A stretch of DNA of 64,000 nt from Clostridia bacterium (GTDB lineage Bacteria > Bacillota > Clostridia > Oscillospirales > CAG-272): positions 14,238 through 78,237 of the forward strand of contig JAFYMF010000005.1 of assembly GCA_017556745.1 (NCBI GenBank), given 5' to 3'. Within the stretch, counting starts at the first letter, position 1. Every line of letters starts with the position of its first letter. Shown here piece after piece: positions 1-64,000 of the stretch. Below the pieces are notes generated by a model that was given only the letters and a program-made list of their open reading frames with translations, did no database searches and was not told the origin of the DNA. The translations under genes and the position numbers were made by a program.

Positions 1-1146
1 CAGCTTACTGTACATACGGAAATAATTCTGGAATGTAACAGTAGCAAGAGTCTTGGTCTCATGCTCGATCTTTACCTTTTCCTTTGCCTCAATTGCCTGA
101 TGAAGTCCGTCGGAAAACCTTCTTCCGGGCATAAGACGGCCGGTAAAGCTATCAACTATAATTACCTGTCCATCCTTAACGATATATTCCTCGTCACGGT
201 GCATAATACCGTGAGCTCTGATGGCGATATTGATATGATGAAAAAGCTCGGCGTTCTCGGGAGCGGAAAGATTCTCAACGGAGAAAAACTCCTCTGCCTT
301 TTTCATACCGGACTTAGTAAGAGTTACATTTCTCGACTTCTCGTCAACAATATAATCAGCATCGATATCATCGTGAGACACCTTATCATCAAGTTCTTTG
401 ATAACAAACTTTCTAAGCCTTGACGCAAATTTCTCAACGTGATCGTACATATCGGTAGACTTTTCGCCCTGACCGGAAATTATAAGAGGAGTTCGTGCCT
501 CATCAATCAGTATAGAGTCAACCTCGTCAACGATAGCAAATGCATGTCCGCGCTGTACCATATCCTTTTTATAGTTGACCATATTATCACGAAGATAATC
601 AAAGCCAAACTCATTGTTTGTACCATAGGTTATATCTGCGTTATATGCAATCTGCTTATCCTTTCTTGTCTGACCGTGCACTACAAGACCTGTAGTCAAC
701 CCAAGAAAGCCGTATACTCTGCCCATTTCCTCGCTGTCACGGCGTGCAAGATAGTCGTTGACGGTAACGATATGAACACCGTCTCCCGCAAGTGCATTAA
801 GGTACGCCGGCATGGTTGCAACAAGAGTTTTACCCTCACCGGTCTTCATCTCTGCTATTCTACCCTGATGGAGAAGTATACCGCCTATAAGCTGTACTCT
901 GAACGGTCTCTTACCAAGGACTCTGTCATCAGCCTCACGTACAAGCGCAAATGCATCGGGAAGAATATCATCAAGAGTCTCCCCTGCCTTAAGACGGGAA
1001 TACAGCTCATCAGTCACTCCTCTGAGCTCATCATCTGTCATATTGCCATACTTGTCGGCAAGTCCCTCTATTTTATCCACCAGCGAATTCAGCTTTTTTA
1101 CCTGTCTTTCGCTGTAAGTTCCGAATATTTTATCTGCAAGCCCCAT
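1..1146 (-). CDS. secA: Preprotein translocase ATPase SecA, N-terminal ~382 aa (partial; rest lies beyond the window start)
   Basis: Absent from the ORF track because it is open at the window edge. My minus-strand translation from the ATG (complement of 1144-1146) reads [22 protein letters not shown]...[40 protein letters not shown]...[19 protein letters not shown]. This is the classic SecA motor signature. The + ORFs 61-423 and 439-1224 are its antisense shadows. Confidence 0.9.
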
Positions 1147-1315
1147 TATCTTTTCCTTTCCTTGATACAACGGTATAAGCAAGAACGAACAATATTTATA
1201 TCAGACTATATAATTCCATGTTAATTATACATCATTCGATCATTCAAAACAAGAACTATATGTAAACATTTCGCACGTCTTTCGAATGCAAGTAAAATAT
1301 TTTTCGACTGTACAG

Positions 1316-1349
1316 TAAAAAAGCGGAGCACTTTTGACAAAGCACTCCG
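1316..1349 (-). terminator. Rho-independent terminator downstream of the truncated lipoprotein remnant
   Basis: Minus strand reads cggagtgcttt-gtca-aaagtgctccg, an 11-bp stem with two G-U pairs, followed by cttttttact. On the + strand the G-U pairs become C-A mismatches, so it is minus-specific. Confidence 0.6.
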
Positions 1350-1362
1350 TTTTTTTGACTTA

Positions 1363-1773
1363 TTATGTAAATTCCGATTTGTATGATTTGAGAATAATAT
1401 CAACCTTTTTCTTTGTAGATTCATGCTTTGATGAAAAAGCGTTACTTCCCTGGTTTAATATTTCTGAAAAGTTTGCGGGATACCTGTTGGCAAGGGTATC
1501 GATGTATATCCATGCGGCATCAATGGAAATACCGTCTACTATGATATCCACAATACGCCTTGATTCGGCGTCTGACATATACTGTCCCTTAAGCACGGTA
1601 TCAAGGTAAAGCGGCATCGTTTCACGGTATGAGTATGATGCCATAGCCTCAAGAACAGCACCGACAATCTCGGGAGAGGTATTCATTTTGGGAATGGCAA
1701 CCGCACAGAAACTGGTGTCAGGGAAGGAATAATAGTTTTTCTGGTTTTTATCATATTTATTGCTGTACAGCGC
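1363..1773 (-). pseudogene. 5'-truncated remnant (C-terminal ~135 codons) of the SBP-like lipoprotein family found at 31-40 kb
   Basis: The track ORF 1363-1686 stays open in frame up to a stop at 1774-1776. The translation LYSNKYDKNQKNYYSFPDTSFCAVAIPKMNTSPEIVGAVLEAMASYSYRETMPLYLDTVLKGQYMSDAESRRIVDIIV... aligns with ILPMPKYDEKQKEYYSMPFERFQTYSVPKTNRNPEMATAILEALSAETWRKVIPVYSEMVLKGKYLSDPQSRNMFDMII of ORF 31156-32658. No signal peptide or N-terminal ~360 aa is present. Confidence 0.75.
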
Positions 1774-1997
1774 TTAAAAAACTAACTGGATCCAGATAGT
1801 CATTTTTGTCAATTGTCGCATAAAATAAAGGTGTTTGCAATACATTTAATGTTGTTTTTTTACAAAAAAGATACTTATATTAATGAATATTTCTGTATTA
1901 TAGTTTACATGATTTATGTAAAAACACGGTCATGTACACGCTAAATAACGATTTGTAATTCTCACATAAAAAAATGTGTTTTTATCTCTTTTTTCAG

Positions 1998-2026
1998 TTG
2001 ATTTTAGGAATAAAATGGTTTATAAT
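1998..2026 (+). promoter_or_regulatory. Candidate sigma-A promoter of gpmI
   Basis: TTGATT (1998-2003), 17 nt spacer, TATAAT (2021-2026). It lies 44 nt upstream of the gpmI ATG, and an RBS (acGGAGGt) precedes the ATG. Confidence 0.5.
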
Positions 2027-2069
2027 ATAAAGTGGTTTTATATGTTTATAATTAACGGAGGTAATATAA

Positions 2070-3716
2070 ATGGCTAATTCTCTTAAAAAGTTAAACGGCT
2101 TTGACGGCGTTAAGGGTCCTGTGCTCACCATCGTAATGGACGGTATCGGAATCGCTCCTGACAATGCGGCTAATGCTGTAAAGCTTGCTTACACCCCTAC
2201 TCTTGATAAGCTTTTTGCTGAATGTCCCATGGTTTCTCTCAGAGCTCACGGTGTTGCGGTAGGTCTTCCCTCTGACGACGATATGGGTAACTCTGAGGTT
2301 GGACACAATGCTCTCGGTGCAGGTCAGGTATTTGCACAGGGTGCAAAGCTGGTTACTCAGTCTATCGAGACCGGCAAGATCTTCGCATCCGATACTTGGG
2401 TTGAGCTCACCGCTAACGTAAAGAACAGCGGCGGCACTCTTCACTTCATCGGTCTTTTCTCTGACGGTAACGTTCACTCTCACATCGATCACCTCAAGGC
2501 TATGATCGAGAGAGCAAAGGCTGACGGAATCTCCCGCGTTCGTATCCACATTCTTATTGACGGCCGTGACGTTGGTGAGACCTCTGCACTTGAATATATT
2601 CTTCCCTTCGAGGATTTTCTTTCCTCTGTACGTTCCCCCGAGTTTGACATAATGATCGCTTCCGGCGGCGGAAGAATGAAGATCACCATGGATCGTTACG
2701 AGGCTGACTGGAGCATGGTTGAGCTTGGTTGGAAGACTCACGTTCTCGGCGAAGGCCGCCGCTTTGCATCCGCTGAGGAGGCTGTTAACACCTATCGCAG
2801 TGAAGCTAAAGTTATCGACCAGGATCTTCCTCCCTTCGTTATCGAGAAGGACGGCGAGCCTGCAGGTACCATCAATGACGGAGACAGCGTTATTTTCTAC
2901 AATTTCCGCGGCGACAGAGCTATTGAGATATCCAAGGCATTTGACGATGCAGAGTTTAGTAAATTCGATCGCGTAAGACATCCCAATGTTGTTTACGCAG
3001 GTATGCTTGAGTACGATGGAGACCTTCATATCCCCTCTAAGTACCTTGTATCTCCCCCCGAGATCACCAACACCATGAGCGAGTATCTCTGCGCTACCGG
3101 TGTAAGCGAGTACGCTATCTCCGAGACTCAGAAATACGGTCACGTTACCTACTTCTGGAACGGAAACAAGAGCGGTAAGTTTGATGAAACTCTTGAAACC
3201 TACGAAGAGGTTCCCTCTGATGTAGTTCCCTTTGAACAGAGACCTTGGATGAAGTCCGCTGAGATCACCGATAAGCTTATCGACGCACTCAGAAGCGGCA
3301 AGTACCGTTATCTCAGAGTAAACTTCCCCAACGGCGACATGGTAGGTCACACCGGTAACATGGCAGCGACCCGTATCGGCGTTGAGGCTGTTGATATCCA
3401 GCTCAAGAGAATTCTCGACGTTATCGACGAGCTTGGCGGCGCAGCTCTTATCACCGCCGACCACGGTAATGCTGACGAGATGTACGAGATGGACAAGAAG
3501 ACAGGTGACATTAAGAGAGACAAGAACGGTAACGGCAAGGCTAAGACCAGCCACACCCTCAATCCAGTTCCCTGTTTCATCTACGACAAGAACAATGATT
3601 ATAAGCTTAAGGCTGACAACGGTCAGTTCGGCCTCTCCAATGTAGCCGCCACCATGGTAAACATGATGGGCTACGAGGCTCCCGACATGTGGGATGAGTC
3701 TATTATTGAGTTCTGA
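2070..3716 (+). CDS. gpmI: 2,3-bisphosphoglycerate-independent phosphoglycerate mutase (long ~548 aa form)
   Basis: Motifs LTIVMDGIGIAP...AYTPTLDKL, GNSEVGHNALGAG, ITADHGNADEM and the length fit iPGAM. Strong codon periodicity produces a 487-aa antisense shadow ORF. Confidence 0.9.
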   Translation: MANSLKKLNGFDGVKGPVLTIVMDGIGIAPDNAANAVKLAYTPTLDKLFAECPMVSLRAHGVAVGLPSDDDMGNSEVGHNALGAGQVFAQGAKLVTQSIETGKIFASDTWVELTANVKNSGGTLHFIGLFSDGNVHSHIDHLKAMIERAKADGISRVRIHILIDGRDVGETSALEYILPFEDFLSSVRSPEFDIMIASGGGRMKITMDRYEADWSMVELGWKTHVLGEGRRFASAEEAVNTYRSEAKVIDQDLPPFVIEKDGEPAGTINDGDSVIFYNFRGDRAIEISKAFDDAEFSKFDRVRHPNVVYAGMLEYDGDLHIPSKYLVSPPEITNTMSEYLCATGVSEYAISETQKYGHVTYFWNGNKSGKFDETLETYEEVPSDVVPFEQRPWMKSAEITDKLIDALRSGKYRYLRVNFPNGDMVGHTGNMAATRIGVEAVDIQLKRILDVIDELGGAALITADHGNADEMYEMDKKTGDIKRDKNGNGKAKTSHTLNPVPCFIYDKNNDYKLKADNGQFGLSNVAATMVNMMGYEAPDMWDESIIEF

Positions 3717-3738
3717 TAAATAAAATTGCAGTAAAAAA

Positions 3739-3765
3739 GAAGGTTCGTTTTCGAACCTTCTTTTT
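3739..3765. terminator. Bidirectional rho-independent terminator between convergent genes
   Basis: gaaggttcg-tttt-cgaaccttc is a 9-bp stem flanked by an A-run upstream and TTTTT downstream. Confidence 0.8.
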
Positions 3766-3776
3766 GTTACCGGTAA

Positions 3777-5006
3777 TCAGTATATAAGTATAACACAATC
3801 GGAACAGTAGATAAAGCCATGGTTTTTTTCTTCTCCATCTTCGTCACCCTGATAATGTTCATTAGTGGATATCTCGGCTATAAGTTCAAGGTCAAGAGAA
3901 TATATTCTCGTAGTATTTTCACCGTCCGATATTCCTTCGGCATAGAAATATCCGCAGTATTCTCCGTCTGCAGAGTATGAATAAAGATTGAGTCCAGATG
4001 AAGATTCAAGATATTCTGCGGTATCTGCGTCAGGCAAGATCTCCACCGCCACACCGTCTCCACTGTCTCGGAAGACTCTTGTATAATTTTCACGTGCATC
4101 GGGAGCAAGGCTGTAGATAATGCCGTTTTTATATGTTACCGGAGATATATTGATATCTTCATACGGCAAATAGGAAAAAGTCTCTGTACTGATAGTATAT
4201 ATTCCGTATCCTTTGTACGGTACTCCCAAAACCAGATTATCATTGTCGATAAAGAAGCGCGGTTTATACGCGGTGGCAGTATACATATCGATCCACGGTT
4301 CTGTGGGTAATATTTCCGTTTCCTCCCCTGATGAGTCACGAATATAGGTTCGGTTATCGTAATATCCCTTTTTTTCTTCCAGCGGTACACTATCACAATA
4401 TGCGAACAGACTACCATCAGGAGAGGTTGCGGTTTCAGAGAAATATTCCGGCATTGTATCAAAGTCAGGAGTCTCCCCTTCCTTTTTAGTAAGTGTCCAT
4501 ACACCGTCATTTTCGCTGAGCAGATAATACAGCGGGATACTTACCGTATCTTCCCCGACAGTCACCAAAGCAGTAATGAAAATTTCACCGGTGGTCTCGT
4601 ATCTTGATCTTGCGGAAAGCGTCACTTCGGAAGTGAGTTCCTCTGACAGATATTCGTATTTTCTCCCGTTAACGTCGTATATGCCGATCTTATAGGTGTC
4701 AAAGGAAGAATCACCGGTATACCGCATGATCAGGAGAACGGTATCACCGTCTATCTTCTGTACGTTTACGTGATCGGCATCGGTAATAATATAGTCTATC
4801 CCAAAGCCGTCCGTTTTGTAGCTGAGTTTTCCGAAACGGGGTTTACTCGGCTGTTTTTCATTGTCTGCGGCTGTAGTGTCATCTGTAGGATCTTCATTCA
4901 AAGGCTTCGTAATTTCATCCGAATTTGTAACGTCACCGTTAGCCGCGCAACTAAAAAAGGAAAGCACAAGTAAAAAGCACAGCAAAACACACAACTTTCT
5001 TTTCAT
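3777..5006 (-). CDS. Hypothetical lipoprotein (409 aa)
   Basis: The N-terminus MKRKLCVLLCFLLVLSFFSCAANG gives a signal peptide plus a lipobox Cys. The remainder is rich in Y/D/G/T, consistent with beta-rich structure. I recognise no family. Confidence 0.6.
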   Translation of the reverse strand: MKRKLCVLLCFLLVLSFFSCAANGDVTNSDEITKPLNEDPTDDTTAADNEKQPSKPRFGKLSYKTDGFGIDYIITDADHVNVQKIDGDTVLLIMRYTGDSSFDTYKIGIYDVNGRKYEYLSEELTSEVTLSARSRYETTGEIFITALVTVGEDTVSIPLYYLLSENDGVWTLTKKEGETPDFDTMPEYFSETATSPDGSLFAYCDSVPLEEKKGYYDNRTYIRDSSGEETEILPTEPWIDMYTATAYKPRFFIDNDNLVLGVPYKGYGIYTISTETFSYLPYEDINISPVTYKNGIIYSLAPDARENYTRVFRDSGDGVAVEILPDADTAEYLESSSGLNLYSYSADGEYCGYFYAEGISDGENTTRIYSLDLELIAEISTNEHYQGDEDGEEKNHGFIYCSDCVILIY

Positions 5007-5140
5007 AGATTTTTCTCCCTTTCTAAAAATTCTTTACAGATTTTTATACCCCGATTCGTCTGTGTGTTTATATTAACAAAAAAAATAGTGAATGTCAATA
5101 CATTTATTGTCATATATAACATTTTGCATAACACAATGCA

Positions 5141-5929
5141 TCATTTATTAAACCCATTCTGTCTTGCTATCTCAAAGGCAAGGATAGATGCGGCAGAGGC
5201 GGCAGAAAGTGCAGCCTTAAATTCTCTGCCGTAATCAAGTCTGACTATCTTATCCGCATGATCAAGCACGGCACGAGATATTCCTCTCTTCTCACCACCT
5301 ACAATGAGCAGAAGAGGTTTTTTGATCTCTGTTTCATATACGGAAACAGAGTCTTTTATATCTGCACAGATAACGCTGTAACCGCGTTTTTTTGCTGTTT
5401 CTGCAGCATTCTCAGGTTCACATACATACATAGAAATCAGCTCCGATGCGCCTGCTGAAGCGCGGCACACTACCCCTGCGGCGGTCATCCAGTTACGGGG
5501 TGGGATAATAAGTCCGCCAACACCTGCGGCATAAAGGGATCTTACCGCATATCCGAAATTATAGGGGTCCTCTATCCCGTCAAGCATAATGTAATATCCG
5601 TTTTCGGTAAATGATTCCTCAGTAAGTGTAGGATAGCTTCTCTCGGAGCAAACTGCAACTATACCTCCGTGTGAGTTACCGATACACATCGTATCTATAG
5701 TATCTCTATCTGTCAGTATCAGCTCAAATCCATACTGTTGTTGCTTCCTTTTTATGTATGAGAGCTCACGTTGTTTTTTCTCGCTTCTCTCACGATCAAA
5801 ATAAACCTTTTCTATTCTTCGGTCACTGTTCCCCGATTCAATTGATTTAATCACCGCATCAAGGGACACCATTCCCTCAAAAATTCCCGATGGAGAGAAC
5901 TTTTCTTCTTCCTTTTTTACTTTATTCAT
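5141..5929 (-). CDS. TrmH/SpoU-family RNA 2'-O-methyltransferase (RlmB-like)
   Basis: SpoU motifs are present: LDGIEDPYNFGYAVRSLYAAGVGG, LLLIVGGEKRGISRAVL and LSAASAASILAFEI. I prefer the ATG at 5929 (MNKVKK) because it follows a GGAGAG RBS and overlaps the trmL stop as ATGA. The track start at 5947 is a GTG. Confidence 0.8.
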   Translation of the reverse strand: MNKVKKEEEKFSPSGIFEGMVSLDAVIKSIESGNSDRRIEKVYFDRERSEKKQRELSYIKRKQQQYGFELILTDRDTIDTMCIGNSHGGIVAVCSERSYPTLTEESFTENGYYIMLDGIEDPYNFGYAVRSLYAAGVGGLIIPPRNWMTAAGVVCRASAGASELISMYVCEPENAAETAKKRGYSVICADIKDSVSVYETEIKKPLLLIVGGEKRGISRAVLDHADKIVRLDYGREFKAALSAASAASILAFEIARQNGFNK

Positions 5930-6435
5930 AGCTGTCTCTCTCCCCACACAAATTGTGTTAGACTTCCCTCTGTCTCAAGTCCCTCGAAGTTTTTCTGTCT
6001 GAGAACCTCGTAAACCGCTATTGCCACGGTATTTGACAGATTTAAGCTTCTTAGATTCTGCCTCATTGGCATACGCACGCACTTTTCCTCGTTATCAAAG
6101 AGCAGTTTTTCCGGCAAACCCTTTGTCTCCTTACCAAACATCAGAAACACTTCATCGGGATATTCTACATCAGAATAGGTATTCTTTGCCTTGGTGGAGA
6201 AATAGTATATCTCTGCCCCGGGATTTTTATTGAAGAAATCCTCGGTGTCCTTATAGTAGGTTATGTCAAGTTCGTCCCAATAGTCAAGTCCTGCACGCTT
6301 AAGCTTTCTATCATCTATCTTAAACCCAAGGGGTTCAATGAGATGTAAAGATGCTCCTGTAGCCGCACAGGTGCGGGCAATATTTCCGGTATTTTGCGGT
6401 ATCTCCGGCTCATGGAGAACAATATTTATTTTCAT
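5926..6435 (-). CDS. trmL: tRNA (cytidine/uridine-34 2'-O)-methyltransferase TrmL (YibK family)
   Basis: MKINIVLHEPEIPQNTGNIARTCAATGASLHLIEPLGF and the ~160 aa size are typical of TrmL. Confidence 0.85.
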   Translation of the reverse strand: MKINIVLHEPEIPQNTGNIARTCAATGASLHLIEPLGFKIDDRKLKRAGLDYWDELDITYYKDTEDFFNKNPGAEIYYFSTKAKNTYSDVEYPDEVFLMFGKETKGLPEKLLFDNEEKCVRMPMRQNLRSLNLSNTVAIAVYEVLRQKNFEGLETEGSLTQFVWGERQL

Positions 6436-6464
6436 AGCTTATTTTACGCCTTTTCAAAATATAT

Positions 6465-8330
6465 TTATTTTACAATATCTATAATATCATCTGCGGATAT
6501 TCCCGCATATTTATAAAGCGACTCGGTTTTCTCGGTAGGAGAAACAAAATCGTCATCTATTGCAAGTATCTTTGTTTTGAGAGAATAATCTGTCTTTTCA
6601 GAAAGAATAGAGGAAATTATCATCGCGGCACCGCCGTTCTTTATTCCTTCCTCAAGGAAAATCACCATACACTTATCGTCAGGAAGCAAAGAAAGTATTT
6701 CTTCCGCAGTTCTATCATATGGGCGTAAATGCTGCAGAAGAATAATACCGCACGTTATCCCTTTTTCACCAAGCTTTTCTTTGGCACATATCGCCTCCGA
6801 AATAATGCTTCCGTAGGTAATAATAACGCAATCAATATTATCACTTGAGTGAAAATCTGCACTTGCAGATAGTACGCCGCTCATACTTTTAACAGAAAAT
6901 TTATCTGACACAGGGCTGTCACTTCCGTTAGGATAACGGATAGCAACCGGACAGCTAGCCGTGGAAGCATATTCCATTGCCACCCCAAGTGATTCAAAAG
7001 AAATAGGAGCAAATATCTCTATCCCGGGAATTGATGACAAAAATGATACATCAAAAATACCGTGATGGGTAGCACCGTCTGCACGGTTAAGTCCTGCCCT
7101 ATCAACACCGATAACAACAGAAAGCTTTTGCAGGGCTATATCATGGAGAAGATTATCGTATCCACGCTGAAGAAATGATGAATAAACACCGATATACGGC
7201 TTATATCCTGCGGCAGAAAGTCCGGCACAAAATGTCAGTGCATGCTCCTCTGCAATCCCCACGTCAAAAAAACGCTCCGGAAACTTTTTTGCAAATTCAG
7301 AGAGGCCGGTACCTTCAGTCATTGATGCTGTAACCGCACATATCTTATGGTCATTCTCCGCAAGAAGGCACAGTTTTTCTCCGAATGAAGCAGAGAAATT
7401 CTTACCGTGAGAAACAGATGATGCAGGGCGTATACAGTGAAATTTTCCGGGATCATCCTCAGCCGGCTGATAACCCTTCCCTTTTTTTGTTTTCAGATGT
7501 ATAACGACACTCTGTCCCTGATCAATAGCTCCTCTAAGCATAGATTCTACTCGCATATAGTCGTTGCCGTCAGCAGGACCTATATAAAAAAGTCCGAGTT
7601 CCTCAAAATAGTTACTGCCGTACATCATATTCTTGAACATCTTTTTTATGTTCTTGATACCGCTGAATACCGCATTACCTATAAGTGGAATCTTCTTTAT
7701 AAATTTAGTCGTACCTCTTTTGGCAGTTATATATTTTTTCGATGTGCGGACACGGGCAATATAATTTGCAAATGATCCTATATTCTTTGAAATAGACATC
7801 TCGTTTTCATTGAGAATAATTATCAGCTTAAGATCCTTTTCACAGTTATTAAGGGCCTCGTGTATCATACCGCCTGTATACGCACCGTCACCAACTACCG
7901 CAACGGTATAATTATCCCGTCCTGCCAGCCTATCTGCCTTAGCAAAACCAAGTGCCGCTGATAAAGATGTACTACTGTGCCCTGCGCCGAATGAATCATA
8001 CTCACTTTCGCTTATTTTCGCAAATCCTGAAAGACCTCCCGGAATTCTAAGATCATCGAACCTATCACGCCTGTCGGTAAGCATTTTATACACATATGAT
8101 TGATGTCCCACATCCCAGATTATTCTATCACTCGGAGGAGAAAACACACGAAGTAAAGCCACAGTAATCTCTACTATACCAAGATTGGATGCAAGATGTC
8201 CCCCGGTTTTTGTTACCTTCTTAACAAGAAAATCTCTTATCTCATCATTCATAGCAAGAATTTCAGAATCAGAAAGAGACTTCACATCATCAGGAGTATT
8301 TATTTTATCAAGAATACTGTATTCAGCCAT
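6465..8330 (-). CDS. dxs: 1-deoxy-D-xylulose-5-phosphate synthase
   Basis: 621 aa. GGHLASNLGIVEITVAL, IWDVGHQSYVYKMLTDR, the GDG...NENEMSIS ThDP motif and a transketolase-like C-terminal region are all present. Confidence 0.92.
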   Translation of the reverse strand: MAEYSILDKINTPDDVKSLSDSEILAMNDEIRDFLVKKVTKTGGHLASNLGIVEITVALLRVFSPPSDRIIWDVGHQSYVYKMLTDRRDRFDDLRIPGGLSGFAKISESEYDSFGAGHSSTSLSAALGFAKADRLAGRDNYTVAVVGDGAYTGGMIHEALNNCEKDLKLIIILNENEMSISKNIGSFANYIARVRTSKKYITAKRGTTKFIKKIPLIGNAVFSGIKNIKKMFKNMMYGSNYFEELGLFYIGPADGNDYMRVESMLRGAIDQGQSVVIHLKTKKGKGYQPAEDDPGKFHCIRPASSVSHGKNFSASFGEKLCLLAENDHKICAVTASMTEGTGLSEFAKKFPERFFDVGIAEEHALTFCAGLSAAGYKPYIGVYSSFLQRGYDNLLHDIALQKLSVVIGVDRAGLNRADGATHHGIFDVSFLSSIPGIEIFAPISFESLGVAMEYASTASCPVAIRYPNGSDSPVSDKFSVKSMSGVLSASADFHSSDNIDCVIITYGSIISEAICAKEKLGEKGITCGIILLQHLRPYDRTAEEILSLLPDDKCMVIFLEEGIKNGGAAMIISSILSEKTDYSLKTKILAIDDDFVSPTEKTESLYKYAGISADDIIDIVK

Positions 8331-8485
8331 TTTATATCCTTTCGCCTCACCCTTATAAAAGCATAGGGTTTAGCAACTTACACTCTTACGATTATATTAT
8401 CATACATAAGGAATATTTTCTGTATACATTTCGTAAACTTTACTGTTTTTAAACCCATTATTTTTAATAAAAGTCTTGTACACTA

Positions 8486-8514
8486 TTGACTTAAAGGGAA
8501 AACTATGATAAAAT
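8486..8514 (+). promoter_or_regulatory. Candidate extended -10 promoter for the MgtC-family gene
   Basis: TTGACT (8486-8491), 17 nt spacer, TAAAAT (8509-8514), preceded by TGa. Confidence 0.45.
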
Positions 8515-8588
8515 ATTAAAATATTCTTTAAAGTCCCATTTTGGGGATAATATCGACAAGGAGGTTTGGCTCTCTGCCGAATTCAGCA

Positions 8589-9308
8589 ATGGAACAAATT
8601 TTAAACAACATACTTGATTACTTTAAGTCTATCGACTTCCTCTCGCTCGGTGAATATATTCTCCGCCTTGCACTTGCCGCTCTCTTTGGCGGAATCATTG
8701 GTAACGAAAGAGAACATACCAACCGCCCCGCAGGTCTACGTACCCACATGCTGGTTTGTGTAGGTTCAACGCTTGTAATGCTCACGTCAATATCGCTATT
8801 GTCCCATTATAACGGTACTGTCTCTTTTGACCCCACACGTATGGGTGCACAGGTTATAAGCGGTATCGGTTTCCTTGGTGCAGGTACCATTATTAAGGAA
8901 GGTTTCAGCGTTCAGGGTCTTACCACTGCGGCCAGCCTTTGGACAGTATCTTGTATCGGTCTTGCAATCGGTGCAGGTTTCTACTCTGGTGCGATTACAG
9001 CAACGATAATTATTTACATAGTTCTTGAGGTTATGAAGCGTATGCTTCTCCGTAAGGTTGTTAACAGAATGATCGCTCTTGAGGTTGAATCCCTTGATCA
9101 GGTAATTGAAGCAGCTTCGGCTGAGCTCCACAAGCTTAAGATCAAGATTCTCTCTACCGAGATCGGTGTTATCGATGCAAAGGATGGTCATCCTGCTACC
9201 CTTGAAGTAAGAATATTCGTTATGATGCCAAAGCAGAAAGAGATATTTGAGTATGCTCTCACAAGGCTCAGAATGATCGACGGTGTAAAAGCACAGCACG
9301 TAAGTTAA
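8589..9308 (+). CDS. MgtC/SapB-family membrane protein
   Basis: LRLALAALFGGIIGNEREHTNRPAGLRTHMLVCVGSTLVM is the MgtC signature, followed by a C-terminal ACT-like soluble part. The start is uncertain. The track uses TTG at 8541, and I chose the first ATG at 8589. An AAGGAGG at 8558-8564 would better serve a CTG at 8574. Confidence 0.75.
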   Translation: MEQILNNILDYFKSIDFLSLGEYILRLALAALFGGIIGNEREHTNRPAGLRTHMLVCVGSTLVMLTSISLLSHYNGTVSFDPTRMGAQVISGIGFLGAGTIIKEGFSVQGLTTAASLWTVSCIGLAIGAGFYSGAITATIIIYIVLEVMKRMLLRKVVNRMIALEVESLDQVIEAASAELHKLKIKILSTEIGVIDAKDGHPATLEVRIFVMMPKQKEIFEYALTRLRMIDGVKAQHVS

Positions 9309-9317
9309 TCACAAAAA

Positions 9318-9340
9318 AGAGACATCATTATGATGTCTCT
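9318..9340. terminator. Bidirectional terminator between convergent genes
   Basis: agagacatca-tta-tgatgtctct is a 10-bp stem flanked by an A-run and a T-run. Confidence 0.75.
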
Positions 9341-9353
9341 TTTTATATTCAAA

Positions 9354-10343
9354 TTATCTCTCCTCACGGAAGTAAGGAAGACCAAGGTGTGCCGGAGGCT
9401 GAAACTCACGACGCTTACGCATGCTGATAACAACAAGAACAATGATAGTAACAACATAAGGAAGCATTTTGAAAAGCTCCTGTGTCGCAGTTCCAAGACC
9501 CTGAATGTAGTTGTTAGCGTTACAAAGAGCACCGAAGAGGAATGATCCGACGATAGCAACAGAGGGCTTCCAGAGAGCGAAGATAACGAGCGCGATAGCC
9601 ATCCAACCACGGTCACCGAATGCGTTGTTGGTCCATACACCGTTAGCGTATGCCATAACATACTGAAGGCCGCCGAGTCCGGCGATAGCACTTCCGATAC
9701 AGGTAGCAAAATACTTGTATCTTGTAACGTTGATACCTGCTGCATCTGCGGTAGCAGGACTCTCACCTACCGCACGAAGGTTAAGACCCACACGGGTACG
9801 GTTAAGAACAAATCCAACTATTACAGCAACTATTATTGCAAGATAGGTAAGGAAATCGTGAGACAGGAAAATATCACCAAACCATCCGAGCTTGTCTGCA
9901 AAAGGAAGCTTGGTTGAGAAGAAACCGCTGGTCTTTGTAAGTGCGATAAATGTTGCCTCTCCGCCGCCAAGCTTAGTAAGAGAGCCGCCGAAGAAGTTAC
10001 CGAGGCCGATACCGAATGTTGTAAGTGCAAGACCTGTTACGTTTTGGTTTGCACGGAGAGTAACTGTAAGGAAGCTGTAGATCAGTCCCATTATAACAGA
10101 ACCCACGATCGCACAAAGGAGAGGAATAAGTACCGCAAGAAGTGCGTTCATCTTTGCAATATCATTGCCGCAGGCTTGTTCATAGAAGAATGATCCTATA
10201 ATGCCGCTGATCGCACCAACGTACATAACGCCGGGAATACCAAGATTAAGATGTCCTGACTTTTCTGTTACTATCTCTCCAACAGAACCAAAGAGAAGCG
10301 GAACGCCGAGAAGTATAGCACGGCAAATGAACTGTATTATCAT
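9354..10343 (-). CDS. ABC transporter permease (BMP/nucleoside-type, second permease)
   Basis: A 329-aa polytopic membrane protein, last gene of the xpt-bmp-ABC string. Its start overlaps the stop of the preceding permease by 4 nt. Confidence 0.8.
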   Translation of the reverse strand: MIIQFICRAILLGVPLLFGSVGEIVTEKSGHLNLGIPGVMYVGAISGIIGSFFYEQACGNDIAKMNALLAVLIPLLCAIVGSVIMGLIYSFLTVTLRANQNVTGLALTTFGIGLGNFFGGSLTKLGGGEATFIALTKTSGFFSTKLPFADKLGWFGDIFLSHDFLTYLAIIVAVIVGFVLNRTRVGLNLRAVGESPATADAAGINVTRYKYFATCIGSAIAGLGGLQYVMAYANGVWTNNAFGDRGWMAIALVIFALWKPSVAIVGSFLFGALCNANNYIQGLGTATQELFKMLPYVVTIIVLVVISMRKRREFQPPAHLGLPYFREER

Positions 10344-11455
10344 TCTTTATTCCCCTTTCTTGCTCCACGAATTTTAACAGAATATTTAATGAAGAATTCA
10401 CAACCCACAACGCAGAGTATTACAATACCAACGAAAATATCTGCAAAGGCTGAGTTAAGATGACAGGAGTCCGCAACCTTTCCGGCACCTGTATTAAGAA
10501 ACACTATTATTGCCGTCATTATCAAGGTAATAAAGGGATTACACTGTCCGAGCCAAGCCATCATAATAGCAGTAAAACCCTGACCTCCTACGCTGGCAGT
10601 ACGAATAGAGTGATCTATACCAGATACAATAAGCATACCCGCAATACCGCACACCGCACCGGAAATAAGCATTGTGCGGATGATGACCTTCTTTACGTTA
10701 ATGCCGATATATCTTGCTGTATTCTGGCTCTCACCAACAACAGAAATTTCATATCCGTGCTTACTATATTTAAGGTATATATAAACAACCAAGGTAAGAA
10801 CCGCCACAATACCGGCATTGATAAAATAATGTGCATTACCCGTAGAAGGAGCAATTCCTGCCTCCACAGGCTGAATTACGTTTGATCCGCCGCCTTTGAT
10901 ATACACGTAATAGGCGATTATCTGAGTAGCAATGTAGTTCATCATAAGGGTAAATAGTGTCTCGTTTGTATCAAAGAACGCTTTGAAAATAGCGGGAATC
11001 ACACCCCAGACTGCACCGCAGATAATACTTACTACAGCGATGATCGGAATAAGTACCGCAAGAGGAAGCTTACCCTCAAGTTCTATCATGCAAACCATTG
11101 CACCAAGACCGCCCATAAGAGCCTGTCCTTCTGCGCCGCAGTTCCAGAACTTCATTTTGAATGCGGGAGTAAGAGCAAGTGCAAGACAAAGAAGGATCGC
11201 AACTTCCTCAAAATATTTGAATAGCATCTTGAAGGATCCGGTCTCTATTCTTCCGAAAACACCGCGATACATTATTTCAAAGGTCTGTATCATTCCTTTT
11301 CCGGTAAGCAATGAGGAAATAAAAACCATAACAAAAATTGAGACCACGATGGTTATAGCTCTTATTCCCCAAGCCTTCCACCATACCATATCATCACGCT
11401 TGACAATATGGAAAAGCGGCTCACGGTGCAATTTGGTAACTGTTTTTTCAGCCAT
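10340..11455 (-). CDS. ABC transporter permease (BMP/nucleoside-type, first permease)
   Basis: A 371-aa polytopic membrane protein starting 4 nt after the ATPase gene ends. Confidence 0.8.
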   Translation of the reverse strand: MAEKTVTKLHREPLFHIVKRDDMVWWKAWGIRAITIVVSIFVMVFISSLLTGKGMIQTFEIMYRGVFGRIETGSFKMLFKYFEEVAILLCLALALTPAFKMKFWNCGAEGQALMGGLGAMVCMIELEGKLPLAVLIPIIAVVSIICGAVWGVIPAIFKAFFDTNETLFTLMMNYIATQIIAYYVYIKGGGSNVIQPVEAGIAPSTGNAHYFINAGIVAVLTLVVYIYLKYSKHGYEISVVGESQNTARYIGINVKKVIIRTMLISGAVCGIAGMLIVSGIDHSIRTASVGGQGFTAIMMAWLGQCNPFITLIMTAIIVFLNTGAGKVADSCHLNSAFADIFVGIVILCVVGCEFFIKYSVKIRGARKGNKE

Positions 11456-11459
11456 TGTT

Positions 11460-13019
11460 TTATTCCTCCTCTCCCGTTTTTGTCATAAGAAGACCGATCT
11501 GCTCTTTTGTTACTGTTCTGGCATCTTCAATACCGGTTATTTTACCGGAACCGATAACCATTATTCTGTCACAAAGTTCGAGAAGCACGTCAAGATCCTC
11601 TCCGACGAATATAATTGCAACACCTTTCTCTTTCTGTTCATTGAGAAGATTGTATATCATATAAGATGAATTTATGTCAAGACCTCGCACAGGATACGCT
11701 ACCATAAGTACAGTAGGAGAAGCGGCTATTTCACGTCCTACAAGTACCTTCTGTACGTTACCACCTGACAGACGACGAACAGGCGTACTTGCACCGGGGG
11801 TAACTACCTCAAGGTCTTTTATTATCTTCATTGCAAGATCCTTGGGAGCCTTTCTCTCGAGGAACGCAGAACGGCCTTTTGAATAGCTGCGAAGCATCAT
11901 ATTGTCAACAATATCCATATTCGCTACAAGACCCATTCCCAGTCTATCCTCAGGCACGAAGGAAAGACGAACTCCCAGATCTCTTATCTGAACAGGAGTT
12001 TTATCTCTCAGATTCTCAGTCTTTCCACTCTTGGGATCATTGTATAGGATATCGCCCTGACTTATATGCTGAAGACCGGCAATAGCCTCAAGAAGCTCTC
12101 GCTGACCGCTACCTGCAATACCTGCTATACCAAGTATCTCTCCTGAACGAGCAGTAAAGGAAATGCTGTCAAGTACTGCGACACCGTCACGGTTGATGCA
12201 GTCAAGATCCTTGACAACAAGACGATCCTGCGGATCTTTAGGATCACTGCGCTCTATATTAAGATCTATCTTCTTACCTACCATCATCTCGGTAAGCTCA
12301 CTCTCACTCGTCTCAGCGGTATTTACCGTACCGACGTACTCACCCTTACGAAGAACCGATACTCTGTCAGAAAGAGAGAGAACCTCGTGAAGCTTATGGG
12401 TGATTATAATTATACACTTTCCGTCGTCTCTCATCTTACGGAGAACGTCAAAAAGCTTTGCGGTCTCCTGAGGAGTAAGAACAGCGGTAGGCTCGTCAAG
12501 TATAAGTATATCAGCACCGCGATAAAGAACCTTGATGATCTCAACAGTCTGCTTTTCAGATACAGACATTGAATATATCTTCTTCTCCGGATCAAGATCA
12601 AATCCGTACTGCTCACTTATCTTTTTGATCTCCTCGGTAGACTTCTTCAGATTATACTTTCCCCCATCTATACCAAGAACAATATTCTCTGCAGCAGAAA
12701 AAACATCAACAAGTTTAAAATGCTGATGTATCATACCGATCTTAAACCCAAAGGCATCCTTGGGAGAGGCAATAACAGCCTCCTTACCATTTACAAATAT
12801 CTGTCCCTCGTCCGGAAAATATATACCGGAGATCATATTCATAAGTGTCGTCTTGCCGCTTCCGTTCTCACCGAGAATAGACAAGACCTCCCCGTGGTAC
12901 GCGGTAAGGCTGACGTTATTGTTAGCTATTACCTTGGCACCGAATCTTTTTGTAATATTTTTTAACTCTATAGCCGGTTGTTTTGTCACGTTTGGCCTCC
13001 GTTTTATCATAATTCTCAA
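11460..13019 (-). CDS. ABC transporter ATP-binding protein with duplicated ATPase domains
   Basis: Walker A GENGSGKTT, LSVSEKQTVEI and ILILDEPT occur in the first half. LSGGNVQKV and the D-loop region occur in the second half. This is the typical fused sugar/nucleoside-type ATPase. Confidence 0.9.
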   Translation of the reverse strand: MRIMIKRRPNVTKQPAIELKNITKRFGAKVIANNNVSLTAYHGEVLSILGENGSGKTTLMNMISGIYFPDEGQIFVNGKEAVIASPKDAFGFKIGMIHQHFKLVDVFSAAENIVLGIDGGKYNLKKSTEEIKKISEQYGFDLDPEKKIYSMSVSEKQTVEIIKVLYRGADILILDEPTAVLTPQETAKLFDVLRKMRDDGKCIIIITHKLHEVLSLSDRVSVLRKGEYVGTVNTAETSESELTEMMVGKKIDLNIERSDPKDPQDRLVVKDLDCINRDGVAVLDSISFTARSGEILGIAGIAGSGQRELLEAIAGLQHISQGDILYNDPKSGKTENLRDKTPVQIRDLGVRLSFVPEDRLGMGLVANMDIVDNMMLRSYSKGRSAFLERKAPKDLAMKIIKDLEVVTPGASTPVRRLSGGNVQKVLVGREIAASPTVLMVAYPVRGLDINSSYMIYNLLNEQKEKGVAIIFVGEDLDVLLELCDRIMVIGSGKITGIEDARTVTKEQIGLLMTKTGEEE

Positions 13020-13062
13020 GAACGCGTTCCGTCCGTCGGAGCGCAGTCTTCAAAATTAGGAT

Positions 13063-13089
13063 AAGGCGAGGCAGGAATTGCCTCGCCTT
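13063..13089 (-). other. Intercistronic stem-loop after the binding-protein gene
   Basis: aaggcgaggca-ggaat-tgcctcgcctt is an 11-bp perfect stem lying between the SBP stop and the ATPase start. Only a weak U-tract follows on the minus strand. I infer a partial terminator or mRNA stabiliser that raises the SBP:transporter ratio. Confidence 0.5.
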
Positions 13090-13102
13090 AAGCTAATTAT
13101 TA

Positions 13103-14293
13103 TCAACCGTAGTTTTCGTCAAGAAGAGTAATACCGTCGATTCTTGCATCGAAATAAGGAGCGGAACGGTACTTAGACTCATAGAATACACCGTTCTCAA
13201 CAACCTCGGTATCCTTCTCATAGTTAGCATCGGTATCAACGTCAGCCTTGTAGCTGGTAACGGTCTCGCCACCTATGGTGAAATTAGCGGTATCGAATAC
13301 ATTGATAGATCCATCAAGGAGAGCAGCCTTAACGTCAGCAAGCTTCTCAACGGTACCCTCAGCTGCAACTGCGGTATTAACATCGGTGAGAACAACACTG
13401 CCGGTCTCGATAGTACCGGTCCAGTCGGTTGCGATTTCCTTATCGTTAAGTACGCAATCAATGATATACTCAAAGTAAGGAACCCAGTTGATACGAGAAG
13501 ATACGATAAAGGTATTGGGGCAAGCAGAGAGTGTGCTTCCGTTGTAGGAAACGTTAGGAACACCTGCGGTCTCGCAAGCAGTGGGAGCGCCCATGGAGTC
13601 AGCATGCTGGCTGATAAGCTTACAACCACCGTTGATAAGAGCCTGAGCTGCTTCCTTCTCAAGCTGCTCGTTGTACCAAGAACCGGTGAACTTAACGTCC
13701 ATGGTTACAGTGGGGCAAACGGACTTAGCACCGAGGTAGAAGGAGGTGTAACCGGACATAACCTCTGCAAAGGTAAATGCGCCAACGTAGCCCATCTTAG
13801 CCTCTTCAGCGGTAAACTGGCCTGCAGCGATCATCTCGTTGAGCTTCATACCTGCTGCAACACCTGCAAGGAAACGACCCTCGTAGATAGATGCAAATGC
13901 GTTGTGGAAGTTCTTAAGTTCGGAGGTGTGTGCCTGAGTACCGGTAGCGTGGCAGAACTCAACATCGGGATACTCTGCTGCAGCCTTCATAAGGAAGGAC
14001 TCGTGACCAAAGCTGTCTGCAAAAATAAGGGTACAACCGTCAGACTCGATAAGCTCTACTGCTGCAGTGTAGCAGTCGTTACTCTCGGGAATCTGGGTCT
14101 TCTGAACGTACTCAACACCCATCTTCTGGCAAGCTTCCTTAGCTGCGTTGATGAAGTTGAGGTCGTAGGTGGAGTTCTCGTCGTGGAGGAAAATAAATCC
14201 TACCTTGAGATCTTTGCTGCCCTCAGCGGGAGAACATGCAACGAAAGCAAAGACCATCATTGCGGCGAGAAGAACTGCGAGAATTCTTTTCAT
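13103..14293 (-). CDS. BMP-family (PnrA/Med-like) ABC substrate-binding lipoprotein, probably for purine nucleosides
   Basis: Lipoprotein signal MKRILAVLLAAMMVFAFVACS, then KVGFIFLHDENSTYDLNFINAAKEA typical of the basic-membrane-protein family. It sits between xpt and the ABC ATPase. Confidence 0.85.
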   Translation of the reverse strand: MKRILAVLLAAMMVFAFVACSPAEGSKDLKVGFIFLHDENSTYDLNFINAAKEACQKMGVEYVQKTQIPESNDCYTAAVELIESDGCTLIFADSFGHESFLMKAAAEYPDVEFCHATGTQAHTSELKNFHNAFASIYEGRFLAGVAAGMKLNEMIAAGQFTAEEAKMGYVGAFTFAEVMSGYTSFYLGAKSVCPTVTMDVKFTGSWYNEQLEKEAAQALINGGCKLISQHADSMGAPTACETAGVPNVSYNGSTLSACPNTFIVSSRINWVPYFEYIIDCVLNDKEIATDWTGTIETGSVVLTDVNTAVAAEGTVEKLADVKAALLDGSINVFDTANFTIGGETVTSYKADVDTDANYEKDTEVVENGVFYESKYRSAPYFDARIDGITLLDENYG

Positions 14294-14347
14294 TTTTGGC
14301 CTCCTGAAAATGATAAAATAATATATGTAATAAAATTACATACTGAA

Positions 14348-14923
14348 TTACTGGGGACGGAACTTTATATTACCGTCTCCCATACTGTCAATAATGGCAA
14401 GAGATTCTACCCTAACACCTCTGGCTCTGAGCTCATCTCCACCTTTCTGAAACCCTTTCTCGATAGCTGATACAGCACCGGCAAGAGAAGCTCCGGACTG
14501 CTCAACTATATCGATAAGGCCAAGAAGTGCCTTACCGTTTGCAAGGAAATCATCGACTATAAGAACAGTATCATCGGCGGAAAGATGCTCTGCGGAAACA
14601 ACAACGTTATAATCGGTACCATGAGTATAAGAATGAACAACAGTCTGATACAGTTCTCCGTCAACATTACCCGTCTTGTTTTTCTTAGCAAAAACCGCCG
14701 GCACATGCATTGCAGCACCTGCCCCCACAGCTATAGCAATACCGGACGCCTCGATAGTCAGTATCTTGGTTACACCGGCACCCTCAAAAAGACGAGCTAT
14801 TTCCCTGCCCATCTCCATTATAAATTCAACGTCAAGCCTGTGGTTCAAAAAAGAACCAACCTTGAGTATATTCCCGGGAAGAACCTTACCTTCCTTAAGA
14901 ATTTTTTCTTCTAAAGCTTTCAT
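14348..14923 (-). CDS. xpt: Xanthine phosphoribosyltransferase
   Basis: MKALEEKILKEGKVLPGNILKVGSFLNHRLD...ILTIEASGIAIA...VLIVDDFLANGKA matches the Xpt N-terminus and PRPP-binding loop. Length is 191 aa. Confidence 0.9.
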   Translation of the reverse strand: MKALEEKILKEGKVLPGNILKVGSFLNHRLDVEFIMEMGREIARLFEGAGVTKILTIEASGIAIAVGAGAAMHVPAVFAKKNKTGNVDGELYQTVVHSYTHGTDYNVVVSAEHLSADDTVLIVDDFLANGKALLGLIDIVEQSGASLAGAVSAIEKGFQKGGDELRARGVRVESLAIIDSMGDGNIKFRPQ

Positions 14924-15040
14924 AATCCATCAGCCTCCGACCACAGACATGCTACAGTGAAATAGGTTATATAAAAACTGAAAGGCAGAAACGATACGGG
15001 GCTCTGCATGCCAAAGTAACGCTCCTGCGACTATACAATA

Positions 15041-15069
15041 ATTTTATCACACTGAGCATGTATTGTCAA
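15041..15069 (-). promoter_or_regulatory. Promoter of the xpt-bmp-ABC operon
   Basis: Minus strand reads TTGACA (15069-15064), 17 nt spacer, TAAAAT (15046-15041), with an extended -10 TGa. A ~110-nt leader follows. Confidence 0.6.
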
Positions 15070-15153
15070 CCTTTATTTCGACATACCTCGTTTAAAAACA
15101 TCAGTAAAACCGTGAATTTTTTTGTACGAATTAATTGAATTCGTGATAAAAGC

Positions 15154-16530
15154 TTATATATCTGCAATTCTGTCCGCTACGTATATTCCCATAGCACCGG
15201 ACTGAGAAAGTCCGCGGCAGATACCGCTACCGTCACCGATTATGTATACTCCGTCAACAAGTTCAAACTTATCATTCTTAAACTCGGGACGGATAGAGTA
15301 ATACTTGCTCTCACATCCGTAAAGAAGGGTATCATCGTTTGCTGTACCAGGTGCAACCTTATCAAGAGCATAGATAGTTTCTATAATATTTGTAAGTATT
15401 CTGTGCGGAAGAACAAGGGAAATATCACCGGCAGTTGCCCTAAGTGTGGGAATAACAGTGTTCTGACCAAGACGATGATCGTTTGTACGACGTCCTCTGA
15501 TAAGGTCACCGAAACGCTGAACAAGAACATTACCGCGACCTATCATATTAGCAAGACGAGAAATACTCTCTACGTACTCGGTAGGCTGATTAAACGGTTC
15601 TGTGAATCTGATACTTGAAAGTATTGCAAAGTTACAGTTTTCTGTCTTTTTTTCAGGTTCTGCATAAGAATGACCGTTTGCGGTTATAATACCGTGATTA
15701 TTCTCCGCAGAAACAAGACCACCTTTGTTAAAGCAAAACATTCTGCATCTGTCTTCAAATGTCTTTGTCTTATATAGTATTTTAGGCTCATATATCTGAT
15801 CGGAAAATTCCTTCCAGATTATATCTTTCATCTCAACGCGAACACCGATATCAACGTAGTTGGATCTCATGTGCACACCAAATGAACGGCAAAAATCGGA
15901 AACAAAATTTGCTCCCCCACGACCGGTAGCAATAATTATCTTATCGGATGTGATTTTCTCGCCGTTTGCATAATGAAGAATATATCCTTCCTCTCCAGAT
16001 TCTGTAATATTTTCACAGTCGTAGAACGGAAGCAGCTCTGTTCCGTCCTCGGAGATGCGTTTTATAAGATTCTGCATCGTTATAAAATTGTTATCTGTAC
16101 CCAAATGCTTTACGTTCATGTCAAGAAGTCTGAGATTGTTCTGAAGGCACTTGAGTTTAAGTTCTTCGTTTGAAAAATAGACCTTGGGGATTCCGGATGT
16201 ACAATACTCGTTGAGTATTTCGTCCACCTCACTGATATAGTAGTTAGCATTATCCTCACCCAGCTCCTCTCCAAGAGTGCCGCCGTATGCAGTTCCGAGA
16301 TTAAACTTACCGTCAGAGAAAGCCCCCGCACCGGCAAATCCACTGGTTATACTGCAGTGCTTACAGTGAACACAAGTTCTGTTTTTACCCGCAGGGCAAT
16401 TACGCTTTTCAAGGGTATTACCTCTCTCGGTAATAACTATCTTTGCCTCGGGAATACGTCTCTTAAGACGATAGGCTGCCATAAGACCTCCTATACCGCC
16501 TCCGATTATGGCAATATCATATTTTCTCAT
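15154..16530 (-). CDS. FAD-dependent protein (COG2509-like uncharacterised dehydrogenase)
   Basis: MRKYDIAIIGGGIGGLMAAYRL gives a Rossmann GxGxxG, followed by a Cys cluster CPAGKNRTCVHCKHC and a C-terminal IGDGSGICRGLSQSGAMG. I prefer the ATG at 16530, which has an AAGGAG RBS at 7 nt. The track start at 16554 is the alternative. Confidence 0.75.
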   Translation of the reverse strand: MRKYDIAIIGGGIGGLMAAYRLKRRIPEAKIVITERGNTLEKRNCPAGKNRTCVHCKHCSITSGFAGAGAFSDGKFNLGTAYGGTLGEELGEDNANYYISEVDEILNEYCTSGIPKVYFSNEELKLKCLQNNLRLLDMNVKHLGTDNNFITMQNLIKRISEDGTELLPFYDCENITESGEEGYILHYANGEKITSDKIIIATGRGGANFVSDFCRSFGVHMRSNYVDIGVRVEMKDIIWKEFSDQIYEPKILYKTKTFEDRCRMFCFNKGGLVSAENNHGIITANGHSYAEPEKKTENCNFAILSSIRFTEPFNQPTEYVESISRLANMIGRGNVLVQRFGDLIRGRRTNDHRLGQNTVIPTLRATAGDISLVLPHRILTNIIETIYALDKVAPGTANDDTLLYGCESKYYSIRPEFKNDKFELVDGVYIIGDGSGICRGLSQSGAMGIYVADRIADI

Positions 16531-16557
16531 ATCAGAACTCCTTTTTACAATCATATC

Positions 16558-17355
16558 TTATTCTTCCCCTAAAAGCTTAAGGGCGTTTTTAAAATAAATT
16601 CTGTTTTTCATTTCATCTGAAATAGAAAGAGACTCTATAAAATCATAGGTTTGTCCGGGACACCCCCATGGTGTATCACTGCCAAAAAGTATCCTTTCCG
16701 GATCGTGCTCAAATATAATTCTCTCCGTTATCGGCTTTTCAATCTGTGAACCACACGGAAGAGATGTGTCCACGTACACCCTGCTTCCCGCAAGATATCT
16801 GAGGACATCATCCCACATACAATTCGAACCGAAGTGTGCCGCAATAAGTCTGAGTTCGGGGAATTTATCCTGAACTTTTCTTATTTTTTCCGGAGATGCA
16901 TGAATAAGAGTTGGAGAAATAACATCAAACCCGGCATGTATGATCACAAAAAGTCCAAGATCAGAGCATTCTCCGAAAATTGGCTCGAAATCCTTGTCAT
17001 CTATCATGTAACCCATATAGTCCGGATGAAGCTTGATACCCTTTATACCACTGTCTTTGAGCCGTTTCAGTTCACTCACAACACAGTCACTTGCAGGATG
17101 AACAGAGCCAAGAGAAATAAACCGGGGGTTTAAGTTCAGTTCTATAGCAAAATTATTGACCTTCTCCTGTTGACGAGGATTTGTTGCAATATTACATATC
17201 ACAGATCGTTCAACGCCGCATTCATCCATTTTTCTGATCAAATCTGCTGCGGTACCGTTTGTATAAGGCTCCGTTTTTGCAATATCTGCAAGCTTAGGTA
17301 TTGCAGTGACGGCAAGTTTGTCCGGAAAACAGTGTGTGTGAAAATCTATAAGCAT
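16558..17355 (-). CDS. Amidohydrolase-family metal-dependent hydrolase (TIM barrel)
   Basis: MLIDFHTHCFPDKL gives the HxH motif, with later IKLHPDY, IIHAG and FGSDTPW motifs. It ends 27 nt upstream of the preferred 16530 start of the next gene (3 nt from the alternative 16554 start). Confidence 0.75.
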   Translation of the reverse strand: MLIDFHTHCFPDKLAVTAIPKLADIAKTEPYTNGTAADLIRKMDECGVERSVICNIATNPRQQEKVNNFAIELNLNPRFISLGSVHPASDCVVSELKRLKDSGIKGIKLHPDYMGYMIDDKDFEPIFGECSDLGLFVIIHAGFDVISPTLIHASPEKIRKVQDKFPELRLIAAHFGSNCMWDDVLRYLAGSRVYVDTSLPCGSQIEKPITERIIFEHDPERILFGSDTPWGCPGQTYDFIESLSISDEMKNRIYFKNALKLLGEE

Positions 17356-17523
17356 ATTACCTATTTCTCCTTTTTAGGATAATAACCTCTGTGATGCGAG
17401 ACAATCAATATTTTGAACGTTACGTACTTTTTAAGTATATACTCTTTTCATATAAAATTCAAGATAAACCTTTTTTTTATTTCTATTATATTATATTTTA
17501 ATTGTAAATACTTAAATAAAACC

Positions 17524-17551
17524 TTGCAATTTTTGAAAAATAATGTATAAT
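17524..17551 (+). promoter_or_regulatory. Candidate promoter of the decarboxylase cluster
   Basis: TTGCAA (17524-17529), 16 nt spacer, TATAAT (17546-17551). A leader of ~140 nt precedes the ATG at 17693. Confidence 0.45.
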
Positions 17552-17692
17552 ATTCTTATAATGGGGTAGAATGGTATCCTATATTTTTAGGACAATCATT
17601 TCCCTCTAACAGTTTTCAAATCCGATCCTGTGACGGCAGCCGCAGGACACGGAAGACCATATAATCACAGTTGCCGAGATTTGGAGAGTTTC

Positions 17693-19180
17693 ATGGAAAA
17701 AATCTCAAGACCTCAGAGCGCAGAAGAACTGCGTCTGGCTCTTTCTTCACTTGATAAAGATAGCGAAGAAACAGCTGCAAAGACCGGGCGTTTGTCCGCT
17801 CGTGTTCGCCTCCTTTCTCTTTTTGATGAAGGAAGCTTCGTTGAGACTCAGAAGTATCTGCGCCGCAGTGCTACCGAGTTCGACACATCCGCATCCACCG
17901 ATTTTGAGGGTGTGATCTGCGGATACGGTTCTGTATGTGGCAGACTTGTTTTTGCCTTTGCTCAGGACTTTTCCCGTATGAGCGGTGCTCTTGATGCCGC
18001 ACACGCAAAGAAGATCTGTGATCTTTATGACATGGCAAAGAAAAACGGTGCTCCCGTTGTTGGTATTTTTGATAGCGCCGGAGCATGTGTAATGGAGGGC
18101 GTAAGTGCTCTTGCAGGTTATGGAAAGGTAATGAAAGCAGTTGCCTCTGCTTCCGGTATCATTCCTCAGATAGCTCTCATTCCCGGTGTGTGTGCAGGTA
18201 GTGCTGCAGCTATTGCCGCTATGTTTGATGCAGTAGTTATCTCCTCAAAGAATGGTAAGCTCTTCGTTAACTCACCCTTCATCGTGGGCAAGGAAGTAGC
18301 TGATGCTGATTTTGCAGCAGCAGAGGGCCTTGCAAGTATTGTTACAGCAGAAGAACCCGAAGCTCTCGGTGCCGTAAGAGATCTTCTCTCTCTTCTTCCC
18401 TCCAACAACGCTGAAGGTACCGTATATACCGGTGCCACCGATGAGAATACTCAGGGTGTCTCAGTAGCTTACAACGACAATGTAAAGGATCTCATTCTTT
18501 CTCTTTCGGACGACGGCCTCGCAACCGAGCTTTCCGCCGGATTCGGAAAAGAAATTGTTACCTCATTTGTCCGTCTTGGCGGTGCAGTTGTTGGTGTAGT
18601 TGCAAACGACCACAGCGTCAATGCAGGAATTATAACCCCTGCCGCAGCACGTAAGGCGGCACGCTTTGTAAATCTTTGCGACAGTTTCAATATTCCCCTC
18701 CTCACTTTTGTTGATACCGAGGGACTTGATATTACTGCTGAGGCAGAGTCAAAATCCTACGCAGCAGAGCTTGCAAAACTTGCTTCTGCATTTGCTGTAT
18801 CCGAGAGTGCAAAGGTTACTGTCGTTCTCGGAGAGGCTTACGGTACAGCATACACCGTTATGGCATCCAAGAGCATCGGTGCCGATATGGTATATGCTCT
18901 TGACAGCGCAAAGATCGGCATAATGAAGGCTGACCGTGCAGTTGAGTTTGCATGGAAGGACAAGGTATTCGAGGCAGAAGATCCTCAGAGTGCACGCAAA
19001 GAGCTTGAGGCTGAGTGGAACGCTACCCTTTCCTCTCCTGCTGAAGCTGCTGCCCGCGGTGAGGTAGATGATATCATCGCTGCAGATGAACTCAAGCCCC
19101 GTATCTGTGCCGCATTTGAGATGCTCGGCTCAAAGAGTGAATCTCCGCTTTACCGCCGTCACTCAAATTATCCTCTCTGA
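17693..19180 (+). CDS. Acyl-CoA carboxyltransferase, 12S / MmdA type (methylmalonyl-CoA decarboxylase alpha-like)
   Basis: Features include RLSARVRLLSLFDEGSFVE, a duplicated crotonase-like carboxyltransferase layout, NIPLLTFVDTEG and a ~500 aa length. I chose the start at MEKISRP (ATG 17693, GGAGAG RBS). The track GTG at 17630 adds 21 unlikely residues. Confidence 0.8.
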   Translation: MEKISRPQSAEELRLALSSLDKDSEETAAKTGRLSARVRLLSLFDEGSFVETQKYLRRSATEFDTSASTDFEGVICGYGSVCGRLVFAFAQDFSRMSGALDAAHAKKICDLYDMAKKNGAPVVGIFDSAGACVMEGVSALAGYGKVMKAVASASGIIPQIALIPGVCAGSAAAIAAMFDAVVISSKNGKLFVNSPFIVGKEVADADFAAAEGLASIVTAEEPEALGAVRDLLSLLPSNNAEGTVYTGATDENTQGVSVAYNDNVKDLILSLSDDGLATELSAGFGKEIVTSFVRLGGAVVGVVANDHSVNAGIITPAAARKAARFVNLCDSFNIPLLTFVDTEGLDITAEAESKSYAAELAKLASAFAVSESAKVTVVLGEAYGTAYTVMASKSIGADMVYALDSAKIGIMKADRAVEFAWKDKVFEAEDPQSARKELEAEWNATLSSPAEAAARGEVDDIIAADELKPRICAAFEMLGSKSESPLYRRHSNYPL

Positions 19181-19197
19181 TATAGGAGGAATCAAAA

Positions 19198-19620
19198 ATG
19201 ACACTTTTTAACCCGTCAAGACTCCTTGACGTTGATATCGGTGCTACCATGGGTAACAACGCCCCCCTCGGCGAGAGACTCAGTCTTGCACTTGAGGTAA
19301 CTATCCTCGGTATGGCAACCGTTTTCTCGGTACTGATAATCATTTGGGCTACACTCGCGCTTCTTCGTGTTCTCTTATACGGTATACCAAGCAAGAAAAC
19401 AAAAGAAGCAAGTGATAAGCAAGCTCCCAAAGAAAATCCCATACCGACACCGAGTTCTGCTGACACCGTGGCTGCCGTTGTGACTTCTCCTGCGGTAGAC
19501 GATAAGCAGTTGGTAGCGGTCATCACAGCCGCTATTGCCGCATCAGAGGGCAAGCCCGCATCTTCTCTGCGCGTAGTTTCGTTCAGACGTGCAGGTGCTC
19601 CTCGCTGGAACGAAAGATAA
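19198..19620 (+). CDS. OadG-family small membrane subunit (decarboxylase gamma/delta)
   Basis: A single N-terminal TM segment, LALEVTILGMATVFSVLIIIWATLALL, is followed by a Pro/Ala-rich tail, as in OadG/MmdD. Confidence 0.75.
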   Translation: MTLFNPSRLLDVDIGATMGNNAPLGERLSLALEVTILGMATVFSVLIIIWATLALLRVLLYGIPSKKTKEASDKQAPKENPIPTPSSADTVAAVVTSPAVDDKQLVAVITAAIAASEGKPASSLRVVSFRRAGAPRWNER

Positions 19621-19652
19621 AAAACTGATCTGTATCAAGAAAGAGGATAAAA

Positions 19653-20069
19653 ATGAAAAAATATAACATTACCGTTAACGGTACCGTATATGAAGTCGAA
19701 GTAGAAGAGGTTGGCGGTGCGTTTACCCCCTCCGCCGTTGCTGTTCCTACCGCTGCACCCGCAGCACCTGTGGCAACTCCCGCTGCAGCTCCTGCCCCTG
19801 CCGCAGCTCCTGCTCCCGCTCCCGCAGCGGCTCCTGCTGCTACCGGTGCGGCAGGCTCCGTTAAGATCACAGCACCCATGCCCGGCAGCATTCTCAAGGT
19901 CAACGTTACCGCAGGTCAGGCTGTAGCTAAGGGTGACGTTCTTTGCGTACTCGAGGCAATGAAGATGGAGAACGAGATAATGGCTCCCTCTGACGGAACC
20001 GTTGCTTCCGTTAACACTCAAAAGGGTGCATCTGTAAACTCCGGAGATCTTCTCCTTACTCTTGCGTAA
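19653..20069 (+). CDS. Biotin carboxyl carrier protein (1.3S / MmdC-like)
   Basis: An Ala/Pro linker precedes a biotinyl domain carrying the VLEAMKMENEI biotinylation motif. Confidence 0.9.
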   Translation: MKKYNITVNGTVYEVEVEEVGGAFTPSAVAVPTAAPAAPVATPAAAPAPAAAPAPAPAAAPAATGAAGSVKITAPMPGSILKVNVTAGQAVAKGDVLCVLEAMKMENEIMAPSDGTVASVNTQKGASVNSGDLLLTLA

Positions 20070-20106
20070 TCTGTTTTACAGAAATAATTAACAGAGGTTT
20101 ACAGCA

Positions 20107-21318
20107 ATGTCGGATTTTTTCTCAAACATAACTAATGCCGTTAAGGATTTCGTGGGAACTACCGGAATTGCTCAGATGCTTGAAAACAATGCGGATATGA
20201 TAAAGACCCTTATAATGTACGTTATAATCGGTGCTCTTTTCTATCTTGCAATAGTTAAAAAATTTGAGCCCCTTCTTCTTGTTACCATCGCATTCGGTAT
20301 GCTTCTTGCTAACCTTCCCGGTGCAAATCTGTTCCATATGGATCTTTTCATAAGTGAGGAAAGTTCATCTCTTGACATCGTAAAGATCGTCAACGAGGGT
20401 GGTCTTATAGATCTGCTTTACCTCGGTGTTAAGCTTGGTATCTATCCTTCACTTATCTTCCTTGGTGTCGGTGCAATGACCGACTTCACTCCCCTTATTG
20501 CAAACCCCAAGAGCCTTCTTCTCGGTGCGGCGGCTCAGTTCGGCGTTTTTGCCGCATTTACCGGTGCTCTCCTTATCGGTTTCTTCCCTGAGGCAGCAGC
20601 CGCTATCGGTATAATCGGCGGTGCTGACGGTCCTACCGCTATTCTTGTTACCAAGATACTTGCTCCCGAGCTTCTCGGTGCAATTGCTATCGCGGCATAC
20701 AGCTACATGGCTCTTATACCTATAATTCAGCCTCCCTTTATGAAGCTCCTCACTTCCAAGAAAGAGAGAGCTATAGTAATGGGTAACCTTCGTCCTGTTT
20801 CTCAGACTGAGAAGGTTCTCTTCCCTATCGTTGTTACTCTCGTAGTCGTTCTTATCGTTCCCGATGCGGCACCTCTCGTAGGTATGCTCATGCTGGGTAA
20901 TCTGTTTAACGTCTGCGGTGTTACCGACAGACTTTCAAAAACCGCACAGAACGGCCTTATCAACGCAGTTACCATCTGCCTCGGCGTATCTGTCGGTGCT
21001 ACAGCAAAGGCTGACACCTTCCTTTCCGTTCCCACTCTTTCCATCGTATTTCTCGGTCTTGCGGCATTTATCCTTTCCACTGTCGGAGGACTCCTTTTCG
21101 GAAAGCTTATGTGCTTTATTACCCACGGTAAGATCAATCCCCTTATCGGTTCCGCCGGCGTTTCCGCAGTTCCCATGGCGGCTCGTGTATCTCAGGTAGT
21201 AGGACAGAAGGAGAATCCATCCAACTTCCTTCTCATGCACGCTATGGGTCCCAACGTTGCGGGTGTTATCGGCTCTGCAGTTGCAGCCGGTGTATTCCTT
21301 ACCAGATTTGCCGGTTAA
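20107..21318 (+). CDS. Sodium-ion-translocating decarboxylase beta subunit
   Basis: A 403-aa polytopic protein. [25 protein letters not shown] and [21 protein letters not shown] are typical of OadB/MmdB/GcdB. Confidence 0.9.
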
Positions 21319-21342
21319 TTCAAACAGAAAGTGTAGAATATT

Positions 21343-22740
21343 ATGTCAAAAGTAAAAATAACAGAAACCGTGCTTCGTGACTCACATCAGTCACTGATAG
21401 CAACCAGAATGACTATCGACCAGATGATCCCGATCCTTGAGACTCTTGACAGCATAGGTTACCATTCTCTTGAGGCTTGGGGCGGTGCGACCTTTGACTC
21501 CTGTCTCCGCTTCCTTAACGAGGATCCCTGGCAGCGTCTCCGTATAATCCGTGACCATGTAAAGAACACCAAGCTTCAGATGCTTTTCCGTGGTCAGAAT
21601 ATTCTCGGATACCGTCACTATTCCGATGACGTTGTTGAGTATTTCGTGCAGAAGTGCGTTGCAAACGGTATTGATATTATCCGTATCTTCGATGCTCTCA
21701 ACGATCCCAGAAACCTTAAGACCGCTATAGATGCAACCAAGCGCGAGGGCGGACACGTTCAGGCCGCTATCAGCTATACCACCGGTCCCGTATACAGCAA
21801 CAAGTACTTTGCAGAGTATGCAAAGCAGCTTGAGGAAATGGGTGCTGACTCCATCTGTATCAAGGATATGTCCGGTCTTCTTAAGCCTTACGATGCATAC
21901 GATCTCGTTAAGGAGATCAAGAGCCGCGTAAGCCTTCCCGTTCAGCTTCATACTCACTATACCTCCGGTCTTGCTTCCATGACTCTCCTTAAGGCAATTG
22001 AGGCAGGCGTAGATATAGTTGATACTGCTATCTCCCCCATGGCTATGGGTACCTCTCAGCCCCCCACCGAGCCCCTTGTTGCTACTCTTGAGGGTACTGA
22101 GTACGATACCGGTCTTGATCTTAACAAGCTTGATGAGGTTTGTAAGTACTTCACTCCTCTCAAGGAAAAGTTCATGGCAGACGGTCTCCTTGACCCAAAG
22201 GTACTGAAGGTAGACATCAATGCTCTTCTCTATCAGGTTCCCGGTGGAATGCTCTCCAACCTTGTTTCTCAGCTTAAGCAGGCAGGCAAGAGTGATAAGC
22301 TTCTTGAGGTTCTTGCAGAGGTTCCGAAGGTTCGTGCTGATTCCGGTTATCCCCCTCTTGTTACTCCTTCCTCTCAGATTGTTGGTACTCAGGCAGTATT
22401 CAACATCATCGCAGGCGAGAGATACAAGATGGTTACCAAGGAGTTCAAGGGTCTTGTTCGCGGTGAGTACGGTAAGACTCCTGTTGATATCGATCCCGAA
22501 TTCCGTAAGAAGATCATTGGCGACGAGGAGGCTATTACCTGCCGTCCCGCTGATAATATTGCTCCAGAGCTTGATACTCTTCGTGAGAAAGCAAAGGGTT
22601 ATATGGAGCAGGACGAGGACGTACTTTCCTACGCACTCTTTGATCAGGTTGCCACCAAGTTCTTTGAGTGGCGCAGTGCACAGAAGTACAAGATCGACGC
22701 AGAAAACGCTGATCCCGATTCCAAGGTTCATCCCGTTTAA
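21343..22740 (+). CDS. Oxaloacetate decarboxylase alpha / pyruvate carboxyltransferase (5S type) lacking a biotinyl domain
   Basis: ITETVLRDSHQSL, LEAWGGATFD, IKDMSGLL and HTHYTSGLA indicate an HMGL-like TIM barrel, followed by a PYC_OADA region. The protein ends at 465 aa with no AMKM motif. Confidence 0.85.
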   Translation: MSKVKITETVLRDSHQSLIATRMTIDQMIPILETLDSIGYHSLEAWGGATFDSCLRFLNEDPWQRLRIIRDHVKNTKLQMLFRGQNILGYRHYSDDVVEYFVQKCVANGIDIIRIFDALNDPRNLKTAIDATKREGGHVQAAISYTTGPVYSNKYFAEYAKQLEEMGADSICIKDMSGLLKPYDAYDLVKEIKSRVSLPVQLHTHYTSGLASMTLLKAIEAGVDIVDTAISPMAMGTSQPPTEPLVATLEGTEYDTGLDLNKLDEVCKYFTPLKEKFMADGLLDPKVLKVDINALLYQVPGGMLSNLVSQLKQAGKSDKLLEVLAEVPKVRADSGYPPLVTPSSQIVGTQAVFNIIAGERYKMVTKEFKGLVRGEYGKTPVDIDPEFRKKIIGDEEAITCRPADNIAPELDTLREKAKGYMEQDEDVLSYALFDQVATKFFEWRSAQKYKIDAENADPDSKVHPV

Positions 22741-22762
22741 TAAACGAAGTCACAACAAAAAA

Positions 22763-22792
22763 AGAGGAACAGACAAAATTGTCTGTTCCTCT
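22763..22792. terminator. Bidirectional terminator between convergent operons
   Basis: agaggaacagac-aaaatt-gtctgttcctct is a 12-bp perfect stem with an A-run before and TTTT after. Confidence 0.85.
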
Positions 22793-22802
22793 TTTGCATT
22801 TG

Positions 22803-23870
22803 TTAAACTATTTCAAGAAAGTCTCTGTCAGGAAGTGCAGGATAATCGTCATCAAGATTATCGGAATACCAAAATGCAACGGAAGATATATCGTCCCTGA
22901 GAGGTAAATATCTCGCATCCTCACGTATACCGAGTGCCTGTATTGTAACACGTATATCAGAATCAAAATATATAGGATCTACTATATGCCAACGATAAAG
23001 ATTAAAACGTTGCTGAGACGAATACATTCCGTCAGGACGGGTTACCTTAGAAAGGCCCGCATAGGGTGTACAATATTCTACATATTTATTGTTGACATCA
23101 AAGTTATGAGACCCACAGAAATAATCCTCTGTCCCTGTACCGCATATTGTTGGGAAATCACGGTCACCGTCAAGGTAGAATTTTATTTCCCCCTCTCCCC
23201 ACCAACCGTTATTATTTGATCCCCAAAGCATATAAGTACCAACATACTGACCCTTGCCCTTTACATTGTCAAGAATAGTATAAACTTCCTTGTATGGAAC
23301 AGGATTTGTACGTCGAAACTGAGCATGTAAATAAGCAATATTGTCCGGCTGTTCGGTAAGAACATAGTCTATCTGGTAAAATACCATTATCTGCAAAGGA
23401 GAAATATTCTCTAAAGTGATCTTGAAATTTTTCTTGAAAGGCATGTCCCAGTAGCAATTAAATGCTCGGTTGGGATTAACGCAAACAGCGGCTGAAGTAA
23501 GCTGGCGGAAATCGTAGGGATCCGCACAGGCAAAAAAATCTCCGAATGGAACCTCCACCGATGGTTTATCACTGCCATCCCAATATATTCTAAGTATCAA
23601 TGAACGGTTAAGCCAACAGTTTTCTGTGATCCATATATGTCTGATAGACCCTTCACCGTCTATATCAGCCAATGTAAATGTCTCTCCTGCAGGAATATTC
23701 ACAGATGGTGATATCTTCCACCCTTGTCCAAGATCACGAGCGTTTACAGCACCTGTACCGTCGATAGCCATACCGCCCTTTCCTTTTTCACCGGTAAAAT
23801 TCTCTGCTGAAACAGAACGGCTCTTTGCATTAATAAGTCTCGAAAGATTGCTCATATTATCTGTAAACAT
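22803..23870 (-). CDS. DUF2961 / glycoside hydrolase family 172 protein, cytoplasmic
   Basis: SAENFTGEKGKGGMA...GWKISPSVNIPAGETFTLADIDGEGSIRHIWIT...LRIYWDG...VEVPFGDFF is the DUF2961 N-terminal signature. No signal peptide is present. An AGGAGG RBS precedes it, and only 51 nt separate it from the gene before, with no terminator. Confidence 0.8.
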   Translation of the reverse strand: MFTDNMSNLSRLINAKSRSVSAENFTGEKGKGGMAIDGTGAVNARDLGQGWKISPSVNIPAGETFTLADIDGEGSIRHIWITENCWLNRSLILRIYWDGSDKPSVEVPFGDFFACADPYDFRQLTSAAVCVNPNRAFNCYWDMPFKKNFKITLENISPLQIMVFYQIDYVLTEQPDNIAYLHAQFRRTNPVPYKEVYTILDNVKGKGQYVGTYMLWGSNNNGWWGEGEIKFYLDGDRDFPTICGTGTEDYFCGSHNFDVNNKYVEYCTPYAGLSKVTRPDGMYSSQQRFNLYRWHIVDPIYFDSDIRVTIQALGIREDARYLPLRDDISSVAFWYSDNLDDDYPALPDRDFLEIV

Positions 23871-23921
23871 CTAAATTTACCTCCTGTAGCGCGTTTGGTA
23901 ACATATATAAGGATATTAAAG

Positions 23922-24683
23922 TTACTGTTTAAATCTTGCTTTAGGATGGAAATCTCCGATCTCCCACCAATAATATCCCATACGGGAAAGAGCATATTCT
24001 CCACGTCTGATCATATCTACAAAATCAGCCATATCTTTCGCACGTCTGGGAAGGAAAACACCTCCGTATGGTTTTCCACCCTTATTATGATAGTCGGATC
24101 CGGTAATTGTCTTTATCTTATAGTGTTCTGCAAAATCAAGAGCCATATCATTACTGTATCTGTCGTTACTACCGTAATTAATACTTTCGATACCATCAAA
24201 CTTATCAGGATCGTAAGGTTCATCCTCTTTATTGTAAAGGTGATCCGGAAGAACGGTCATCCACATTCTGTACGGATGTGCGTGAAAAATAACACCGCCG
24301 TGGGAATGTACTATTTTTATTACGTCTTCAATCTTGCCGTATCCGAAATAAGGACCAAGGTCGAGAAGCATCTCCTTTGTCACTCCGTATATCAGATAAT
24401 CGTTGGAACAGCCCTTCATTGCAAGTTCCATACCGCAGAAAATATCAAGCTTATCTCCTGCAGCTTCTTTAAGACGTCTGTAACCGTTAAGATAGTATTC
24501 CGCAAGTTCTTCTGCATTTTTTTCGGTAAGTCCGCGATTCTTAAAAACACCGGGATTCCAGTGATTGGTGAGGTTGATTCCGGTATAGCCCTTTTCAAGA
24601 AATCTTTCAACAAGCTGTTCTGCAGTAGCAGAGGCACAGGGACTTACATCGACAGAGTGAACGTGCATTTCATACTTAAACAT
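23922..24683 (-). CDS. PHP-like metal-dependent phosphoesterase, type A (intact motifs), copy 1
   Basis: MFKYEMHVHSVDVSPCA gives HxH, followed by LTNHW, GMELA, FHAHPY, DGIESINY and TGSDYH. I chose the ATG at 24683, which has an AGGAGGTGA RBS. The track start at 24695 is a GTG. Confidence 0.7.
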   Translation of the reverse strand: MFKYEMHVHSVDVSPCASATAEQLVERFLEKGYTGINLTNHWNPGVFKNRGLTEKNAEELAEYYLNGYRRLKEAAGDKLDIFCGMELAMKGCSNDYLIYGVTKEMLLDLGPYFGYGKIEDVIKIVHSHGGVIFHAHPYRMWMTVLPDHLYNKEDEPYDPDKFDGIESINYGSNDRYSNDMALDFAEHYKIKTITGSDYHNKGGKPYGGVFLPRRAKDMADFVDMIRRGEYALSRMGYYWWEIGDFHPKARFKQ

Positions 24684-25416
24684 TTTGGATCTCACCTCCT
24701 GAGATCAGCTTATACTCTTCGTTGCTCAATATTTTCACAAGGTCGGAGTTGTCTTTAATTTTTTCTTCAGTAGCAATGCCACCTGCTATTCTGTCACCGA
24801 CACTTGAATATCCGGAACCGGAAATAGTAGGAGTATTATAATCTCTAGCCCATTTTTTTGTAAGAAAATGGTTTGCCTTTTCCTCATCCTTGGCAATATA
24901 AACCTCCATACCGTCAATTCGCTGTTCGAGAGGTCGTACCGCCGGTCTTAACTGATATACCTCTTCCACAACGCGGCTGTAAGGCATAAAAGGATGAGCC
25001 TGATAAATAAGCACGTCTCCAAGAGCATGTATGCGGGCAAAAATATCAGGAATCTTTTTCAACGAATATATACCGCTTAAATCAAACTCTGCAAGTTTCT
25101 CGGGGGTAAGACCGTAAACAAGATATTCATTAGTGCAGTGCTTAAATGTTACTTCTGCGCCAAGGAACACGTCAAGCTCTTTTCCTGCAACGTTCTTTAA
25201 CTTATAGTATCCCTCCAGATACTCCTCAGTTAACTGCTTCGGACTTTTATAAATATAATCACTTCTCTTAAAAGGTTGATAACCCCATGGATTGGTAAGT
25301 ACAATACCACTATAACCGGCTTTCAAATAATTCTCTACTACCTCCTCGGCAGAAGGAGCGTCAGAATATTTGGGAGCAAAGTCTTTGGTACTCAGATGTA
25401 ACTCGTACTTATACAT
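24676..25416 (-). CDS. PHP-like paralog, type B (degenerate metal site), copy 1
   Basis: It is homologous to type A, with the same MYKY start, LTNPW, GAE, DGMEVY and SGSG positions. However HxH is HLS, NH is NP and DxH is GYS. Its stop overlaps the A1 start by 8 nt (AATGTTTAA). Confidence 0.65.
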   Translation of the reverse strand: MYKYELHLSTKDFAPKYSDAPSAEEVVENYLKAGYSGIVLTNPWGYQPFKRSDYIYKSPKQLTEEYLEGYYKLKNVAGKELDVFLGAEVTFKHCTNEYLVYGLTPEKLAEFDLSGIYSLKKIPDIFARIHALGDVLIYQAHPFMPYSRVVEEVYQLRPAVRPLEQRIDGMEVYIAKDEEKANHFLTKKWARDYNTPTISGSGYSSVGDRIAGGIATEEKIKDNSDLVKILSNEEYKLISGGEIQNV

Positions 25417-25420
25417 TATT

Positions 25421-26188
25421 TTACCTCTTATCGGTCATAAATCTGTATTTCGGGTGTAACTCACCCATGATCGGTGAGTAGTCATCGGGGAGAACTAAGG
25501 CATAACGGTCATTTTGAAGAATATCTATCAGCTCAGCTGAGTTATGGATAATCTGCTCGGTGTAGATTCCACCCATATAACGTCTCTCACTGCCGTGATA
25601 GTCCGAACCCGTTATAGTCTTTAATTTATACGTCTCTGCCCAAAGCAAAGCTGTATCATTTGAAAAATAGTCGTCGTTACTGTAATTTACCGCTTCAATA
25701 CCGTCAACCTTATTACGTATTATACCGTCATCTTGAGTTCTAAAAATATCGGGACCCGTTACGTTAAGCCATGAACGAAATGGGTGAGAACGGTATATAA
25801 GACATCCGTGGTCGTGCGCGACCTCGGCAAGCTCCCCCGGAGAAAGCTTATAAAAATTTTTTCCCAGATCTATTAAAAAATCGCGGTCGATATTATACAC
25901 AAGATATTCGTTAGGCTCTAAGTCGATCTCAACGCCGCAGAAAACTGATAATTCATCGCCTGAAGCTTCACAGAGTCTCTTATAGCTATCCATAAAGAAA
26001 TCTGCCTGTTCCCCGATACTCTTTCCCTCGAGATTCATACAGTGAATTACTTCCCTGCTCCAGTGGTTGGTAATATTCACACCCGTATACCCAAAATCAC
26101 GGTATACCTGAGCAACCTGCTCGTGAGTTGCATCAGCGCATGGACTTACGTCTGCAGTATGAAGGTGCATCTCATATTTATACATCAT
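25421..26188 (-). CDS. PHP-like metal-dependent phosphoesterase, type A, copy 2
   Basis: MMYKYEMHLHTADVSPCA, ITNHW, GVEIDL, YRSHPF, DGIEAVNY, TGSDYH and a C-terminal HPKYRF. Confidence 0.7.
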   Translation of the reverse strand: MMYKYEMHLHTADVSPCADATHEQVAQVYRDFGYTGVNITNHWSREVIHCMNLEGKSIGEQADFFMDSYKRLCEASGDELSVFCGVEIDLEPNEYLVYNIDRDFLIDLGKNFYKLSPGELAEVAHDHGCLIYRSHPFRSWLNVTGPDIFRTQDDGIIRNKVDGIEAVNYSNDDYFSNDTALLWAETYKLKTITGSDYHGSERRYMGGIYTEQIIHNSAELIDILQNDRYALVLPDDYSPIMGELHPKYRFMTDKR

Positions 26189-26901
26189 ACTTCCTCCCCT
26201 TTGCAGATACTGTAGTCTCTGCTTTTTAAAACAGTCAACAGATCATCATTTGACAAAATCGGAGATTTTGTTATTATTCCACCACCAACATTTTCACCGC
26301 TGTGTGAAAGATCTGAACCGGAAATACCTCCTACACCGTAATACTCTGCCCTTGCCTGTGCAAAAGGATTACTGCACACATCAGCTTTACAGTGATTATA
26401 CACCTCAAGACCGTCTATGGTACGTAACGGATGTTTATCCTTTCCGTTAAGGTCAATTATTACAGAACCATTTGCGAAAGGCACCGCTTGATAGACAAGT
26501 ATATCTCCGCTGGAATGCAAATTGGTTATAAAATCGGTAAACCACATTGCATCGGAAATCGTTCTGTCATACTCGAGTATAAACTTGGGAGTCAAACCGT
26601 ATATCAAAAACTCACCCGAGGCACTCGGTACCGACATCTCAGCACCAAGAAGAACAACAAGGTCATTTCCGGCAACACTTCTAAGCTTTTCATATGCTGA
26701 AATAAATTCTTCACCAAGGGTTCTCATACTCTTTCCCGCATGCTGCTCATCGCTGAAAACTTTATTCCCCCAAGGATTGGTAAGAACGATTCCGCTATAA
26801 CCTGCTTCAATATGTGCAACAACAGTTTCCTCAGCAGAAATACTTGATCGTCCGCTATATGTAAAATCTGACGTAAGAGCATGAAGATCGTATTTATACA
26901 T
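26185..26901 (-). CDS. PHP-like paralog, type B (degenerate), copy 2
   Basis: MYKYDLHALT (second His lost), LTNPW, GAEMS, YQAVPF (His lost), DGLEVYN and SGSDLSH. Its stop overlaps the A2 start as ATGA. Confidence 0.65.
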   Translation of the reverse strand: MYKYDLHALTSDFTYSGRSSISAEETVVAHIEAGYSGIVLTNPWGNKVFSDEQHAGKSMRTLGEEFISAYEKLRSVAGNDLVVLLGAEMSVPSASGEFLIYGLTPKFILEYDRTISDAMWFTDFITNLHSSGDILVYQAVPFANGSVIIDLNGKDKHPLRTIDGLEVYNHCKADVCSNPFAQARAEYYGVGGISGSDLSHSGENVGGGIITKSPILSNDDLLTVLKSRDYSICKGEEV

Positions 26902-26906
26902 TGATT

Positions 26907-27680
26907 TTACCTCTTTATGCTCGTAAATCGGTATTTCGGATGCATTTCGCTGACACCTGCAACCGGTCCGTCAGGAAGAGATAATGCATATTGTTTATTA
27001 TTAAGCACATCTATCAGCTCTGATTGTGAGTTGATAGGTTTCTCGGTATATATTCCACCCCAGGGATTATTCCACTCTCCATGATAGTCTGAGCCGGTTA
27101 TGGTTCTTAAATCATGCTCCTTTGCCCAGTTAAGAGCCATATCATCTGTATAATGATCACCGTGGCTGTAATTTATCGCCTCTATTCCGTCAACCTTATC
27201 CCGTGACATAGCTTCATCCACATGACGGAATATATCTGTGGGAAGAATCGTAAGTCCGTCTCTGAATGGATGTGACTGATATATCAGGCATCCATGATCG
27301 TGAGCAATACGTGTAAGTTCTTCCTGAGTAAGCTTATAGAAGGACATACCCAAATCTAATATAAAATCTCTGTCGATATTATAAATAAGGAACTCACAGT
27401 ATGCGGGTTGGTCTATCTGAACCTCAACACCGCAGAAAACAGAGAGCTTTCCCTCGGCAGCTTCCTTCATTTTCAGATATCCGTTCATAAAGAAATCAGC
27501 CCTCTCCTGTAGGTTAAATCCTTCAACATTCATATAATGCAGAACTTCTCTGCTCCAATGATTTGTAACATTTACTCCTGTGTATCCTTTCTCGCAGTAA
27601 GCATTAACTACTTGCTCCGGAGTAGCTTGCGCACAAGGACTTACATCGGCAGTATGAAGGTGCATCTCGTATTTATACAT
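26907..27680 (-). CDS. PHP-like metal-dependent phosphoesterase, type A, copy 3
   Basis: MYKYEMHLHTADVSPCA, VTNHW, GVEVQI, YQSHPF, DGIEAINY, TGSDYH and HPKYRF. I chose the ATG at 27680, which has a GGTGAGGA RBS. The track start at 27695 is a GTG. Confidence 0.7.
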   Translation of the reverse strand: MYKYEMHLHTADVSPCAQATPEQVVNAYCEKGYTGVNVTNHWSREVLHYMNVEGFNLQERADFFMNGYLKMKEAAEGKLSVFCGVEVQIDQPAYCEFLIYNIDRDFILDLGMSFYKLTQEELTRIAHDHGCLIYQSHPFRDGLTILPTDIFRHVDEAMSRDKVDGIEAINYSHGDHYTDDMALNWAKEHDLRTITGSDYHGEWNNPWGGIYTEKPINSQSELIDVLNNKQYALSLPDGPVAGVSEMHPKYRFTSIKR

Positions 27681-28389
27681 TTTTATTTTCCTCACCTACA
27701 AGAATATATTTTCTGTTTTTCAAAACAGATACAAGGTCAGCATTTGAAGTTATAGGCTTTTCAGTAAGAATTCCGCCGCAAACGCTTCCGCCACGGTAAG
27801 AAAGATCGGAGCCGGACACTGCACCCACGTTATAATGCTCAGCACGTGCCGCGGCAAAGTGATTACAACACACATCCGCTCTGCGATGGTTATAGACCTC
27901 AAGGCCATCTGCCATGCGTTCCGGATGTTCTTCTGAAAAATCAACGACAACCGACCACGGTGCAAAGGGAGATGCTTGATATACTAACACGTCTCCCTTA
28001 GAATGAACATATGATGCAAAATCGGAAAACCAATCCTTATCTGCGCGGTGCGGTTCATACTCAAGTAAAAACTCCGGTGTAATACCGTATAAAAGGAAAT
28101 TACCGTTAGCACACTCTACCGTCGCCTCTGCTCCTAAAAATATATCCAGAGCATTTCCTGCAGCAGTCTTTATCTTTTCGTATGCGGCAAGGAATTCCTC
28201 TGCCAATTGCTTTACATCCTTACCATCGTGAGATGGGTCACTAAATATCTTTTTTCCCCAAGGATTGGTAAGCACCATTCCGCGGTATCCTGCGAGGATA
28301 TGTACCTCGACAGTCTCTTCCGCGGAAATATCAGAGCGGCCGTTGTATGTAAAATCTGCTGTTAATGAATGAAGATCGTATTTGTACAT
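27673..28389 (-). CDS. PHP-like paralog, type B (degenerate), copy 3
   Basis: MYKYDLHSLT, LTNPW, GAEATV, YQASPF, DGLEVYN and SGSDLSY. I chose the ATG at 28389, which follows an AGGTGA RBS just after the ygjP-like stop. Its own stop overlaps the A3 start by 8 nt (AATGTATAA). Confidence 0.65.
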   Translation of the reverse strand: MYKYDLHSLTADFTYNGRSDISAEETVEVHILAGYRGMVLTNPWGKKIFSDPSHDGKDVKQLAEEFLAAYEKIKTAAGNALDIFLGAEATVECANGNFLLYGITPEFLLEYEPHRADKDWFSDFASYVHSKGDVLVYQASPFAPWSVVVDFSEEHPERMADGLEVYNHRRADVCCNHFAAARAEHYNVGAVSGSDLSYRGGSVCGGILTEKPITSNADLVSVLKNRKYILVGEENKNV

Positions 28390-28398
28390 AATTTTCAC

Positions 28399-28926
28399 CT
28401 ATTTATTTCTGAGCGAATATTGTAATACCTTATAATTCGGGAGATAATTCTCTATCAAACTATAAAAACGATTACCGTGATTTTTCTCTTTTATATGTGC
28501 TAGCTCATGGACGATAATATAATCTATCTCATCTGCCGTCAAACGCATAGTAAAGCATGAGAAGTTTAATCCATTCTTCGGACTGCAACTACCGTATCTG
28601 GTACGAGCACGGGTTATTCTGATACCTGTATAGGTAAGTCCCATTACCTTTGACCAATACTCAACCCGTGACGGAATATATTTCTTGGCGGTCTCTGTCA
28701 ACGCTTTTATATCGCCGTCGTCACCGACTGCAAAAATATCACGTCTTTCTGAAATTTGCTTTAATTTTTTTAAAACCCAATCGTTGTGCTTTTCTATGAA
28801 AGAAATGACATCTCCATCTCTTGCCCTTTGCGGTACACGTACTTTAACGGCACCGTCTCTTGTTACCTCAAGAGAATAGCTTTTGCGCTTTGAACGAATA
28901 ACGGTATAATCAAAGTTAAATTTCAT
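28399..28926 (-). CDS. YgjP-like (DUF45 / SprT-like) zinc metallohydrolase
   Basis: YTVIRSKRKSYSLEVTRDGAVKVRVP at the N-terminus and HELAHIKEKNHGNRFY (HExxH) at the C-terminus. Length is 175 aa. Confidence 0.8.
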   Translation of the reverse strand: MKFNFDYTVIRSKRKSYSLEVTRDGAVKVRVPQRARDGDVISFIEKHNDWVLKKLKQISERRDIFAVGDDGDIKALTETAKKYIPSRVEYWSKVMGLTYTGIRITRARTRYGSCSPKNGLNFSCFTMRLTADEIDYIIVHELAHIKEKNHGNRFYSLIENYLPNYKVLQYSLRNK

Positions 28927-28935
28927 ATTATCTGC

Positions 28936-30216
28936 TTATGCAAGCAAAGAATCAAACGCTGACTTAATGTCAGAATACATATACAGCGAACCGAATGCAG
29001 CGATTACTTTCACACCCTCGTTTTTGGCTTCTTCATAAGCTGAAGCTACTGCACTCTGAATACTGTCATACGCAACAGACGTCTTCCCTTTTTCACGGAA
29101 CACTTCTGCAAACTCCTCTGCAGGAAGAGACCTGGGATTATTTGGAGTTACAGTGAACACCTTGCTGACAATAGGTAAAACAATATCAGCAAGTTCCCGA
29201 TAATTCTTATCAGCCATTACCCCTGTTATAAGATATATCTTTTCACCGCCAAAATACTGTTCTATACTTTCAACCGCCGCCCTGATACCGTGAGGATTAT
29301 GAGCACCATCAAGGATTACATACGGTTCCTTTGATATTATTTCGAAGCGTGCAGGCCACCTGACAGTCCCAAGTCCTGCTTTAACAGTATCATTGGTAAT
29401 ACCTGTGAATTTCTCCTTAAGTATCTCAGTCGCCTCAAGAACCATTGCCGTATTCTTTTTCTGAAACATCCCTACAAGAGGTACGGTTACACTGTCATAG
29501 TTTTTATACGCAATACTTGTACCGCAAACAGACGAACCAAGATCATGAATAAGACTAAAATCGGGAGAATAGAGCATTGCTCTTTTTTCTTCCGCAACAG
29601 CTCTTATAACTTTTTCTGCCTCCGGATTCTCTCCGTAGAAAAGTACAGGACAACCGTCCTTAATTATTCCTGATTTTGCGGTTGCAATCTGACTGTAATC
29701 CGAACCGAGCTCTTTTGTATGGTCAAGTCCGATGGCGGTTATAACAGATAGATCGGGAGAAGTAATAACATTGGTAGAATCAAGTCCACCGCCCATACCA
29801 ACCTCAAGAACAACTACGTCACATGCGTTACGTCTGAAATACTCAAATGCCGCCACAGTTATAAGTTCAAATTCAGTCGGTTTATCCTCCATAGCCTCAG
29901 CATGGGGTTTAATAAAGCTGATAACTTCTACAAGCTCATCATCCGGAATATTCTGTCCGTTTATTCTCATTCTCTCGTTAAAGGTAACGATATATGGAGA
30001 GGTATAAAGACCGGTTTTATATCCCGATTTTTCAAGTATACTCGCAAGCATACAGGAAAAGGAACCCTTACCGTTGGTACCTGCAACGTGGACGAAACGA
30101 AGTTCTCTATGAGGATTACCGATACGGTCAAGAAGTTCTATAGTTCTCTCAAGTCCAAGCCGAGATCCGCGCCAATTTACGCTGTGTATATATTCTATTG
30201 TTTCATTGTAAGTCAC
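28936..30216 (-). CDS. folC: Folylpolyglutamate synthase / dihydrofolate synthase
   Basis: VHVAGTNGKGS gives the P-loop. YTSPYIVTFNERMRING and the Mur-ligase-like layout also fit. Length is 426 aa. Confidence 0.9.
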   Translation of the reverse strand: MTYNETIEYIHSVNWRGSRLGLERTIELLDRIGNPHRELRFVHVAGTNGKGSFSCMLASILEKSGYKTGLYTSPYIVTFNERMRINGQNIPDDELVEVISFIKPHAEAMEDKPTEFELITVAAFEYFRRNACDVVVLEVGMGGGLDSTNVITSPDLSVITAIGLDHTKELGSDYSQIATAKSGIIKDGCPVLFYGENPEAEKVIRAVAEEKRAMLYSPDFSLIHDLGSSVCGTSIAYKNYDSVTVPLVGMFQKKNTAMVLEATEILKEKFTGITNDTVKAGLGTVRWPARFEIISKEPYVILDGAHNPHGIRAAVESIEQYFGGEKIYLITGVMADKNYRELADIVLPIVSKVFTVTPNNPRSLPAEEFAEVFREKGKTSVAYDSIQSAVASAYEEAKNEGVKVIAAFGSLYMYSDIKSAFDSLLA

Positions 30217-30230
30217 AGTTTGTCACTTCC

Positions 30231-30764
30231 TTATTTTTTTCGCTGAACAGGTAGTATTCCTCGCCTCATAATAAACAAAATAGCAAAGAATTCAACAGTT
30301 CCTACCACAAGGGACACGCCCAAACCTATAAAAGCCCCGACCGTAGGCATACCGAGCCAAAGGATTTTGGCGATAGATTTTATAATGACCTGTCCTATAA
30401 TATGGGCAGAGGCTACTGCAAATGAGTATTGCACGCCGCCTCTTTTTCTAAATATATACCTCGGTACAGCACCCGAACAAAAGCCCACCGCCGCGGCACC
30501 GAGAGTTATAAGCGGAATCACAGCGGGATTGGATGAACAAAGGCAACTGAGCAAGTCAGCACAAATACCGCAAGCAGCACCGTAAAATGGACCGAAAGTA
30601 ATGCCTGCAAGAATTATCGGCAGGTTTTCAAACGTTACTCTGTAATAAACGTTGAAGGTAAAAAAATTCTTACAAACAATGCCGATTATTACACTGAGTG
30701 CCGTAAGCATTGCAACTGCGGTAATAGTCTGAGTTTTTGAAAAGACACTTGAATTTTTTTGCAT
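30231..30764 (-). CDS. folT: ECF-transporter S component, probably folate-specific (FolT-like)
   Basis: A 177-aa protein with about six TM segments, sitting immediately downstream of a THF riboswitch and upstream of folC. Specificity is inferred from this context. Confidence 0.65.
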   Translation of the reverse strand: MQKNSSVFSKTQTITAVAMLTALSVIIGIVCKNFFTFNVYYRVTFENLPIILAGITFGPFYGAACGICADLLSCLCSSNPAVIPLITLGAAAVGFCSGAVPRYIFRKRGGVQYSFAVASAHIIGQVIIKSIAKILWLGMPTVGAFIGLGVSLVVGTVEFFAILFIMRRGILPVQRKK

Positions 30765-30836
30765 AAAAAATATCCTCCTTTACAAACAGGGTGCGCTATC
30801 GCTGCAGCCACATAAAGGAAGATACTATCCTTATGT

Positions 30837-30936
30837 AACAGCGGGATGCGGAATCGGCACCGCTGACGTTTACCGTCAATTCGTCCCAATGACAACTCCC
30901 CGTCCATCGGGCACTATCGCGCCGTATCCTACTCTG
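30837..30936 (-). promoter_or_regulatory. THF (tetrahydrofolate) riboswitch aptamer
   Basis: Minus strand reads cAGAGTAGgATacggCGCGaTAGTGcccgatggacGGGGAgtTGTCAttgggACGAAttgacggtaaacgtcaGCGGTGccgATTccGCATCCcGCTgtt. It matches the conserved blocks of the THF-I class (AGAGUAG...CGCGUUAAGUG...GGGAUGUCGUCA...ACGAA...GCGGUG...GCAUCCGCU) in the correct order. Confidence 0.8.
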
Positions 30937-30973
30937 TTTTTTTCACAATCTATATTGTAAAAAACCATTTATA

Positions 30974-31001
30974 AGTATACCATATTTTTATTTTTTTACA
31001 A
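30974..31001 (-). promoter_or_regulatory. Candidate promoter of the THF-riboswitch/folT operon
   Basis: Minus strand reads TTGTAA (31001-30996), 16 nt spacer, TATACT (30979-30974), with TGg upstream of the -10. Confidence 0.45.
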
Positions 31002-31040
31002 GTGGTTACACCGATAAAATACCATTTTCGATAAATAAAA

Positions 31041-31074
31041 ATATCCGACGCCAAAATCAACGTCGGATATTTTT
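31041..31074. terminator. Terminator hairpin (copy 1 of a repeated terminator-promoter cassette)
   Basis: atatccgacg-ccaaaatcaa-cgtcggatat is a 10-bp stem flanked by an A-run and TTTT. It lies downstream of lipoprotein gene 31156-32658. Confidence 0.75.
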
Positions 31075-31155
31075 ATTTACCTGCATCAGATTCGGGAGAG
31101 CACGATATAAATAAGCACTTCCGCTTACTTATCTGTTTAAATTATAGATATAAAC

Positions 31156-32658
31156 TCAGTTACCAAAAATCTTATTATTAAGTTCTTTTACTAAAAGTTT
31201 GAGTACCCTGTTTTTACTTGCAAGATTAGTTGTAAACTCGCTCAACTTATTATTTTCTACAGGATATCTAAAGAGGAATGAGCCTATCTCTCCCATTTGT
31301 TTGTCATATGTAAGCCCTGCATCAACTCTCGTATTAGTTATAATCATGTCAAACATATTTCTGGACTGTGGATCGCTTAGATATTTTCCTTTAAGTACCA
31401 TCTCTGAATATACAGGAATAACTTTACGCCAGGTCTCGGCGCTGAGTGCTTCCAGAATAGCGGTTGCCATCTCGGGGTTTCTGTTGGTTTTTGGCACACT
31501 GTAAGTCTGAAACCTCTCGAAAGGCATTGAATAATATTCTTTCTGCTTTTCATCATATTTTGGCATCGGAAGTATACCGTAATCATCCTGCATGTTACGG
31601 AATTCAGGAGTTTCAGCACATACAAGCTTCTGGGTAATCATAAACACATTGCCTGATGTAAACAAAGTATCAGCATCCTTCGCTGCTGTTATGTTGCTGA
31701 ACGCACCTTCACCGTAACAAAGCGCTAATATTTTTTCAAGTCCGTTATATGCCTTTTCTTCATTGAGCACAAACTCATACTCACCTATATCATTATATGC
31801 AAGAATGTCGATATCAAATGCACTCCAATAGGAATCTGTTGACCAATAGAGAGGAGAGCAATAGCCGTAGGTATCATCCATATCTCGAGTATCATCACCG
31901 TCAAGATCAGAATACATTCCTGATACAAGAGCAATCTGATAGTCTATTGTCCAATTTCCGTTATTAACTACATCATAAAGATTTTCAACTTTCTGTTCTT
32001 CAGCAATTCTCTTGTTGAAGAATGTTGCATGAATAGAACGAGTCATTGACAGTGACAAAGATCCGGCAAGTAAATAAATTTCATCATCATTGCAAATCTC
32101 ATCAAAAAACTGTCCTGACCACCATGGAGCCTCAGGATCTATATAATCAGTCTTAAGATCAAGAACATTATGGTAATATCCATCAATGGCATAGGAAACA
32201 GATTCAGCAGCTCCAAGCCCGATAATCTGATATGCATCCTCATCGGCACCAAATGTTATTTCAAGTATCTCACGAATTCTCGATGAGTCCTCACATACAC
32301 TCTCAATCTTACAGTTAAACCGTTCCATGACATACAAATTACGGTTATAAATAGAGTCATTGAGCGGTTCACTTGTCAGCTCATCTACCCAGAGCTCATT
32401 ATCGTATACATATCTGGTCGAGGAAGTGTTGATAACTGGAGCAAGTGAAAGAATACGAATTGTCTCTCCGCCGAAATTAAGAGCCGGAACACCATCCTCA
32501 AGATCACGATAGAGTTGAACTATTCCGTTCGGATTCTCATTCAAACTTGCGGTAGTTACAGACGTATCCGTATCTTTACTGCTGTCTACCCCAACCGAAC
32601 ATGAACATAACAATATTGCTATGAAAAGTGCAAGAGCGATAAGACGTATTTTTCTCAT
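31156..32658 (-). CDS. SBP-like lipoprotein paralog 1 (putative family-1 extracellular solute-binding protein, ~500 aa)
   Basis: Signal peptide plus Cys (LFIAILLCSCS), a Ser/Thr/Asp linker, then conserved blocks shared with four neighbours: NPNGI.QLYRD, GGETIRIL, WVDELTSEPLNDSIYNRN, APWWSGQFF, LAGSLSLSMTRSIHATFFNKRIAEE, NMQDDYGILPMPKYDEKQ.EYYSMPFE and VLKGKYLSDPQSR.MFDMI. The SBP assignment itself is by architecture only. Confidence 0.6.
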   Translation of the reverse strand: MRKIRLIALALFIAILLCSCSVGVDSSKDTDTSVTTASLNENPNGIVQLYRDLEDGVPALNFGGETIRILSLAPVINTSSTRYVYDNELWVDELTSEPLNDSIYNRNLYVMERFNCKIESVCEDSSRIREILEITFGADEDAYQIIGLGAAESVSYAIDGYYHNVLDLKTDYIDPEAPWWSGQFFDEICNDDEIYLLAGSLSLSMTRSIHATFFNKRIAEEQKVENLYDVVNNGNWTIDYQIALVSGMYSDLDGDDTRDMDDTYGYCSPLYWSTDSYWSAFDIDILAYNDIGEYEFVLNEEKAYNGLEKILALCYGEGAFSNITAAKDADTLFTSGNVFMITQKLVCAETPEFRNMQDDYGILPMPKYDEKQKEYYSMPFERFQTYSVPKTNRNPEMATAILEALSAETWRKVIPVYSEMVLKGKYLSDPQSRNMFDMIITNTRVDAGLTYDKQMGEIGSFLFRYPVENNKLSEFTTNLASKNRVLKLLVKELNNKIFGN

Positions 32659-32802
32659 TTTCAGTCTCCTTTTTGTCTGTAAAATTTTTATGCTATGTTT
32701 TTATATTAATTCGAATAGACAAACAGCATATCTATCGTCAAATATAACACAGCACATTTTTAGTGATTTTCGACAAAGAATACAGAACTTTTCATTTTTT
32801 AT

Positions 32803-32831
32803 AGTATATCATACACATATTTCTTTTGCAA
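32803..32831 (-). promoter_or_regulatory. Candidate promoter of lipoprotein paralog 1
   Basis: Minus strand reads TTGCAA (32831-32826), 17 nt spacer, TATACT (32808-32803), with TGa upstream. It is homologous to the folT promoter region. Confidence 0.45.
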
Positions 32832-32867
32832 GCAATTACACAAAAAAATACCATTTTCAGTAAAAAA

Positions 32868-32897
32868 ATATCCGACGTTGATTTGAACGTCGGATAT
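32868..32897. terminator. Terminator hairpin (copy 2 of the repeated cassette)
   Basis: atatccgacg-ttgatttgaa-cgtcggatat has a stem identical to copy 1 and a loop that is approximately its reverse complement. It directly follows the deacetylase stop. Confidence 0.75.
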
Positions 32898-32907
32898 TTC
32901 TTGTTTA

Positions 32908-33999
32908 TCAGTATTTAAGTCTGAAAAGCCAGTCGGAATCAAGCTCGTCAAGAGTAGCAAAAGTATATCCGCTGGACAGAAGAGTTTCAATTATATACGG
33001 AAGAGCCTCTACGGTAGGCGAAGTAGTGTCGTGCATGAGCATGATCTTCGGGTAACGTGCCGAACAACTGTTTATTGTCTCAATCGCCGAACGCTTAAGG
33101 TATTCAACCTCAGGCATATCCTCAGGCTTGCCGCCGAGATAACGATCATTATTTGCACATGTCCAGTCAAAACTTATGTACCCGATATCCTTTACTGCCT
33201 GATAAAACGCAGGAAAATCAGACTTCGGCAGTGCATAGTTGTTTGAACCACCCGGGAATCTGAATATTTTTTGTTCAGGTATGTATCCCAGAGCTTTTTC
33301 AACCTCTGCTTCCCATTTTCTGATATCATTTACAAGAGACTCGGGGGTAGCATATACATCATCAAACTCATGTGAATAGGTATGACAAGCTACAACGTGA
33401 CCTGCCGCCACCATGTTTCTCACTCTCTGCGGATAATAGGAAACAAAGGTACCGACGGTGAAAAACGTTGCCTTGACACCGTAGTTGTCAAGTATCTCAA
33501 GCACAGCATCGTTATACTTGTTAGGTCCGTCATCAAAGGTCAAATATATAACCTTCTCCCCATTACCCTGAACGTTTGTGGGAAGATCGTCAGGGGTAAC
33601 AGTAGGGGGTGCAGTGGTTTCCTCCGGACCGAGACTTACTATAACAGTAATCGGATATGCCTCGTTAATGCGAAGATACGATTCCTCTTCTCTGCCGACA
33701 TAATTACAGGATATAACAACGCCTGCTTCTATGTCCGAATGAGTGTACGAAAAAGAATATTTAATTTTTGTGTTGTCAAAAATTGCTGAAACCTCCGGCT
33801 CTGTTTTACCGACAAGGTTAGGAATGGTTATAAATACTTCTCTGGCTGTGGTCAGTTCTTTGGTTACCCATTCCATCGTACTGTTATCAGTACCGCTGGT
33901 TTCCGTTGCCCCTGTGGTAACCTCTGTACATCCGATACCGAGGGACAAAACAACGACAGAAAGCAAGAACAATGCAATGTACTCTTTAAATTTTTTCAT
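32908..33999 (-). CDS. Lipoprotein polysaccharide deacetylase (CE4 NodB domain) with an N-terminal PASTA-like module
   Basis: Lipobox LSLGIGCT. IPNLVGKTEPEV resembles a PASTA-like strand. NodB motifs are YLTFDDGP, ACHTYSH and RFPGG, with LMHD late in the sequence. Confidence 0.8.
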   Translation of the reverse strand: MKKFKEYIALFLLSVVVLSLGIGCTEVTTGATETSGTDNSTMEWVTKELTTAREVFITIPNLVGKTEPEVSAIFDNTKIKYSFSYTHSDIEAGVVISCNYVGREEESYLRINEAYPITVIVSLGPEETTAPPTVTPDDLPTNVQGNGEKVIYLTFDDGPNKYNDAVLEILDNYGVKATFFTVGTFVSYYPQRVRNMVAAGHVVACHTYSHEFDDVYATPESLVNDIRKWEAEVEKALGYIPEQKIFRFPGGSNNYALPKSDFPAFYQAVKDIGYISFDWTCANNDRYLGGKPEDMPEVEYLKRSAIETINSCSARYPKIMLMHDTTSPTVEALPYIIETLLSSGYTFATLDELDSDWLFRLKY

Positions 34000-34044
34000 T
34001 AATTTTTTACCGTCCTGCTACGATGTAATTTTCAGTAAAATATA

Positions 34045-35559
34045 TTATTCTTTAAAGGCAAGCTCATTAAGATTTTTAATAAACAGTTTTAGCATTCTAC
34101 TTTTGGATGCAAGATTTGTGGTAAAGTGTTCAGCATTATTATATTCAATGGGATATCTGTAAAGATTTGACGGAATACTTCCGATCTTATCGTAAAACAT
34201 AATTCCGGAATCTATCTTTACGCTACCAATAACCTTATCAAACATAGTTCTTGACTGTGGGTCGCTTAAATATTTTCCTTTGAGAACCATCTCCGAATAC
34301 GTGGGGATAACCTTTCTCCAGGTTTCTGCACAAAGTGCCTCAAGAACAGCAGTTACCATCTCAGGCTGAATAACCGTCTTAGGTATAGAATACGTCTGAA
34401 AGATCTCAAAGGGCATTGAATAATATTCACTCTGCTTTTTATCATATTTAGGCATAGGAAGAATACCGTAATCATCCTGCATATTACGGTATCCGGGAGC
34501 CTCCGCACACGCAAGCTTCTGTGTTATCATGAAAACTCTTCCTGATGTGAACAAATCGTCGGTCTGTTTAGTTGACTCGACATAACTGTAGGCAGCATCA
34601 CTGTAACAAAGCTTCAGCACCTTAATAAGTCCGTCATACGCTTTTTCGGTATTAAGTACAAACTCAAATTCTCCGTCATTGTTTTTGGAGAGAATATCGA
34701 TATCGAATGCTGACCAGTATGAATCGGATGACCAGTAAAAGGGTGAACAGAATCCGTATGAGTCATCCAAATCATGCTCATCATTACCGTTAACATCACG
34801 GTACATACCCGATGTAACCTCTATCTGATAGTCTATAGTCCAACGTCCGTCGTTAACTACTTCATAAAGATTCTCTACATTTTGCTCTTCTGCTATTCTC
34901 TTGTTGAAATAAGTCGCATGAATGGAGCGTGTCATTGACAGGGACAGTGCACCGGCAAGCACCATGATCTTATCATTTACGCCTGTTGCCTCAAAAAACT
35001 GCTGTGACCACCAAGGTGCTTCAAAATCGATATAGTCTGTTTCGAGAGCTGTCAGATCGTGAAAATAACCATCAAGACTAAGAGAAACAGTAGGTGCCGC
35101 CTCATGTCCGATTACCTGATAAACGTCCTCATCAGCATTAAAGAGGATGTCAAACTTTTGTGTAATTTCAGCTGCTGTAGCTACATCATTTTCAATCACG
35201 CAATTTAAACGATCCATAACATACATATTACGGTTATAGATAGAGTCACTAAGAGGCTCGCTTGTAAGATCTTCTACCCAAATTTCGTTGTCATATACGT
35301 AAGCCGTGGAGGATGAACTATTCTTAAGAGAAAGGATTCGTATTGTTTCACCGCCTAAATTAAGACTATCGGGAAGAGAGTCCTCCTGATCACGGTAAAG
35401 CGAAGAAATTCCATTTGGATCTTCGGTCTTCTGTGCGGTAGTGTCAGATGAATTTCCTTTGTTTGTGTCAGAATTACTACCGGTGGAAGAACAAGCTATG
35501 GTAGAAAGAAGAGACACTAACAGAAGTAAGGATAAAATTTTTCTAAACGCGCTTTTCAT
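34045..35559 (-). CDS. SBP-like lipoprotein paralog 2
   Basis: Lipobox LLSTIACSS and the same conserved blocks as paralog 1. The C-terminus is KLFIKNLNELAFKE. Confidence 0.6.
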   Translation of the reverse strand: MKSAFRKILSLLLLVSLLSTIACSSTGSNSDTNKGNSSDTTAQKTEDPNGISSLYRDQEDSLPDSLNLGGETIRILSLKNSSSSTAYVYDNEIWVEDLTSEPLSDSIYNRNMYVMDRLNCVIENDVATAAEITQKFDILFNADEDVYQVIGHEAAPTVSLSLDGYFHDLTALETDYIDFEAPWWSQQFFEATGVNDKIMVLAGALSLSMTRSIHATYFNKRIAEEQNVENLYEVVNDGRWTIDYQIEVTSGMYRDVNGNDEHDLDDSYGFCSPFYWSSDSYWSAFDIDILSKNNDGEFEFVLNTEKAYDGLIKVLKLCYSDAAYSYVESTKQTDDLFTSGRVFMITQKLACAEAPGYRNMQDDYGILPMPKYDKKQSEYYSMPFEIFQTYSIPKTVIQPEMVTAVLEALCAETWRKVIPTYSEMVLKGKYLSDPQSRTMFDKVIGSVKIDSGIMFYDKIGSIPSNLYRYPIEYNNAEHFTTNLASKSRMLKLFIKNLNELAFKE

Positions 35560-35629
35560 TATTATTTTCTCATTTCTGCTTATAAAAATTCTAATTTAAC
35601 TTTCAAGATTACTTTATCACAAAAACATG

Positions 35630-37129
35630 TTATTCTTTAGAAGCGAGTTCATTAAGATTTTTAATAAACAATTTCATGTTTTTGCTCTTCGAAGCAAGTT
35701 CGGAAGAAAAATTTCCCGGATCGTTGATTTCTATGGGATAACGGTAAAGAGCTGATGCTATATTACTTATTTTTATGTAGTACATGATACCGGCATCGAT
35801 TTTTGTGTTGCTGATGATCATATCGAACATATCTCTTGACTTAGGATCATTTAAATATTTTCCTTTAAGAACCAGCTCTGAGTAAGTAGGTATGATCTTT
35901 CTCCATGTCTCTGCACAGAGTGCCTCAAGCACAGCGGTAGCCATATCCGTCCGAGCTGTTGTTCTGGGAACTGAATATGTCTGAAATATCTCATACGGCA
36001 TTGAATAATATTCGCTCTGCTTCTCGTCAAATTTGGGCATAGGAAGTATACCGTAGTCATCCTGCATATTACGGAATTCCGGAGTCTCCGCATATGATAT
36101 CTGCTGAGTGGTCATAAACACGTTACCGGAAACAAACATATCACCTGTATTGGAATAATGATAAGCACCTTCACCGTAATAAAGAGCGATTATCTTAAGA
36201 AGACCGTCATAAGCCTTTTCAGAATTGAGCACAAATTCAAAATCACCGTATTCATTTCGTGAAAGAATATCGATATCAAAGGCACTCCAATATGAATCGG
36301 TAGACCAATATTTAGGCGTACAAAAGCCGTATTCATCCTCTATATCTTTTGTATCATTACCGTTGACATCTCGGTACATACCCGACACAAGCTGTGTATG
36401 GTAATCAATTGTCCATAATCCATCGTTTGTAACGGTATAGAGATTTTCAACATTATACGCTTCCGCGATTCTCTTGTTAAAATAAGTCACGTAAATAGAC
36501 CGTGTCATTGAGAGAGACAAGGAACCGGCAAGGGCAAATATTTTTCCGTTAGCATTTGTTGACTCAAAGAATTGACCCGACCACCAAGGTGCATCAAAAT
36601 CAATATAATCAGTTTCAAGATTTGTCAGATCGTAAAAATACGAATCAAGTCCGAGATTGAGCGCAGGTGCTGCCTCAAATCCAACAACCTGATAAACATC
36701 TTCATCTGCAAAATGGGTCTTCTCAAGCATCTTGTTAAGATCCGCTGCTACCGCAAGCTCGTTTTCTATTTTACAGTTGAGACGTTCCATAACATACATA
36801 TTACGGTTATAGATAGAGTCGTTGAGAGGCTCACTTGTCAGCTCATCTACCCATATTTCGTCATCATACACGTTTCCCGTGGTAGATCCTCTGTTTTTCA
36901 AAGTGAGAAAACGAATTGTCTCTCCGCCGAAATTAAGACTGGGAAGGCTGTCTTCAAGATCACGATAAAGCTGGGATATACCGTTTGGATCTTCGGTCTG
37001 TTGTGCAGTAGTTACAGACGTATCTCCTTTATCCTTACCGTCATCTGAATCCATAGAAGAACATGCAACAACAGAAAGAAGAAACACCGATACAAGTATT
37101 AATGAAAAAATTCTAAGTGTGATTTTCAT
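35630..37129 (-). CDS. SBP-like lipoprotein paralog 3
   Basis: Lipobox LLSVVACSS and the same conserved blocks. The C-terminus is KLFIKNLNELASKE. Confidence 0.6.
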   Translation of the reverse strand: MKITLRIFSLILVSVFLLSVVACSSMDSDDGKDKGDTSVTTAQQTEDPNGISQLYRDLEDSLPSLNFGGETIRFLTLKNRGSTTGNVYDDEIWVDELTSEPLNDSIYNRNMYVMERLNCKIENELAVAADLNKMLEKTHFADEDVYQVVGFEAAPALNLGLDSYFYDLTNLETDYIDFDAPWWSGQFFESTNANGKIFALAGSLSLSMTRSIYVTYFNKRIAEAYNVENLYTVTNDGLWTIDYHTQLVSGMYRDVNGNDTKDIEDEYGFCTPKYWSTDSYWSAFDIDILSRNEYGDFEFVLNSEKAYDGLLKIIALYYGEGAYHYSNTGDMFVSGNVFMTTQQISYAETPEFRNMQDDYGILPMPKFDEKQSEYYSMPYEIFQTYSVPRTTARTDMATAVLEALCAETWRKIIPTYSELVLKGKYLNDPKSRDMFDMIISNTKIDAGIMYYIKISNIASALYRYPIEINDPGNFSSELASKSKNMKLFIKNLNELASKE

Positions 37130-37206
37130 TGTGATCTTTCACTTTCTTTTTTTAGTAAGCTTCCTTTTTGACTGTAACATTACTTTGCTACTAAAAAATC
37201 GACTTA

Positions 37207-38724
37207 CTACTCTTTAAATGCAAGCTCATTAAGGTTCTTGATGCACATCTTCATAATTCTGTTCTTGGAAGCAAGATTCTTTGTGAACTCGGTGATCTTA
37301 TTATTTTCTACAGGATATCTGTAAAGGAATGCACCAATCTCACTGGTATGCGCAACGTATACAAGTCCGGCATCAACTCTGGTATTAGAAACGATCATGT
37401 CAAACATGGTTCTTGACTGAGGATCACTCAGATATTTACCCTTAAGTACAACTTCTGAATAGATTGGCATTACCTTACGCCAAGACTCAGCACAAAGCAC
37501 CTCAAGAAGTGCAGTAGCCTTTTCTGGATTTGTGTTTGTTTTAGGAACGGAATATGTCTGGAACACCTCAAAAGGCATTGAATAATATTCACTCTGCTTC
37601 TCGTCATATTTGGGCATGGGAAGTATACCGTAATCATCACGCATGTTACGGAAAATTTGTGCTTCAGCACACGCAAGCTTCTGTGTGATCATAAAAGCAT
37701 TACCTGACACGAACAGATCATCTGCATCACTGGTACCCGCTATATCGCTAAAAGAACCTTTACCGTAGCAAAGAGCCAATATCTTGCTTAAGCCGTCATA
37801 TGCCTTTTCTTCATTAAGGGTGAACTCAAATTCCCCATCATCGTTTTTGGAAAGAATATCAATATCAAAAGCACTGAAGTAGGCATCGGTAGACCAATAT
37901 TTGGGAGAACAAAAACCGTATTCGTCCTCTTTATCACGCACGTCATCGCCGTTAACATCTCGGTACATATCTGATACAAGCTGTGTCTGGTAATCAATAG
38001 TCCAACGGCCATCGTTTACAACATCATAAAGGTTCTCTACCTTCTGCTCTTCAGCAATTCTCTTATTAAAGAAAGTAGCATGTATGGAACGAGTCATTGA
38101 CAGCGACAACGACCCCGCAAGAACATAGATATTATCGTTGGCGCTAACCTCATCTAAAAACTGTCTTGACCACCAAGGTGCATCAAAATCAATATAATTG
38201 TTTTCAAGTGCATTAATATTTCTGAAATACCCGCCAAGAGCGAGATCAAGTGCTCCTGCAACAGTAAAACCGACAACCTGGTAAACATCCTCATCCGCAA
38301 AATGTGTCTTCTCAAGCAATTGTTTAATATCAGATGCATCTGCTTGTTCACTTACAATTTTACAATTAAGACGCTCCATAGCATACATGTTACGATTATA
38401 AATAGAATCGCTGAGAGGATCGCTTGTAAGCTCGTCTACCCAAAGCTCATTGTCGTATACATATCTAAGCGAAGTAGACGTTTCGTCCTTTACAAGTGTA
38501 AGAAAACGGATAGTCTCTCCCTCGAAGTTAAGAGCAGGCACACTGTCCTCAAGATCACGATAAAGCGTAGCAATTCCGTTTGGATTTTCAGTCTTCTGTT
38601 CGGTAGTTACAGATGTGTTTTCTTTATCTTTGTTGCTATCGGAGTCTCCGGAAGAACAAGCAATCACAGAAAGAAGAAATACAAAAAGAAGCATAGACGA
38701 GAGAATTCTTAGTGTCAATTTCAT
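37207..38724 (-). CDS. SBP-like lipoprotein paralog 4
   Basis: Lipobox LLSVIACSS and the same conserved blocks. I chose the start at MKLTLRIL (ATG 38724, AGAGGT RBS). The track start at 38778 adds 18 residues ahead of the signal peptide. Confidence 0.6.
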   Translation of the reverse strand: MKLTLRILSSMLLFVFLLSVIACSSGDSDSNKDKENTSVTTEQKTENPNGIATLYRDLEDSVPALNFEGETIRFLTLVKDETSTSLRYVYDNELWVDELTSDPLSDSIYNRNMYAMERLNCKIVSEQADASDIKQLLEKTHFADEDVYQVVGFTVAGALDLALGGYFRNINALENNYIDFDAPWWSRQFLDEVSANDNIYVLAGSLSLSMTRSIHATFFNKRIAEEQKVENLYDVVNDGRWTIDYQTQLVSDMYRDVNGDDVRDKEDEYGFCSPKYWSTDAYFSAFDIDILSKNDDGEFEFTLNEEKAYDGLSKILALCYGKGSFSDIAGTSDADDLFVSGNAFMITQKLACAEAQIFRNMRDDYGILPMPKYDEKQSEYYSMPFEVFQTYSVPKTNTNPEKATALLEVLCAESWRKVMPIYSEVVLKGKYLSDPQSRTMFDMIVSNTRVDAGLVYVAHTSEIGAFLYRYPVENNKITEFTKNLASKNRIMKMCIKNLNELAFKE

Positions 38725-38827
38725 GATAGTACCTCTATTTATTCTTAATATTCGAAAGCAATTTAACTTTAACAACAATGTTTAGGCAATGGTAACTGCG
38801 TTAATTTTCATTCTGGATTGGTGCAAA

Positions 38828-40333
38828 TCAATCGTCAAACACCGATTCGTTAAGAAGCTTTACATACATCGGCATTTTTCTCTTTATTTTCTCAAGATTA
38901 GAAGCAAAATTCTCAGGTTGATTTCTCTCAATAGGAAATCTGTAGAGGTGGGAGCCGATCTCGCCTATCCTTCTGTAATACATAAGCCCTGCATCTATTT
39001 TGGTATTGTTGATAATCATATCAAACATTTTTCTCGACTGGGGATCACTGAGGTATTTTCCTTTTAAGACGATCTCCGAGTATGTAGGAATGATCTTTCG
39101 CCAGGTTTCTGCAGAAAGTGCCTCAAGAATTGCACTTGCCATCCCTGTATTACGACAGGTTTTTGGGATCATATATGTCTGGAATATCTCATAGGGCATA
39201 GAATAATATTCTTCCTGCTTCTTATCAAACTTCGGCATGGGGATTATGCCGTAGTCATCCTGCATATTACGAAAAGTAACTGTCTCAGCACAAGCAAGCT
39301 TTTGGGTGATCATAAATGTCTCACCGGAAGCGAACATCCTCTCGACATCGCTGTCATCGATATTTTCACCGTGAGCACCGTCACCGTAGCTGAGATTATA
39401 TATCTTCTGGAAACCATCATAAGCCTTTTCCTCATTCAGAGAAAACTCAAATCTTCCGTCATCATCAAATGAAAGAATCGTCAAGTTAAAAGCACTCCAG
39501 TATGAATCAACAGCCCAGTAGAATGACGTTGCATATCCAAACCTGTCACCGATATTTTTAGTGGTGCTTCCGTCAAGGTCTCGATACATATTCGATACAA
39601 GCTCAGTCTGATAATCGATAGTCCAGCGGCCTTCATTTACAACATTGTATAGGTCCTCGACACCCTCGTCCTCTGCTATTCGCTTATTAAAGAAGGTAGC
39701 ATGGATAGAACGGATCATTGACAGAGATAGCGAACCGGCAAGAACATATACACGATCGTCTGCCGCTATCGATTCAAAAAACTGTCCCGACCACCAAGGC
39801 GCATCAAATTCTATATAGTCTGTATCAAGATTGTTCAGGTCACAGAAATATCCATCAAGGCTCTTTGCCAAAGATTCTGCGGCCTCATATCCGATAATCT
39901 GATATACATCGTCATCCGCATTGAAGTGCTTCTCGATAGTTGACGAAACGGTAGATGCACTGGCAAGTTCATCTACGATCTTACAGTTAAACCGTTCCAT
40001 AACATACATATTACGGTTGTATATAGAATCTTTGAGCGGATCACTGGTAAGCTCCTCGACCCATATCTCATCGTTATATACTTCACCGGTCATATCTCTG
40101 TTCTTGAGAGTAAGGAATCTGATTGTTTCTCCACCGAAATTAAGCTCAGGAAGACTATCCTCGCGTTCACGATAAAGCTCTGAAATCGCCGGTGTCTTCT
40201 GATCTGACACTGTCGTTTCCACTATATTTGACGTTTCGTTATTTTTACTACCGTCACTATCAGACGAGCATGCGCAGAAAGTAAATGTAATAGCTACAAG
40301 AATGATGCCTGAAAGTATTCTCGTCATTTTCAT
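38828..40333 (-). CDS. SBP-like lipoprotein paralog 5 (most divergent)
   Basis: Lipobox TFTFCACSS, with the same conserved blocks: GGETIRFLTL, WVEELTSDPLKDSIYNRN, APWWSGQFF and NMQDDYGIIPMPKFDKKQEEYYSMPYE. Confidence 0.6.
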   Translation of the reverse strand: MKMTRILSGIILVAITFTFCACSSDSDGSKNNETSNIVETTVSDQKTPAISELYREREDSLPELNFGGETIRFLTLKNRDMTGEVYNDEIWVEELTSDPLKDSIYNRNMYVMERFNCKIVDELASASTVSSTIEKHFNADDDVYQIIGYEAAESLAKSLDGYFCDLNNLDTDYIEFDAPWWSGQFFESIAADDRVYVLAGSLSLSMIRSIHATFFNKRIAEDEGVEDLYNVVNEGRWTIDYQTELVSNMYRDLDGSTTKNIGDRFGYATSFYWAVDSYWSAFNLTILSFDDDGRFEFSLNEEKAYDGFQKIYNLSYGDGAHGENIDDSDVERMFASGETFMITQKLACAETVTFRNMQDDYGIIPMPKFDKKQEEYYSMPYEIFQTYMIPKTCRNTGMASAILEALSAETWRKIIPTYSEIVLKGKYLSDPQSRKMFDMIINNTKIDAGLMYYRRIGEIGSHLYRFPIERNQPENFASNLEKIKRKMPMYVKLLNESVFDD

Positions 40334-40421
40334 TATAACTGTCTCCCTTCATTTACATGAGGATATTATTTGAATACTTGGGTTCAGATTACTCTATACG
40401 TATACTTTTATTCAGCTGTAA

Positions 40422-40868
40422 TTATTTAGGTTCCTTCAGACGGTTAAGTTCGTCAAGGAATGTTTTAACATCCTTAAACTCGCGGTAAACCGAAGCAAAT
40501 CTTACGTATGCAACCTCGTCAACTGCTCTCAGATGCTTCATGACCAACTCACCGATCTCTCTGGACTGTATTTCACTCTTGAGAGAATTCTGTATTTCGC
40601 TTTCTATCGCGTTAACAATTTCCTCTGCATTAACAGGCCTCTTCTGGCATGCCTTAAGAATACCGCCAAGAAGTTTTGAACGATCAAAAAGTTCCTTATC
40701 GCCGCTCTTTTTTACTACAATCGTTTGAATTGAGTCTATGATCTCATAGGTAGTGAACCTTTTAAAACAATTGAGACACTCTCTTCGACGTCTGATGCTG
40801 GATCCGTCCTCAACAGGACGAGAATCAAGTACATTGCTTTTAAGATGACCGCATGCAGGACATTTCAT
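40422..40868 (-). CDS. nrdR: Transcriptional repressor NrdR
   Basis: [42 protein letters not shown] gives the zinc ribbon, followed by an ATP-cone. I chose the start at MKCP. The track GTG at 40880 adds 4 residues. Confidence 0.92.
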
Positions 40869-41122
40869 AAAGTGTTCCACCTTTCACTTTAATTAAATAA
40901 AATATTGCTATTTTAAGTATACCATATGGGGAATGGAAAGTAAACAAAAAATTCAAAAAAATCGCCTGATTTCGATATTTTTTTCAATTCTACAAAGCAA
41001 TCCGGAAATGTATTCCACATGTTCCTTTTTACTTCACTAAAAACAGCTTTTTGAAATTATTTGACACATATTATCCGCAGTAAGTGTAAAGATATTTGAC
41101 GGTCGCTTTTTCCTTATCAACA

Positions 41123-41151
41123 TTGACAACCCTTATAAAGTGTGATAAAAT
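41123..41151 (+). promoter_or_regulatory. Promoter of the LarA-like/PHP/gnd/kinase operon
   Basis: TTGACA (41123-41128), 17 nt spacer, TAAAAT (41146-41151), with an extended -10 TGa. Confidence 0.6.
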
Positions 41152-41200
41152 AAATCTGATTATGTTATTATATACTGAAGTAATTATTTAGCAGATTGGA

Positions 41201-42466
41201 GTGTCTGAAATTAAAATCACATCTGAAACCGGTCTTTCCCGTAGTGAGATTGAAGTTGCTCTACGCGAGTCTATCAAAGACCGTTCACTGAAAAAAGTTC
41301 TTCTTCTTCCACCCGATTATACCCGTATGTATTCCGGTGCCGGAATAATAACAAATATTTACTATAATATGCTCAAGGACAGCTGTGAGGTAGACATAAT
41401 GCCGGCTCTCGGCACTCATGAGCCAATGACCCGTGAGGAATGTACTGCATTCTTCGGAGAGGATGTCCCCTTTGAGAAAATCCTCGTACACAACTGGCGT
41501 ACCGATGTTGTAAAACTTGGTGAGGTTCCCGCTGAATTCGTCTCCCAAGTATCCGAGGGGCTTGTTAACAACAAGGTAGATGTTGAGGTAAACCGCCGTC
41601 TCACCGACCCATCCTACGATCTTATAATTTCTATCGGTCAGGTCGTACCCCACGAGGTTGTCGGTATGGCAAACTACTCAAAGAACATCTTCGTAGGTTG
41701 CGGCGGCAGTAATATGATCAATAGTTCGCATATGCTCGGCGCATTCTACGGAATGGAAAGAATTATGGGTAAGGACTTCTCTCCTGTACGTCGTGTATTC
41801 GACTATGCAGAAGAAACCTTCCTTGCTAACATTCCGCTTATGTACGTACTCACAGTAACCACCAACACTGGTGACGTTACTAATATACACAGTCTTTACA
41901 CAGGACGTTCAAGAGCCAACTTTGAGGCCGCTGTTGCCGACAGTCAGAAAGTAAATCTGACCTATGTTGATCAGCCTCTTAAGAAAGTCGTAGTTTATCT
42001 TGATGAGCGTGAATTCAAGAGCACTTGGCTTGGTAATAAAGCTGTCTACCGTACCCGAATGGCTATTGCCGATGGCGGTGAACTCATTATCCTTGCTCCC
42101 GGTGTACGTAAGTTCGGTGAGGATGATGAAAATGATGCTCTCATCAGGAAGTACGGCTACGTTGGACGCGAGAAAGTGCTTGAGCTTGTAAAGAACCACG
42201 ATGATCTCAAGAACAATCTGTCAGTTGCCGCGCATCTTATCCACGGCTCCTCAGACGGACGTTTTAACATAACCTATGCCACCGAGAAACTCTCCGAGGA
42301 AGATGTAAAGGGTGCCGCATTCGGATACATGCCTTATGCTGAGGCAGCAAAACGCTACGATCCCAAGTCACTTAAAGACGGTTTTAATACACTTTCCGAC
42401 GGTGAGGAGATATTCTACATCAGCAATCCCGCTCTCGGACTGTGGTCATATAACGGTGACAAATAA
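41201..42466 (+). CDS. LarA-like (DUF2088) putative nickel-pincer-dependent 2-hydroxyacid racemase/epimerase
   Basis: LLLPPDYTRM resembles the LarA SDxTR block. ALGTHEPM, VVPHEVVGMANYSKNIFVGCGG and NSSHMLGA match the LarA PH...K...H blocks. Length is 421 aa. The start (GTG 41201) has a poor RBS, so the N-terminus is uncertain. Confidence 0.65.
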   Translation: MSEIKITSETGLSRSEIEVALRESIKDRSLKKVLLLPPDYTRMYSGAGIITNIYYNMLKDSCEVDIMPALGTHEPMTREECTAFFGEDVPFEKILVHNWRTDVVKLGEVPAEFVSQVSEGLVNNKVDVEVNRRLTDPSYDLIISIGQVVPHEVVGMANYSKNIFVGCGGSNMINSSHMLGAFYGMERIMGKDFSPVRRVFDYAEETFLANIPLMYVLTVTTNTGDVTNIHSLYTGRSRANFEAAVADSQKVNLTYVDQPLKKVVVYLDEREFKSTWLGNKAVYRTRMAIADGGELIILAPGVRKFGEDDENDALIRKYGYVGREKVLELVKNHDDLKNNLSVAAHLIHGSSDGRFNITYATEKLSEEDVKGAAFGYMPYAEAAKRYDPKSLKDGFNTLSDGEEIFYISNPALGLWSYNGDK

Positions 42467-43314
42467 TGAGTGAAAAATACATTGACCTTCATACTCATAC
42501 AGTACATAGCGACGGTTCTATGACCCCCACCGAGGTTGTCGAGGAAGCGGCGCGTGCGGGACTTGCCGCAATCGCGGTATCTGACCATGACTGCATGGAC
42601 GGTGTGGAGGAAGCACTTGAGGCTGGTAAGCGATTAGGTGTTGAAGTAATACCCGCCGTTGAACTTTCAGTTCAGAGTGAAACAGAGACACACATTCTCG
42701 GTTACTGCATTGATATACATAACAAGGCAATGGTAGACAAGCTTGAAGAGGTCAAGCGGGTTCGTGTCACCAGAAACGAGGAAACCTGTGAAAATCTTCG
42801 CCGTCTCGGCTTTGACGTAACTATGGATGAGGCTTTGGCACTTGCTCCCGGCGGACTTATTGGTCGTGCCCATTTTGCAAGGGTTATGGCTAACAAGGGT
42901 TACGTTTCTTCTGTCAAAGAAGCATTTGACCTTTATCTCGCTAACGGACGTCCCGGATATTCAAACACTCAGTGTCTTACCCCAGAGGAGGGTGTTGAGT
43001 TGATAAAGGAAGCCGGCGGCGGTGCATTTGTTGCTCATTTGCACCTGATAAAGATAGCTGACGATCCCCTGAGAGAGTTTCTCAAGAGACTCATGAATGT
43101 GGGACTTGACGGTATCGAGGGTTATTACACCGAATATACACCCTATATGGAGGCAAGATATCAAGCTATGGCAAGAGAGCTTGGGCTCATGATGTCCGGC
43201 GGTACCGACTTCCACGGTAAAATGAAGCCACATATTTCAATAGGATGCGGTCTCGGTGAAATGAAAATACCATACGCTCTCGCAGAAAACATAATAAACA
43301 AATTCGGCAGATAA
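42466..43314 (+). CDS. PHP-domain phosphoesterase, TrpH/YciV-like, copy 1
   Basis: IDLHTHTVHSDGSMTP, AVSDHDCMDG, IPAVELSV, THILGY, FVAHLH and SGGTDFHG form the canonical PHP motif set. The ATG overlaps the LarA-like stop as TAATG. Confidence 0.85.
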   Translation: MSEKYIDLHTHTVHSDGSMTPTEVVEEAARAGLAAIAVSDHDCMDGVEEALEAGKRLGVEVIPAVELSVQSETETHILGYCIDIHNKAMVDKLEEVKRVRVTRNEETCENLRRLGFDVTMDEALALAPGGLIGRAHFARVMANKGYVSSVKEAFDLYLANGRPGYSNTQCLTPEEGVELIKEAGGGAFVAHLHLIKIADDPLREFLKRLMNVGLDGIEGYYTEYTPYMEARYQAMARELGLMMSGGTDFHGKMKPHISIGCGLGEMKIPYALAENIINKFGR

Positions 43315-43323
43315 GTATTTAAA

Positions 43324-44181
43324 ATGGACATAAAACTTGCAGACCTACATCTGCACACCACTTGCAGTGACGGTTCTATGACACCAATCGAGCTTGTTCG
43401 ACACGCCTATGAATCAGGTCTCTCAGCCATTGCTATTACAGACCACGACTGTGTTGACGGGGTTGAAGAAGCTATCGAAGAAGGATCGCGTCTGGGAATC
43501 ACTGTTATCCCCGGAATAGAGATATCTGTGGCAAGTGCTACTGAGACTCATATTCTCGGGTACGGTATAGATATACACAGCAAATTTTTGTCAAGCAAAC
43601 TGCAGGATATAAAGGAAGTGCGGCGAGTACGAAACGCTGATATGTGCGACAAGCTCCGTGACCTCGGATTTGAGATAACTCTTGACGAGGTAAAGGAGAA
43701 TGCAACAGGTGATCTTTTCGGCAGTACACACTTTGCGGCAACTCTTCTGAAAAAAGGTTACGTTTCTTCAATGAAGGAAGCCTTTGATAAATATCTTGCA
43801 GCCGGACGGCCGGCCCACGCAGAGGCACAATGCCTATCCCCCGAGGAAGGTATTGAGCTGATAAAAAAAGCAGGAGGCGGCGCGTTCCTGGCACATCCAC
43901 ATCTTATCAGAATAGACGATGCAGCACTTAAAGAATTTGTATCATTTCTATACGATGCCGGACTTGACGGAATTGAAGGTTACTATACTGACTATACTCC
44001 TGAAATGGAAGAAAAATTCCACCGGATAGCCGGTGAATTTGGGCTTATGATCTCCGGAGGAAGTGACTTCCATGGTTCAATGAAGCCTCACATAAAAATA
44101 GGACAAGGTCTTGGCAATATGCGTATTCCCTACTCTGTTGCCGAGTCTATAATAAACAAATTTGAAGAAATATATCTTTGA
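43324..44181 (+). CDS. PHP-domain phosphoesterase, TrpH/YciV-like, copy 2 (tandem paralog)
   Basis: ADLHLHTTCSDGSMTP, AITDHDCVDG, IPGIEISV, THILGY, FLAHPH and SGGSDFHG. It is collinear with copy 1 along its full length. Confidence 0.85.
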   Translation: MDIKLADLHLHTTCSDGSMTPIELVRHAYESGLSAIAITDHDCVDGVEEAIEEGSRLGITVIPGIEISVASATETHILGYGIDIHSKFLSSKLQDIKEVRRVRNADMCDKLRDLGFEITLDEVKENATGDLFGSTHFAATLLKKGYVSSMKEAFDKYLAAGRPAHAEAQCLSPEEGIELIKKAGGGAFLAHPHLIRIDDAALKEFVSFLYDAGLDGIEGYYTDYTPEMEEKFHRIAGEFGLMISGGSDFHGSMKPHIKIGQGLGNMRIPYSVAESIINKFEEIYL

Positions 44182-44200
44182 AGGAAGGTAAAAGATAAAA

Positions 44201-45652
44201 ATGAAAAAATCTGACATCGGACTTATCGGTCTTGCCGTAATGGGCGAGAACTTGGTCATGAACATGGAGAGCAAGGGTTTTACCGTTTCGGTATACAACC
44301 GTACCACCGAAAAGGTAAAGAACTTTGTTGAGGGACGTGCAAACGGCAAGAACATTGTCGGTACTTATTCTCTTGAGGAGCTTGTTGCTTCTCTTGAAAA
44401 GCCCCGCAAGGTCATGATGATGATCAAGGCAGGCGAGGCCGTTGACAATATGATCGAACAGCTTATCCCCATGCTTGAGGAAGGCGACATTATTATTGAT
44501 GGTGGTAACTCCCACTTCCCCGATACCGCTCGCCGTACTGCATACGTTGAGTCCAAGGGTCTTCTTTACATCGGTACCGGTGTTTCCGGCGGTGAAGAGG
44601 GTGCGCTTAAGGGTCCCAGCATGATGCCCGGCGGTTCTCCCGCGGCTTGGCCGTCTGTAAAGCCTATTCTTCAGGCGATTTGCGCTAAAGTAGAAAACGG
44701 TGCTCCCTGTTGTGACTGGGTTGGTGAGAACGGTGCCGGTCACTTCGTTAAAATGGTGCACAACGGTATCGAATACGGCGATATGCAGCTTATCTGCGAG
44801 GCATATCAGCTTATGCGTGACTATCTCGGTCTTACCGCTGACGAGATGCATGAGATCTTCGCTGAGTACAACAAGGGCGACCTTGACAGCTATCTTATAG
44901 AGATCACCCGCGACATCCTTGCATACAAGGATACCGACGGTTCTCCCATCGTTGAGAAGATTCTTGACACCGCAGGACAGAAGGGTACCGGTAAGTGGAC
45001 CGGTATTGCCGCTCTTGATGAGGGTGTTCCGCTTACCCTTATCGGTGAAGCAGTATTCTCCCGTTGTCTCAGTGCTATCAAAGAAGAGCGCGTTGCCGCA
45101 TCCAAGGTACTCACCGGTCCCACTCCCAAGTTTGAGGGCGACAAGGCTCAGTTCATTTCCGACATAAAGGATGCTCTCTTTGCAGCTAAGATCGTTTCCT
45201 ACGCTCAGGGTTATACCCTTATGCGTGCCGCAGCAAAGACTTACGGCTGGAACCTCAACTACGGCGGAATTGCTCTTATGTGGAGAGGCGGATGTATTAT
45301 CAGAAGTGTTTTCCTTGGCAAGATCAAGGAAGCATTCGACCGTGATCCCGGTCTCACCAATCTTCTCCTTGATCCTTATTTCAAGGATATTATGGACAAG
45401 GCTCAGGCAGGCTGGCGTCGTGTTTGTGCAGCTGCTATCACCAACGGTATTCCTGCTCCCGCTATGACCACCGCTCTTTCCTACTTCGACGGCTACCGTG
45501 CAGAGAGACTCCCTGCTAACCTTCTTCAGGCACAGCGCGACTATTTCGGCGCACACACCTATGAGAGAGTTGATGCTCCCCGTGGACAGTTCTTCCACAC
45601 CAACTGGACCGGTGAGGGTGGAGACACCGCCGCATCCAACTACGTGGTCTGA
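44201..45652 (+). CDS. gnd: 6-phosphogluconate dehydrogenase (decarboxylating)
   Basis: [61 protein letters not shown] and [14 protein letters not shown]. Length is 483 aa. Confidence 0.93.
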
Positions 45653-45673
45653 TAAAGAAAGGCGGATACAAAG

Positions 45674-46750
45674 ATGAAAGAACTCAGAAAAAACTGTAAA
45701 TATTCCCTTGTAGTGCCCACCAGTATGGGTGTTCGTATCACTCCTGAGAACGGTCAGCCCGTTCAGGCAAGTGATATGTTCCGTATGCAGGCAACCAGTG
45801 CAGAGACCAATGTTGCAAGCATCTCCTCTTACCTCGGTCTCCCCGTTAAAGTACTTACCAAGTTCGTTAAGGGCAGTCCCATTGCCGCTTTCATCAAGAG
45901 CAATCTCCGTGCCCGCGGAATGGATTTTGAGGGTAAGGAAGTTGAGCAGGGTGGTCCTTGGGGTTACCGTCATCAGTTTAACATCGCTGACAGCGGCTAC
46001 GGTACCCGTGGTCCTCGTGTTCACAACGATCGCGCTGGCGAAGTGGGACGTACTCTTTCCATTGACGATTTCGATCTTGAGAGAATTTTCGGCGAGGAGG
46101 GCGTTCAGATTCTTCACCTCTCCGGTCTTATAGGCGCACTTTCCGCAGACACCAGTAAGTTCTGCCTTGAGCTTGCACGTGCTGCAAAGAAGTACGGCAC
46201 TCTCATCTCCTTTGACCTTAACTACCGTGCATCCTTCTGGGAAGGCAGAGAAAAGGAGCTTCACGATATTTTCACCGAGATCGCAAGCATCTCCGATATC
46301 CTCATCGGTAACGAGGAGGATTTCCAGCTTTCTCTCGGCATAGAGGGTCCTGAGGCAGGCGGTAAGGATATCGCATCCAAGATCGAGAGCTTCAAGGAAA
46401 TGACCGCAAGAGTAAAGAAAGCATTCCCTGGTACCTCGGTATTCGCTACTACTCTCCGTCAGGTTATCAACGTAAACAGCCACCTTTGGGGTGCTATCAC
46501 CCTTGTTGGTGACGAGTGGTACATCGAGGAGCCCCGTGAGATCCGCGTTCTTGATAGAATCGGCGGCGGCGACGGTTTCGTTGGCGGTCTTCTCTACTCC
46601 ATCCTTCGCGGTTGGGAGCCTGAGAAGTGGGTACAGTTCGGCTGGGCAACCGGCGCTATGGCTACCACCTTCCTTACCGACTATGCACAGCCTGCAGATG
46701 AAGAGCAGGTTTGGAGCATCTGGGGCGGTAATGCAAGAGTAAAGAGATAA
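45674..46750 (+). CDS. PfkB-family sugar(-acid) kinase, KdgK-like long form
   Basis: The PfkB signature DRIGGGDGFVGGLLYSIL lies near the C-terminus, with FDLNYRASFW also present. Length is 358 aa. Substrate is not determinable from sequence. Confidence 0.75.
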   Translation: MKELRKNCKYSLVVPTSMGVRITPENGQPVQASDMFRMQATSAETNVASISSYLGLPVKVLTKFVKGSPIAAFIKSNLRARGMDFEGKEVEQGGPWGYRHQFNIADSGYGTRGPRVHNDRAGEVGRTLSIDDFDLERIFGEEGVQILHLSGLIGALSADTSKFCLELARAAKKYGTLISFDLNYRASFWEGREKELHDIFTEIASISDILIGNEEDFQLSLGIEGPEAGGKDIASKIESFKEMTARVKKAFPGTSVFATTLRQVINVNSHLWGAITLVGDEWYIEEPREIRVLDRIGGGDGFVGGLLYSILRGWEPEKWVQFGWATGAMATTFLTDYAQPADEEQVWSIWGGNARVKR

Positions 46751-46762
46751 CTGTAATAAAAA

Positions 46763-46790
46763 ATCGTGCTTGCACAAGCACGATTTTTTT
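46763..46790. terminator. Bidirectional terminator between convergent genes
   Basis: atcgtgctt-gcac-aagcacgat is a 9-bp stem flanked by AAAAA and TTTTTTT. Confidence 0.8.
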
Positions 46791-46851
46791 ATTATCTGAA
46801 GAAACGACCTCAGCAAACTGCTGAAGACCGTTCTTTTTTGTTTTCGATTTT

Positions 46852-48159
46852 TCACTTTTTCCCCATCTTCATATCAGAGGTAGCGGGTCCGGTAATTAGG
46901 TTTCCGTTCGCTGTAAAGCGCGAGCCGTGACATGAACAGTCCCAACTATGCTCTGCTCTGTTGTATTTTAGAGCACACCCAAGATGAGGGCATCTAGGTA
47001 CAGTAGGAGTTATCACACCAAGGATCGATTCACCGATATTTTTGACAAGCTGTGGGCAAAGGACTGAACGTGATGGAGAAAACATATCCGCATAATCGGG
47101 CTTGTCGCCCATCAGCATTCCTCTGAGGATCACCGCAGATACCATGGCTGAGGTCATTCCCCATTTACCGTATCCGGTGGTAACGTAAAGGTTCCTTGTT
47201 CCGGATGAATATTTTCCAACATAAGGCACCGAGTCAAGAGTCATACAGTCCTGAGTTGCCCAGCGATATTTTACACGACTGCCGGGAAACGTTTTCTCCG
47301 CATAAGCTTCAAGCTCACGCCAGCCGCCACCGCTCTTCCCTGTTCTATGTGCTCCCCCACCAAGTAATAACAGGTCTCCACTGTTTCTCAGAGACATACC
47401 TGTATCCTCTGAGTCAACGTACATATCTCCCACATCCGGAGCATTTTCAAGAACAATAACGTAGGAACGGTGCTGATACATCTTTATAAAATATCCGCCG
47501 TGCTTGTTTATTATCGGGAAGTGAGTTGCTATCACTATTCTGTCCGCTTCTATCACTCCTCTGTTTGTTTTGACTCCATTTGTGGTAAATTTCTCCGCCT
47601 TGGTATGTTCAAGGATATTAAGATCCTTTGCAACCGAGTATAAGAACTTCAGAGGGTGAAATTCTGCCTGATCGGGTATTTTCACACCACCTACAGTTTC
47701 AAAAGGCAGTGACGGATTTGCGAGTAATTCCACCTCCGCACCTATTGATTCAAGCGTTCTGTATTCAGCTTCAAGCTTAGCTCTGTCATCAAGTGAATAT
47801 ACCACAGAATCCTTTCTTCGGAACTCGCAATCAATTTCACTGCAAAGTCGAGCGTAGCTTTCGATAGCTTCCTTTCCCAAAGTGTAATAGGCTTTCGCAT
47901 AATCTCTTCCGAATCGTTCTGTGAGCTTATGGTATATCAGTCCGTGCTGAAGAGTTATCTTTGCTGTGGTATTACCTGTTACACCGCCGCATATCTCGTC
48001 CGCTTCGATCAAAGTATAGTCTACGCCCGATCGGTCAAGCAGATACGCAGATAAAATCCCTGCAATACCGCCGCCTACAATGAGCACATCGGTCTTTATA
48101 TTTCCGTTTTGAAGGTTAAATTTCGGTTTTTCTGCCGTAGCTTTCCATAATGATCCCAT
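46852..48159 (-). CDS. FAD-dependent oxidoreductase with C-terminal Rieske [2Fe-2S] domain
   Basis: DVLIVGGGIAGILSAYLL gives the dinucleotide fold, and CPHLGCAL...WDCSCHGSRF gives the Rieske CxH...CxxH. I chose the start at MGSLWK (ATG 48159, GGAAGGA RBS). The track GTG at 48177 is the alternative. Confidence 0.8.
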   Translation of the reverse strand: MGSLWKATAEKPKFNLQNGNIKTDVLIVGGGIAGILSAYLLDRSGVDYTLIEADEICGGVTGNTTAKITLQHGLIYHKLTERFGRDYAKAYYTLGKEAIESYARLCSEIDCEFRRKDSVVYSLDDRAKLEAEYRTLESIGAEVELLANPSLPFETVGGVKIPDQAEFHPLKFLYSVAKDLNILEHTKAEKFTTNGVKTNRGVIEADRIVIATHFPIINKHGGYFIKMYQHRSYVIVLENAPDVGDMYVDSEDTGMSLRNSGDLLLLGGGAHRTGKSGGGWRELEAYAEKTFPGSRVKYRWATQDCMTLDSVPYVGKYSSGTRNLYVTTGYGKWGMTSAMVSAVILRGMLMGDKPDYADMFSPSRSVLCPQLVKNIGESILGVITPTVPRCPHLGCALKYNRAEHSWDCSCHGSRFTANGNLITGPATSDMKMGKK

Positions 48160-48230
48160 AAAAAATCCTTCCGTCACCTTTATACTACAATTAGTATTTG
48201 CATAGTGACGGAAGGAAATTCACATTATTC

Positions 48231-48449
48231 TTATTCACGATATTCTTTATCCTCAAAGAAATCGTTTACACTGCAACCGAAAAGATCTGCTAAGTCAGGC
48301 AGTATAGTTATATCGGGATAACATTCTGTTCTTTCCCACTTTGATACTGCTTGTGGGGATAAGCCGAGAAGTGCCCCAAAAGCCTCTTGTGTAAGATTGT
48401 TTTTGGCACGGTAGGCTTTTATCTTCTCGGATATTGTTATCTTCCTCAT
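48231..48449 (-). CDS. XRE-family helix-turn-helix transcriptional regulator (72 aa)
   Basis: IKAYRAKNNLTQEAFGALLGLSPQAVSKWERTECYP is an HTH_3 motif. Confidence 0.85.
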   Translation of the reverse strand: MRKITISEKIKAYRAKNNLTQEAFGALLGLSPQAVSKWERTECYPDITILPDLADLFGCSVNDFFEDKEYRE

Positions 48450-48982
48450 TTCTCATTCAACCAATATGTTTCTTTCTCGCGTGACATAATTCCTGAGGCA
48501 ATCATATCACGGCGAATGGTACAATGATCATCGTGAAAACGGTGTATGATCTCATTCACCTCTTTTTCGTCATATCTGATCCCTACCTCAAAGCTCTTTG
48601 CGATCTCACAGAGAACAATATCACGTTTTTTTCTCTGCATTGGAATCTGTACAAGTCTACCGTACTTAAAAAAGTTTGAGAGGACATCTTTTTTATATTT
48701 TTCATCTTCATCGACTACCGGTTCATCTTTTTTTACAAGCTCGTATAATGGCTTATCGAAGATATCACGGTTTAGAGAATAAATGATATAGAACTGTGCC
48801 CTGCTGCATCTGACTATTCCGGCTGATTCCATCTTTTTCAGATGATAACAAATAGTGGCAGGGGTAAGAGAAAGATCACAGGCAATCTTTTCCACATAGG
48901 AATCCTCACACATAAGGATATTAAGTATCTTGAGTCTGGTCTCATCGGCCAATAGCTTCAGAAACTCGAGCTTTTCCTTCAT
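48446..48982 (-). CDS. ArsR-type winged-helix regulator with C-terminal DUF2087-like domain
   Basis: LKLLADETRLKILNILMCEDSYVEKIACDLSLTPATICYHLKKMESAGIV is an ArsR/SmtB HTH. The C-terminal half resembles DUF2087. I chose the start at MKEKLEF, which has a GGGAGAA RBS and an ATGA overlap with the upstream stop. Confidence 0.7.
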   Translation of the reverse strand: MKEKLEFLKLLADETRLKILNILMCEDSYVEKIACDLSLTPATICYHLKKMESAGIVRCSRAQFYIIYSLNRDIFDKPLYELVKKDEPVVDEDEKYKKDVLSNFFKYGRLVQIPMQRKKRDIVLCEIAKSFEVGIRYDEKEVNEIIHRFHDDHCTIRRDMIASGIMSREKETYWLNEK

Positions 48983-49941
48983 ATTCGCTTCTCCCATGCT
49001 TCATCAAGACATTCTTTTGAAAACATAAGACCGCCAAGCTTTTCATCAAGCTCTATCTTTTCCCAGTCATCGGCAAGTGCGAGCTTTGCTTTAATGTCAA
49101 GTGCAGTCTTTTCAATATAGGAAAGAATACCGTAATACAGCTTATAATCGACCTTATCTTCTTCCGAAGCGTCGTCACATAGCTTCAGATAATCGGGATT
49201 CTCCGTCAAGTAATTATCTATATCAAGATGTGTACACCCATTCTTCATTACTCTATTACCGTGATACAACATCATAGTTATGCGTAACACCGTTGACAGC
49301 CTGTATTTGGCACATTTATATTCCGCGATACTTTTACTCTTTTCATTTGGCACCATATCAAGGTATCCACAATAACCGTCTATTCTGTTAACCTCCTCGA
49401 CTAATGGACTGTATGCCCCACTGTAAAAGCTCGACTCTTTACTGTCAAAAAGTCCCGGAAAAATACCGTTTTCTCTTCTCCATTCTTCCCACTCTCTGAA
49501 AATATTTTCAAAAGAACCAACCTTTATCCTAAGTTCAAAGAGAGCGGCTTCATCTTCCGCATTTTCCGCCTGATGAAGCTCTTTAAGATAACCCTCATAT
49601 ATTTGATTACGCATAAAGATCTCGGCCTGAAAGGTGTGATAAAATCTTTCTTTATCTTCTTCACCGAGCGCAGAAAAAAACTTTTTGATATGGGGGTAAT
49701 ATTCAAGAATCCTTGCGGTTATATTCCGTCTTGTATTCATAACAGATTCACTGCCGCCCTGTTTATAACAGTAATGAAGTGTTCCTACTCGGAGAAACAA
49801 ATTATACATTTCAGATTCTATTATCAGAGCTTTTTTCTCTTTTTTATTTTCCTTTGGTACCGCGGCAAGACGCGCCCTGCTCTCTTCTACTCGCCTGAGC
49901 ACTATTTCTGTCAGAGCGTTATATATATCGTTATTAGTCAT
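48979..49941 (-). CDS. Hypothetical protein, 320 aa, predicted all-alpha and cytoplasmic
   Basis: A long ORF with coding-like composition, translationally coupled to the two regulators downstream. I recognise no motif. Confidence 0.55.
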   Translation of the reverse strand: MTNNDIYNALTEIVLRRVEESRARLAAVPKENKKEKKALIIESEMYNLFLRVGTLHYCYKQGGSESVMNTRRNITARILEYYPHIKKFFSALGEEDKERFYHTFQAEIFMRNQIYEGYLKELHQAENAEDEAALFELRIKVGSFENIFREWEEWRRENGIFPGLFDSKESSFYSGAYSPLVEEVNRIDGYCGYLDMVPNEKSKSIAEYKCAKYRLSTVLRITMMLYHGNRVMKNGCTHLDIDNYLTENPDYLKLCDDASEEDKVDYKLYYGILSYIEKTALDIKAKLALADDWEKIELDEKLGGLMFSKECLDEAWEKRI

Positions 49942-50101
49942 CTAGTCATCTCCTTTATACCTTTGTCACGTGACCTCACAGTGATATTATAGCCATCTAA
50001 TCACTTCATGTCAATAGTGATTTGATGATTTTCTAATCATTCTACCAATGGTAGAAAAAATAAGCTATGGTGTAAATACCATAGCTTATTTTTCTATAAA
50101 A

Positions 50102-51751
50102 TTATTTAGTTGTCATCTCCCAGATGAGCCAACCGCTTGAGGTTTTAACACAAGTAACATCCCAGGAGCTTACATAATGACGCTGATTGTCCCATCTTGA
50201 GAGCATTACGTCACAGTAAATCTCGCAGGTAAAACAGTTGTCACCGTAATCTACAAAACTACGTACACCGATATCATTGTATTTAATGGTCTTAAGGGGA
50301 CTGTTCCATTTGATACTTTCTACCGATGAACTGAGCATTTTTGCGACCGGAGAACCGGATACAACGTAAGGAAGGAGTGCTCTGTAGTTTGCTGTAGTAC
50401 TTTCACTTCCGTACGCAGTATATTTCACGTATAGCTTCAAAAAGTCAAGAAGAACATTACTGTCATGTTCCTTATTGCTAAGCTCACCGAAGTAAATTTC
50501 ATCGTCTTTTCCGTTATCTTTTCTCTCGATTATTTCAAGTACCGTGTCACCCTGCTTTGCCGTATACTCAGGTGAAACATAAAGTCCGCTTATCTCATAT
50601 ACGTCACACATCGGGAAAGTGTCAAAATATTTTTCAAGTCCGTCAAAACGGGGATTTTTTTCATTTTCTGACACAAGATAACTTCTGTCAACCAACTTAT
50701 CATGAAGATAGAGCGAAACACCCGTGGGTACACTTATTTTAGATGAGAAACGCAAGACATCCGGGTACTGAAGCATAAAGATGTCACCTTCTCTCTTGCT
50801 CTCAAGAGAGAGACCGTCGATATCCCCCACTACATTAGGTTCTGTGACCATTCCATCAATACGGTAGGTTACAGAGTAAGGTATATTCGGATGTTCTAAC
50901 TCGATAGCAAGTATATCAGAATACTTACTCGAGGAAATGATCATATCCTTAGTAAGCAGATAACCGTTGACCGCAACCGATGCGTTGCCGGGAGCCATAA
51001 CAGTGTAGGAAGAAAGAGATGCATTCATAAATACGTAGTAGAAATCCTTCTTCGTCACAGCACTGAGAGAATCACCGTCTTTTACCGCAGCGACCTGAGG
51101 AATGGTATAGAGATCCGCAACCTTATAGCGGATAAGCTCGACCGAATCAAGACCGGTCTCATAGGGGTTTAAACTACTGTATTTTACATTACTGTCTTCA
51201 ATATCTTTCTCGCCAAGAATACGACCGTTTACAGTAACTGTTACGCCTGTCTCAGCAAGAACGGTAAGAGTATGCACTTCCGTATAGTAATATGACTCAT
51301 CAGCGGTTATGCTCTTTACACGCCAGCTCTTCATACCAAAACCTACACTATCACCCTCTTCAAGAGCAAGTGTAAAATACGGGATTCCGTCGGCATATAT
51401 AGAATATACAGGAGCAGCTGCGGAGTATTCCCCTACCTTCTTATTGTATGACAACTCTTTTCCCTCAATTTTAGCAGAAAAAAGATGACTCAACTTACCC
51501 TCATTAGTTTCATTACCCTTTGACGCCTCGTACAGGAGAGTGTAACCACTCTCAGAAACATACGGTTCAATAGCTCTCTCCTGAAGAGAACGCTCATATG
51601 AAGCCATAAAACACCACAGTAAAACAAGAACAAGCGATAATAATACAGTAAGAATCCCCGCGTAAATCAAAAGTCCGCGAAGGAATCCGCTGATTTTTCG
51701 AGATTTGATTTTTGTTTTTTTACCTCTTACGGTAGGTCTTACCTCATTCAT
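50102..51751 (-). CDS. Hypothetical membrane-anchored protein, 549 aa
   Basis: It has a basic N-terminus, then one TM segment (LLIYAGILTVLLSLVLVLLWCF), then a large extracytoplasmic region. Its start overlaps the upstream gene's stop by 4 nt. Confidence 0.6.
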   Translation of the reverse strand: MNEVRPTVRGKKTKIKSRKISGFLRGLLIYAGILTVLLSLVLVLLWCFMASYERSLQERAIEPYVSESGYTLLYEASKGNETNEGKLSHLFSAKIEGKELSYNKKVGEYSAAAPVYSIYADGIPYFTLALEEGDSVGFGMKSWRVKSITADESYYYTEVHTLTVLAETGVTVTVNGRILGEKDIEDSNVKYSSLNPYETGLDSVELIRYKVADLYTIPQVAAVKDGDSLSAVTKKDFYYVFMNASLSSYTVMAPGNASVAVNGYLLTKDMIISSSKYSDILAIELEHPNIPYSVTYRIDGMVTEPNVVGDIDGLSLESKREGDIFMLQYPDVLRFSSKISVPTGVSLYLHDKLVDRSYLVSENEKNPRFDGLEKYFDTFPMCDVYEISGLYVSPEYTAKQGDTVLEIIERKDNGKDDEIYFGELSNKEHDSNVLLDFLKLYVKYTAYGSESTTANYRALLPYVVSGSPVAKMLSSSVESIKWNSPLKTIKYNDIGVRSFVDYGDNCFTCEIYCDVMLSRWDNQRHYVSSWDVTCVKTSSGWLIWEMTTK

Positions 51752-52818
51752 TCTACCACCTCCGGCATAACGAGAAATGAGGTAGCAATAACTCTTTCTC
51801 CAAATATGTATGCGCTGTTAGTAAGATACTCATCATTATATATCATAATAGACGAAGATCCACCGTCAAGGTTAGAGGCGTTGACCGCACCAAACTCAAG
51901 CATGATATCTATAAGATCGTCGTATGTTGCACCAAGGCTATCCATCTGACGTCCGTTTATAACAAGAAGCAACACTGCGCCGTCTGCTCTCTGACCGATA
52001 GCGGTACGAGGATTAAGTCCACCGCCAAGTGGTTTAGATGAATTGGTCGGTTTACCGTTTATGATAAGAGAAGGGCCGAAACAAACAGCATCGGTTATTC
52101 CCGCTTTAACAGCCTGTGCTGCAGTCATTCTGCCAACATGGAGAATATTATTTGCATCAAAACCGACAAGACTATATGTTGTCCCATTATTACCGTGATC
52201 CCAAAGCACCTTACCGTCAACTATAACAATGCCATCGGGAATACCACCGGTTCCGTTACCACCTTCATCCGCAAAGCCACCGGCATTAATACCTGCAACA
52301 GCACCGTATTTTTTTATCATCTGCTTTACCGAAAGCCCCTTTGATGAAGCTCCGAAGCTATCGGGTGTACCAACAACAAGACGTGACGGATCCTTGACAA
52401 TCATCATCTTACCAAGATAAGAGCCACCTTTAATGTCAACGACCTCAATACCACCGTTTTCACCCTTATCCGCTGGATTTCCTGCAGGCCCCTCATATCC
52501 GGGAGGCAGCTCACCTTGACTACCTGAGGTATCCTCCCCATGATTATTATTAGGTATCTGTATTAAAGATGAATCTGTTTTATCAGTTATTTCTACTTCA
52601 TCATAAAAAGAAGCAAGCTCTTCATCGGAAAAATAAATATTTGCAAGGAATCCTACTGCACTGGTTTCTCGTACAGATAAAGCAAAGAGTCTGCCAGCCG
52701 CAGGAGAAGGTCCCCTTGCAATTATCCACATACCGCCAAGAAGGAATAAAAGAATCATCACTACGGTAAGCAAAACCACGCAAAGAGAACGCAGAAATAT
52801 CTTTATTGCTTTCTTCAT
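51748..52818 (-). CDS. Phosphodiester glycosidase family protein (DUF2233 / COG4632-like), membrane-anchored
   Basis: An N-terminal TM segment is followed by AGINAGGFADEGGNGTGGIPDGIVIVDGKVLW, PRTAIGQRADGAVLLLVINGR and ASNLDGGSSS. These are typical of the NAGPA-like phosphodiester glycosidase fold. Confidence 0.7.
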   Translation of the reverse strand: MKKAIKIFLRSLCVVLLTVVMILLFLLGGMWIIARGPSPAAGRLFALSVRETSAVGFLANIYFSDEELASFYDEVEITDKTDSSLIQIPNNNHGEDTSGSQGELPPGYEGPAGNPADKGENGGIEVVDIKGGSYLGKMMIVKDPSRLVVGTPDSFGASSKGLSVKQMIKKYGAVAGINAGGFADEGGNGTGGIPDGIVIVDGKVLWDHGNNGTTYSLVGFDANNILHVGRMTAAQAVKAGITDAVCFGPSLIINGKPTNSSKPLGGGLNPRTAIGQRADGAVLLLVINGRQMDSLGATYDDLIDIMLEFGAVNASNLDGGSSSIMIYNDEYLTNSAYIFGERVIATSFLVMPEVVE

Positions 52819-53014
52819 TCAAATCTCCTCTCCTTGTAGTAAAATTAATTTAATCATATAATTAATTCTATCACATAGCTAATGCTCTGTCAATACAACA
52901 CAGAACGTGACGTAAGAAAAAACATTAACCGGTAAAGTTTTTGTCACAGTGACAATATGCCTTTATTTCATAAAACTCTAACAGCCAATGTGCAACTTAC
53001 ACTCATCTCATTCA

Positions 53015-53070
53015 GGGTCACCAAAAAGAAAAACCTCACCATTTGGTGAGGTTTTTCTTTTTGGTGACCC
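53015..53070. repeat. Perfect 26-bp inverted repeat (4-nt loop) forming a bidirectional terminator and including the tRNA-Glu 3' end
   Basis: gggtcaccaaaaagaaaaacctcacc (53015-53040), attt, then ggtgaggtttttctttttggtgaccc (53045-70). The arms are exact reverse complements. The outer 9 nt of the right arm are the tRNA-Glu 3' end including CCA. Confidence 0.85.
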
Positions 53071-53136
53071 GTGGGGGAATCGAACCCCCGCCTTCGCCGT
53101 GAGAGGGCGACGTCTTAGCCGCTTGACTAACAGGCC
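53062..53136 (-). tRNA. tRNA-Glu (anticodon CTC), CCA encoded
   Basis: Minus strand reads GGCCTGT-TA-GTC-AAGCGGCTAA-GAC-G-TCGCC-CTCTCAC-GGCGA-AGGC-GGGGG-TTCGATT-CCCCC-ACGGGTC-A-CCA. It forms a full cloverleaf with anticodon loop CT-CTC-AC. Confidence 0.9.
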
Positions 53137-53155
53137 ATGTCCTTACGACTCTGTT

Positions 53156-53184
53156 ATTATACTACATATGTATCTATTTGTCAA
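53156..53184 (-). promoter_or_regulatory. Consensus sigma-A promoter of tRNA-Glu
   Basis: Minus strand reads TTGACA (53184-53179), 17 nt spacer, TATAAT (53161-53156). It lies ~20 nt upstream of the tRNA 5' end. Confidence 0.75.
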
Positions 53185-53260
53185 TAGCTTTTTACAAAAA
53201 AATATAAAAAAATATAAAAAAACATTTTTTCAAAAAACGCAAAAAAAATCAAAAAAAGTA

Positions 53261-53289
53261 TTGACAAATCGCATATCTTTTGATATAAT
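53261..53289 (+). promoter_or_regulatory. Consensus sigma-A promoter of tRNA-Thr
   Basis: TTGACA (53261-53266), 17 nt spacer, TATAAT (53284-53289), preceded by an A-rich UP-like tract. It lies 17 nt upstream of the tRNA. Confidence 0.75.
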
Positions 53290-53306
53290 AATCAACGTTG
53301 TGAGAC

Positions 53307-53382
<76 letters not shown>

Positions 53383-53385
53383 AAA

Positions 53386-53414
53386 ACTCCTTGAGATTTC
53401 TCAAGGAGTTTTTT
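53386..53414 (+). terminator. Rho-independent terminator of tRNA-Thr
   Basis: actccttgag-attt-ctcaaggagt is a 10-bp stem followed by TTTTT. Confidence 0.85.
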
Positions 53415-53584
53415 ATTGCTTCCATCCGGCTTTTTGGGGAAAATATGATACTGATTTGATTTCACTAAAAGCTCTGTGAAGTCTGCGTTACAGAAGCAGA
53501 AGACAAAAGAAAATTCAACTCTTATTATGATTAATTAATATTTGAAGTAAAGAAAATCATAGTTTTAGACCGTTCGATAAAAAA

Positions 53585-53613
53585 ATCCGTTCACAAAAGT
53601 GAACGGATTTTTC
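53585..53613. terminator. Bidirectional terminator downstream of the sugar-phosphate isomerase gene
   Basis: atccgttcac-aaaa-gtgaacggat is a 10-bp stem flanked by an A-run and a T-run. Confidence 0.8.
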
Positions 53614-53640
53614 TTTTCCTGCGCAAAAAATATATTCAAA

Positions 53641-54549
53641 TTACTCTTCAAAAAGATCGTATTCGGTAAGAATTGACTTAGCTGCAGTATAGAGCACTTT
53701 AATAGCTGCCTGTTTTACCTCTAAGGGTGTATGAGCCAAACGTCCTGAACGACCTCTGCGTCTATATGTGAAAAAGCTGTCTGCCTCAAGAGTGAAAGTT
53801 CCCTCATATCCGGATTCAATAAGTCCTCTCATAAGAGAGTCATAATCAACAGTTCCGAAGAAAGGGCAGTCATGCCAGTCTGATGAGCTGTCATTGTCAT
53901 GCACGTGTATCGCTTTCAGGTTTTTACCGAGCTCCATTATCTGTGTATAATGGTCGAGTAATTCAATATGCGCATGTCCTACGTCCCAAGCGGCACCGAA
54001 AAGCGGATGATTCATGTATTCGATCATAGCATTCAGTTCTTTTGCAAGCATGGGGTAATAACGCACCTGTTTTGTCCCGTTTTCAAACAAAACGTTAACG
54101 TTATTCTTTTCCATAGCAGGAATAAGTGCCCTAAAGAAAGTTTCATTCGCTTTAAAAAATGCTAACTGATCGTCGGGATATTTTATATCGGGAAAGGTTC
54201 CCGGGTGCATTACCATATTTTTTATTCCGAGCATTCCACAAGCCTCAATAGCACGGATCGTCGCAATCAGGCCTATCTCACCCTCTTCGCCGCAAATCTC
54301 ACATGCAGGTCCGTGAGCCTGAACAAAACGGAATCCCAGATCATCAGCCACAGCCTTGCTCTCAAGAATTACGTCTTTCCAACCATCTGACAACATCGGA
54401 CTGTCCGGATAGGCAGCTCCATAAAAGCTGAAGTCCAGATAACGGAACCCGCTATCTTTATAAAAACTGATAGCTTCTGCCGATGAGGAAGCAAAGTTTG
54501 CGGAAGAAGAAAAATTATACATTTCAGCAATAGTAGTAGCAATTTTCAT
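53641..54549 (-). CDS. Sugar phosphate isomerase/epimerase (xylose-isomerase-like TIM barrel, AP_endonuc_2 family)
   Basis: FVQAHGP, VMHPG, LFENG, DVGHAHI, HVHDN and FTLEA give the metal-ligand pattern of this fold. I chose the start at MKIATT (ATG 54549). Confidence 0.7.
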   Translation of the reverse strand: MKIATTIAEMYNFSSSANFASSSAEAISFYKDSGFRYLDFSFYGAAYPDSPMLSDGWKDVILESKAVADDLGFRFVQAHGPACEICGEEGEIGLIATIRAIEACGMLGIKNMVMHPGTFPDIKYPDDQLAFFKANETFFRALIPAMEKNNVNVLFENGTKQVRYYPMLAKELNAMIEYMNHPLFGAAWDVGHAHIELLDHYTQIMELGKNLKAIHVHDNDSSSDWHDCPFFGTVDYDSLMRGLIESGYEGTFTLEADSFFTYRRRGRSGRLAHTPLEVKQAAIKVLYTAAKSILTEYDLFEE

Positions 54550-54627
54550 ACAAATCACCATCCTTCAAAATTGTTATATTACATCATGATAACATATAAC
54601 TAATTTTTTCAAAACAAAAATTATAAA

Positions 54628-56289
54628 TTATTTCCCTATCGCCCTGTTGATTGCAGAGAACAAAGCATTTATAGAGGACGCGATAATATCGTCGTGGATT
54701 CCCGCACCCCAAACCTTCTTACCGTTTGCAAGCTTGATACTCATATAGGTAATCGCCTGTGAGGTAGATGTTTTGGTAAGTGCATGCTCCTCGTAGGTAA
54801 GCTCCGAAAACTCTATGTTTAGTGCTTCCCTTACCGCATTGCTGACCGCATCAAGTCGACCGTTACCGGTTGCGGTAAGTTCCCTTCTCTCTCCGTCTAT
54901 CTCAACAGAAAGCTCAACTGTGATCTTGCCGTCACGGATAAAGTGATAATCGATAAGCTTGATATGATCATTGATATTAACATAGGTATCGGTAAATATG
55001 TCCAGCACCTCGTCGGGAGAGAGCTCTGCATGAGCCTTGTCAGAAACACTCTTGACAGTATAACCAACATCCTCCCGCATTTTTGAGGGAAGAAGATATC
55101 CGAAATTATTCTCAAGCAGATAACCGATACCGCCCTTGCCAGACTGGGAATTGATACGAATAACATCTGTCTCGTATTCCCTGCCCACGTCTCTTGGATC
55201 GATAGGAAGATATGGCACGGTCCATATGTCACTATCCTGTTCATCACGCCACTTCATTCCCTTGGCTATAGCATCCTGGTGTGAACCTGAGAATGCGGCA
55301 AAAACAAGCTTACCGGCGTAAGGCTGTCTTGCATATATGTCCATGCCCATTATCTTCTCATAAAGTGCAGATATTCCCGGCATATCGCTAAAGTCAAGTT
55401 CGGGATCTATGCCCTGAGCATACATATTGAGTGCCAAGGTAACTATATCAACATTACCTGTTCTCTCTCCGTTACCGAAAAGAGTGCCCTCTACTCTGTC
55501 ACCGCCTGCAAGAAGACCAAGCTCTGCATCTGCAACAGCACATCCTCTATCATTATGAGGATGAAGAGAAATGATAACCGAATCTCTATATTTAATATTA
55601 TCGCAGATATATTCTACCTGATCTGCATACACGTGTGGGGAGGCAAGTTCGACCGTAACAGGAAGATTGATTATAACCTTCTTATCAGGTGTCGGTTTCC
55701 ATACATCAAGTACCGCGTTACATACCTCAAGTGCAAATTCAGGTTCCGTGCCGGTAAAAGACTCCGGCGAATACTCATAGCGATAATCCGCACCCATCTC
55801 CTCTGCTATTTTAACAAAAAGCTCTGCACCATCGGTAGCTATTTTCTTTATCTCTTCCTTACTCTTCTTAAACACCTGCTCGCGCTGTGCAAGGGAAGTG
55901 GAATTATAAAGATGTACAATAGCATTCTTGCATCCGCGAAGAGCCTCAAAGGTCTTTCTGATTATGTGTTCACGGCTCTGTGTAAGCACCTGTATTGTCA
56001 CATCATCAGGAATAAGCTTTCCGTCTATAAGTCTGCGAAGGAAAGTATATTCCGTCTCAGACGCAGCAGGAAATCCTATCTCTATCTCCTTAAAGCCAAT
56101 GTCCACAAGAAGCTCAAAGAAATCAAGCTTCTTCTCAAGGCTCATTGGAATCATAAGTGCCTGATTACCATCTCTGAGGTCAACCGAACACCACACAGGA
56201 GCCTTTTCAATAAAGCTTTTTCTTGCCCATTTTCTCTCGGGAGCGTTGACAGTAAAAAACTGTCTCGTGTATTTTGAAGTGTTCATCAT
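54628..56289 (-). CDS. leuA: 2-isopropylmalate synthase (long, actinobacterial-type LeuA)
   Basis: VWCSVDLRDGNQAL, HPHNDRGCAVADAELGLLAGGDRVEGTLFGNGERTGN and a C-terminal LeuA dimerisation/regulatory domain. Length is 553 aa. Confidence 0.9.
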   Translation of the reverse strand: MMNTSKYTRQFFTVNAPERKWARKSFIEKAPVWCSVDLRDGNQALMIPMSLEKKLDFFELLVDIGFKEIEIGFPAASETEYTFLRRLIDGKLIPDDVTIQVLTQSREHIIRKTFEALRGCKNAIVHLYNSTSLAQREQVFKKSKEEIKKIATDGAELFVKIAEEMGADYRYEYSPESFTGTEPEFALEVCNAVLDVWKPTPDKKVIINLPVTVELASPHVYADQVEYICDNIKYRDSVIISLHPHNDRGCAVADAELGLLAGGDRVEGTLFGNGERTGNVDIVTLALNMYAQGIDPELDFSDMPGISALYEKIMGMDIYARQPYAGKLVFAAFSGSHQDAIAKGMKWRDEQDSDIWTVPYLPIDPRDVGREYETDVIRINSQSGKGGIGYLLENNFGYLLPSKMREDVGYTVKSVSDKAHAELSPDEVLDIFTDTYVNINDHIKLIDYHFIRDGKITVELSVEIDGERRELTATGNGRLDAVSNAVREALNIEFSELTYEEHALTKTSTSQAITYMSIKLANGKKVWGAGIHDDIIASSINALFSAINRAIGK

Positions 56290-56292
56290 CTT

Positions 56293-56676
56293 TTACTCCG
56301 CGTCAATGACCGCGATGGCTTCTACTTCAACAAGAGCCCCCTTGGGGAGAGCCTTTGCCGCAATACAGCTTCTTGCAGGAGCAGAGGTTATATACTTGCT
56401 ATAAACCTCGTTAAAATCCGCAAAATCAACCATATCAGAAAGAAAGCACGTGGTCTTTACTATACTGTCAAGAGATGCACCTGCCGCACTGAGCACTGCA
56501 GAAAGATTTGCCATTACCTGCTCGGTTTGTTCTTTTACATTATCTCCTACAAGCACACCGCTCTCAGGTGAAATCGCAATCTGTCCCGAAGTATAAACCG
56601 TATTGCCGGACTTTATTGCCTGGGAATAAGGACCTATTGCCGCAGGAGCCTTATCCGTAAATATCTTTTCTATCAT
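56293..56676 (-). CDS. ridA: RidA-family reactive enamine/imine deaminase
   Basis: MIEKIFTDKAPAAIGPYSQAIKSGNTVYTSGQI...ARSCIAAKALPKGALVEVEAIA. I chose the ATG at 56676 (AAGAGGA RBS). The longer track ORF would overlap ilvN. Confidence 0.88.
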   Translation of the reverse strand: MIEKIFTDKAPAAIGPYSQAIKSGNTVYTSGQIAISPESGVLVGDNVKEQTEQVMANLSAVLSAAGASLDSIVKTTCFLSDMVDFADFNEVYSKYITSAPARSCIAAKALPKGALVEVEAIAVIDAE

Positions 56677-56689
56677 TTTATTATCCTCT

Positions 56690-57181
56690 TTATTTTTCAA
56701 GCACGTTTGCGCCTCTGTCAAGAGCAACCACACCTGTACGGCACATTTCAACAATACCGATCGGCTTCATTACCTCAATAAAGGCTTTTATCTTACTGGG
56801 TTCCCCTGTGACCTCCACACACATAGCATCGGTGGTATAGTCGATTATCTTAGCACGATATATCTCGGTTGCCGCCATTATCTCGCTTCTGTTCTCAGGG
56901 GTATTCTTTACCTTTATCAGCATTATCTCTCGCTCAACTGTACTGTCTCCGCCAAGAAGCTTTACACTTCTGACATTCTGAAGTTTTGTAAGCTGACTTA
57001 TAAGCTGTTCTCTTGAGTTCTCGTCTCCGTCCATTGTAATGGTGATTCGTGAATACCTCGAATCCTCTGTCTCACTAACAGTCAGAGAGTCAATGTTAAA
57101 GCCGCGTCGCATAAATAACCCCGCAACTCTTGCAAGAACACCGTATTTATTTTCAACGTATACTGATATAACCGATCTCAT
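56690..57181 (-). CDS. ilvN: Acetolactate synthase small (regulatory) subunit
   Basis: ISVYVENKYGVLARVAGLFMRRGFNIDSLTV gives the ACT domain. Length is 163 aa. It is directly coupled to ilvB by a 1-nt overlap. Confidence 0.9.
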   Translation of the reverse strand: MRSVISVYVENKYGVLARVAGLFMRRGFNIDSLTVSETEDSRYSRITITMDGDENSREQLISQLTKLQNVRSVKLLGGDSTVEREIMLIKVKNTPENRSEIMAATEIYRAKIIDYTTDAMCVEVTGEPSKIKAFIEVMKPIGIVEMCRTGVVALDRGANVLEK

Positions 57182-58911
57182 TATTCTGCACCGTCCTTTT
57201 CATTTTCATCATCAGATGAAACATCTGAGGATGAAAAATCCTCAGTTATTATATCCTCCATTTTTGCTCCGGGTGGGAGCATTGGAAGAACAAATTCATC
57301 CATTCCGATAGCGGCATCGATAAGATACGGGCCGCTATAACTAACGGCACGTTCAAATGCCGCCTTAAAACTTTCGGCACTGTCTACCCTTTCACCCCTT
57401 GCACCAAAGGCTTCTGCAATCTTGACAAAATCAGTTTTTCTGTCAAGCACCGTGCTTGAATAATGCTTGTCGTAGAACAAGGTCTGCCACTGTCTTACCA
57501 TGCCGAGAACACCGTTGTTCATAATAACAATTATCATTGGAATATTATAAGTCACGGCAGTGGCAAGTTCTGTCATATTCATTCCAAAGCTACCGTCACC
57601 GGTTATAAGTATAGGCCTCTCGTCTTCAGCTATATACGCACCGATAGCAGCACCCATACCGTATCCCATTGTACCGAGTCCGCCGCTGGTAGCAAGCCTG
57701 CGGGGACGTTCAAACCGTGCATACTGTGCGGTCCACATCTGATGCTGACCAACATCGGTAACGATAACCGTATTATCATTTTTTCCGTTATTTATAACGT
57801 CAAGTATTTTCTTTGGAGTAAGAGTATCACCGGCATTTTTCTCCATCTCGGCACCTATTGCCTTACCGTACTCTCTATATGTCTCTATCTTCTTTTTCCA
57901 ATTAGGATGCTTCTTTTCTTCACACAGCTCGGTCATTTTCAGAAGTGCTGATGTTATGTCTCCAACAATCCCTATATCAACCGAAACGTTTTTATTTATC
58001 TCCGCGATATCTCCGTCCAGCTGAATGATTTTAGCATTTTTTGAATACTGCTTTACGTCTCCTATCGCTCTATCACTGAATCTGACACCTATAGCAATTA
58101 TAACATCTGCCTCTTTTGCGCCGCGGGAAGAGGCATATCTGCCATGCATTCCCTGCATACCGAGAAAACGGACGTGAGAGTTGGGAATAAGAGAAAGTCC
58201 CATAAGAGAACTACCTATATATCCGTCAATTTTATCAGCAAGAGCAATTATTTCTCTGCTAAGTCCCTCTCTTGCGGCACCGCCGCCAATGTAAATATAA
58301 GGGCGGACAGCAGAGTTGATCATATCTGCAGCCTCTGAAATGAGAGCTTCGCTTGCCTGAGCAAACCTGATCGGATCATATGGTGCGGCATAAGTATACT
58401 CGCATTCCGCCTCCTGTACATCCTTGGGAATATCTATAAGAACAGGGCCCGGACGGCCTGATTTGGCTATTCTGAAAGCATCTCTTATCGTCTCAGCAAG
58501 ATCTTCCACCTTAGTGACGAAATAATTATGTTTGGTTATCGGCATAGTAACACCGGTTATATCAACCTCTTGGAATCCGTCTCTGCCTATAAGATAAGTT
58601 GGTACGTTTCCGGTTATTGCAACCATAGGAACGGAGTCAAGCATAGCGGTAGCTATACCGGTAACGAGATTAGTAGCACCGGGACCGGAGGTTGCTATAA
58701 CAACACCCACCTTACCTGTAACTCTCGCATAACCGTCTGCGGCATGAGCAGCCCCCTGCTCGTGAGCAGTAAGAATGTGCCTGAGTCTGTCTGATGCACA
58801 ATATAATGCATCGTATATATTAAGCACCTGACCGCCGGGATAACCGAACACATCGGTAACACCCTGCTCTATCAGAGTCTCTATTGCAATCTGTGCTCCG
58901 TTCATGATCAT
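57181..58911 (-). CDS. ilvB: Acetolactate synthase large subunit (biosynthetic type)
   Basis: GAQIAIETLIEQGVTDVFGYPGG, GPGATNLVTGIATAMLDSVPMVAITG and the GDGSFGMN...NNGVLGMVRQWQ ThDP motif. An unusual acidic Ser/Asp/Glu C-terminal tail is present. Confidence 0.92.
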   Translation of the reverse strand: MIMNGAQIAIETLIEQGVTDVFGYPGGQVLNIYDALYCASDRLRHILTAHEQGAAHAADGYARVTGKVGVVIATSGPGATNLVTGIATAMLDSVPMVAITGNVPTYLIGRDGFQEVDITGVTMPITKHNYFVTKVEDLAETIRDAFRIAKSGRPGPVLIDIPKDVQEAECEYTYAAPYDPIRFAQASEALISEAADMINSAVRPYIYIGGGAAREGLSREIIALADKIDGYIGSSLMGLSLIPNSHVRFLGMQGMHGRYASSRGAKEADVIIAIGVRFSDRAIGDVKQYSKNAKIIQLDGDIAEINKNVSVDIGIVGDITSALLKMTELCEEKKHPNWKKKIETYREYGKAIGAEMEKNAGDTLTPKKILDVINNGKNDNTVIVTDVGQHQMWTAQYARFERPRRLATSGGLGTMGYGMGAAIGAYIAEDERPILITGDGSFGMNMTELATAVTYNIPMIIVIMNNGVLGMVRQWQTLFYDKHYSSTVLDRKTDFVKIAEAFGARGERVDSAESFKAAFERAVSYSGPYLIDAAIGMDEFVLPMLPPGAKMEDIITEDFSSSDVSSDDENEKDGAE

Positions 58912-58954
58912 TACTGCTCGCCTCCTTAAAATATAATTAATACAAGTAATATAA

Positions 58955-59250
58955 CAAAAAAGCCCTCTCGTCTCCCGTTATCGAACCGATAACAACTAAG
59001 AGACGAAAGAGACAAAACATAGTGTTTTAGTTCTTCCGCGGTACCACTCTTATTCATCCTGACAGGATGCACTCAGGTGCCGGCACACCGTACCTCTATT
59101 ACGGGAGTACCCGTTCGAAATTACCCACAGAAAATCTGCTTTACCCCGACCGCTCCATGGCGAGTTCACCGCATCCACCGGATATCTCACACCAACCGAT
59201 ACCTCTCTGAAGACAACGAAAAAACGGCTACTACTCCACTTCTCAGCGTT
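58955..59250 (-). promoter_or_regulatory. T-box riboswitch leader, probable Leu (CUC) specifier, with intrinsic terminator
   Basis: Minus strand contains an AGAGAG box and a stem I with GGTGAA-CTC-G in the specifier position. The T-box core is AAGAGTGGTACCGCGGAAG (complement of 59033-59051). The terminator is ctctttcgtctc...gagacgagaggg followed by cttttttg (58955-59011). Confidence 0.8.
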
Positions 59251-59256
59251 TAGTTC

Positions 59257-59285
59257 ATTATATCATCAACATTACTTTTTGTCAA
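59257..59285 (-). promoter_or_regulatory. Consensus sigma-A promoter of the T-box/ilvB operon
   Basis: Minus strand reads TTGACA (59285-59280), 17 nt spacer, TATAAT (59262-59257). Confidence 0.7.
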
Positions 59286-59331
59286 TCTATTTTTATTTTC
59301 GCGCCATTTTGACAAAATTAATACACTAACC

Positions 59332-59982
59332 TCATCTATCTGCCCTCAAAGTAAAAGTTGCACCCCAGCTGCCGAGCACATGCACAGAAGAAAATCCTGC
59401 TTTAATCAGTGCTTCAGTCTCATGTTCTACTGTAAGTGGTGTGTCATAATGATATAATACCCCTTCTTCTGCGGACTGTTCTTTTTTTAATCTTAACAGT
59501 TCACTGCGATGCTGTATCTCCTCTTCTTCTGACATTGAAAAATAATCAGTAAGAATAAAGTACCCACCTTTTTTCAGTGATGCATGAAGCTTTTTATAAA
59601 GTGAAATTTTCTCCTCTTTTGTAAAATGGTGAAGAGATTCCACCGATACCGCAGCATCAAACTGCTCTTCACCGAAAGGAATCTCAAAATACGAACCCAA
59701 AACAGTTTTTATGTTTTTAGATGGGAATTTTCTTTTAAGTTCATCGAGCATACCGACAGATATATCTATCCCGGTCACAACCGCTGTTGGATTAACTGCA
59801 AAATATTCAGTCAATTCAAGACCCGTACCGCATCCAAGATCGATTATCTCTGTTTCTTTTTTCTTTGGTAATACATTTGCTGTTAATCTGTAAAATTCAG
59901 GTGCAGATTCTATGCATGTCAGCATATGCTCATCATATTCGCAAAGTCGTTTTTCAAAAAATTCAGCCATTCTCTCAAGCAT
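59332..59982 (-). CDS. Class I SAM-dependent methyltransferase
   Basis: EIIDLGCGTGLEL is motif I, followed by VTGIDIS and FDAAVSVESLHH. Length is 216 aa. Confidence 0.8.
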   Translation of the reverse strand: MLERMAEFFEKRLCEYDEHMLTCIESAPEFYRLTANVLPKKKETEIIDLGCGTGLELTEYFAVNPTAVVTGIDISVGMLDELKRKFPSKNIKTVLGSYFEIPFGEEQFDAAVSVESLHHFTKEEKISLYKKLHASLKKGGYFILTDYFSMSEEEEIQHRSELLRLKKEQSAEEGVLYHYDTPLTVEHETEALIKAGFSSVHVLGSWGATFTLRADR

Positions 59983-60125
59983 AAATAAACACCTACAATT
60001 CTTTTGTTTTTTTAATTATATCACACTTTTCAAACAATGTAAACTCCACATGTTCAAACAACTTTTGCCCTATAGACAAAACATTTATTCTGTGATATAC
60101 TAAAATAAAAACGAGGTGTTAAAGA

Positions 60126-60926
60126 ATGCATAGAGTAGTATTTAACCGTTTTCCCGGAGGTGTAAGCCGTTGTCTCACCATGAGTTACGATGACGGCAGA
60201 AAGGAAGACGTAAGACTTGTTGAAATATTTAATAAAAACGGAATCAAAGGCACCTTCCATCTGAATTCCGGTTTTTTCTGCAGAGATAACGTGATCTCCT
60301 TTGAGGATGTAAAAGATCTATATAAAGGTCATGAGGTTTCCTGCCACATGGCTACTCACCCCTGGCCCACTATCATTCCCGAAACAGCAAAGCTTGCTGA
60401 AATATACGAAGACAGAAAAGCACTTGAAAAAGCCTGCGGTTATCCTGTTCGCGGTATGTCATATCCATACGGCAACTTTGATGATGAGACCATAAAGGTA
60501 ATAAAGAATACCGGTATCGAATATTCTCGTACTGTTCATTCTACAAACAATTTTGACATTCCCGAGGATTTCCTCCGTTGGGATCCTACCTGTCATCACA
60601 GACACGATATAGTTGATAAAATCCCCGTTTTCCTTGATCCCGGTCGAGACAGTCACTACAACCTCTTCTACGTATGGGGTCACAGTTATGAGTTTAGTCA
60701 CAATAACAACTGGGAGCTTATTGAAGAGTTCTGCGCTAAGATTTCAGGTCTCGAAAATGTATGGTACGCTACCAACATTGAGATAGTAGATTACATAAAT
60801 GCTACTAAATCCCTCAGAATGTCTCTTGAACTCGATTCGTTCTACAATCCTTCTGCTATAAGTGTCTGGCTGACTGTAGACGGACAGACTCTCGAGATTC
60901 CCGCAGGTACTACAGTAAAAATATAA
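60126..60926 (+). CDS. Polysaccharide deacetylase family protein (CE4-like), cytoplasmic
   Basis: CLTMSYDDGRKEDVRLVEIFNKNGIKGTFHLNSG, then HEVSCHMATHPW and YPYG. No signal peptide is present. Confidence 0.7.
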   Translation: MHRVVFNRFPGGVSRCLTMSYDDGRKEDVRLVEIFNKNGIKGTFHLNSGFFCRDNVISFEDVKDLYKGHEVSCHMATHPWPTIIPETAKLAEIYEDRKALEKACGYPVRGMSYPYGNFDDETIKVIKNTGIEYSRTVHSTNNFDIPEDFLRWDPTCHHRHDIVDKIPVFLDPGRDSHYNLFYVWGHSYEFSHNNNWELIEEFCAKISGLENVWYATNIEIVDYINATKSLRMSLELDSFYNPSAISVWLTVDGQTLEIPAGTTVKI

Positions 60927-60950
60927 TATACAAATTAATATAACAATGTA

Positions 60951-60989
60951 AATACCCGCTTACGGTAAATAATACTGTAAGCGGGTATT
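60951..60989. terminator. Bidirectional terminator between convergent genes
   Basis: aatacccgcttac, a 13-nt loop, then gtaagcgggtatt form a 13-bp stem followed by a T-rich tail. Confidence 0.7.
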
Positions 60990-61019
60990 TCTTATATAGT
61001 TTTTAAAACAATAATGTGA

Positions 61020-63233
61020 TCAATTATTTTCAATGCGTCCGATTTCTTCAAGAGGAATTTTTACAAAGCCGTTCTTATAGGCCTCTGCATCATCGGCAAG
61101 AGTACAATCACCATCCTCAATGCCCGGAAGCTGAACGTGTTCGGCATCGGTAAATTTAAGATTGTTCTCAATAATTCCCATCTTGAAGCACTGATAATCA
61201 TACACCATATCCTCGCAGATTCTACCATCTGTCATAAAGAACATGTTATTTCGCACTACATTGTTTGCAGGGTTGGTTGACAGCATAGGATCGTCATAAT
61301 CACCGTCATATCCATTAACGTAAGGGATAATATCGCCGTATCCCGGGAAAGCCTCGTCCCACTCGGGATTTTTCTGCATTGCCTCTACGTGCTCTGCCAA
61401 GTCGCGGGCATGCTCATAAACCATATTCGGCAACGTACGGGTACGTGCAGTGATACTGATCGGTGAATCGTCGCTGTCGATTATCAGGTTGTTTTCAATG
61501 ATATTGTCTCGTCCGCAGGTAAGAATACCGTAACCTGTTACGTTAAAGATAACGTTACCGTATGCAGTCTGTCCTCCAAGGCCGTCATCGTAATATATAC
61601 CCATCGCCCATCCTCCGTCAGAGCCTATGTCGTGGATGAAATTATAACGGATTGTACTACCGTAGCAGTCAAGACGGCGACCGGAATAAAACGCACCGCA
61701 GTCATCTGTCTCATAACAAACGTTGTATAACTCGTTGTATTCCATTATATGATTTGGACCGTACCATATAACCGCCTGATGAGGACCCTCATAGATTTCG
61801 TTGTGAGAAACTACTGTTCCACATCCTTTAAGTTTAACCGCATATTCCTGAGAGTGATTAATCTGATTCCAGTGATGTATACTGTTGTTGTATATCAAAT
61901 TACCTGAGGAAGTAACTGTATCCTGGTCACCGCCGTTCATAATGATCGCACAATCACCGACCTCACAGATTTCGCTGTTTTGTACGGTTAAGTAACTACC
62001 GTTTGCACGTATAGCGTTATTACCAATACCGGAAATCTTACAGTTATCAACTGTAAGATGGTCACCGGAGAGAGAGATTGCATCAGCCCTGGTACCGGTT
62101 ATATTAAGCCCATCGAGAGTAATGTAAGAAGCACCGTTCATCTTTACAATATAATTGTCAAAAGAGGAAAGAACGATGGAACTGCTATCAAAATTCTCCG
62201 TGGGGTAAAGGTAGAGTATCGCATTTTCACGGTCTATATAATATTCGCCGGCGGTGTCTGTTTCGGCAAACACGTTGAAGAAGAACAGACGGCCGTCCTC
62301 GCTGATGCCGTAGTGGTTACTATGTCCCAAAGTTACCTGCATTTGATTTGTGTCTATACTCTGAACAGGAAGCACCGCAGATGACCAGTTCCAACCGAGA
62401 AAACCTACTATCCATATATCATCCGTCTCCCAAAGAGCCGCATGAGTAAATGTGTCCTTATACGCATCTTTAAGACTGAATACACTCACGTCATCGTTGT
62501 CACCGATCTTCACAAAAGAAGCGTGAAATCTATCCTCAGTTGCCTGATTGGGATAACGGGAAAGCTCCATTCTTGTACCGTCAATAAAGAGCTCACTTGT
62601 CCAAGTACCGACTCCACCGGGATAATCACTGGATCTTGAGTCATTTCCGTGAGGATATATTTTGCCGATGGTCTCTGTTGTAAGTCCGTATTTAGAGAGA
62701 TCGATTTTCAGTACCTTCTCCTTTGCCGCATCATCAATAAGCTTTGCCTTTTCCTCATCGGTAATTGGTTCAAAGTCAGATGCATCAAGAGTTATTCCGC
62801 CGGTGAGAACCGCACCGTTTTTCTTGGCGGACATATATCTTATAGGGCTATTCTCTGTACCGGAATCCTCTGCGGTAAAGTTAATGGTTTCGGTAATTTT
62901 ATATTCACCGGAAGCAAGAAGAACGGTAATTCCGCCCTCAGGAAGACCGTCACCAGCCTTTATCTCGCGAATCTTTGTCTGTGCTTCCTGAATACTTCTG
63001 AGAGGAGCATCCTTTGTACCATCTCCGCCCTCTTCGGCTGCCACGTCAACGTATATAACGGTACCCTCTACCTCAGGCCATTTCTCATCTACAGGCGCAG
63101 TGGTATCAGAGGCGGTTGTATCTGCCTGCGTAGTATCTACATCTGCTCCGGTATCTCCCGAACATCCAATAAATGAGGAAATGCAGAAAAGACACGCAAG
63201 TAAGATCGATACAAATTGTTTAGCATTTTTCAT
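61020..63233 (-). CDS. Lipoprotein with right-handed parallel beta-helix repeats (pectate-lyase-fold, putative glycan-active enzyme)
   Basis: Lipobox ISSFIGCSG. Periodic N/G/I-rich repeats include ITGTRADAISLSGDHLTVDNCKISGIGNNAIRANGSYLTVQNSEICEVGDCAIIMNGG and NVIFNVTGYGILTCGRDNIIENNLII. Confidence 0.65.
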   Translation of the reverse strand: MKNAKQFVSILLACLFCISSFIGCSGDTGADVDTTQADTTASDTTAPVDEKWPEVEGTVIYVDVAAEEGGDGTKDAPLRSIQEAQTKIREIKAGDGLPEGGITVLLASGEYKITETINFTAEDSGTENSPIRYMSAKKNGAVLTGGITLDASDFEPITDEEKAKLIDDAAKEKVLKIDLSKYGLTTETIGKIYPHGNDSRSSDYPGGVGTWTSELFIDGTRMELSRYPNQATEDRFHASFVKIGDNDDVSVFSLKDAYKDTFTHAALWETDDIWIVGFLGWNWSSAVLPVQSIDTNQMQVTLGHSNHYGISEDGRLFFFNVFAETDTAGEYYIDRENAILYLYPTENFDSSSIVLSSFDNYIVKMNGASYITLDGLNITGTRADAISLSGDHLTVDNCKISGIGNNAIRANGSYLTVQNSEICEVGDCAIIMNGGDQDTVTSSGNLIYNNSIHHWNQINHSQEYAVKLKGCGTVVSHNEIYEGPHQAVIWYGPNHIMEYNELYNVCYETDDCGAFYSGRRLDCYGSTIRYNFIHDIGSDGGWAMGIYYDDGLGGQTAYGNVIFNVTGYGILTCGRDNIIENNLIIDSDDSPISITARTRTLPNMVYEHARDLAEHVEAMQKNPEWDEAFPGYGDIIPYVNGYDGDYDDPMLSTNPANNVVRNNMFFMTDGRICEDMVYDYQCFKMGIIENNLKFTDAEHVQLPGIEDGDCTLADDAEAYKNGFVKIPLEEIGRIENN

Positions 63234-63384
63234 ATGATTTGTATATCCTTTCCTGTTTTTTTTATTTTACATCTTCTAATATTTTTTGTCAAGCGAGCTT
63301 AATCAATTTTCACATAGTATACAAGTACCCCACCGAATTTTATACATATTGCACACCGAGTGGCACTTAATCATATTTTTTAGA

Positions 63385-63933
63385 CTATCTGTTTGTCTCT
63401 GCCAGCTTTCTTATAAACGCGGTAATCTCATTTCCTACAGATACAAGCTCATCAGCAAACTCCTTTGCTGTGATTCTGAGTATTCCTGACATTACTGCCG
63501 AAAACTGGAGCATTCTGTCCCCGGTAACGACCTTTACAGTATAATCAGGGCCAAGATCATGCATCACCTTTTCAATATACGCATCAGCAGTCTCATCTTC
63601 TTTTGTAAAGACTACGCGATATCCGTCTCTGATAAAATCAGAACCATCTCCGTCCTTTACAAGATAGGCATCAAACACAAGGAGAAGCTCGTTTTTTGTA
63701 TATGCTGCATAGCTGCTGAGCATATCCATAAGAGTGTTTCTTGCACTCTCAAGTTCAACGTCCGCTATCTCCTTAAGCGCATCCCAAGAATATATAAGAT
63801 TATAACCGTCGATTATAGTGAGGTTTCTCTGCTCACGTAACTTCTTTGACTTTCTTCTATCCTCTTTTTCGGCAGAGTTGATCTTAGGCTCGCTATACCG
63901 TCTACGTTTGATAGGGCCAAATGTCCTCTGCAT
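63385..63933 (-). CDS. YacP/Rae1-like NYN-domain ribonuclease
   Basis: LTIIDGYNLIYSWDALKEIA, LLVFDAYLVKDG, VVFTKEDETADAYIEK and VVTGDRMLQ match the YacP family. The ATG at 63933 has an AGAGGTAGAGG RBS. The same frame stays open up to the window end, so a longer N-terminus cannot be excluded. Confidence 0.8.
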   Translation of the reverse strand: MQRTFGPIKRRRYSEPKINSAEKEDRRKSKKLREQRNLTIIDGYNLIYSWDALKEIADVELESARNTLMDMLSSYAAYTKNELLLVFDAYLVKDGDGSDFIRDGYRVVFTKEDETADAYIEKVMHDLGPDYTVKVVTGDRMLQFSAVMSGILRITAKEFADELVSVGNEITAFIRKLAETNR

Positions 63934-64000
63934 TATTGCCTCTACCTCTTTATCAGTTATATCGTAACGACGGGCAATCTTCTCTACCCGTGGTATAACG

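Follow-up and report, generated by a model that had tools for sequence, protein, structure and literature searches.

Analysis of a 64,000-nucleotide stretch of a clostridial contig (JAFYMF010000005.1; hereafter the window) revealed an array of six minus-strand genes that alternate between two related types, A and B, and that would encode three paralogous two-subunit enzymes. The reading we prefer, to which we give a probability of about one half, is that each enzyme is a heteromer of one catalytically dead (B) and one live (A) PHP-fold subunit, that the pairs were duplicated as units, and that they are co-expressed with folate salvage genes and have as substrate a metabolite related to folate, pterins or folate stress. 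If true, this would be an undescribed two-subunit PHP enzyme, which may be linked to folate, in a narrow clade.

All six ORFs were found where a preliminary description of this DNA had placed them, tightly packed on the minus strand in the order B3 (27673-28389, 238 aa), A3 (26907-27680, 257 aa), B2 (26185-26901, 238 aa), A2 (25421-26188, 255 aa), B1 (24676-25416, 246 aa) and A1 (23922-24683, 253 aa). Each starts with ATG, with a GGAG/AGGT-type ribosome-binding site just before it. The B to A junctions overlap by 8 nt (B3/A3), 4 nt (B2/A2) and 8 nt (B1/A1), and at the two A to B junctions the genes are separated by 5 and 4 nt. Units 2 and 3 resemble each other most, as had been judged by eye: A2 and A3 are 61% identical and B2 and B3 62%, versus 41-42% for A1 against A2/A3 and 39-45% for B1 against B2/B3; identity between A and B proteins is 29-36%. 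At the DNA level the array repeats with a period of about 1.49 kb, identity between periods is only 60-80%, and synonymous sites between paralogues are saturated (pS 0.69-0.82). The copies are old and are not an assembly artefact, in agreement with the earlier claim.

AlphaFold gave confident models of A2 (pLDDT 92.0, pTM 0.91) and B2 (pLDDT 95.3, pTM 0.93). The best Foldseek match of both was TM0559 (2ANU), with E = 3.5e-12 for A2 and E = 3e-8 and a TM score of 0.65-0.72 for B2; RNase AM and BVU_3505 were also among the best matches. On these models A and B are PHP-fold paralogues, as had been proposed. Pfam matched A1 to PHP (27.1 bits, gathering 26.4) and PHP_C (23.9 bits, gathering 21.3), while the PHP scores of A2 and A3 (22.6 bits for A3) were below the gathering score and a Pfam search with B3 returned no match. 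At E <= 1e-3 a profile built from A and B matched 3766 cluster representatives, of which 516 remained at E <= 1e-30; most are PHP+PHP_C proteins of about 225 aa. They form a large, uncharacterised subfamily, found mainly in Clostridia. Other profile matches were weak (TIGR01856 at 37 bits, NF047791 and NF041577 at about 21 bits, against family cut-offs of 90-400 bits); one of these weak similarities, to CehA/McbA carbamate hydrolases, leaves room for a chemistry other than the hydrolysis of phosphoesters.

The consensus signature of the subfamily, HHCHEHRENHNDH, was present in 93 of 175 subfamily domains. A-type proteins keep 12 of its 13 near-invariant residues, with signatures HHCHEHRENDNDH in A1 and A2 and HHCHEHRENDDDH in A3. 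The full metal-ligand set previously ascribed to them is approximate, as two positions depart from it: position 173 (A2 numbering) is Asp in A and His in 73 of 97 relatives, and a Leu invariant across the whole subfamily, A and B included, aligns with a His of TM0559 in 2ANU that, by comparison with the TrpH family, is presumably the sixth canonical metal ligand. The Cys of VSPCA is indeed present in the A copies but is not specific to this locus, being found in 97 of 97 sampled subfamily members. B-type proteins, with signatures HLNPESAENDNDS (B3), HLSPEVAENDNDS (B2) and HSSPEHMEIEHGS (B1), keep about three of nine canonical metal ligands. They retain H8, E87, E165 and a few others, and have lost H10, C17, H42, H198 and R138, together with H135 in B2/B3 or D196 in B1; R138, the Arg of HPFR, is invariant in 97 of 97 relatives and missing from every B. 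All of the motif losses described earlier were seen in the alignment, namely HxH to H-L-S, H-A-L or H-S-L, NH to NP, DxH to GYS or DLS and, in B2/B3, HP to VP or SP, and so was the retention of the Glu and the DG.E block. The alignment supports a loss of the catalytic apparatus in B, which would make it a dead sister paralogue of A.

The array appears to form the tail of a putative operon with the organisation THF riboswitch-folT-folC-ygjP-like-(B-A)n. The folate-operon context, which the preliminary description missed, is the most informative context of the array. Infernal located a THF (tetrahydrofolate) riboswitch aptamer (RF01831) on the minus strand at 30837-30938, matching the full model with 76.5 bits (gathering 36, E = 1.8e-16). 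It is followed by a putative expression platform hairpin (30758-30835, minus strand; MFE -28.6 kcal/mol, z = -3.4 versus shuffles), in which AAAGGAGGAUAU pairs with a CU-rich stretch upstream, and which may sequester the ribosome-binding site and start codon of folT. Directly behind the riboswitch, on the same strand, lie genes for a FolT-like ECF transporter S component (30231-30764; Pfam ECF_trnsprt, 46.3 bits), a FolC-like folylpolyglutamate synthase (28936-30216; Mur_ligase_M and Mur_ligase_C, with FOL3_C also matched in the L001 orthologue) and a YgjP-like (M48/SprT-like) zinc metallohydrolase (28399-28926; PF01863, 141.7 bits). The gaps are 14 nt (folT-folC), 9 nt (folC-ygjP) and 9 nt (ygjP-B3), and no gap within the unit exceeds 14 nt as far as A1. 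A minus-strand GH172 (DUF2961) glycoside hydrolase gene (22803-23870; PF11175, 295 bits) lies 51 nt after A1 and may be the final gene in the transcription unit, which is closed by a strong bidirectional intrinsic terminator at 22760-22795 (16-bp stem, 6 G-C pairs, T-run on both strands). No comparable terminator was found between 22795 and the riboswitch.

B-type genes were found only in five related lineages of uncultured MAGs, from a few ruminant-gut Clostridia. The riboswitch was seen in the four related lineages whose contigs extend that far (upstream of folT in L001, L002, L014, L015 and L016, 70.8-84.5 bits). In four lineages the riboswitch-to-ygjP block is conserved with at least one B gene, and the contig of the fifth begins inside folC. 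The number of pairs is one or three, and flanking genes differ between lineages on both sides. The block riboswitch-folT-folC-ygjP-B(-A) has been kept at a FolC identity of only 48-57% and a FolT identity of only 27%. No THF riboswitch was found at 19 solo subfamily loci, and no FolC or YgjP gene lies near the solo loci L017-L042.

It is nevertheless possible, if somewhat doubtful, that the folate context is incidental, the pairs, like their solo relatives, being phosphoesterases of sugar phosphates or nucleotides, inserted behind folT-folC-ygjP in an ancestor of the narrow clade and functionally closer to GH172. The neighbours of solo members (n=111), with LacI regulators (7), PfkB kinases (5), HAD hydrolases (5) and AraC regulators (4), point to sugar metabolism, and a GH172 gene follows A1 in the window and in a sister species (L007); L019 has another, some 4.5 kb away from a solo member. 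Since B-type genes are confined to five related lineages, the conserved order could partly reflect common descent. No phosphorylated intermediate is known for folate salvage by FolT and FolC. The riboswitch platform also seems directed at the folT ribosome-binding site and its translation; its control of the genes 2-9 kb downstream is inferred. Against this reading, the block up to B, and up to A where the contig continues, persists at 48% FolC identity and has outlasted both the exchange of FolT for an S component with 27% identity to it and the full turnover of both flanks. GH172 is itself replaced by a GH25 gene in L015 and so falls outside the conserved core, and the 9 nt between ygjP and B3 leave no room for a promoter or terminator.

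Wherever a contig continues past B, the next gene is A (four of five genomes; L016 ends inside B), in support of the proposed pairing. In the arrays that lie whole on a single contig A and B are equally numerous, with three of each in the window and in L006 and one of each in L015; cut contigs are consistent with this, two of each being visible in L014 and L061. A metagenome scan found no additional B-type genes. The B clade is monophyletic (100% bootstrap), as is A jointly with P0022 (93% bootstrap). The two trees are congruent, with a correlation between distance matrices of r = 0.968, the highest of all 5040 possible pairings. The monophyly and mirrored trees indicate a single origin of the pair, with duplication afterwards; its source would be a solo gene of the large, mostly clostridial subfamily, and one A and one B would have co-diverged after each duplication. 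The earlier proposal of amplification as a B-A unit is too simple, because in a related, RGIG2161-like species (L006) the order is B3'-A*-B*-A3' and the co-evolving partners are g1/g4 and g2/g3, not the translationally overlapping B to A neighbours. Gene order alone therefore does not define pairs, and on this point a larger mixed oligomer is just as possible.

These non-adjacent partners, and the predominance of single-gene, single-domain proteins in the subfamily, would suit a model without an A-B complex, in which A works alone like its solo relatives, B is an independent pseudoenzyme (e.g. ligand-binding or regulatory) and the alternation is a footprint of tandem duplication. We regard this as rather unlikely, given the 1:1 copy numbers in every complete array, the lack of any complete locus with B but without A, the stop/start overlaps, which suggest coupled translation, and the maximal mirror-tree correlation. 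The subfamily also includes proteins in which two domains are fused and one of them has degenerated (P0018, dead-live; P0128, live-dead; P0017, partly dead); these arose independently of the B clade, so that two-barrel units with one active site are a recurrent solution in the subfamily. A single mixed hetero-oligomer of all six proteins, such as a ring of alternating A and B instead of three dimers, appears improbable. Three A and three B genes would fit it, and the interleaved partners of L006 would be easier to tolerate in such an assembly; the six chains in the deposited entry (2ANU) of the closest solved structure, TM0559, would also fit it. Against it, a 1:1 unit suffices for the single pair of L015, and the fusion proteins have two domains and no more.

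B is under strong purifying selection and is maintained, as had been claimed. Its orthologues are 58-88% identical between species (B3, 88% to L061 and 77% to L006; B1, 85% to L006 and 61% to the single B of L015), with pN 0.11-0.27, saturated pS and, where computable, dN/dS of 0.06-0.14. This constraint is comparable to that on FolC and YgjP, and B is as conserved as A. An alternative in which B is still an enzyme, with a reduced mononuclear site made of the His, Glu and Asp (or His) that survive or with a different chemistry, could draw on this conservation and on H8, E87 and D196 in B2 and B3 (judging from histidinol-phosphate phosphatase, presumably three of the four ligands of the alpha metal), besides E165 and N168. 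We consider it very improbable: B1 keeps a different subset (H8, E87, H135; D196 to Gly) that leaves no site common to all B, R138 is gone from every B, and Leu, Ser, Pro, Val or Ala stands at five of the nine canonical ligand positions.

Under the preferred reading of dead/live heteromers, A would be a metal-dependent PHP-superfamily hydrolase of the cytoplasm, with phosphoesters as its likeliest substrates, and B would be kept as a partner without catalysis of its own, serving stability, substrate binding or regulation. The two would probably associate in a two-barrel assembly like that of the fused two-domain members. As the distal part of the THF-riboswitch operon, the pairs would be produced alongside the proteins for folate uptake and polyglutamylation under a shortage of reduced folate, and the substrate may be some folate-, pterin- or folate-stress-related metabolite.

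TrpH/YciV (RNase AM; the 3',5'-nucleoside bisphosphate phosphatase Cv1693, 2YB1) and HisJ-type histidinol-phosphate phosphatases are members of this superfamily too and share its metal-ligand logic, but the TrpH insertion domain is missing from A and B and those enzymes form no heteromers. Two genuine TrpH-like genes are also present in the window (42466-44181), and both match Pfam PHP, as the preliminary description held. TM0559 (2ANU) and BVU_3505 (3E38), structural-genomics 'predicted PHP-family metal-dependent phosphoesterases' with TM scores of 0.6-0.7 to A2 and B2, have in common with A and B a PHP core of one barrel that lacks the TrpH insertion, and the layout HxH...NH/DH...E...HP...DxH. 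Sequence identity is only 14-18%, however, and after HxH they carry Asp instead of Cys; neither is functionally characterised or has a known dead partner.

Comparable in organisation are the 'prozymes', such as trypanosomatid AdoMetDC/prozyme, a catalytic subunit with a dead paralogue, and E. coli AbgA/AbgB, a folate-catabolite hydrolase of two paralogues. Like A and B, these are encoded by adjacent, co-inherited genes, one paralogue lacking catalytic residues, and AbgAB is also folate-related; unlike A and B, they have pyruvoyl decarboxylase and M20 peptidase folds and are not triplicated. To our knowledge, no PHP example of an enzyme/dead-paralogue heteromer has been described. Our literature searches likewise found no heteromeric PHP enzyme, in line with the earlier statement.

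The THF-I riboswitch regulon of Firmicutes (folT, folC, folE, folQPBK) has the same aptamer family in the same place upstream of folT-folC; a ygjP-like gene and PHP pairs are absent as folate-linked genes from a comparative-genomics paper on folate (PMC1971073) and from literature searches. E. coli DNA polymerase III alpha has a degenerate PHP domain that has lost five of its nine metal ligands and keeps its fold, in a structural, non-catalytic role; such loss correlates with the presence of another catalytic protein (PMC3666897). There the dead barrel is a domain of the polymerase and its partner an unrelated DEDD exonuclease, whereas B is a separate gene product whose putative partner is an intact paralogue of the same subfamily, duplicated together with it.

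Six ORFs were found on the minus strand, at the coordinates at which the preliminary description had placed them: in transcription order B3 (27673-28389), A3 (26907-27680), B2 (26185-26901), A2 (25421-26188), B1 (24676-25416) and A1 (23922-24683), with A for the intact and B for the degenerate PHP-fold paralogues. All six start with ATG behind a Shine-Dalgarno-like sequence; overlaps at the B-to-A junctions are 8, 4 and 8 nt, and the A-to-B spacing is 5 and 4 nt. Protein comparison found that A2 and A3 are 61% and B2 and B3 62% identical, versus 41-42% for A1 with A2 or A3 and 39-45% for B1 with B2 or B3, so units 2 and 3 are mutually closest, as had been judged by eye; A and B share 29-36%. 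The period of about 1.49 kb is just 60-80% identical in DNA and synonymous sites between the array paralogues are saturated (pS 0.69-0.82). The copies are therefore ancient, as first proposed, and a recent duplication or an assembly artefact was rejected.

Comparison with Pfam gave A1 27.1 bits against the PHP family (PF02811, gathering threshold 26.4), with A2 (17.9 bits) and A3 (22.6 bits) under that threshold; B1-B3 had no Pfam PHP match, and B2 had a sub-threshold PHP_C match only (15.1 bits). Relatives in the same subfamily (P0017-P0024) clear the PHP threshold at 34-61 bits. A subfamily profile made from A, B and their few near homologues was run on 1.84 billion cluster representatives; it gave 3766 matches at E <= 1e-3, 516 of them at E <= 1e-30, mostly proteins of about 225 aa with Pfam PHP and PHP_C. 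The subfamily HMM, whose alignment includes the six array proteins, scored all six at 215-268 bits over positions 2-222; independent members scored 170-265 bits. AlphaFold models of A2 (pLDDT 92.0, pTM 0.91) and B2 (pLDDT 95.3, pTM 0.93), made with alignments of the profile-found relatives, both had TM0559 (2ANU), an uncharacterised PHP protein, as best Foldseek match; RNase AM, BVU_3505, PHP domains of polymerases and histidinol phosphatases ranked next. The Foldseek probability was 1.00 against 2ANU, 7UG9, 3E38, the Pol III/PolC PHP domains and the histidinol phosphatases. A PDB sequence search with A1 and B2 gave no significant match, and 2ANU and RNase AM were reached by the subfamily profile only, not by single-sequence search. 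Judged from these models, A and B are both PHP-fold proteins, as had been assumed, and come from a large unstudied subfamily.

Within NCBIfam, the best score of the TrpH/YciV and HisJ set was 37.1 bits for TIGR01856 (cut-off 90.2), NF047791 and NF041577 gave 21.9 and 21.2 bits (cut-offs 375 and 400), and NF038032, the CehA/McbA carbamate hydrolases, gave 25-31 bits (cut-off 80). All of these matches (HisJ, CehA/McbA, RNase AM, pAp phosphatase) are sub-threshold, so no equivalog can be assigned, and membership of TrpH/YciV (RNase AM, pAp phosphatase) or HisJ was rejected. Word-indexed homologue searches returned 7 matches each, and homologues are annotated at source as 'hypothetical protein' or 'PHP domain-containing protein' only. 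A defence-system role was dropped since no PADLOC defence model matched.

A full-length THF riboswitch (RF01831; 76.5 bits, gathering score 36) is located on the minus strand at 30837-30938, followed by a hairpin (30758-30835, z = -3.4) that buries the RBS and start codon of folT; neither was mentioned in the preliminary description. The expression platform thus seems to act by masking the RBS of folT, and any control of the genes further downstream would run through coupling and polarity. B3 is preceded, at spacings of 9-14 nt, by genes for a YgjP-like metallohydrolase, a FolC-like folylpolyglutamate synthase and an ECF S component. GH172 follows 51 nt downstream of A1, and a bidirectional terminator with a 16-bp stem (22760-22795) closes the unit; no comparable terminator was found inside the unit between the riboswitch and this one. 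From the gaps of at most 14 nt, the lack of a strong internal terminator and the single terminator at 22760-22795 we infer that the PHP genes would be co-transcribed with folT-folC-ygjP and come under ligand-dependent control. The same terminator serves a plus-strand Na+-translocating decarboxylase cluster (17630-22740), which runs convergently towards the GH172 end of the unit and consists of a carboxyltransferase, a biotin-carrier-like Ala/Pro-rich protein, OAD beta and an OadA-like carboxylase.

Array orthologues were found in four other metagenomic MAG lineages; the names of three refer to goat colon, water-buffalo cecum or yak rumen. A sister species (L061, GCA_017558955.1) has the same gene order at 84-89% identity; the goat-colon species RGIG2161 is represented by L014, L006 and L001; a yak-rumen MAG (L015) has a single pair like B1-A1 (61% and 64% identical); and the contig of a MAG labelled Lachnospiraceae (L016) terminates within B. 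RF01831 was also found in L001, L002, L014, L015 and L016 at 70.8-84.5 bits. The riboswitch and the order folT-folC-ygjP-B(-A) were found in all four related lineages with contigs reaching that far, despite FolC identity down to 48-57% and an S component merely 27% identical in L016; the flanks differ among lineages, with GH25 for GH172 downstream and a sulfatase or other genes upstream. No THF riboswitch was found at 19 solo subfamily loci, for which riboswitch control was rejected, and neither FolC nor YgjP was found near the solo genes of L017-L042; solo-locus neighbours tend to sugar metabolism. The folate linkage of the B-A pairs may be incidental, a reading that suits the surroundings of the solo genes and has to explain an order kept while the flanks changed. 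We favour a real linkage on the strength of that order.

At one solo locus, L019, GH172 (15186-16304; 568 bits to the window GH172) lies about 4.5 kb from the PHP gene on the opposite strand, which echoes the GH172 downstream of A1. A general ygjP-folC link was rejected, as distant YgjP homologues (46-51% identity) are not beside folC. In Pseudoruminococcus massiliensis (L063, 6001-7950) the gene for serine hydroxymethyltransferase, a folate-dependent enzyme, is immediately preceded by a YgjP-like gene (46% identical), which may be a further sign that YgjP and folate are connected.

Between species, B shows pN of 0.11-0.27 with saturated pS and, where measurable, dN/dS of 0.06-0.14, a constraint comparable to that on FolC and YgjP of the same loci. 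By these rates B is a paralogue without the predicted catalytic residues that is under purifying selection. Wherever the contig runs on, every B-type gene is followed by an A gene, and A and B are equal in number in each complete array (1+1 or 3+3; cut contigs have 2+2), in line with strict co-occurrence of the two. No further B-type genes were found in 185,579 species genomes or in the JGI metagenome collection, the scan of which returned ordinary intact subfamily members only.

Neighbour joining (NJ) recovered B as a clade with 100% bootstrap and A as a clade that also takes in the subfamily relative P0022 (93%); the A and B subtrees match in shape. Mirror-tree comparison of the A and B distance matrices gave r = 0.968, the top of all 5040 possible pairings. 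The array order in the goat-colon species is B3'-A*-B*-A3'-B1'-A1': A3' (82% identical to A3) is not adjacent to B3' (77% to B3), the fast-diverged A* and B* standing between them, and r drops to 0.82 when the genes of this species are paired by adjacency. The simplest account, from these comparisons, would be tandem duplication to B-A-B-A followed by joint divergence of one A with one B; in the window lineage these two would be the final genes, in the goat-colon lineage the inner ones. The NJ nodes that would date the duplication behind units 2 and 3 against speciation have just 71-92% support, and rate artefacts are likely. The amplification as a B-A unit proposed at first is an oversimplification, since co-diverging partners in the goat-colon species are not B-to-A neighbours.

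Co-divergence of non-adjacent genes would be expected of interacting partners, although it is no proof of interaction. Two less likely readings bear on this point. A and B may form no complex, their alternation then being a trace of tandem duplication; the goat-colon partners that are not B-to-A neighbours would suit this reading, and the top rank of the pairing among 5040 speaks against it. Less likely still, all array proteins may enter one mixed oligomer; three A and three B genes would fit this, and the single pair of L015 suggests that a 1:1 unit suffices.

Indirect support for an A-B complex comes from the subfamily, since several two-PHP-barrel proteins occur among the top 150 representatives. 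Four metagenomic proteins (P0017, P0018, P0128 and P0019) are two-domain fusions, three of which lack catalytic residues in one of their halves: P0018 has a dead N-terminal and an intact C-terminal half, P0128 an intact half followed by a dead one, and the second half of P0017 is without the Cys and the His of NH. The dead half of P0018 scores 72-90 bits to solo members versus 54-70 to B; it was therefore rejected as a fused B, and its degeneration is independent. As the dead halves of the fusions in general are more like generic subfamily members than B, dead/live two-barrel units arose repeatedly, and by the Rosetta-stone argument this recurrence supports two barrels acting together. Other architectures in the subfamily include a PHP domain fused to a calcineurin-like phosphoesterase (P0088) and one behind an unrelated N-terminal region of about 280 aa (P0125).

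Residue conservation was assessed in 97 sampled relatives (numbering of A2). Invariant or nearly so are H8, H10, S15, C17, H42, E87, H135, P136, R138, E165, N168, N177, D196 and H198, in the layout HxHT..S.C ... NH ... E ... QAHPFR ... DG.E..N ... GSD.H. The 13-position subfamily signature is HHCHEHRENHNDH; A1 and A2 read HHCHEHRENDNDH and A3 HHCHEHRENDDDH, a match at 12 or 11 of the 13; the positions at which they differ also vary across the subfamily. One of them, 173, is Asp in A and His in 73 of the 97 relatives, the others being variable. All subfamily-invariant residues are kept in A, whereas B reads HSSPEHMEIEHGS and HL(S/N)PE(V/S)AENDNDS and does not match the signature. In a solo subgroup (L017, L019-L025, L035) the otherwise invariant Cys is replaced by Val, Phe, Ala or Asp and position 173 is usually Glu (Pro in L025) not His, giving HH[VFAD]HEHREN[EP]NDH, which suggests an alternative metal-site variant in the family.

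The nine PHP metal ligands are H, H, D/H, H, E, H, C/H, D/N and H (PMC3666897 Table 1). A retains H8, H10, C17 in place of D/H, H42, E87, H135, D196 and H198, that is eight of nine including one atypical, with positions 3, 6 and 7 assigned by profile alignment and not from a metal-bound structure. L96, invariant across the subfamily including A and B, aligns with a His of TM0559 that we take to be a metal ligand, as in TrpH; the parent family itself would thus depart from the canonical nine. The full ligand set first ascribed to A is accordingly approximate: it would hold for eight positions, one of them the atypical C17, and fail at the His position occupied by Leu. C17 lies at or beside canonical ligand 3, where other PHP proteins have Asp or His; from its presence in all 97 relatives, this Cys, to which the preliminary description drew attention in the A copies, is a hallmark of the whole subfamily.

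Every motif substitution reported earlier was seen in the alignment, and the loss of most ligands from B was borne out, three of nine canonical ligands remaining by profile alignment. H10, C17, H42, H198 and the Arg of HPFR are lost in every B copy, H135 also in B2 and B3, and D196 in B1. Residual activity of B, for which the three ligands might speak, is the weakest alternative, as the surviving residues differ between B1 and B2/B3, which argues against a shared reduced catalytic site.

The window holds another PHP pair and a second tandem series. Two TrpH-like PHP paralogues on the plus strand (42466-43314 and 43324-44181), adjacent and 61% identical, carry AHLH and AHPH, respectively, and are preceded by a LarA_N-like gene (41201-42466, +). 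Adjoining the PHP array and unrelated to it is a second tandem amplification, of five lipoprotein-like minus-strand paralogues of about 500 aa (31156-32658, 34045-35559, 35630-37129, 37207-38778 and 38828-40333; 59-68% pairwise identity) that matched no Pfam family; a polysaccharide deacetylase gene (32908-33999) breaks the series. A 902-aa minus-strand ORF (44147-46855), also without Pfam match, overlaps plus-strand ORFs at 44201-45652 and 45674-46750, in a region of raised GC (0.48-0.50 versus about 0.41 elsewhere).

The best-supported reading is that A would be a catalytic metal hydrolase of PHP type and B its paralogous, non-catalytic partner, and that the B-A pair was duplicated into three isoforms expressed along with folate uptake and polyglutamylation. 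A physical A-B complex with activity dependent on the dead subunit would have its only indirect support in the independent dead/live fusions. Phosphoesterase activity of A is one possible chemistry; the weak CehA/McbA likeness (25-31 bits versus 80) would allow others, and folate salvage is not known to have an obvious phosphoester step. Candidate substrates are pterin phosphates, folate-stress nucleotides or, because of that weak similarity, a non-phosphoester bond.

A fuller version, to which we give about one chance in eight, is that B-A pairs would form a new heteromeric PHP hydrolase class of folate metabolism, induced through the THF riboswitch when folate is scarce and acting on a phosphorylated pterin, a folate precursor or a folate-stress metabolite, with three specificities for the three pairs and the dead subunit lining the pocket. 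Candidate substrates for such an enzyme include ZMP/AICAR-type nucleotides, which build up at low 10-formyl-THF, and hydroxymethyldihydropterin diphosphate. Dihydroneopterin mono- or triphosphate is another candidate, removal of the last phosphate of dihydroneopterin being still ascribed to a 'non-specific phosphatase' (PMC1971073).

The conserved position behind the THF riboswitch nominates both the PHP pairs and the YgjP-like metallohydrolase as folate-linked in ruminant-gut Clostridia; the literature searched yielded neither a PHP nor a YgjP protein assigned to a THF regulon. B-A pairs are limited to five uncultured MAG lineages, which limits immediate impact. With its invariant metal-site Cys, the parent subfamily numbers at least 516 cluster representatives (E <= 1e-30), so that any activity established for these pairs would inform many other proteins. 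Should the pairing prove real, solo gene, pair, triplicated pairs and independent dead/live fusions would form a natural series for the origin of a pseudoenzyme partner. It would also be the first PHP-family enzyme of a live and a dead paralogue: in agreement with the preliminary description, no heteromeric or pseudo-PHP enzyme of this kind was found in the literature searched. Heteromers of an enzyme and its dead paralogue are known in other folds. Dead PHP barrels as such are also already known, that of E. coli Pol III alpha being one (PMC3666897).

What the first reader, a model, noticed from the sequence alone, without database searches (positions are those of the whole stretch)
31156..40333. 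Array of five ~500-aa SBP-like lipoprotein paralogs with no cognate ABC permease or ATPase, interrupted by a lipoprotein CE4 deacetylase
Five minus-strand genes (31156-32658, 34045-35559, 35630-37129, 37207-38724, 38828-40333) encode collinear paralogs. Each has a lipoprotein signal and a Ser/Asp/Thr-rich tether.

Long conserved blocks are shared across all five:
- GGETIR(I/F)L
- WV(D/E)ELTS(E/D)PL.DSIYNRN
- APWWS.QFF
- LAGSLSLSM(T/I)RSIHAT(F/Y)FNKRIAE
- NMQDDYGI(L/I)PMPK(Y/F)D.KQ.EYYSMP(F/Y)E
- VLKGKYL(S/N)DP(Q/K)SR.MFD

Between these blocks lie variable segments, which would be the candidate ligand-pocket regions. Size and architecture resemble large family-1 extracellular solute-binding proteins.

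The only ABC membrane and ATPase genes in the 64 kb (9354-13019) belong to a BMP system that has its own binding protein. The five genes are separated by 45-250 nt AT-rich spacers, so they may be individually regulated. A PASTA-like/NodB deacetylase lipoprotein sits between copies 1 and 2.

Possible roles are a battery of alternative receptors feeding one distant permease, or surface glycan capture proteins working with the deacetylase on acetylated glycans.
Basis: partly seen in the sequence, partly recalled or inferred. Interest (0 to 1): 0.62.

Follow-up and report, generated by a model that had tools for sequence, protein, structure and literature searches.

The report
Orphan sugar-binding-protein lipoprotein gene array
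Five neighbouring genes encode surface lipoproteins that look like the sugar-catching part of an ABC importer but have no importer beside them. They belong to a very large, unnamed family in uncultured gut Clostridia whose members almost never sit next to a transporter, so it is an open question what they deliver their cargo to.

Summary
Five intact minus-strand paralogs of 499-505 aa (58-68% identical) carry a lipobox and a polar tether, and a CE4 deacetylase lipoprotein lies between copies 1 and 2. No Pfam or NCBIfam model reaches threshold. A family profile matches the sugar-binding protein AbnE (E 1e-6). An AlphaFold model (pLDDT 88) matches more than 1,000 maltose-binding-protein-like structures.

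The 64 kb holds no BPD_transp_1 permease. The family is much larger than the array:
- 7,307 representative clusters at E<=1e-30.
- At least 13-21 copies per MAG.
- Tandem arrays of 10 or more.
- About 200 copies in about 1.2 Mb of flanking DNA, none beside a sugar-type permease pair.

Recurrent neighbours are AraC regulators and cytoplasmic catabolic enzymes.

The paralogs are old (dS saturated) and under purifying selection (dN/dS 0.05-0.15). Copies 5-4-3-2 and CE4 look like one operon. Copy 1 is a separate unit and is absent in some bovine-gut strains.

Best reading: these are ligand-specific receptors that use a shared translocator encoded elsewhere, as proposed for the Bordetella Bug proteins. 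A permease-independent role is not excluded. This is a new variant of a known kind, of moderate interest.

The parts
38828..40333 (-). Copy 5, a 501-aa SBP-fold lipoprotein. It is the first gene after nrdR.
   Evidence: ORF. Family HMM 633 bits over the full length. Lipobox TFCAC. Clusters with the NrdR-proximal copies of L001 and L008.
37207..38724 (-). Copy 4, a 505-aa SBP-fold lipoprotein.
   Evidence: It gives the only marginal SBP_bac_1 hit among the five (E 0.066).
35630..37129 (-). Copy 3, a 499-aa SBP-fold lipoprotein. This copy was the one modelled.
   Evidence: AlphaFold2 pLDDT 87.8, pTM 0.84. Foldseek matches to Lmo0181, RafE, MalE3 and GacH at E 6e-13 to 1e-11.
34045..35559 (-). 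Copy 2, a 504-aa SBP-fold lipoprotein.
32908..33999 (-). CE4 (NodB-type) deacetylase lipoprotein with a sub-threshold PASTA-like N-terminal domain. It is the last gene of the probable operon.
   Evidence: Polysacc_deac_1 at 4.6e-29. Motifs TFDDG, HTYSH, RFPG, DW and LMHD. The closest solved relatives are peptidoglycan GlcNAc deacetylases (5jmu, 1e-28).
32798..32905 (-). Module A: an intrinsic terminator (hairpin 32866-32899 followed by a T-run) plus a promoter-like element upstream of copy 1.
   Evidence: Sequence and hairpin. 77% identical over 112 columns to module B.
31156..32658 (-). Copy 1, a 500-aa SBP-fold lipoprotein. It is a separate transcription unit and is present in some natural strains and absent in others.
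   Evidence: Contigs of runs X4 and X10 join 31036 to 32864 (1,827 bp skipped, 14-nt overlap), with almost no depth over copy 1: zero in three of the four depth bins between 31122 and 32617, and low depth in 31496-31869. Runs X1 and X6 carry the copy.
30968..31077 (-). Module B: a duplicate of the terminator (about 31039-31072) and promoter-like element. It lies downstream of copy 1 and upstream of the THF riboswitch and folT.
1366..1773 (-). A 3'-terminal remnant (family HMM positions 361-489) of a sixth copy from a different subfamily.
   Evidence: hmmsearch E 1e-45. Closest to copies in L022 and L030.

Best explanation
The five genes encode membrane-anchored extracytoplasmic ligand receptors of the carbohydrate-type (CUT1 / maltose-binding-protein-like) SBP fold.

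They belong to a very large, so far unnamed, lineage-specific family of uncultured gut Clostridia. In this family the receptor genes have been uncoupled from transporter genes and have multiplied, as scattered single genes and as tandem arrays.

Each paralog most likely binds a different small carbohydrate or related metabolite through its inter-lobe cleft. It then hands the ligand to a translocator that is encoded elsewhere in the genome and shared by many family members. This is a 'many receptors, few permeases' layout, like that proposed for the Bordetella Bug proteins and, on a smaller scale, shown for OppA/Ali paralogs.

In this window, copies 5-4-3-2 are probably co-transcribed with a peptidoglycan-type CE4 deacetylase lipoprotein. 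Copy 1 is a later, separately transcribed addition.

Shown: fold, lipoprotein anchoring, paralogy, purifying selection, absence of adjacent permeases, family size, and the copy-number polymorphism.

Inferred: ligand class, delivery to a distant shared translocator, and operon structure.
For: Fold:
- The family profile matches AbnE (6rjy) at E 1.3e-6, and also other sugar SBPs.
- The AlphaFold model has pLDDT 87.8.
- Foldseek gives 1,026 PDB hits at E<=1e-3. The listed top hits are MBP-like sugar SBPs or MBP fusion constructs, apart from a dinucleotide-binding SBP.
- 13 of 90 relatives hit SBP_bac_1 and 4 of 90 hit SBP_bac_8.

Anchoring: the Cys of the lipobox is invariant in 90 sequences, and a lipobox is essentially universal.

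Maintained function: dN/dS is 0.05-0.15 with saturated dS.

Orphan status is a property of the whole family:
- There are 184 family segments in 1.03 Mb of flanks.
- The only BPD_transp_1 genes there belong to PotABC (L032) and to two complete polar-amino-acid systems that have their own SBP_bac_3 (L077 and L082).
- No other locus has two adjacent 250-330-aa multi-TM genes.
- The distant members in L084-L092 also lack permeases.

Import is implied by the neighbours. These are AraC regulators in 6 loci, GFO/IDH/MocA and aldo-keto reductases, four tandem nucleoside hydrolases, a mannitol-dehydrogenase-family enzyme, DHquinase with an SDR, and a GH2/GH172/GH43/GH36 cluster. All are cytoplasmic or sugar-processing functions that need their substrate inside the cell.

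Precedent for distant shared partners: the Bug family (PMC11452294).
Against: - No candidate shared permease was seen. About 1.2 Mb sampled from about 35 or more MAGs contains four other-class ABC importers but not one CUT1-type permease pair. Such permeases may therefore be rare or absent in these genomes.
- Sharing of one ABC permease by more than 10 SBPs has no documented precedent for CUT1 systems.
- No ligand, expression or docking data exist.
- The window copies themselves do not reach any Pfam SBP threshold.
- In this particular locus the co-transcribed partner is an extracellular cell-wall-type enzyme, not a catabolic one.
Confidence: 0.45

Rival explanations
1. These are permease-independent surface binding proteins. 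The SBP fold has been co-opted as a cell-surface glycan-capture module, functionally like the SusD/SGBP lipoproteins of Bacteroidota. It holds substrates near extracellular enzymes, and uptake goes through unrelated transporters.
For: No CUT1 permease was found in about 1.2 Mb around about 200 copies. L084 places a family gene in a PUL-like cluster with CBM9, Laminin_G_3, GH43, GH36, GH2 and GH172 and no transporter. In the window the genes share a probable operon with an extracellular CE4. One member (P0049) replaces the lipobox with a dockerin-like, Cys-rich N-terminal extension.
Against: Many copies sit beside cytoplasmic enzymes for small molecules: nucleoside hydrolases, mannitol-dehydrogenase family, DHquinase and oxidoreductases. 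This points to small imported ligands rather than polymers. The fold and size match oligosaccharide importer SBPs. No consistent association with secreted glycoside hydrolases was seen.
Confidence: 0.22
2. These are neofunctionalised accessory lipoproteins for cell-envelope enzymes. As with the mycobacterial orphan SBP-like LpqZ, FecB and LpqW, the proteins would bind or present a cell-wall precursor and assist a membrane or wall enzyme, here the adjacent peptidoglycan-type CE4 deacetylase.
For: CE4 adjacency is conserved across relatives that have diverged to about 47% identity (window, L001, L003, L008). The CE4 is closest to PG GlcNAc deacetylases and has a weak PASTA-like domain. LtaS, LytR_cpsA_psr and FtsW/RodA neighbours occur in a few loci. 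The precedent is bioRxiv 10.1101/2025.06.19.660376.
Against: CE4 adjacency occurs in only 4 of about 90 loci, all within one syntenic block, so it may simply be inherited gene order. Thirteen to 21 or more divergent copies per genome and arrays of 10 are hard to reconcile with a housekeeping envelope role. The dominant neighbours are metabolic.
Confidence: 0.1
3. These are signalling co-receptors. The ligand-loaded protein would dock to a membrane sensor (as with LuxP-LuxQ, ChvE-VirA, or the SBP-dependent sugar sensors of Ruminiclostridium) to induce catabolic genes, rather than to a transporter.
For: Orphan status fits this role. Regulators (AraC family) are the most frequent neighbour, in 6 loci.
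Against: AraC regulators are cytoplasmic and need no extracellular co-receptor. No histidine kinase or chemoreceptor gene appears in the Pfam-annotated contexts or as a recurrent neighbour cluster.
Confidence: 0.08
4. This is an ordinary ABC operon broken by rearrangement or by mis-assembly of a repeat-rich region.
For: None beyond the first impression given by a tandem repeat of similar genes.
Against: The paralogs are only 64-71% identical at the DNA level. Independent contigs from several metagenomes span the junctions. Syntenic loci in other species show the same permease-less arrangement.
Confidence: 0.02

Closest known systems
CUT1-type carbohydrate solute-binding proteins (Pfam SBP_bac_1 / SBP_bac_8; for example Lmo0181, RafE, MalE, GacH, AbnE)
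   Same: Both have the bilobal class-II periplasmic-binding-protein fold. Both are Gram-positive-style lipoproteins with a flexible tether. They share motifs typical of sugar SBPs: the D-x-N-G-D-type loop, the DYG..P.PK hinge strand, and aromatic-rich cleft elements.
   Different: The window proteins fall below Pfam thresholds. They are about 100 aa longer than typical 390-420-aa members. They are never encoded beside the two BPD_transp_1 permeases that define a CUT1 operon. They are multiplied to dozens of copies per genome.
Bordetella Bug proteins and other over-represented orphan TctC receptors of the tripartite tricarboxylate transporter family (PMC11452294)
   Same: Both are massively over-represented extracytoplasmic receptor families. 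Most of their genes lack any nearby membrane component and often sit beside metabolic genes, and shared distant partners have been proposed.
   Different: Bug proteins belong to a different receptor family (TctC), partner with secondary transporters (TctAB) rather than ABC systems, and are soluble periplasmic proteins of Proteobacteria rather than lipoproteins of monoderm Clostridia.
Multiple SBP paralogs sharing one ABC permease: Borrelia OppA1-5, pneumococcal AmiA/AliA/AliB, HisJ/ArgT, LivJ/LivK, E. coli MppA with Opp (PMC3173086)
   Same: This is the mechanism proposed here: several receptors of different specificity dock to one translocator.
   Different: Those cases involve 2-5 receptors, mostly peptide or amino-acid classes, and the permease is known and usually adjacent to at least one receptor.
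Mycobacterial orphan SBP-like lipoproteins LpqZ, FecB and LpqW (bioRxiv 10.1101/2025.06.19.660376)
   Same: These are also SBP-fold lipoproteins without a transporter operon. This shows that such proteins can acquire non-transport roles in the cell envelope.
   Different: They are single-copy conserved genes from different SBP clusters, with demonstrated partners (AftA, AftB). Here there are dozens of divergent copies and no known partner.
Tandem lipoprotein paralog arrays such as the Staphylococcus aureus Lpl (DUF576) cluster (from my own knowledge)
   Same: The genomic architecture is the same: head-to-tail arrays of diverged lipoprotein paralogs whose copy number varies between strains.
   Different: The fold is unrelated and the context is host interaction.

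Membership tests
CUT1-type ABC solute-binding protein (SBP_bac_1 / SBP_bac_8 clan) | Bilobal class-II periplasmic-binding-protein fold | tested here: met
   AlphaFold2 pLDDT 87.8, pTM 0.84. Foldseek probability 1.00 to Lmo0181, RafE, MalE3 and GacH, with 1,026 PDB hits at E<=1e-3.
CUT1-type ABC solute-binding protein (SBP_bac_1 / SBP_bac_8 clan) | Sequence match to the family models at or above the curated threshold | tested here: not met
   The best hit among the five copies is SBP_bac_1 at E 0.066 and 13.6 bits, against a cut-off of 26. There is no NCBIfam hit. Indirect homology is nevertheless significant: the 90-sequence profile matches AbnE 6rjy at E 1.3e-6, and 13 of 90 relatives hit SBP_bac_1 (best 1.5e-7).
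CUT1-type ABC solute-binding protein (SBP_bac_1 / SBP_bac_8 clan) | Export signal with lipobox (Gram-positive SBPs) | tested here: met
   A lipobox is present in all five copies, and the Cys is invariant in the 90-sequence alignment.
CUT1-type ABC solute-binding protein (SBP_bac_1 / SBP_bac_8 clan) | Encoded with, or functionally coupled to, two BPD_transp_1 permeases and a MalK/MsmK-type ATPase | tested here: not met
   For genomic linkage, there is none in the 64-kb window and none next to about 200 relatives. Functional coupling to a distant permease cannot be tested here.
CUT1-type ABC solute-binding protein (SBP_bac_1 / SBP_bac_8 clan) | Binds a sugar or oligosaccharide in the inter-lobe cleft | not testable with these tools
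   Only indirect evidence: sugar-SBP-like motifs and sugar-related neighbours.
DUF3502-containing large SBPs (LplA-like) | C-terminal DUF3502 domain | tested here: not met
   No DUF3502 hit in the five copies or in any of the 90 relatives.
Over-represented orphan receptor families (Bug-like in the functional sense) | Many paralogs per genome, most without an adjacent membrane component | tested here: met
   Lower bounds of 13-21 copies per MAG. 7,307 representative clusters at E<=1e-30. No cognate permease nearby.
Over-represented orphan receptor families (Bug-like in the functional sense) | TctC-type fold or family (true Bug membership) | tested here: not met
   The fold and profile matches are to MBP-like CUT1 SBPs, not to TctC.
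CE4 / NodB polysaccharide deacetylase (the gene at 32908-33999) | NodB homology domain with the five catalytic and metal-binding motifs | tested here: met
   Polysacc_deac_1 at 4.6e-29. Motifs TFDDG154, HTYSH206, RFPG247, DW278 and LMHD321. The closest solved relative is PG GlcNAc deacetylase 5jmu at 1e-28.
PASTA domain (N-terminal part of the CE4 protein) | Match to the PASTA model at or above threshold | tested here: inconclusive
   E 0.0022 and 18.3 bits, against a cut-off of 23.2.

The most novel reading that the evidence does not exclude
A very large family of SBP-fold lipoproteins in gut Clostridia has been permanently uncoupled from ABC importers. These genomes may carry few or no CUT1 permeases. 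The proteins would then act either as free-standing surface capture or presentation modules (a Gram-positive counterpart of SusD-like proteins) or as receptors for a non-ABC translocator. Either would be a new mode of substrate acquisition for monoderm gut bacteria.
Probability: 0.25. Interest if true: 0.8.

Novelty: new variant of a known kind. Interest (0 to 1): 0.55.

Why it matters
Solute-binding proteins are normally read as 'specificity labels' of the ABC importer encoded next to them, and genome annotation and metabolic models rely on that linkage. Here a family with thousands of sequence clusters breaks the rule systematically. It carries no Pfam or NCBIfam name and is present at a dozen or more copies per genome in abundant but uncultured ruminant and other animal gut Clostridia.

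If the receptors share a few distant permeases, this would be an ABC-type counterpart of the Bordetella Bug puzzle. It would give an economical way to widen substrate range by duplicating only the receptor gene. That fits the strain-level gain or loss of copy 1 seen here.

If they work without a permease, they would be a new class of Gram-positive surface binding proteins.

Either way the family deserves its own model and a ligand screen. It also matters for predicting what these rumen and gut organisms eat.

Tried and rejected
- Pfam and NCBIfam scans of the five copies gave no family at threshold.
- A PDB search with the five-paralog profile gave nothing. It needed the 90-sequence profile.
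- An exact-sequence contig look-up of copy 3 found no record.
- The search for related loci with the 90-sequence alignment failed because no stretch was conserved enough. It worked with a 28-sequence alignment.
- The sigma-70 promoter scan showed no enrichment over shuffles (34 found against 34.3 expected) and the terminator scan little (11 against 7.0). It was therefore used only for the CE4 terminator hairpin.
- hhalign of the family against a single MBP sequence gave probability 0.4, which is useless.
- hmmalign of MBP aligned only MBP residues 159-242. A residue-level cleft map was therefore abandoned. The AbnE structure paper was not in the library.
- The search for RNA runs returned only three runs of unknown library type with thin, scattered contigs, so there is no expression evidence.
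- Hypothesis of a secondary-transporter partner: the multi-TM neighbours are heterogeneous (Asp-Al_Ex, CitMHS, Na/H exchanger, MatE, FtsW/RodA, DUF1538, MFS, EamA, BacA, RnfD), so it was rejected.
- Hypothesis that the L032, L077 or L082 permeases are the missing partners: they are PotABC and complete polar-amino-acid systems, so it was rejected.
- Recent gene conversion or very young duplicates: rejected, because DNA identity is 64-71% and dS is saturated.
- A literature search for 'orphan solute-binding protein + lipoprotein + permease' found nothing. A broader search gave only analogies.


Full report
1. OBSERVATION

The five minus-strand ORFs exist exactly as described: 31156-32658, 34045-35559, 35630-37129, 37207-38724 and 38828-40333. 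They encode collinear proteins of 499-505 aa that are 58-68% identical, with a mean column identity of 76%.

Every copy has a lipobox followed by a polar tether of about 30 aa (63-87% S/T/D/N/G/K/E). The structure model leaves this tether disordered.

The intervening gene, 32908-33999, is a CE4 deacetylase lipoprotein (Polysacc_deac_1 4.6e-29) with all five NodB motifs. Its PASTA match is sub-threshold. Its nearest solved relatives are peptidoglycan GlcNAc deacetylases.

I annotated essentially every substantial ORF of the window. The only ABC importer is the Bmp / BPD_transp_2 / ABC_tran set at 9354-14293. There is also an ECF S-component at 30231-30764. No BPD_transp_1 permease is present.

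Independent metagenome contigs cover the array, so it is not an assembly artefact.

2. WHAT THE PROTEINS ARE

No Pfam or NCBIfam model reaches threshold. The best hit is SBP_bac_1 at E 0.066 on copy 4.

A word-indexed homology search found 92 relatives. All come from uncultured Clostridia, and a few carry SBP_bac_1 or SBP_bac_8 hits or are named 'extracellular solute-binding protein'.

A 90-sequence profile matches the arabino-oligosaccharide-binding protein AbnE (6rjy, E 1.3e-6) and other sugar SBPs.

An AlphaFold2 model of copy 3 is confident (pLDDT 87.8, pTM 0.84). Foldseek finds 1,026 PDB matches at E<=1e-3. The top matches are Lmo0181, RafE, MalE3, GacH and a beta-L-arabinobiose-binding protein, which are the maltose-binding-protein-like carbohydrate SBPs.

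DUF3502 is not present.

3. THE FAMILY IS HUGE AND SYSTEMATICALLY ORPHAN

An exhaustive profile search of 1.84 billion representative proteins gives 7,307 clusters (50% identity) at E<=1e-30. The top 150 are all full-length proteins of about 480-570 aa.

A scan of GTDB species representatives returned 76 loci. All are from uncultured Clostridia, Oscillospiraceae, 'Eubacteriales', Ca. Avispirillum or Ca. Flemingiibacterium MAGs. Most are from ruminant or other animal guts, a few are from human-gut and other sample labels, and there are many loci per MAG.

Counting with the family HMM gives 184 family segments (169 near full length) in 1.03 Mb of flanks. Lower bounds are 13-21 copies per MAG, and tandem arrays reach 10 or more (L050).

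I screened these flanks in two independent ways for sugar-type permeases.
(i) I flagged every multi-TM protein. The only locus with two adjacent 250-330-aa multi-TM genes is L032.
(ii) I ran an iterated profile seeded with BPD_transp_1 proteins. It hit only L032, L077 and L082.

L032 is PotABC. L077 and L082 are complete polar-amino-acid systems with their own SBP_bac_3.

The other multi-TM neighbours are heterogeneous: EamA, BacA, RnfD, Asp-Al_Ex, CitMHS, Na/H exchangers, MatE, FtsW/RodA, DUF1538 and MFS.

Fourteen further places (L001-L007 and L084-L092, some redundant), with precomputed Pfam annotation, include the most distant homologs. None shows a permease.

Orphanhood is a property of the whole family.

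4. WHAT LIES NEXT TO FAMILY MEMBERS

Unbiased clustering of 350 neighbour proteins shows no dominant partner. The most recurrent neighbours are:
- AraC-type regulators, in 6 loci.
- ABC exporter-type proteins.
- GFO/IDH/MocA oxidoreductases.
- Aldo-keto reductases.
- CE4, but only in the four syntenic loci (window, L001, L003, L008).

Individual contexts add the following:
- Four tandem nucleoside hydrolases.
- A mannitol-dehydrogenase-family enzyme directly upstream of three copies.
- DHquinase with an SDR.
- GH65 and acetyltransferases.
- A PUL-like cluster: AraC, then the family gene, CBM9, Laminin_G_3 x2, GH43 and GH36, with GH2 and GH172 upstream.

These neighbours are largely cytoplasmic catabolic functions, which need their substrate imported. 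That is my main reason to prefer a transport-receptor role with a distant, shared translocator over a purely surface role.

5. THE LOCUS ITSELF

Copies 5, 4, 3, 2 and CE4 follow nrdR in the same orientation. Their spacers are 88, 103, 77, 70 and 45 nt and contain no terminator.

A strong intrinsic terminator (32866-32899 plus a T-run) follows CE4.

A module of about 110 nt, made of terminator plus promoter-like sequence, occurs twice: at 32798-32905 and at 30968-31077. The two copies are 77% identical over 112 columns and bracket copy 1. The second copy precedes a THF riboswitch and the folT-like ECF S-component.

In two bovine-gut metagenomes, contigs join 31036 to 32864. This skips 1,827 bp, with a 14-nt overlap that equals the shared hairpin arm. 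Depth over copy 1 is almost nil: zero in three of the four depth bins between 31122 and 32617. Two other metagenomes carry copy 1. Copy 1 is therefore a presence/absence polymorphism bounded by the duplicated module.

Syntenic loci in related species carry three copies before CE4 and none after it (L001, L008). A more distant relative has one copy (L003).

An NJ tree without bootstrap places window copies 1-4 with the single CE4-proximal copy of L001 and L008. It places copy 5 with their two NrdR-proximal copies. This points to independent, lineage-specific tandem expansion.

The paralogs are old. pS is 0.65-0.75, which is saturated, and DNA identity is 64-71%. They are under purifying selection, with dN/dS 0.05-0.15. 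All five are therefore maintained as functional genes.

A sixth, more divergent copy survives only as a 3' remnant at 1366-1773.

6. VARIABLE SEGMENTS AND THE CLEFT

Variability among orthologs and paralogs is concentrated in these places:
- the signal peptide and tether;
- the enlarged loop after strand beta1 (79-86, with indels);
- 124-140;
- 153-160;
- 170-176;
- 190-199;
- 323-331;
- 349-351;
- 392-397;
- 452-462;
- the C-terminal helix.

In maltose-binding-protein-like folds the loops after beta1 and beta3 carry sugar contacts (D14/K15 and W62/D65/R66 in MBP; established knowledge). By that topological analogy, 79-86 and 153-160 are cleft-proximal, while 124-140 and 323-331 are surface helices.

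This remains inference.

7. MECHANISM AND RIVALS

Best explanation, at about 45%: these are ligand-specific receptors that dock to a translocator encoded elsewhere and shared among many paralogs. The receptor repertoire grows and shrinks by tandem duplication and deletion.

The closest conceptual precedent is the Bordetella Bug family, for which distant shared partners are also the working hypothesis (PMC11452294). Small-scale sharing is established for OppA/Ali, HisJ/ArgT and MppA.

Rivals:
- Permease-independent surface capture proteins, about 22%. This is supported by the complete absence of CUT1 permeases in about 1.2 Mb and by the L084 cluster.
- Envelope-enzyme accessory proteins in the manner of mycobacterial LpqZ and FecB, about 10%. 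This is supported only by the CE4 synteny.
- Signalling co-receptors, about 8%. No sensor kinases were seen.
- A rearrangement or assembly artefact, which is refuted.

8. NOVELTY AND SCORE

The fold and the concept of orphan receptors are known. The new elements are the scale (thousands of clusters and a dozen or more copies per genome), the class (ABC CUT1-like lipoproteins of monoderm gut Clostridia), the absence of any curated family model, and the systematic uncoupling from permeases.

I rate it a new variant of a known kind, with interest 0.55. The decisive test is a whole-genome census of permeases in family-rich MAGs, which could not be run with the tools available.

Noticed in passing
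window 30837-30938 (-), with 30231-30764 and 28936-30216: A THF (tetrahydrofolate) riboswitch (76.5 bits, E 8e-16) lies directly upstream of an ECF S-component (folT-like), followed by a FolC-type Mur-ligase gene and a YgjP-like metallopeptidase. The block is conserved next to the array in L001, L003 and L008.
   Followed up: yes
window 23922-28398 (-): This is a second tandem paralog array: six back-to-back ORFs of about 240-260 aa, 27-61% identical to each other. Only weak PHP / PHP_C domain hits were found. The array is conserved in L001 and partly in L003. Function is unknown.
   Followed up: partly
window 30968-31077 and 32798-32905: A duplicated module of about 110 nt (terminator plus promoter-like element, 77% identical) brackets copy 1. 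The same promoter-like element therefore appears to drive both copy 1 and the riboswitch-folT unit. The 1,827-bp indel seen in runs X4 and X10 has its breakpoints in these repeats.
   Followed up: yes
window 3777-5006 (-) and 61020-63233 (-): Two further lipoproteins (409 aa and 737 aa) have lipoboxes and similar T/D-rich tethers but no Pfam domain. They match the family HMM only over the signal and tether region.
   Followed up: partly
window 58996-59253 (-): A T-box leader (106 bits) lies upstream of the acetolactate synthase large and small subunit genes, a RidA-like gene and an isopropylmalate-synthase-like gene (54628-58911).
   Followed up: no
window 60126-60926 (+): A second, shorter CE4 (Polysacc_deac_1, 8e-18, 266 aa) is encoded elsewhere in the window.
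   Followed up: no
window 22803-23870 (-) and 50102-52818 (-): Carbohydrate-related genes without transporters: a DUF2961/GH172 protein, and a NAGPA phosphodiester glycosidase that overlaps a 549-aa protein with no Pfam domain.
   Followed up: no
L001 3691-4692; L091 16533-17717; L092 16533-17735: PBP_like_2 (phosphate-type) binding proteins in these MAGs also stand without adjacent PstCAB-type permeases. Uncoupling of receptor genes from permease genes may therefore be a wider habit of this lineage.
   Followed up: no
P0049 (L007 6267-8156): This family member lacks a lipobox. It has a signal peptide followed by a dockerin-like D-x-N-G-D-G-K-V-D loop and a Cys-rich (CxxC) repeat region of about 130 aa ahead of the SBP domain.
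   Followed up: partly
L084 1-17401: A PUL-like cluster around a distant family member contains GH172, GH2, AraC, the SBP-like gene, CBM9, an unannotated 957-aa protein, Laminin_G_3 x2, GH43 and GH36. No transporter gene lies within the 17 kb.
   Followed up: partly
window 53065-53136 (-) and 53307-53379 (+): Two divergently oriented tRNA genes.
   Followed up: no
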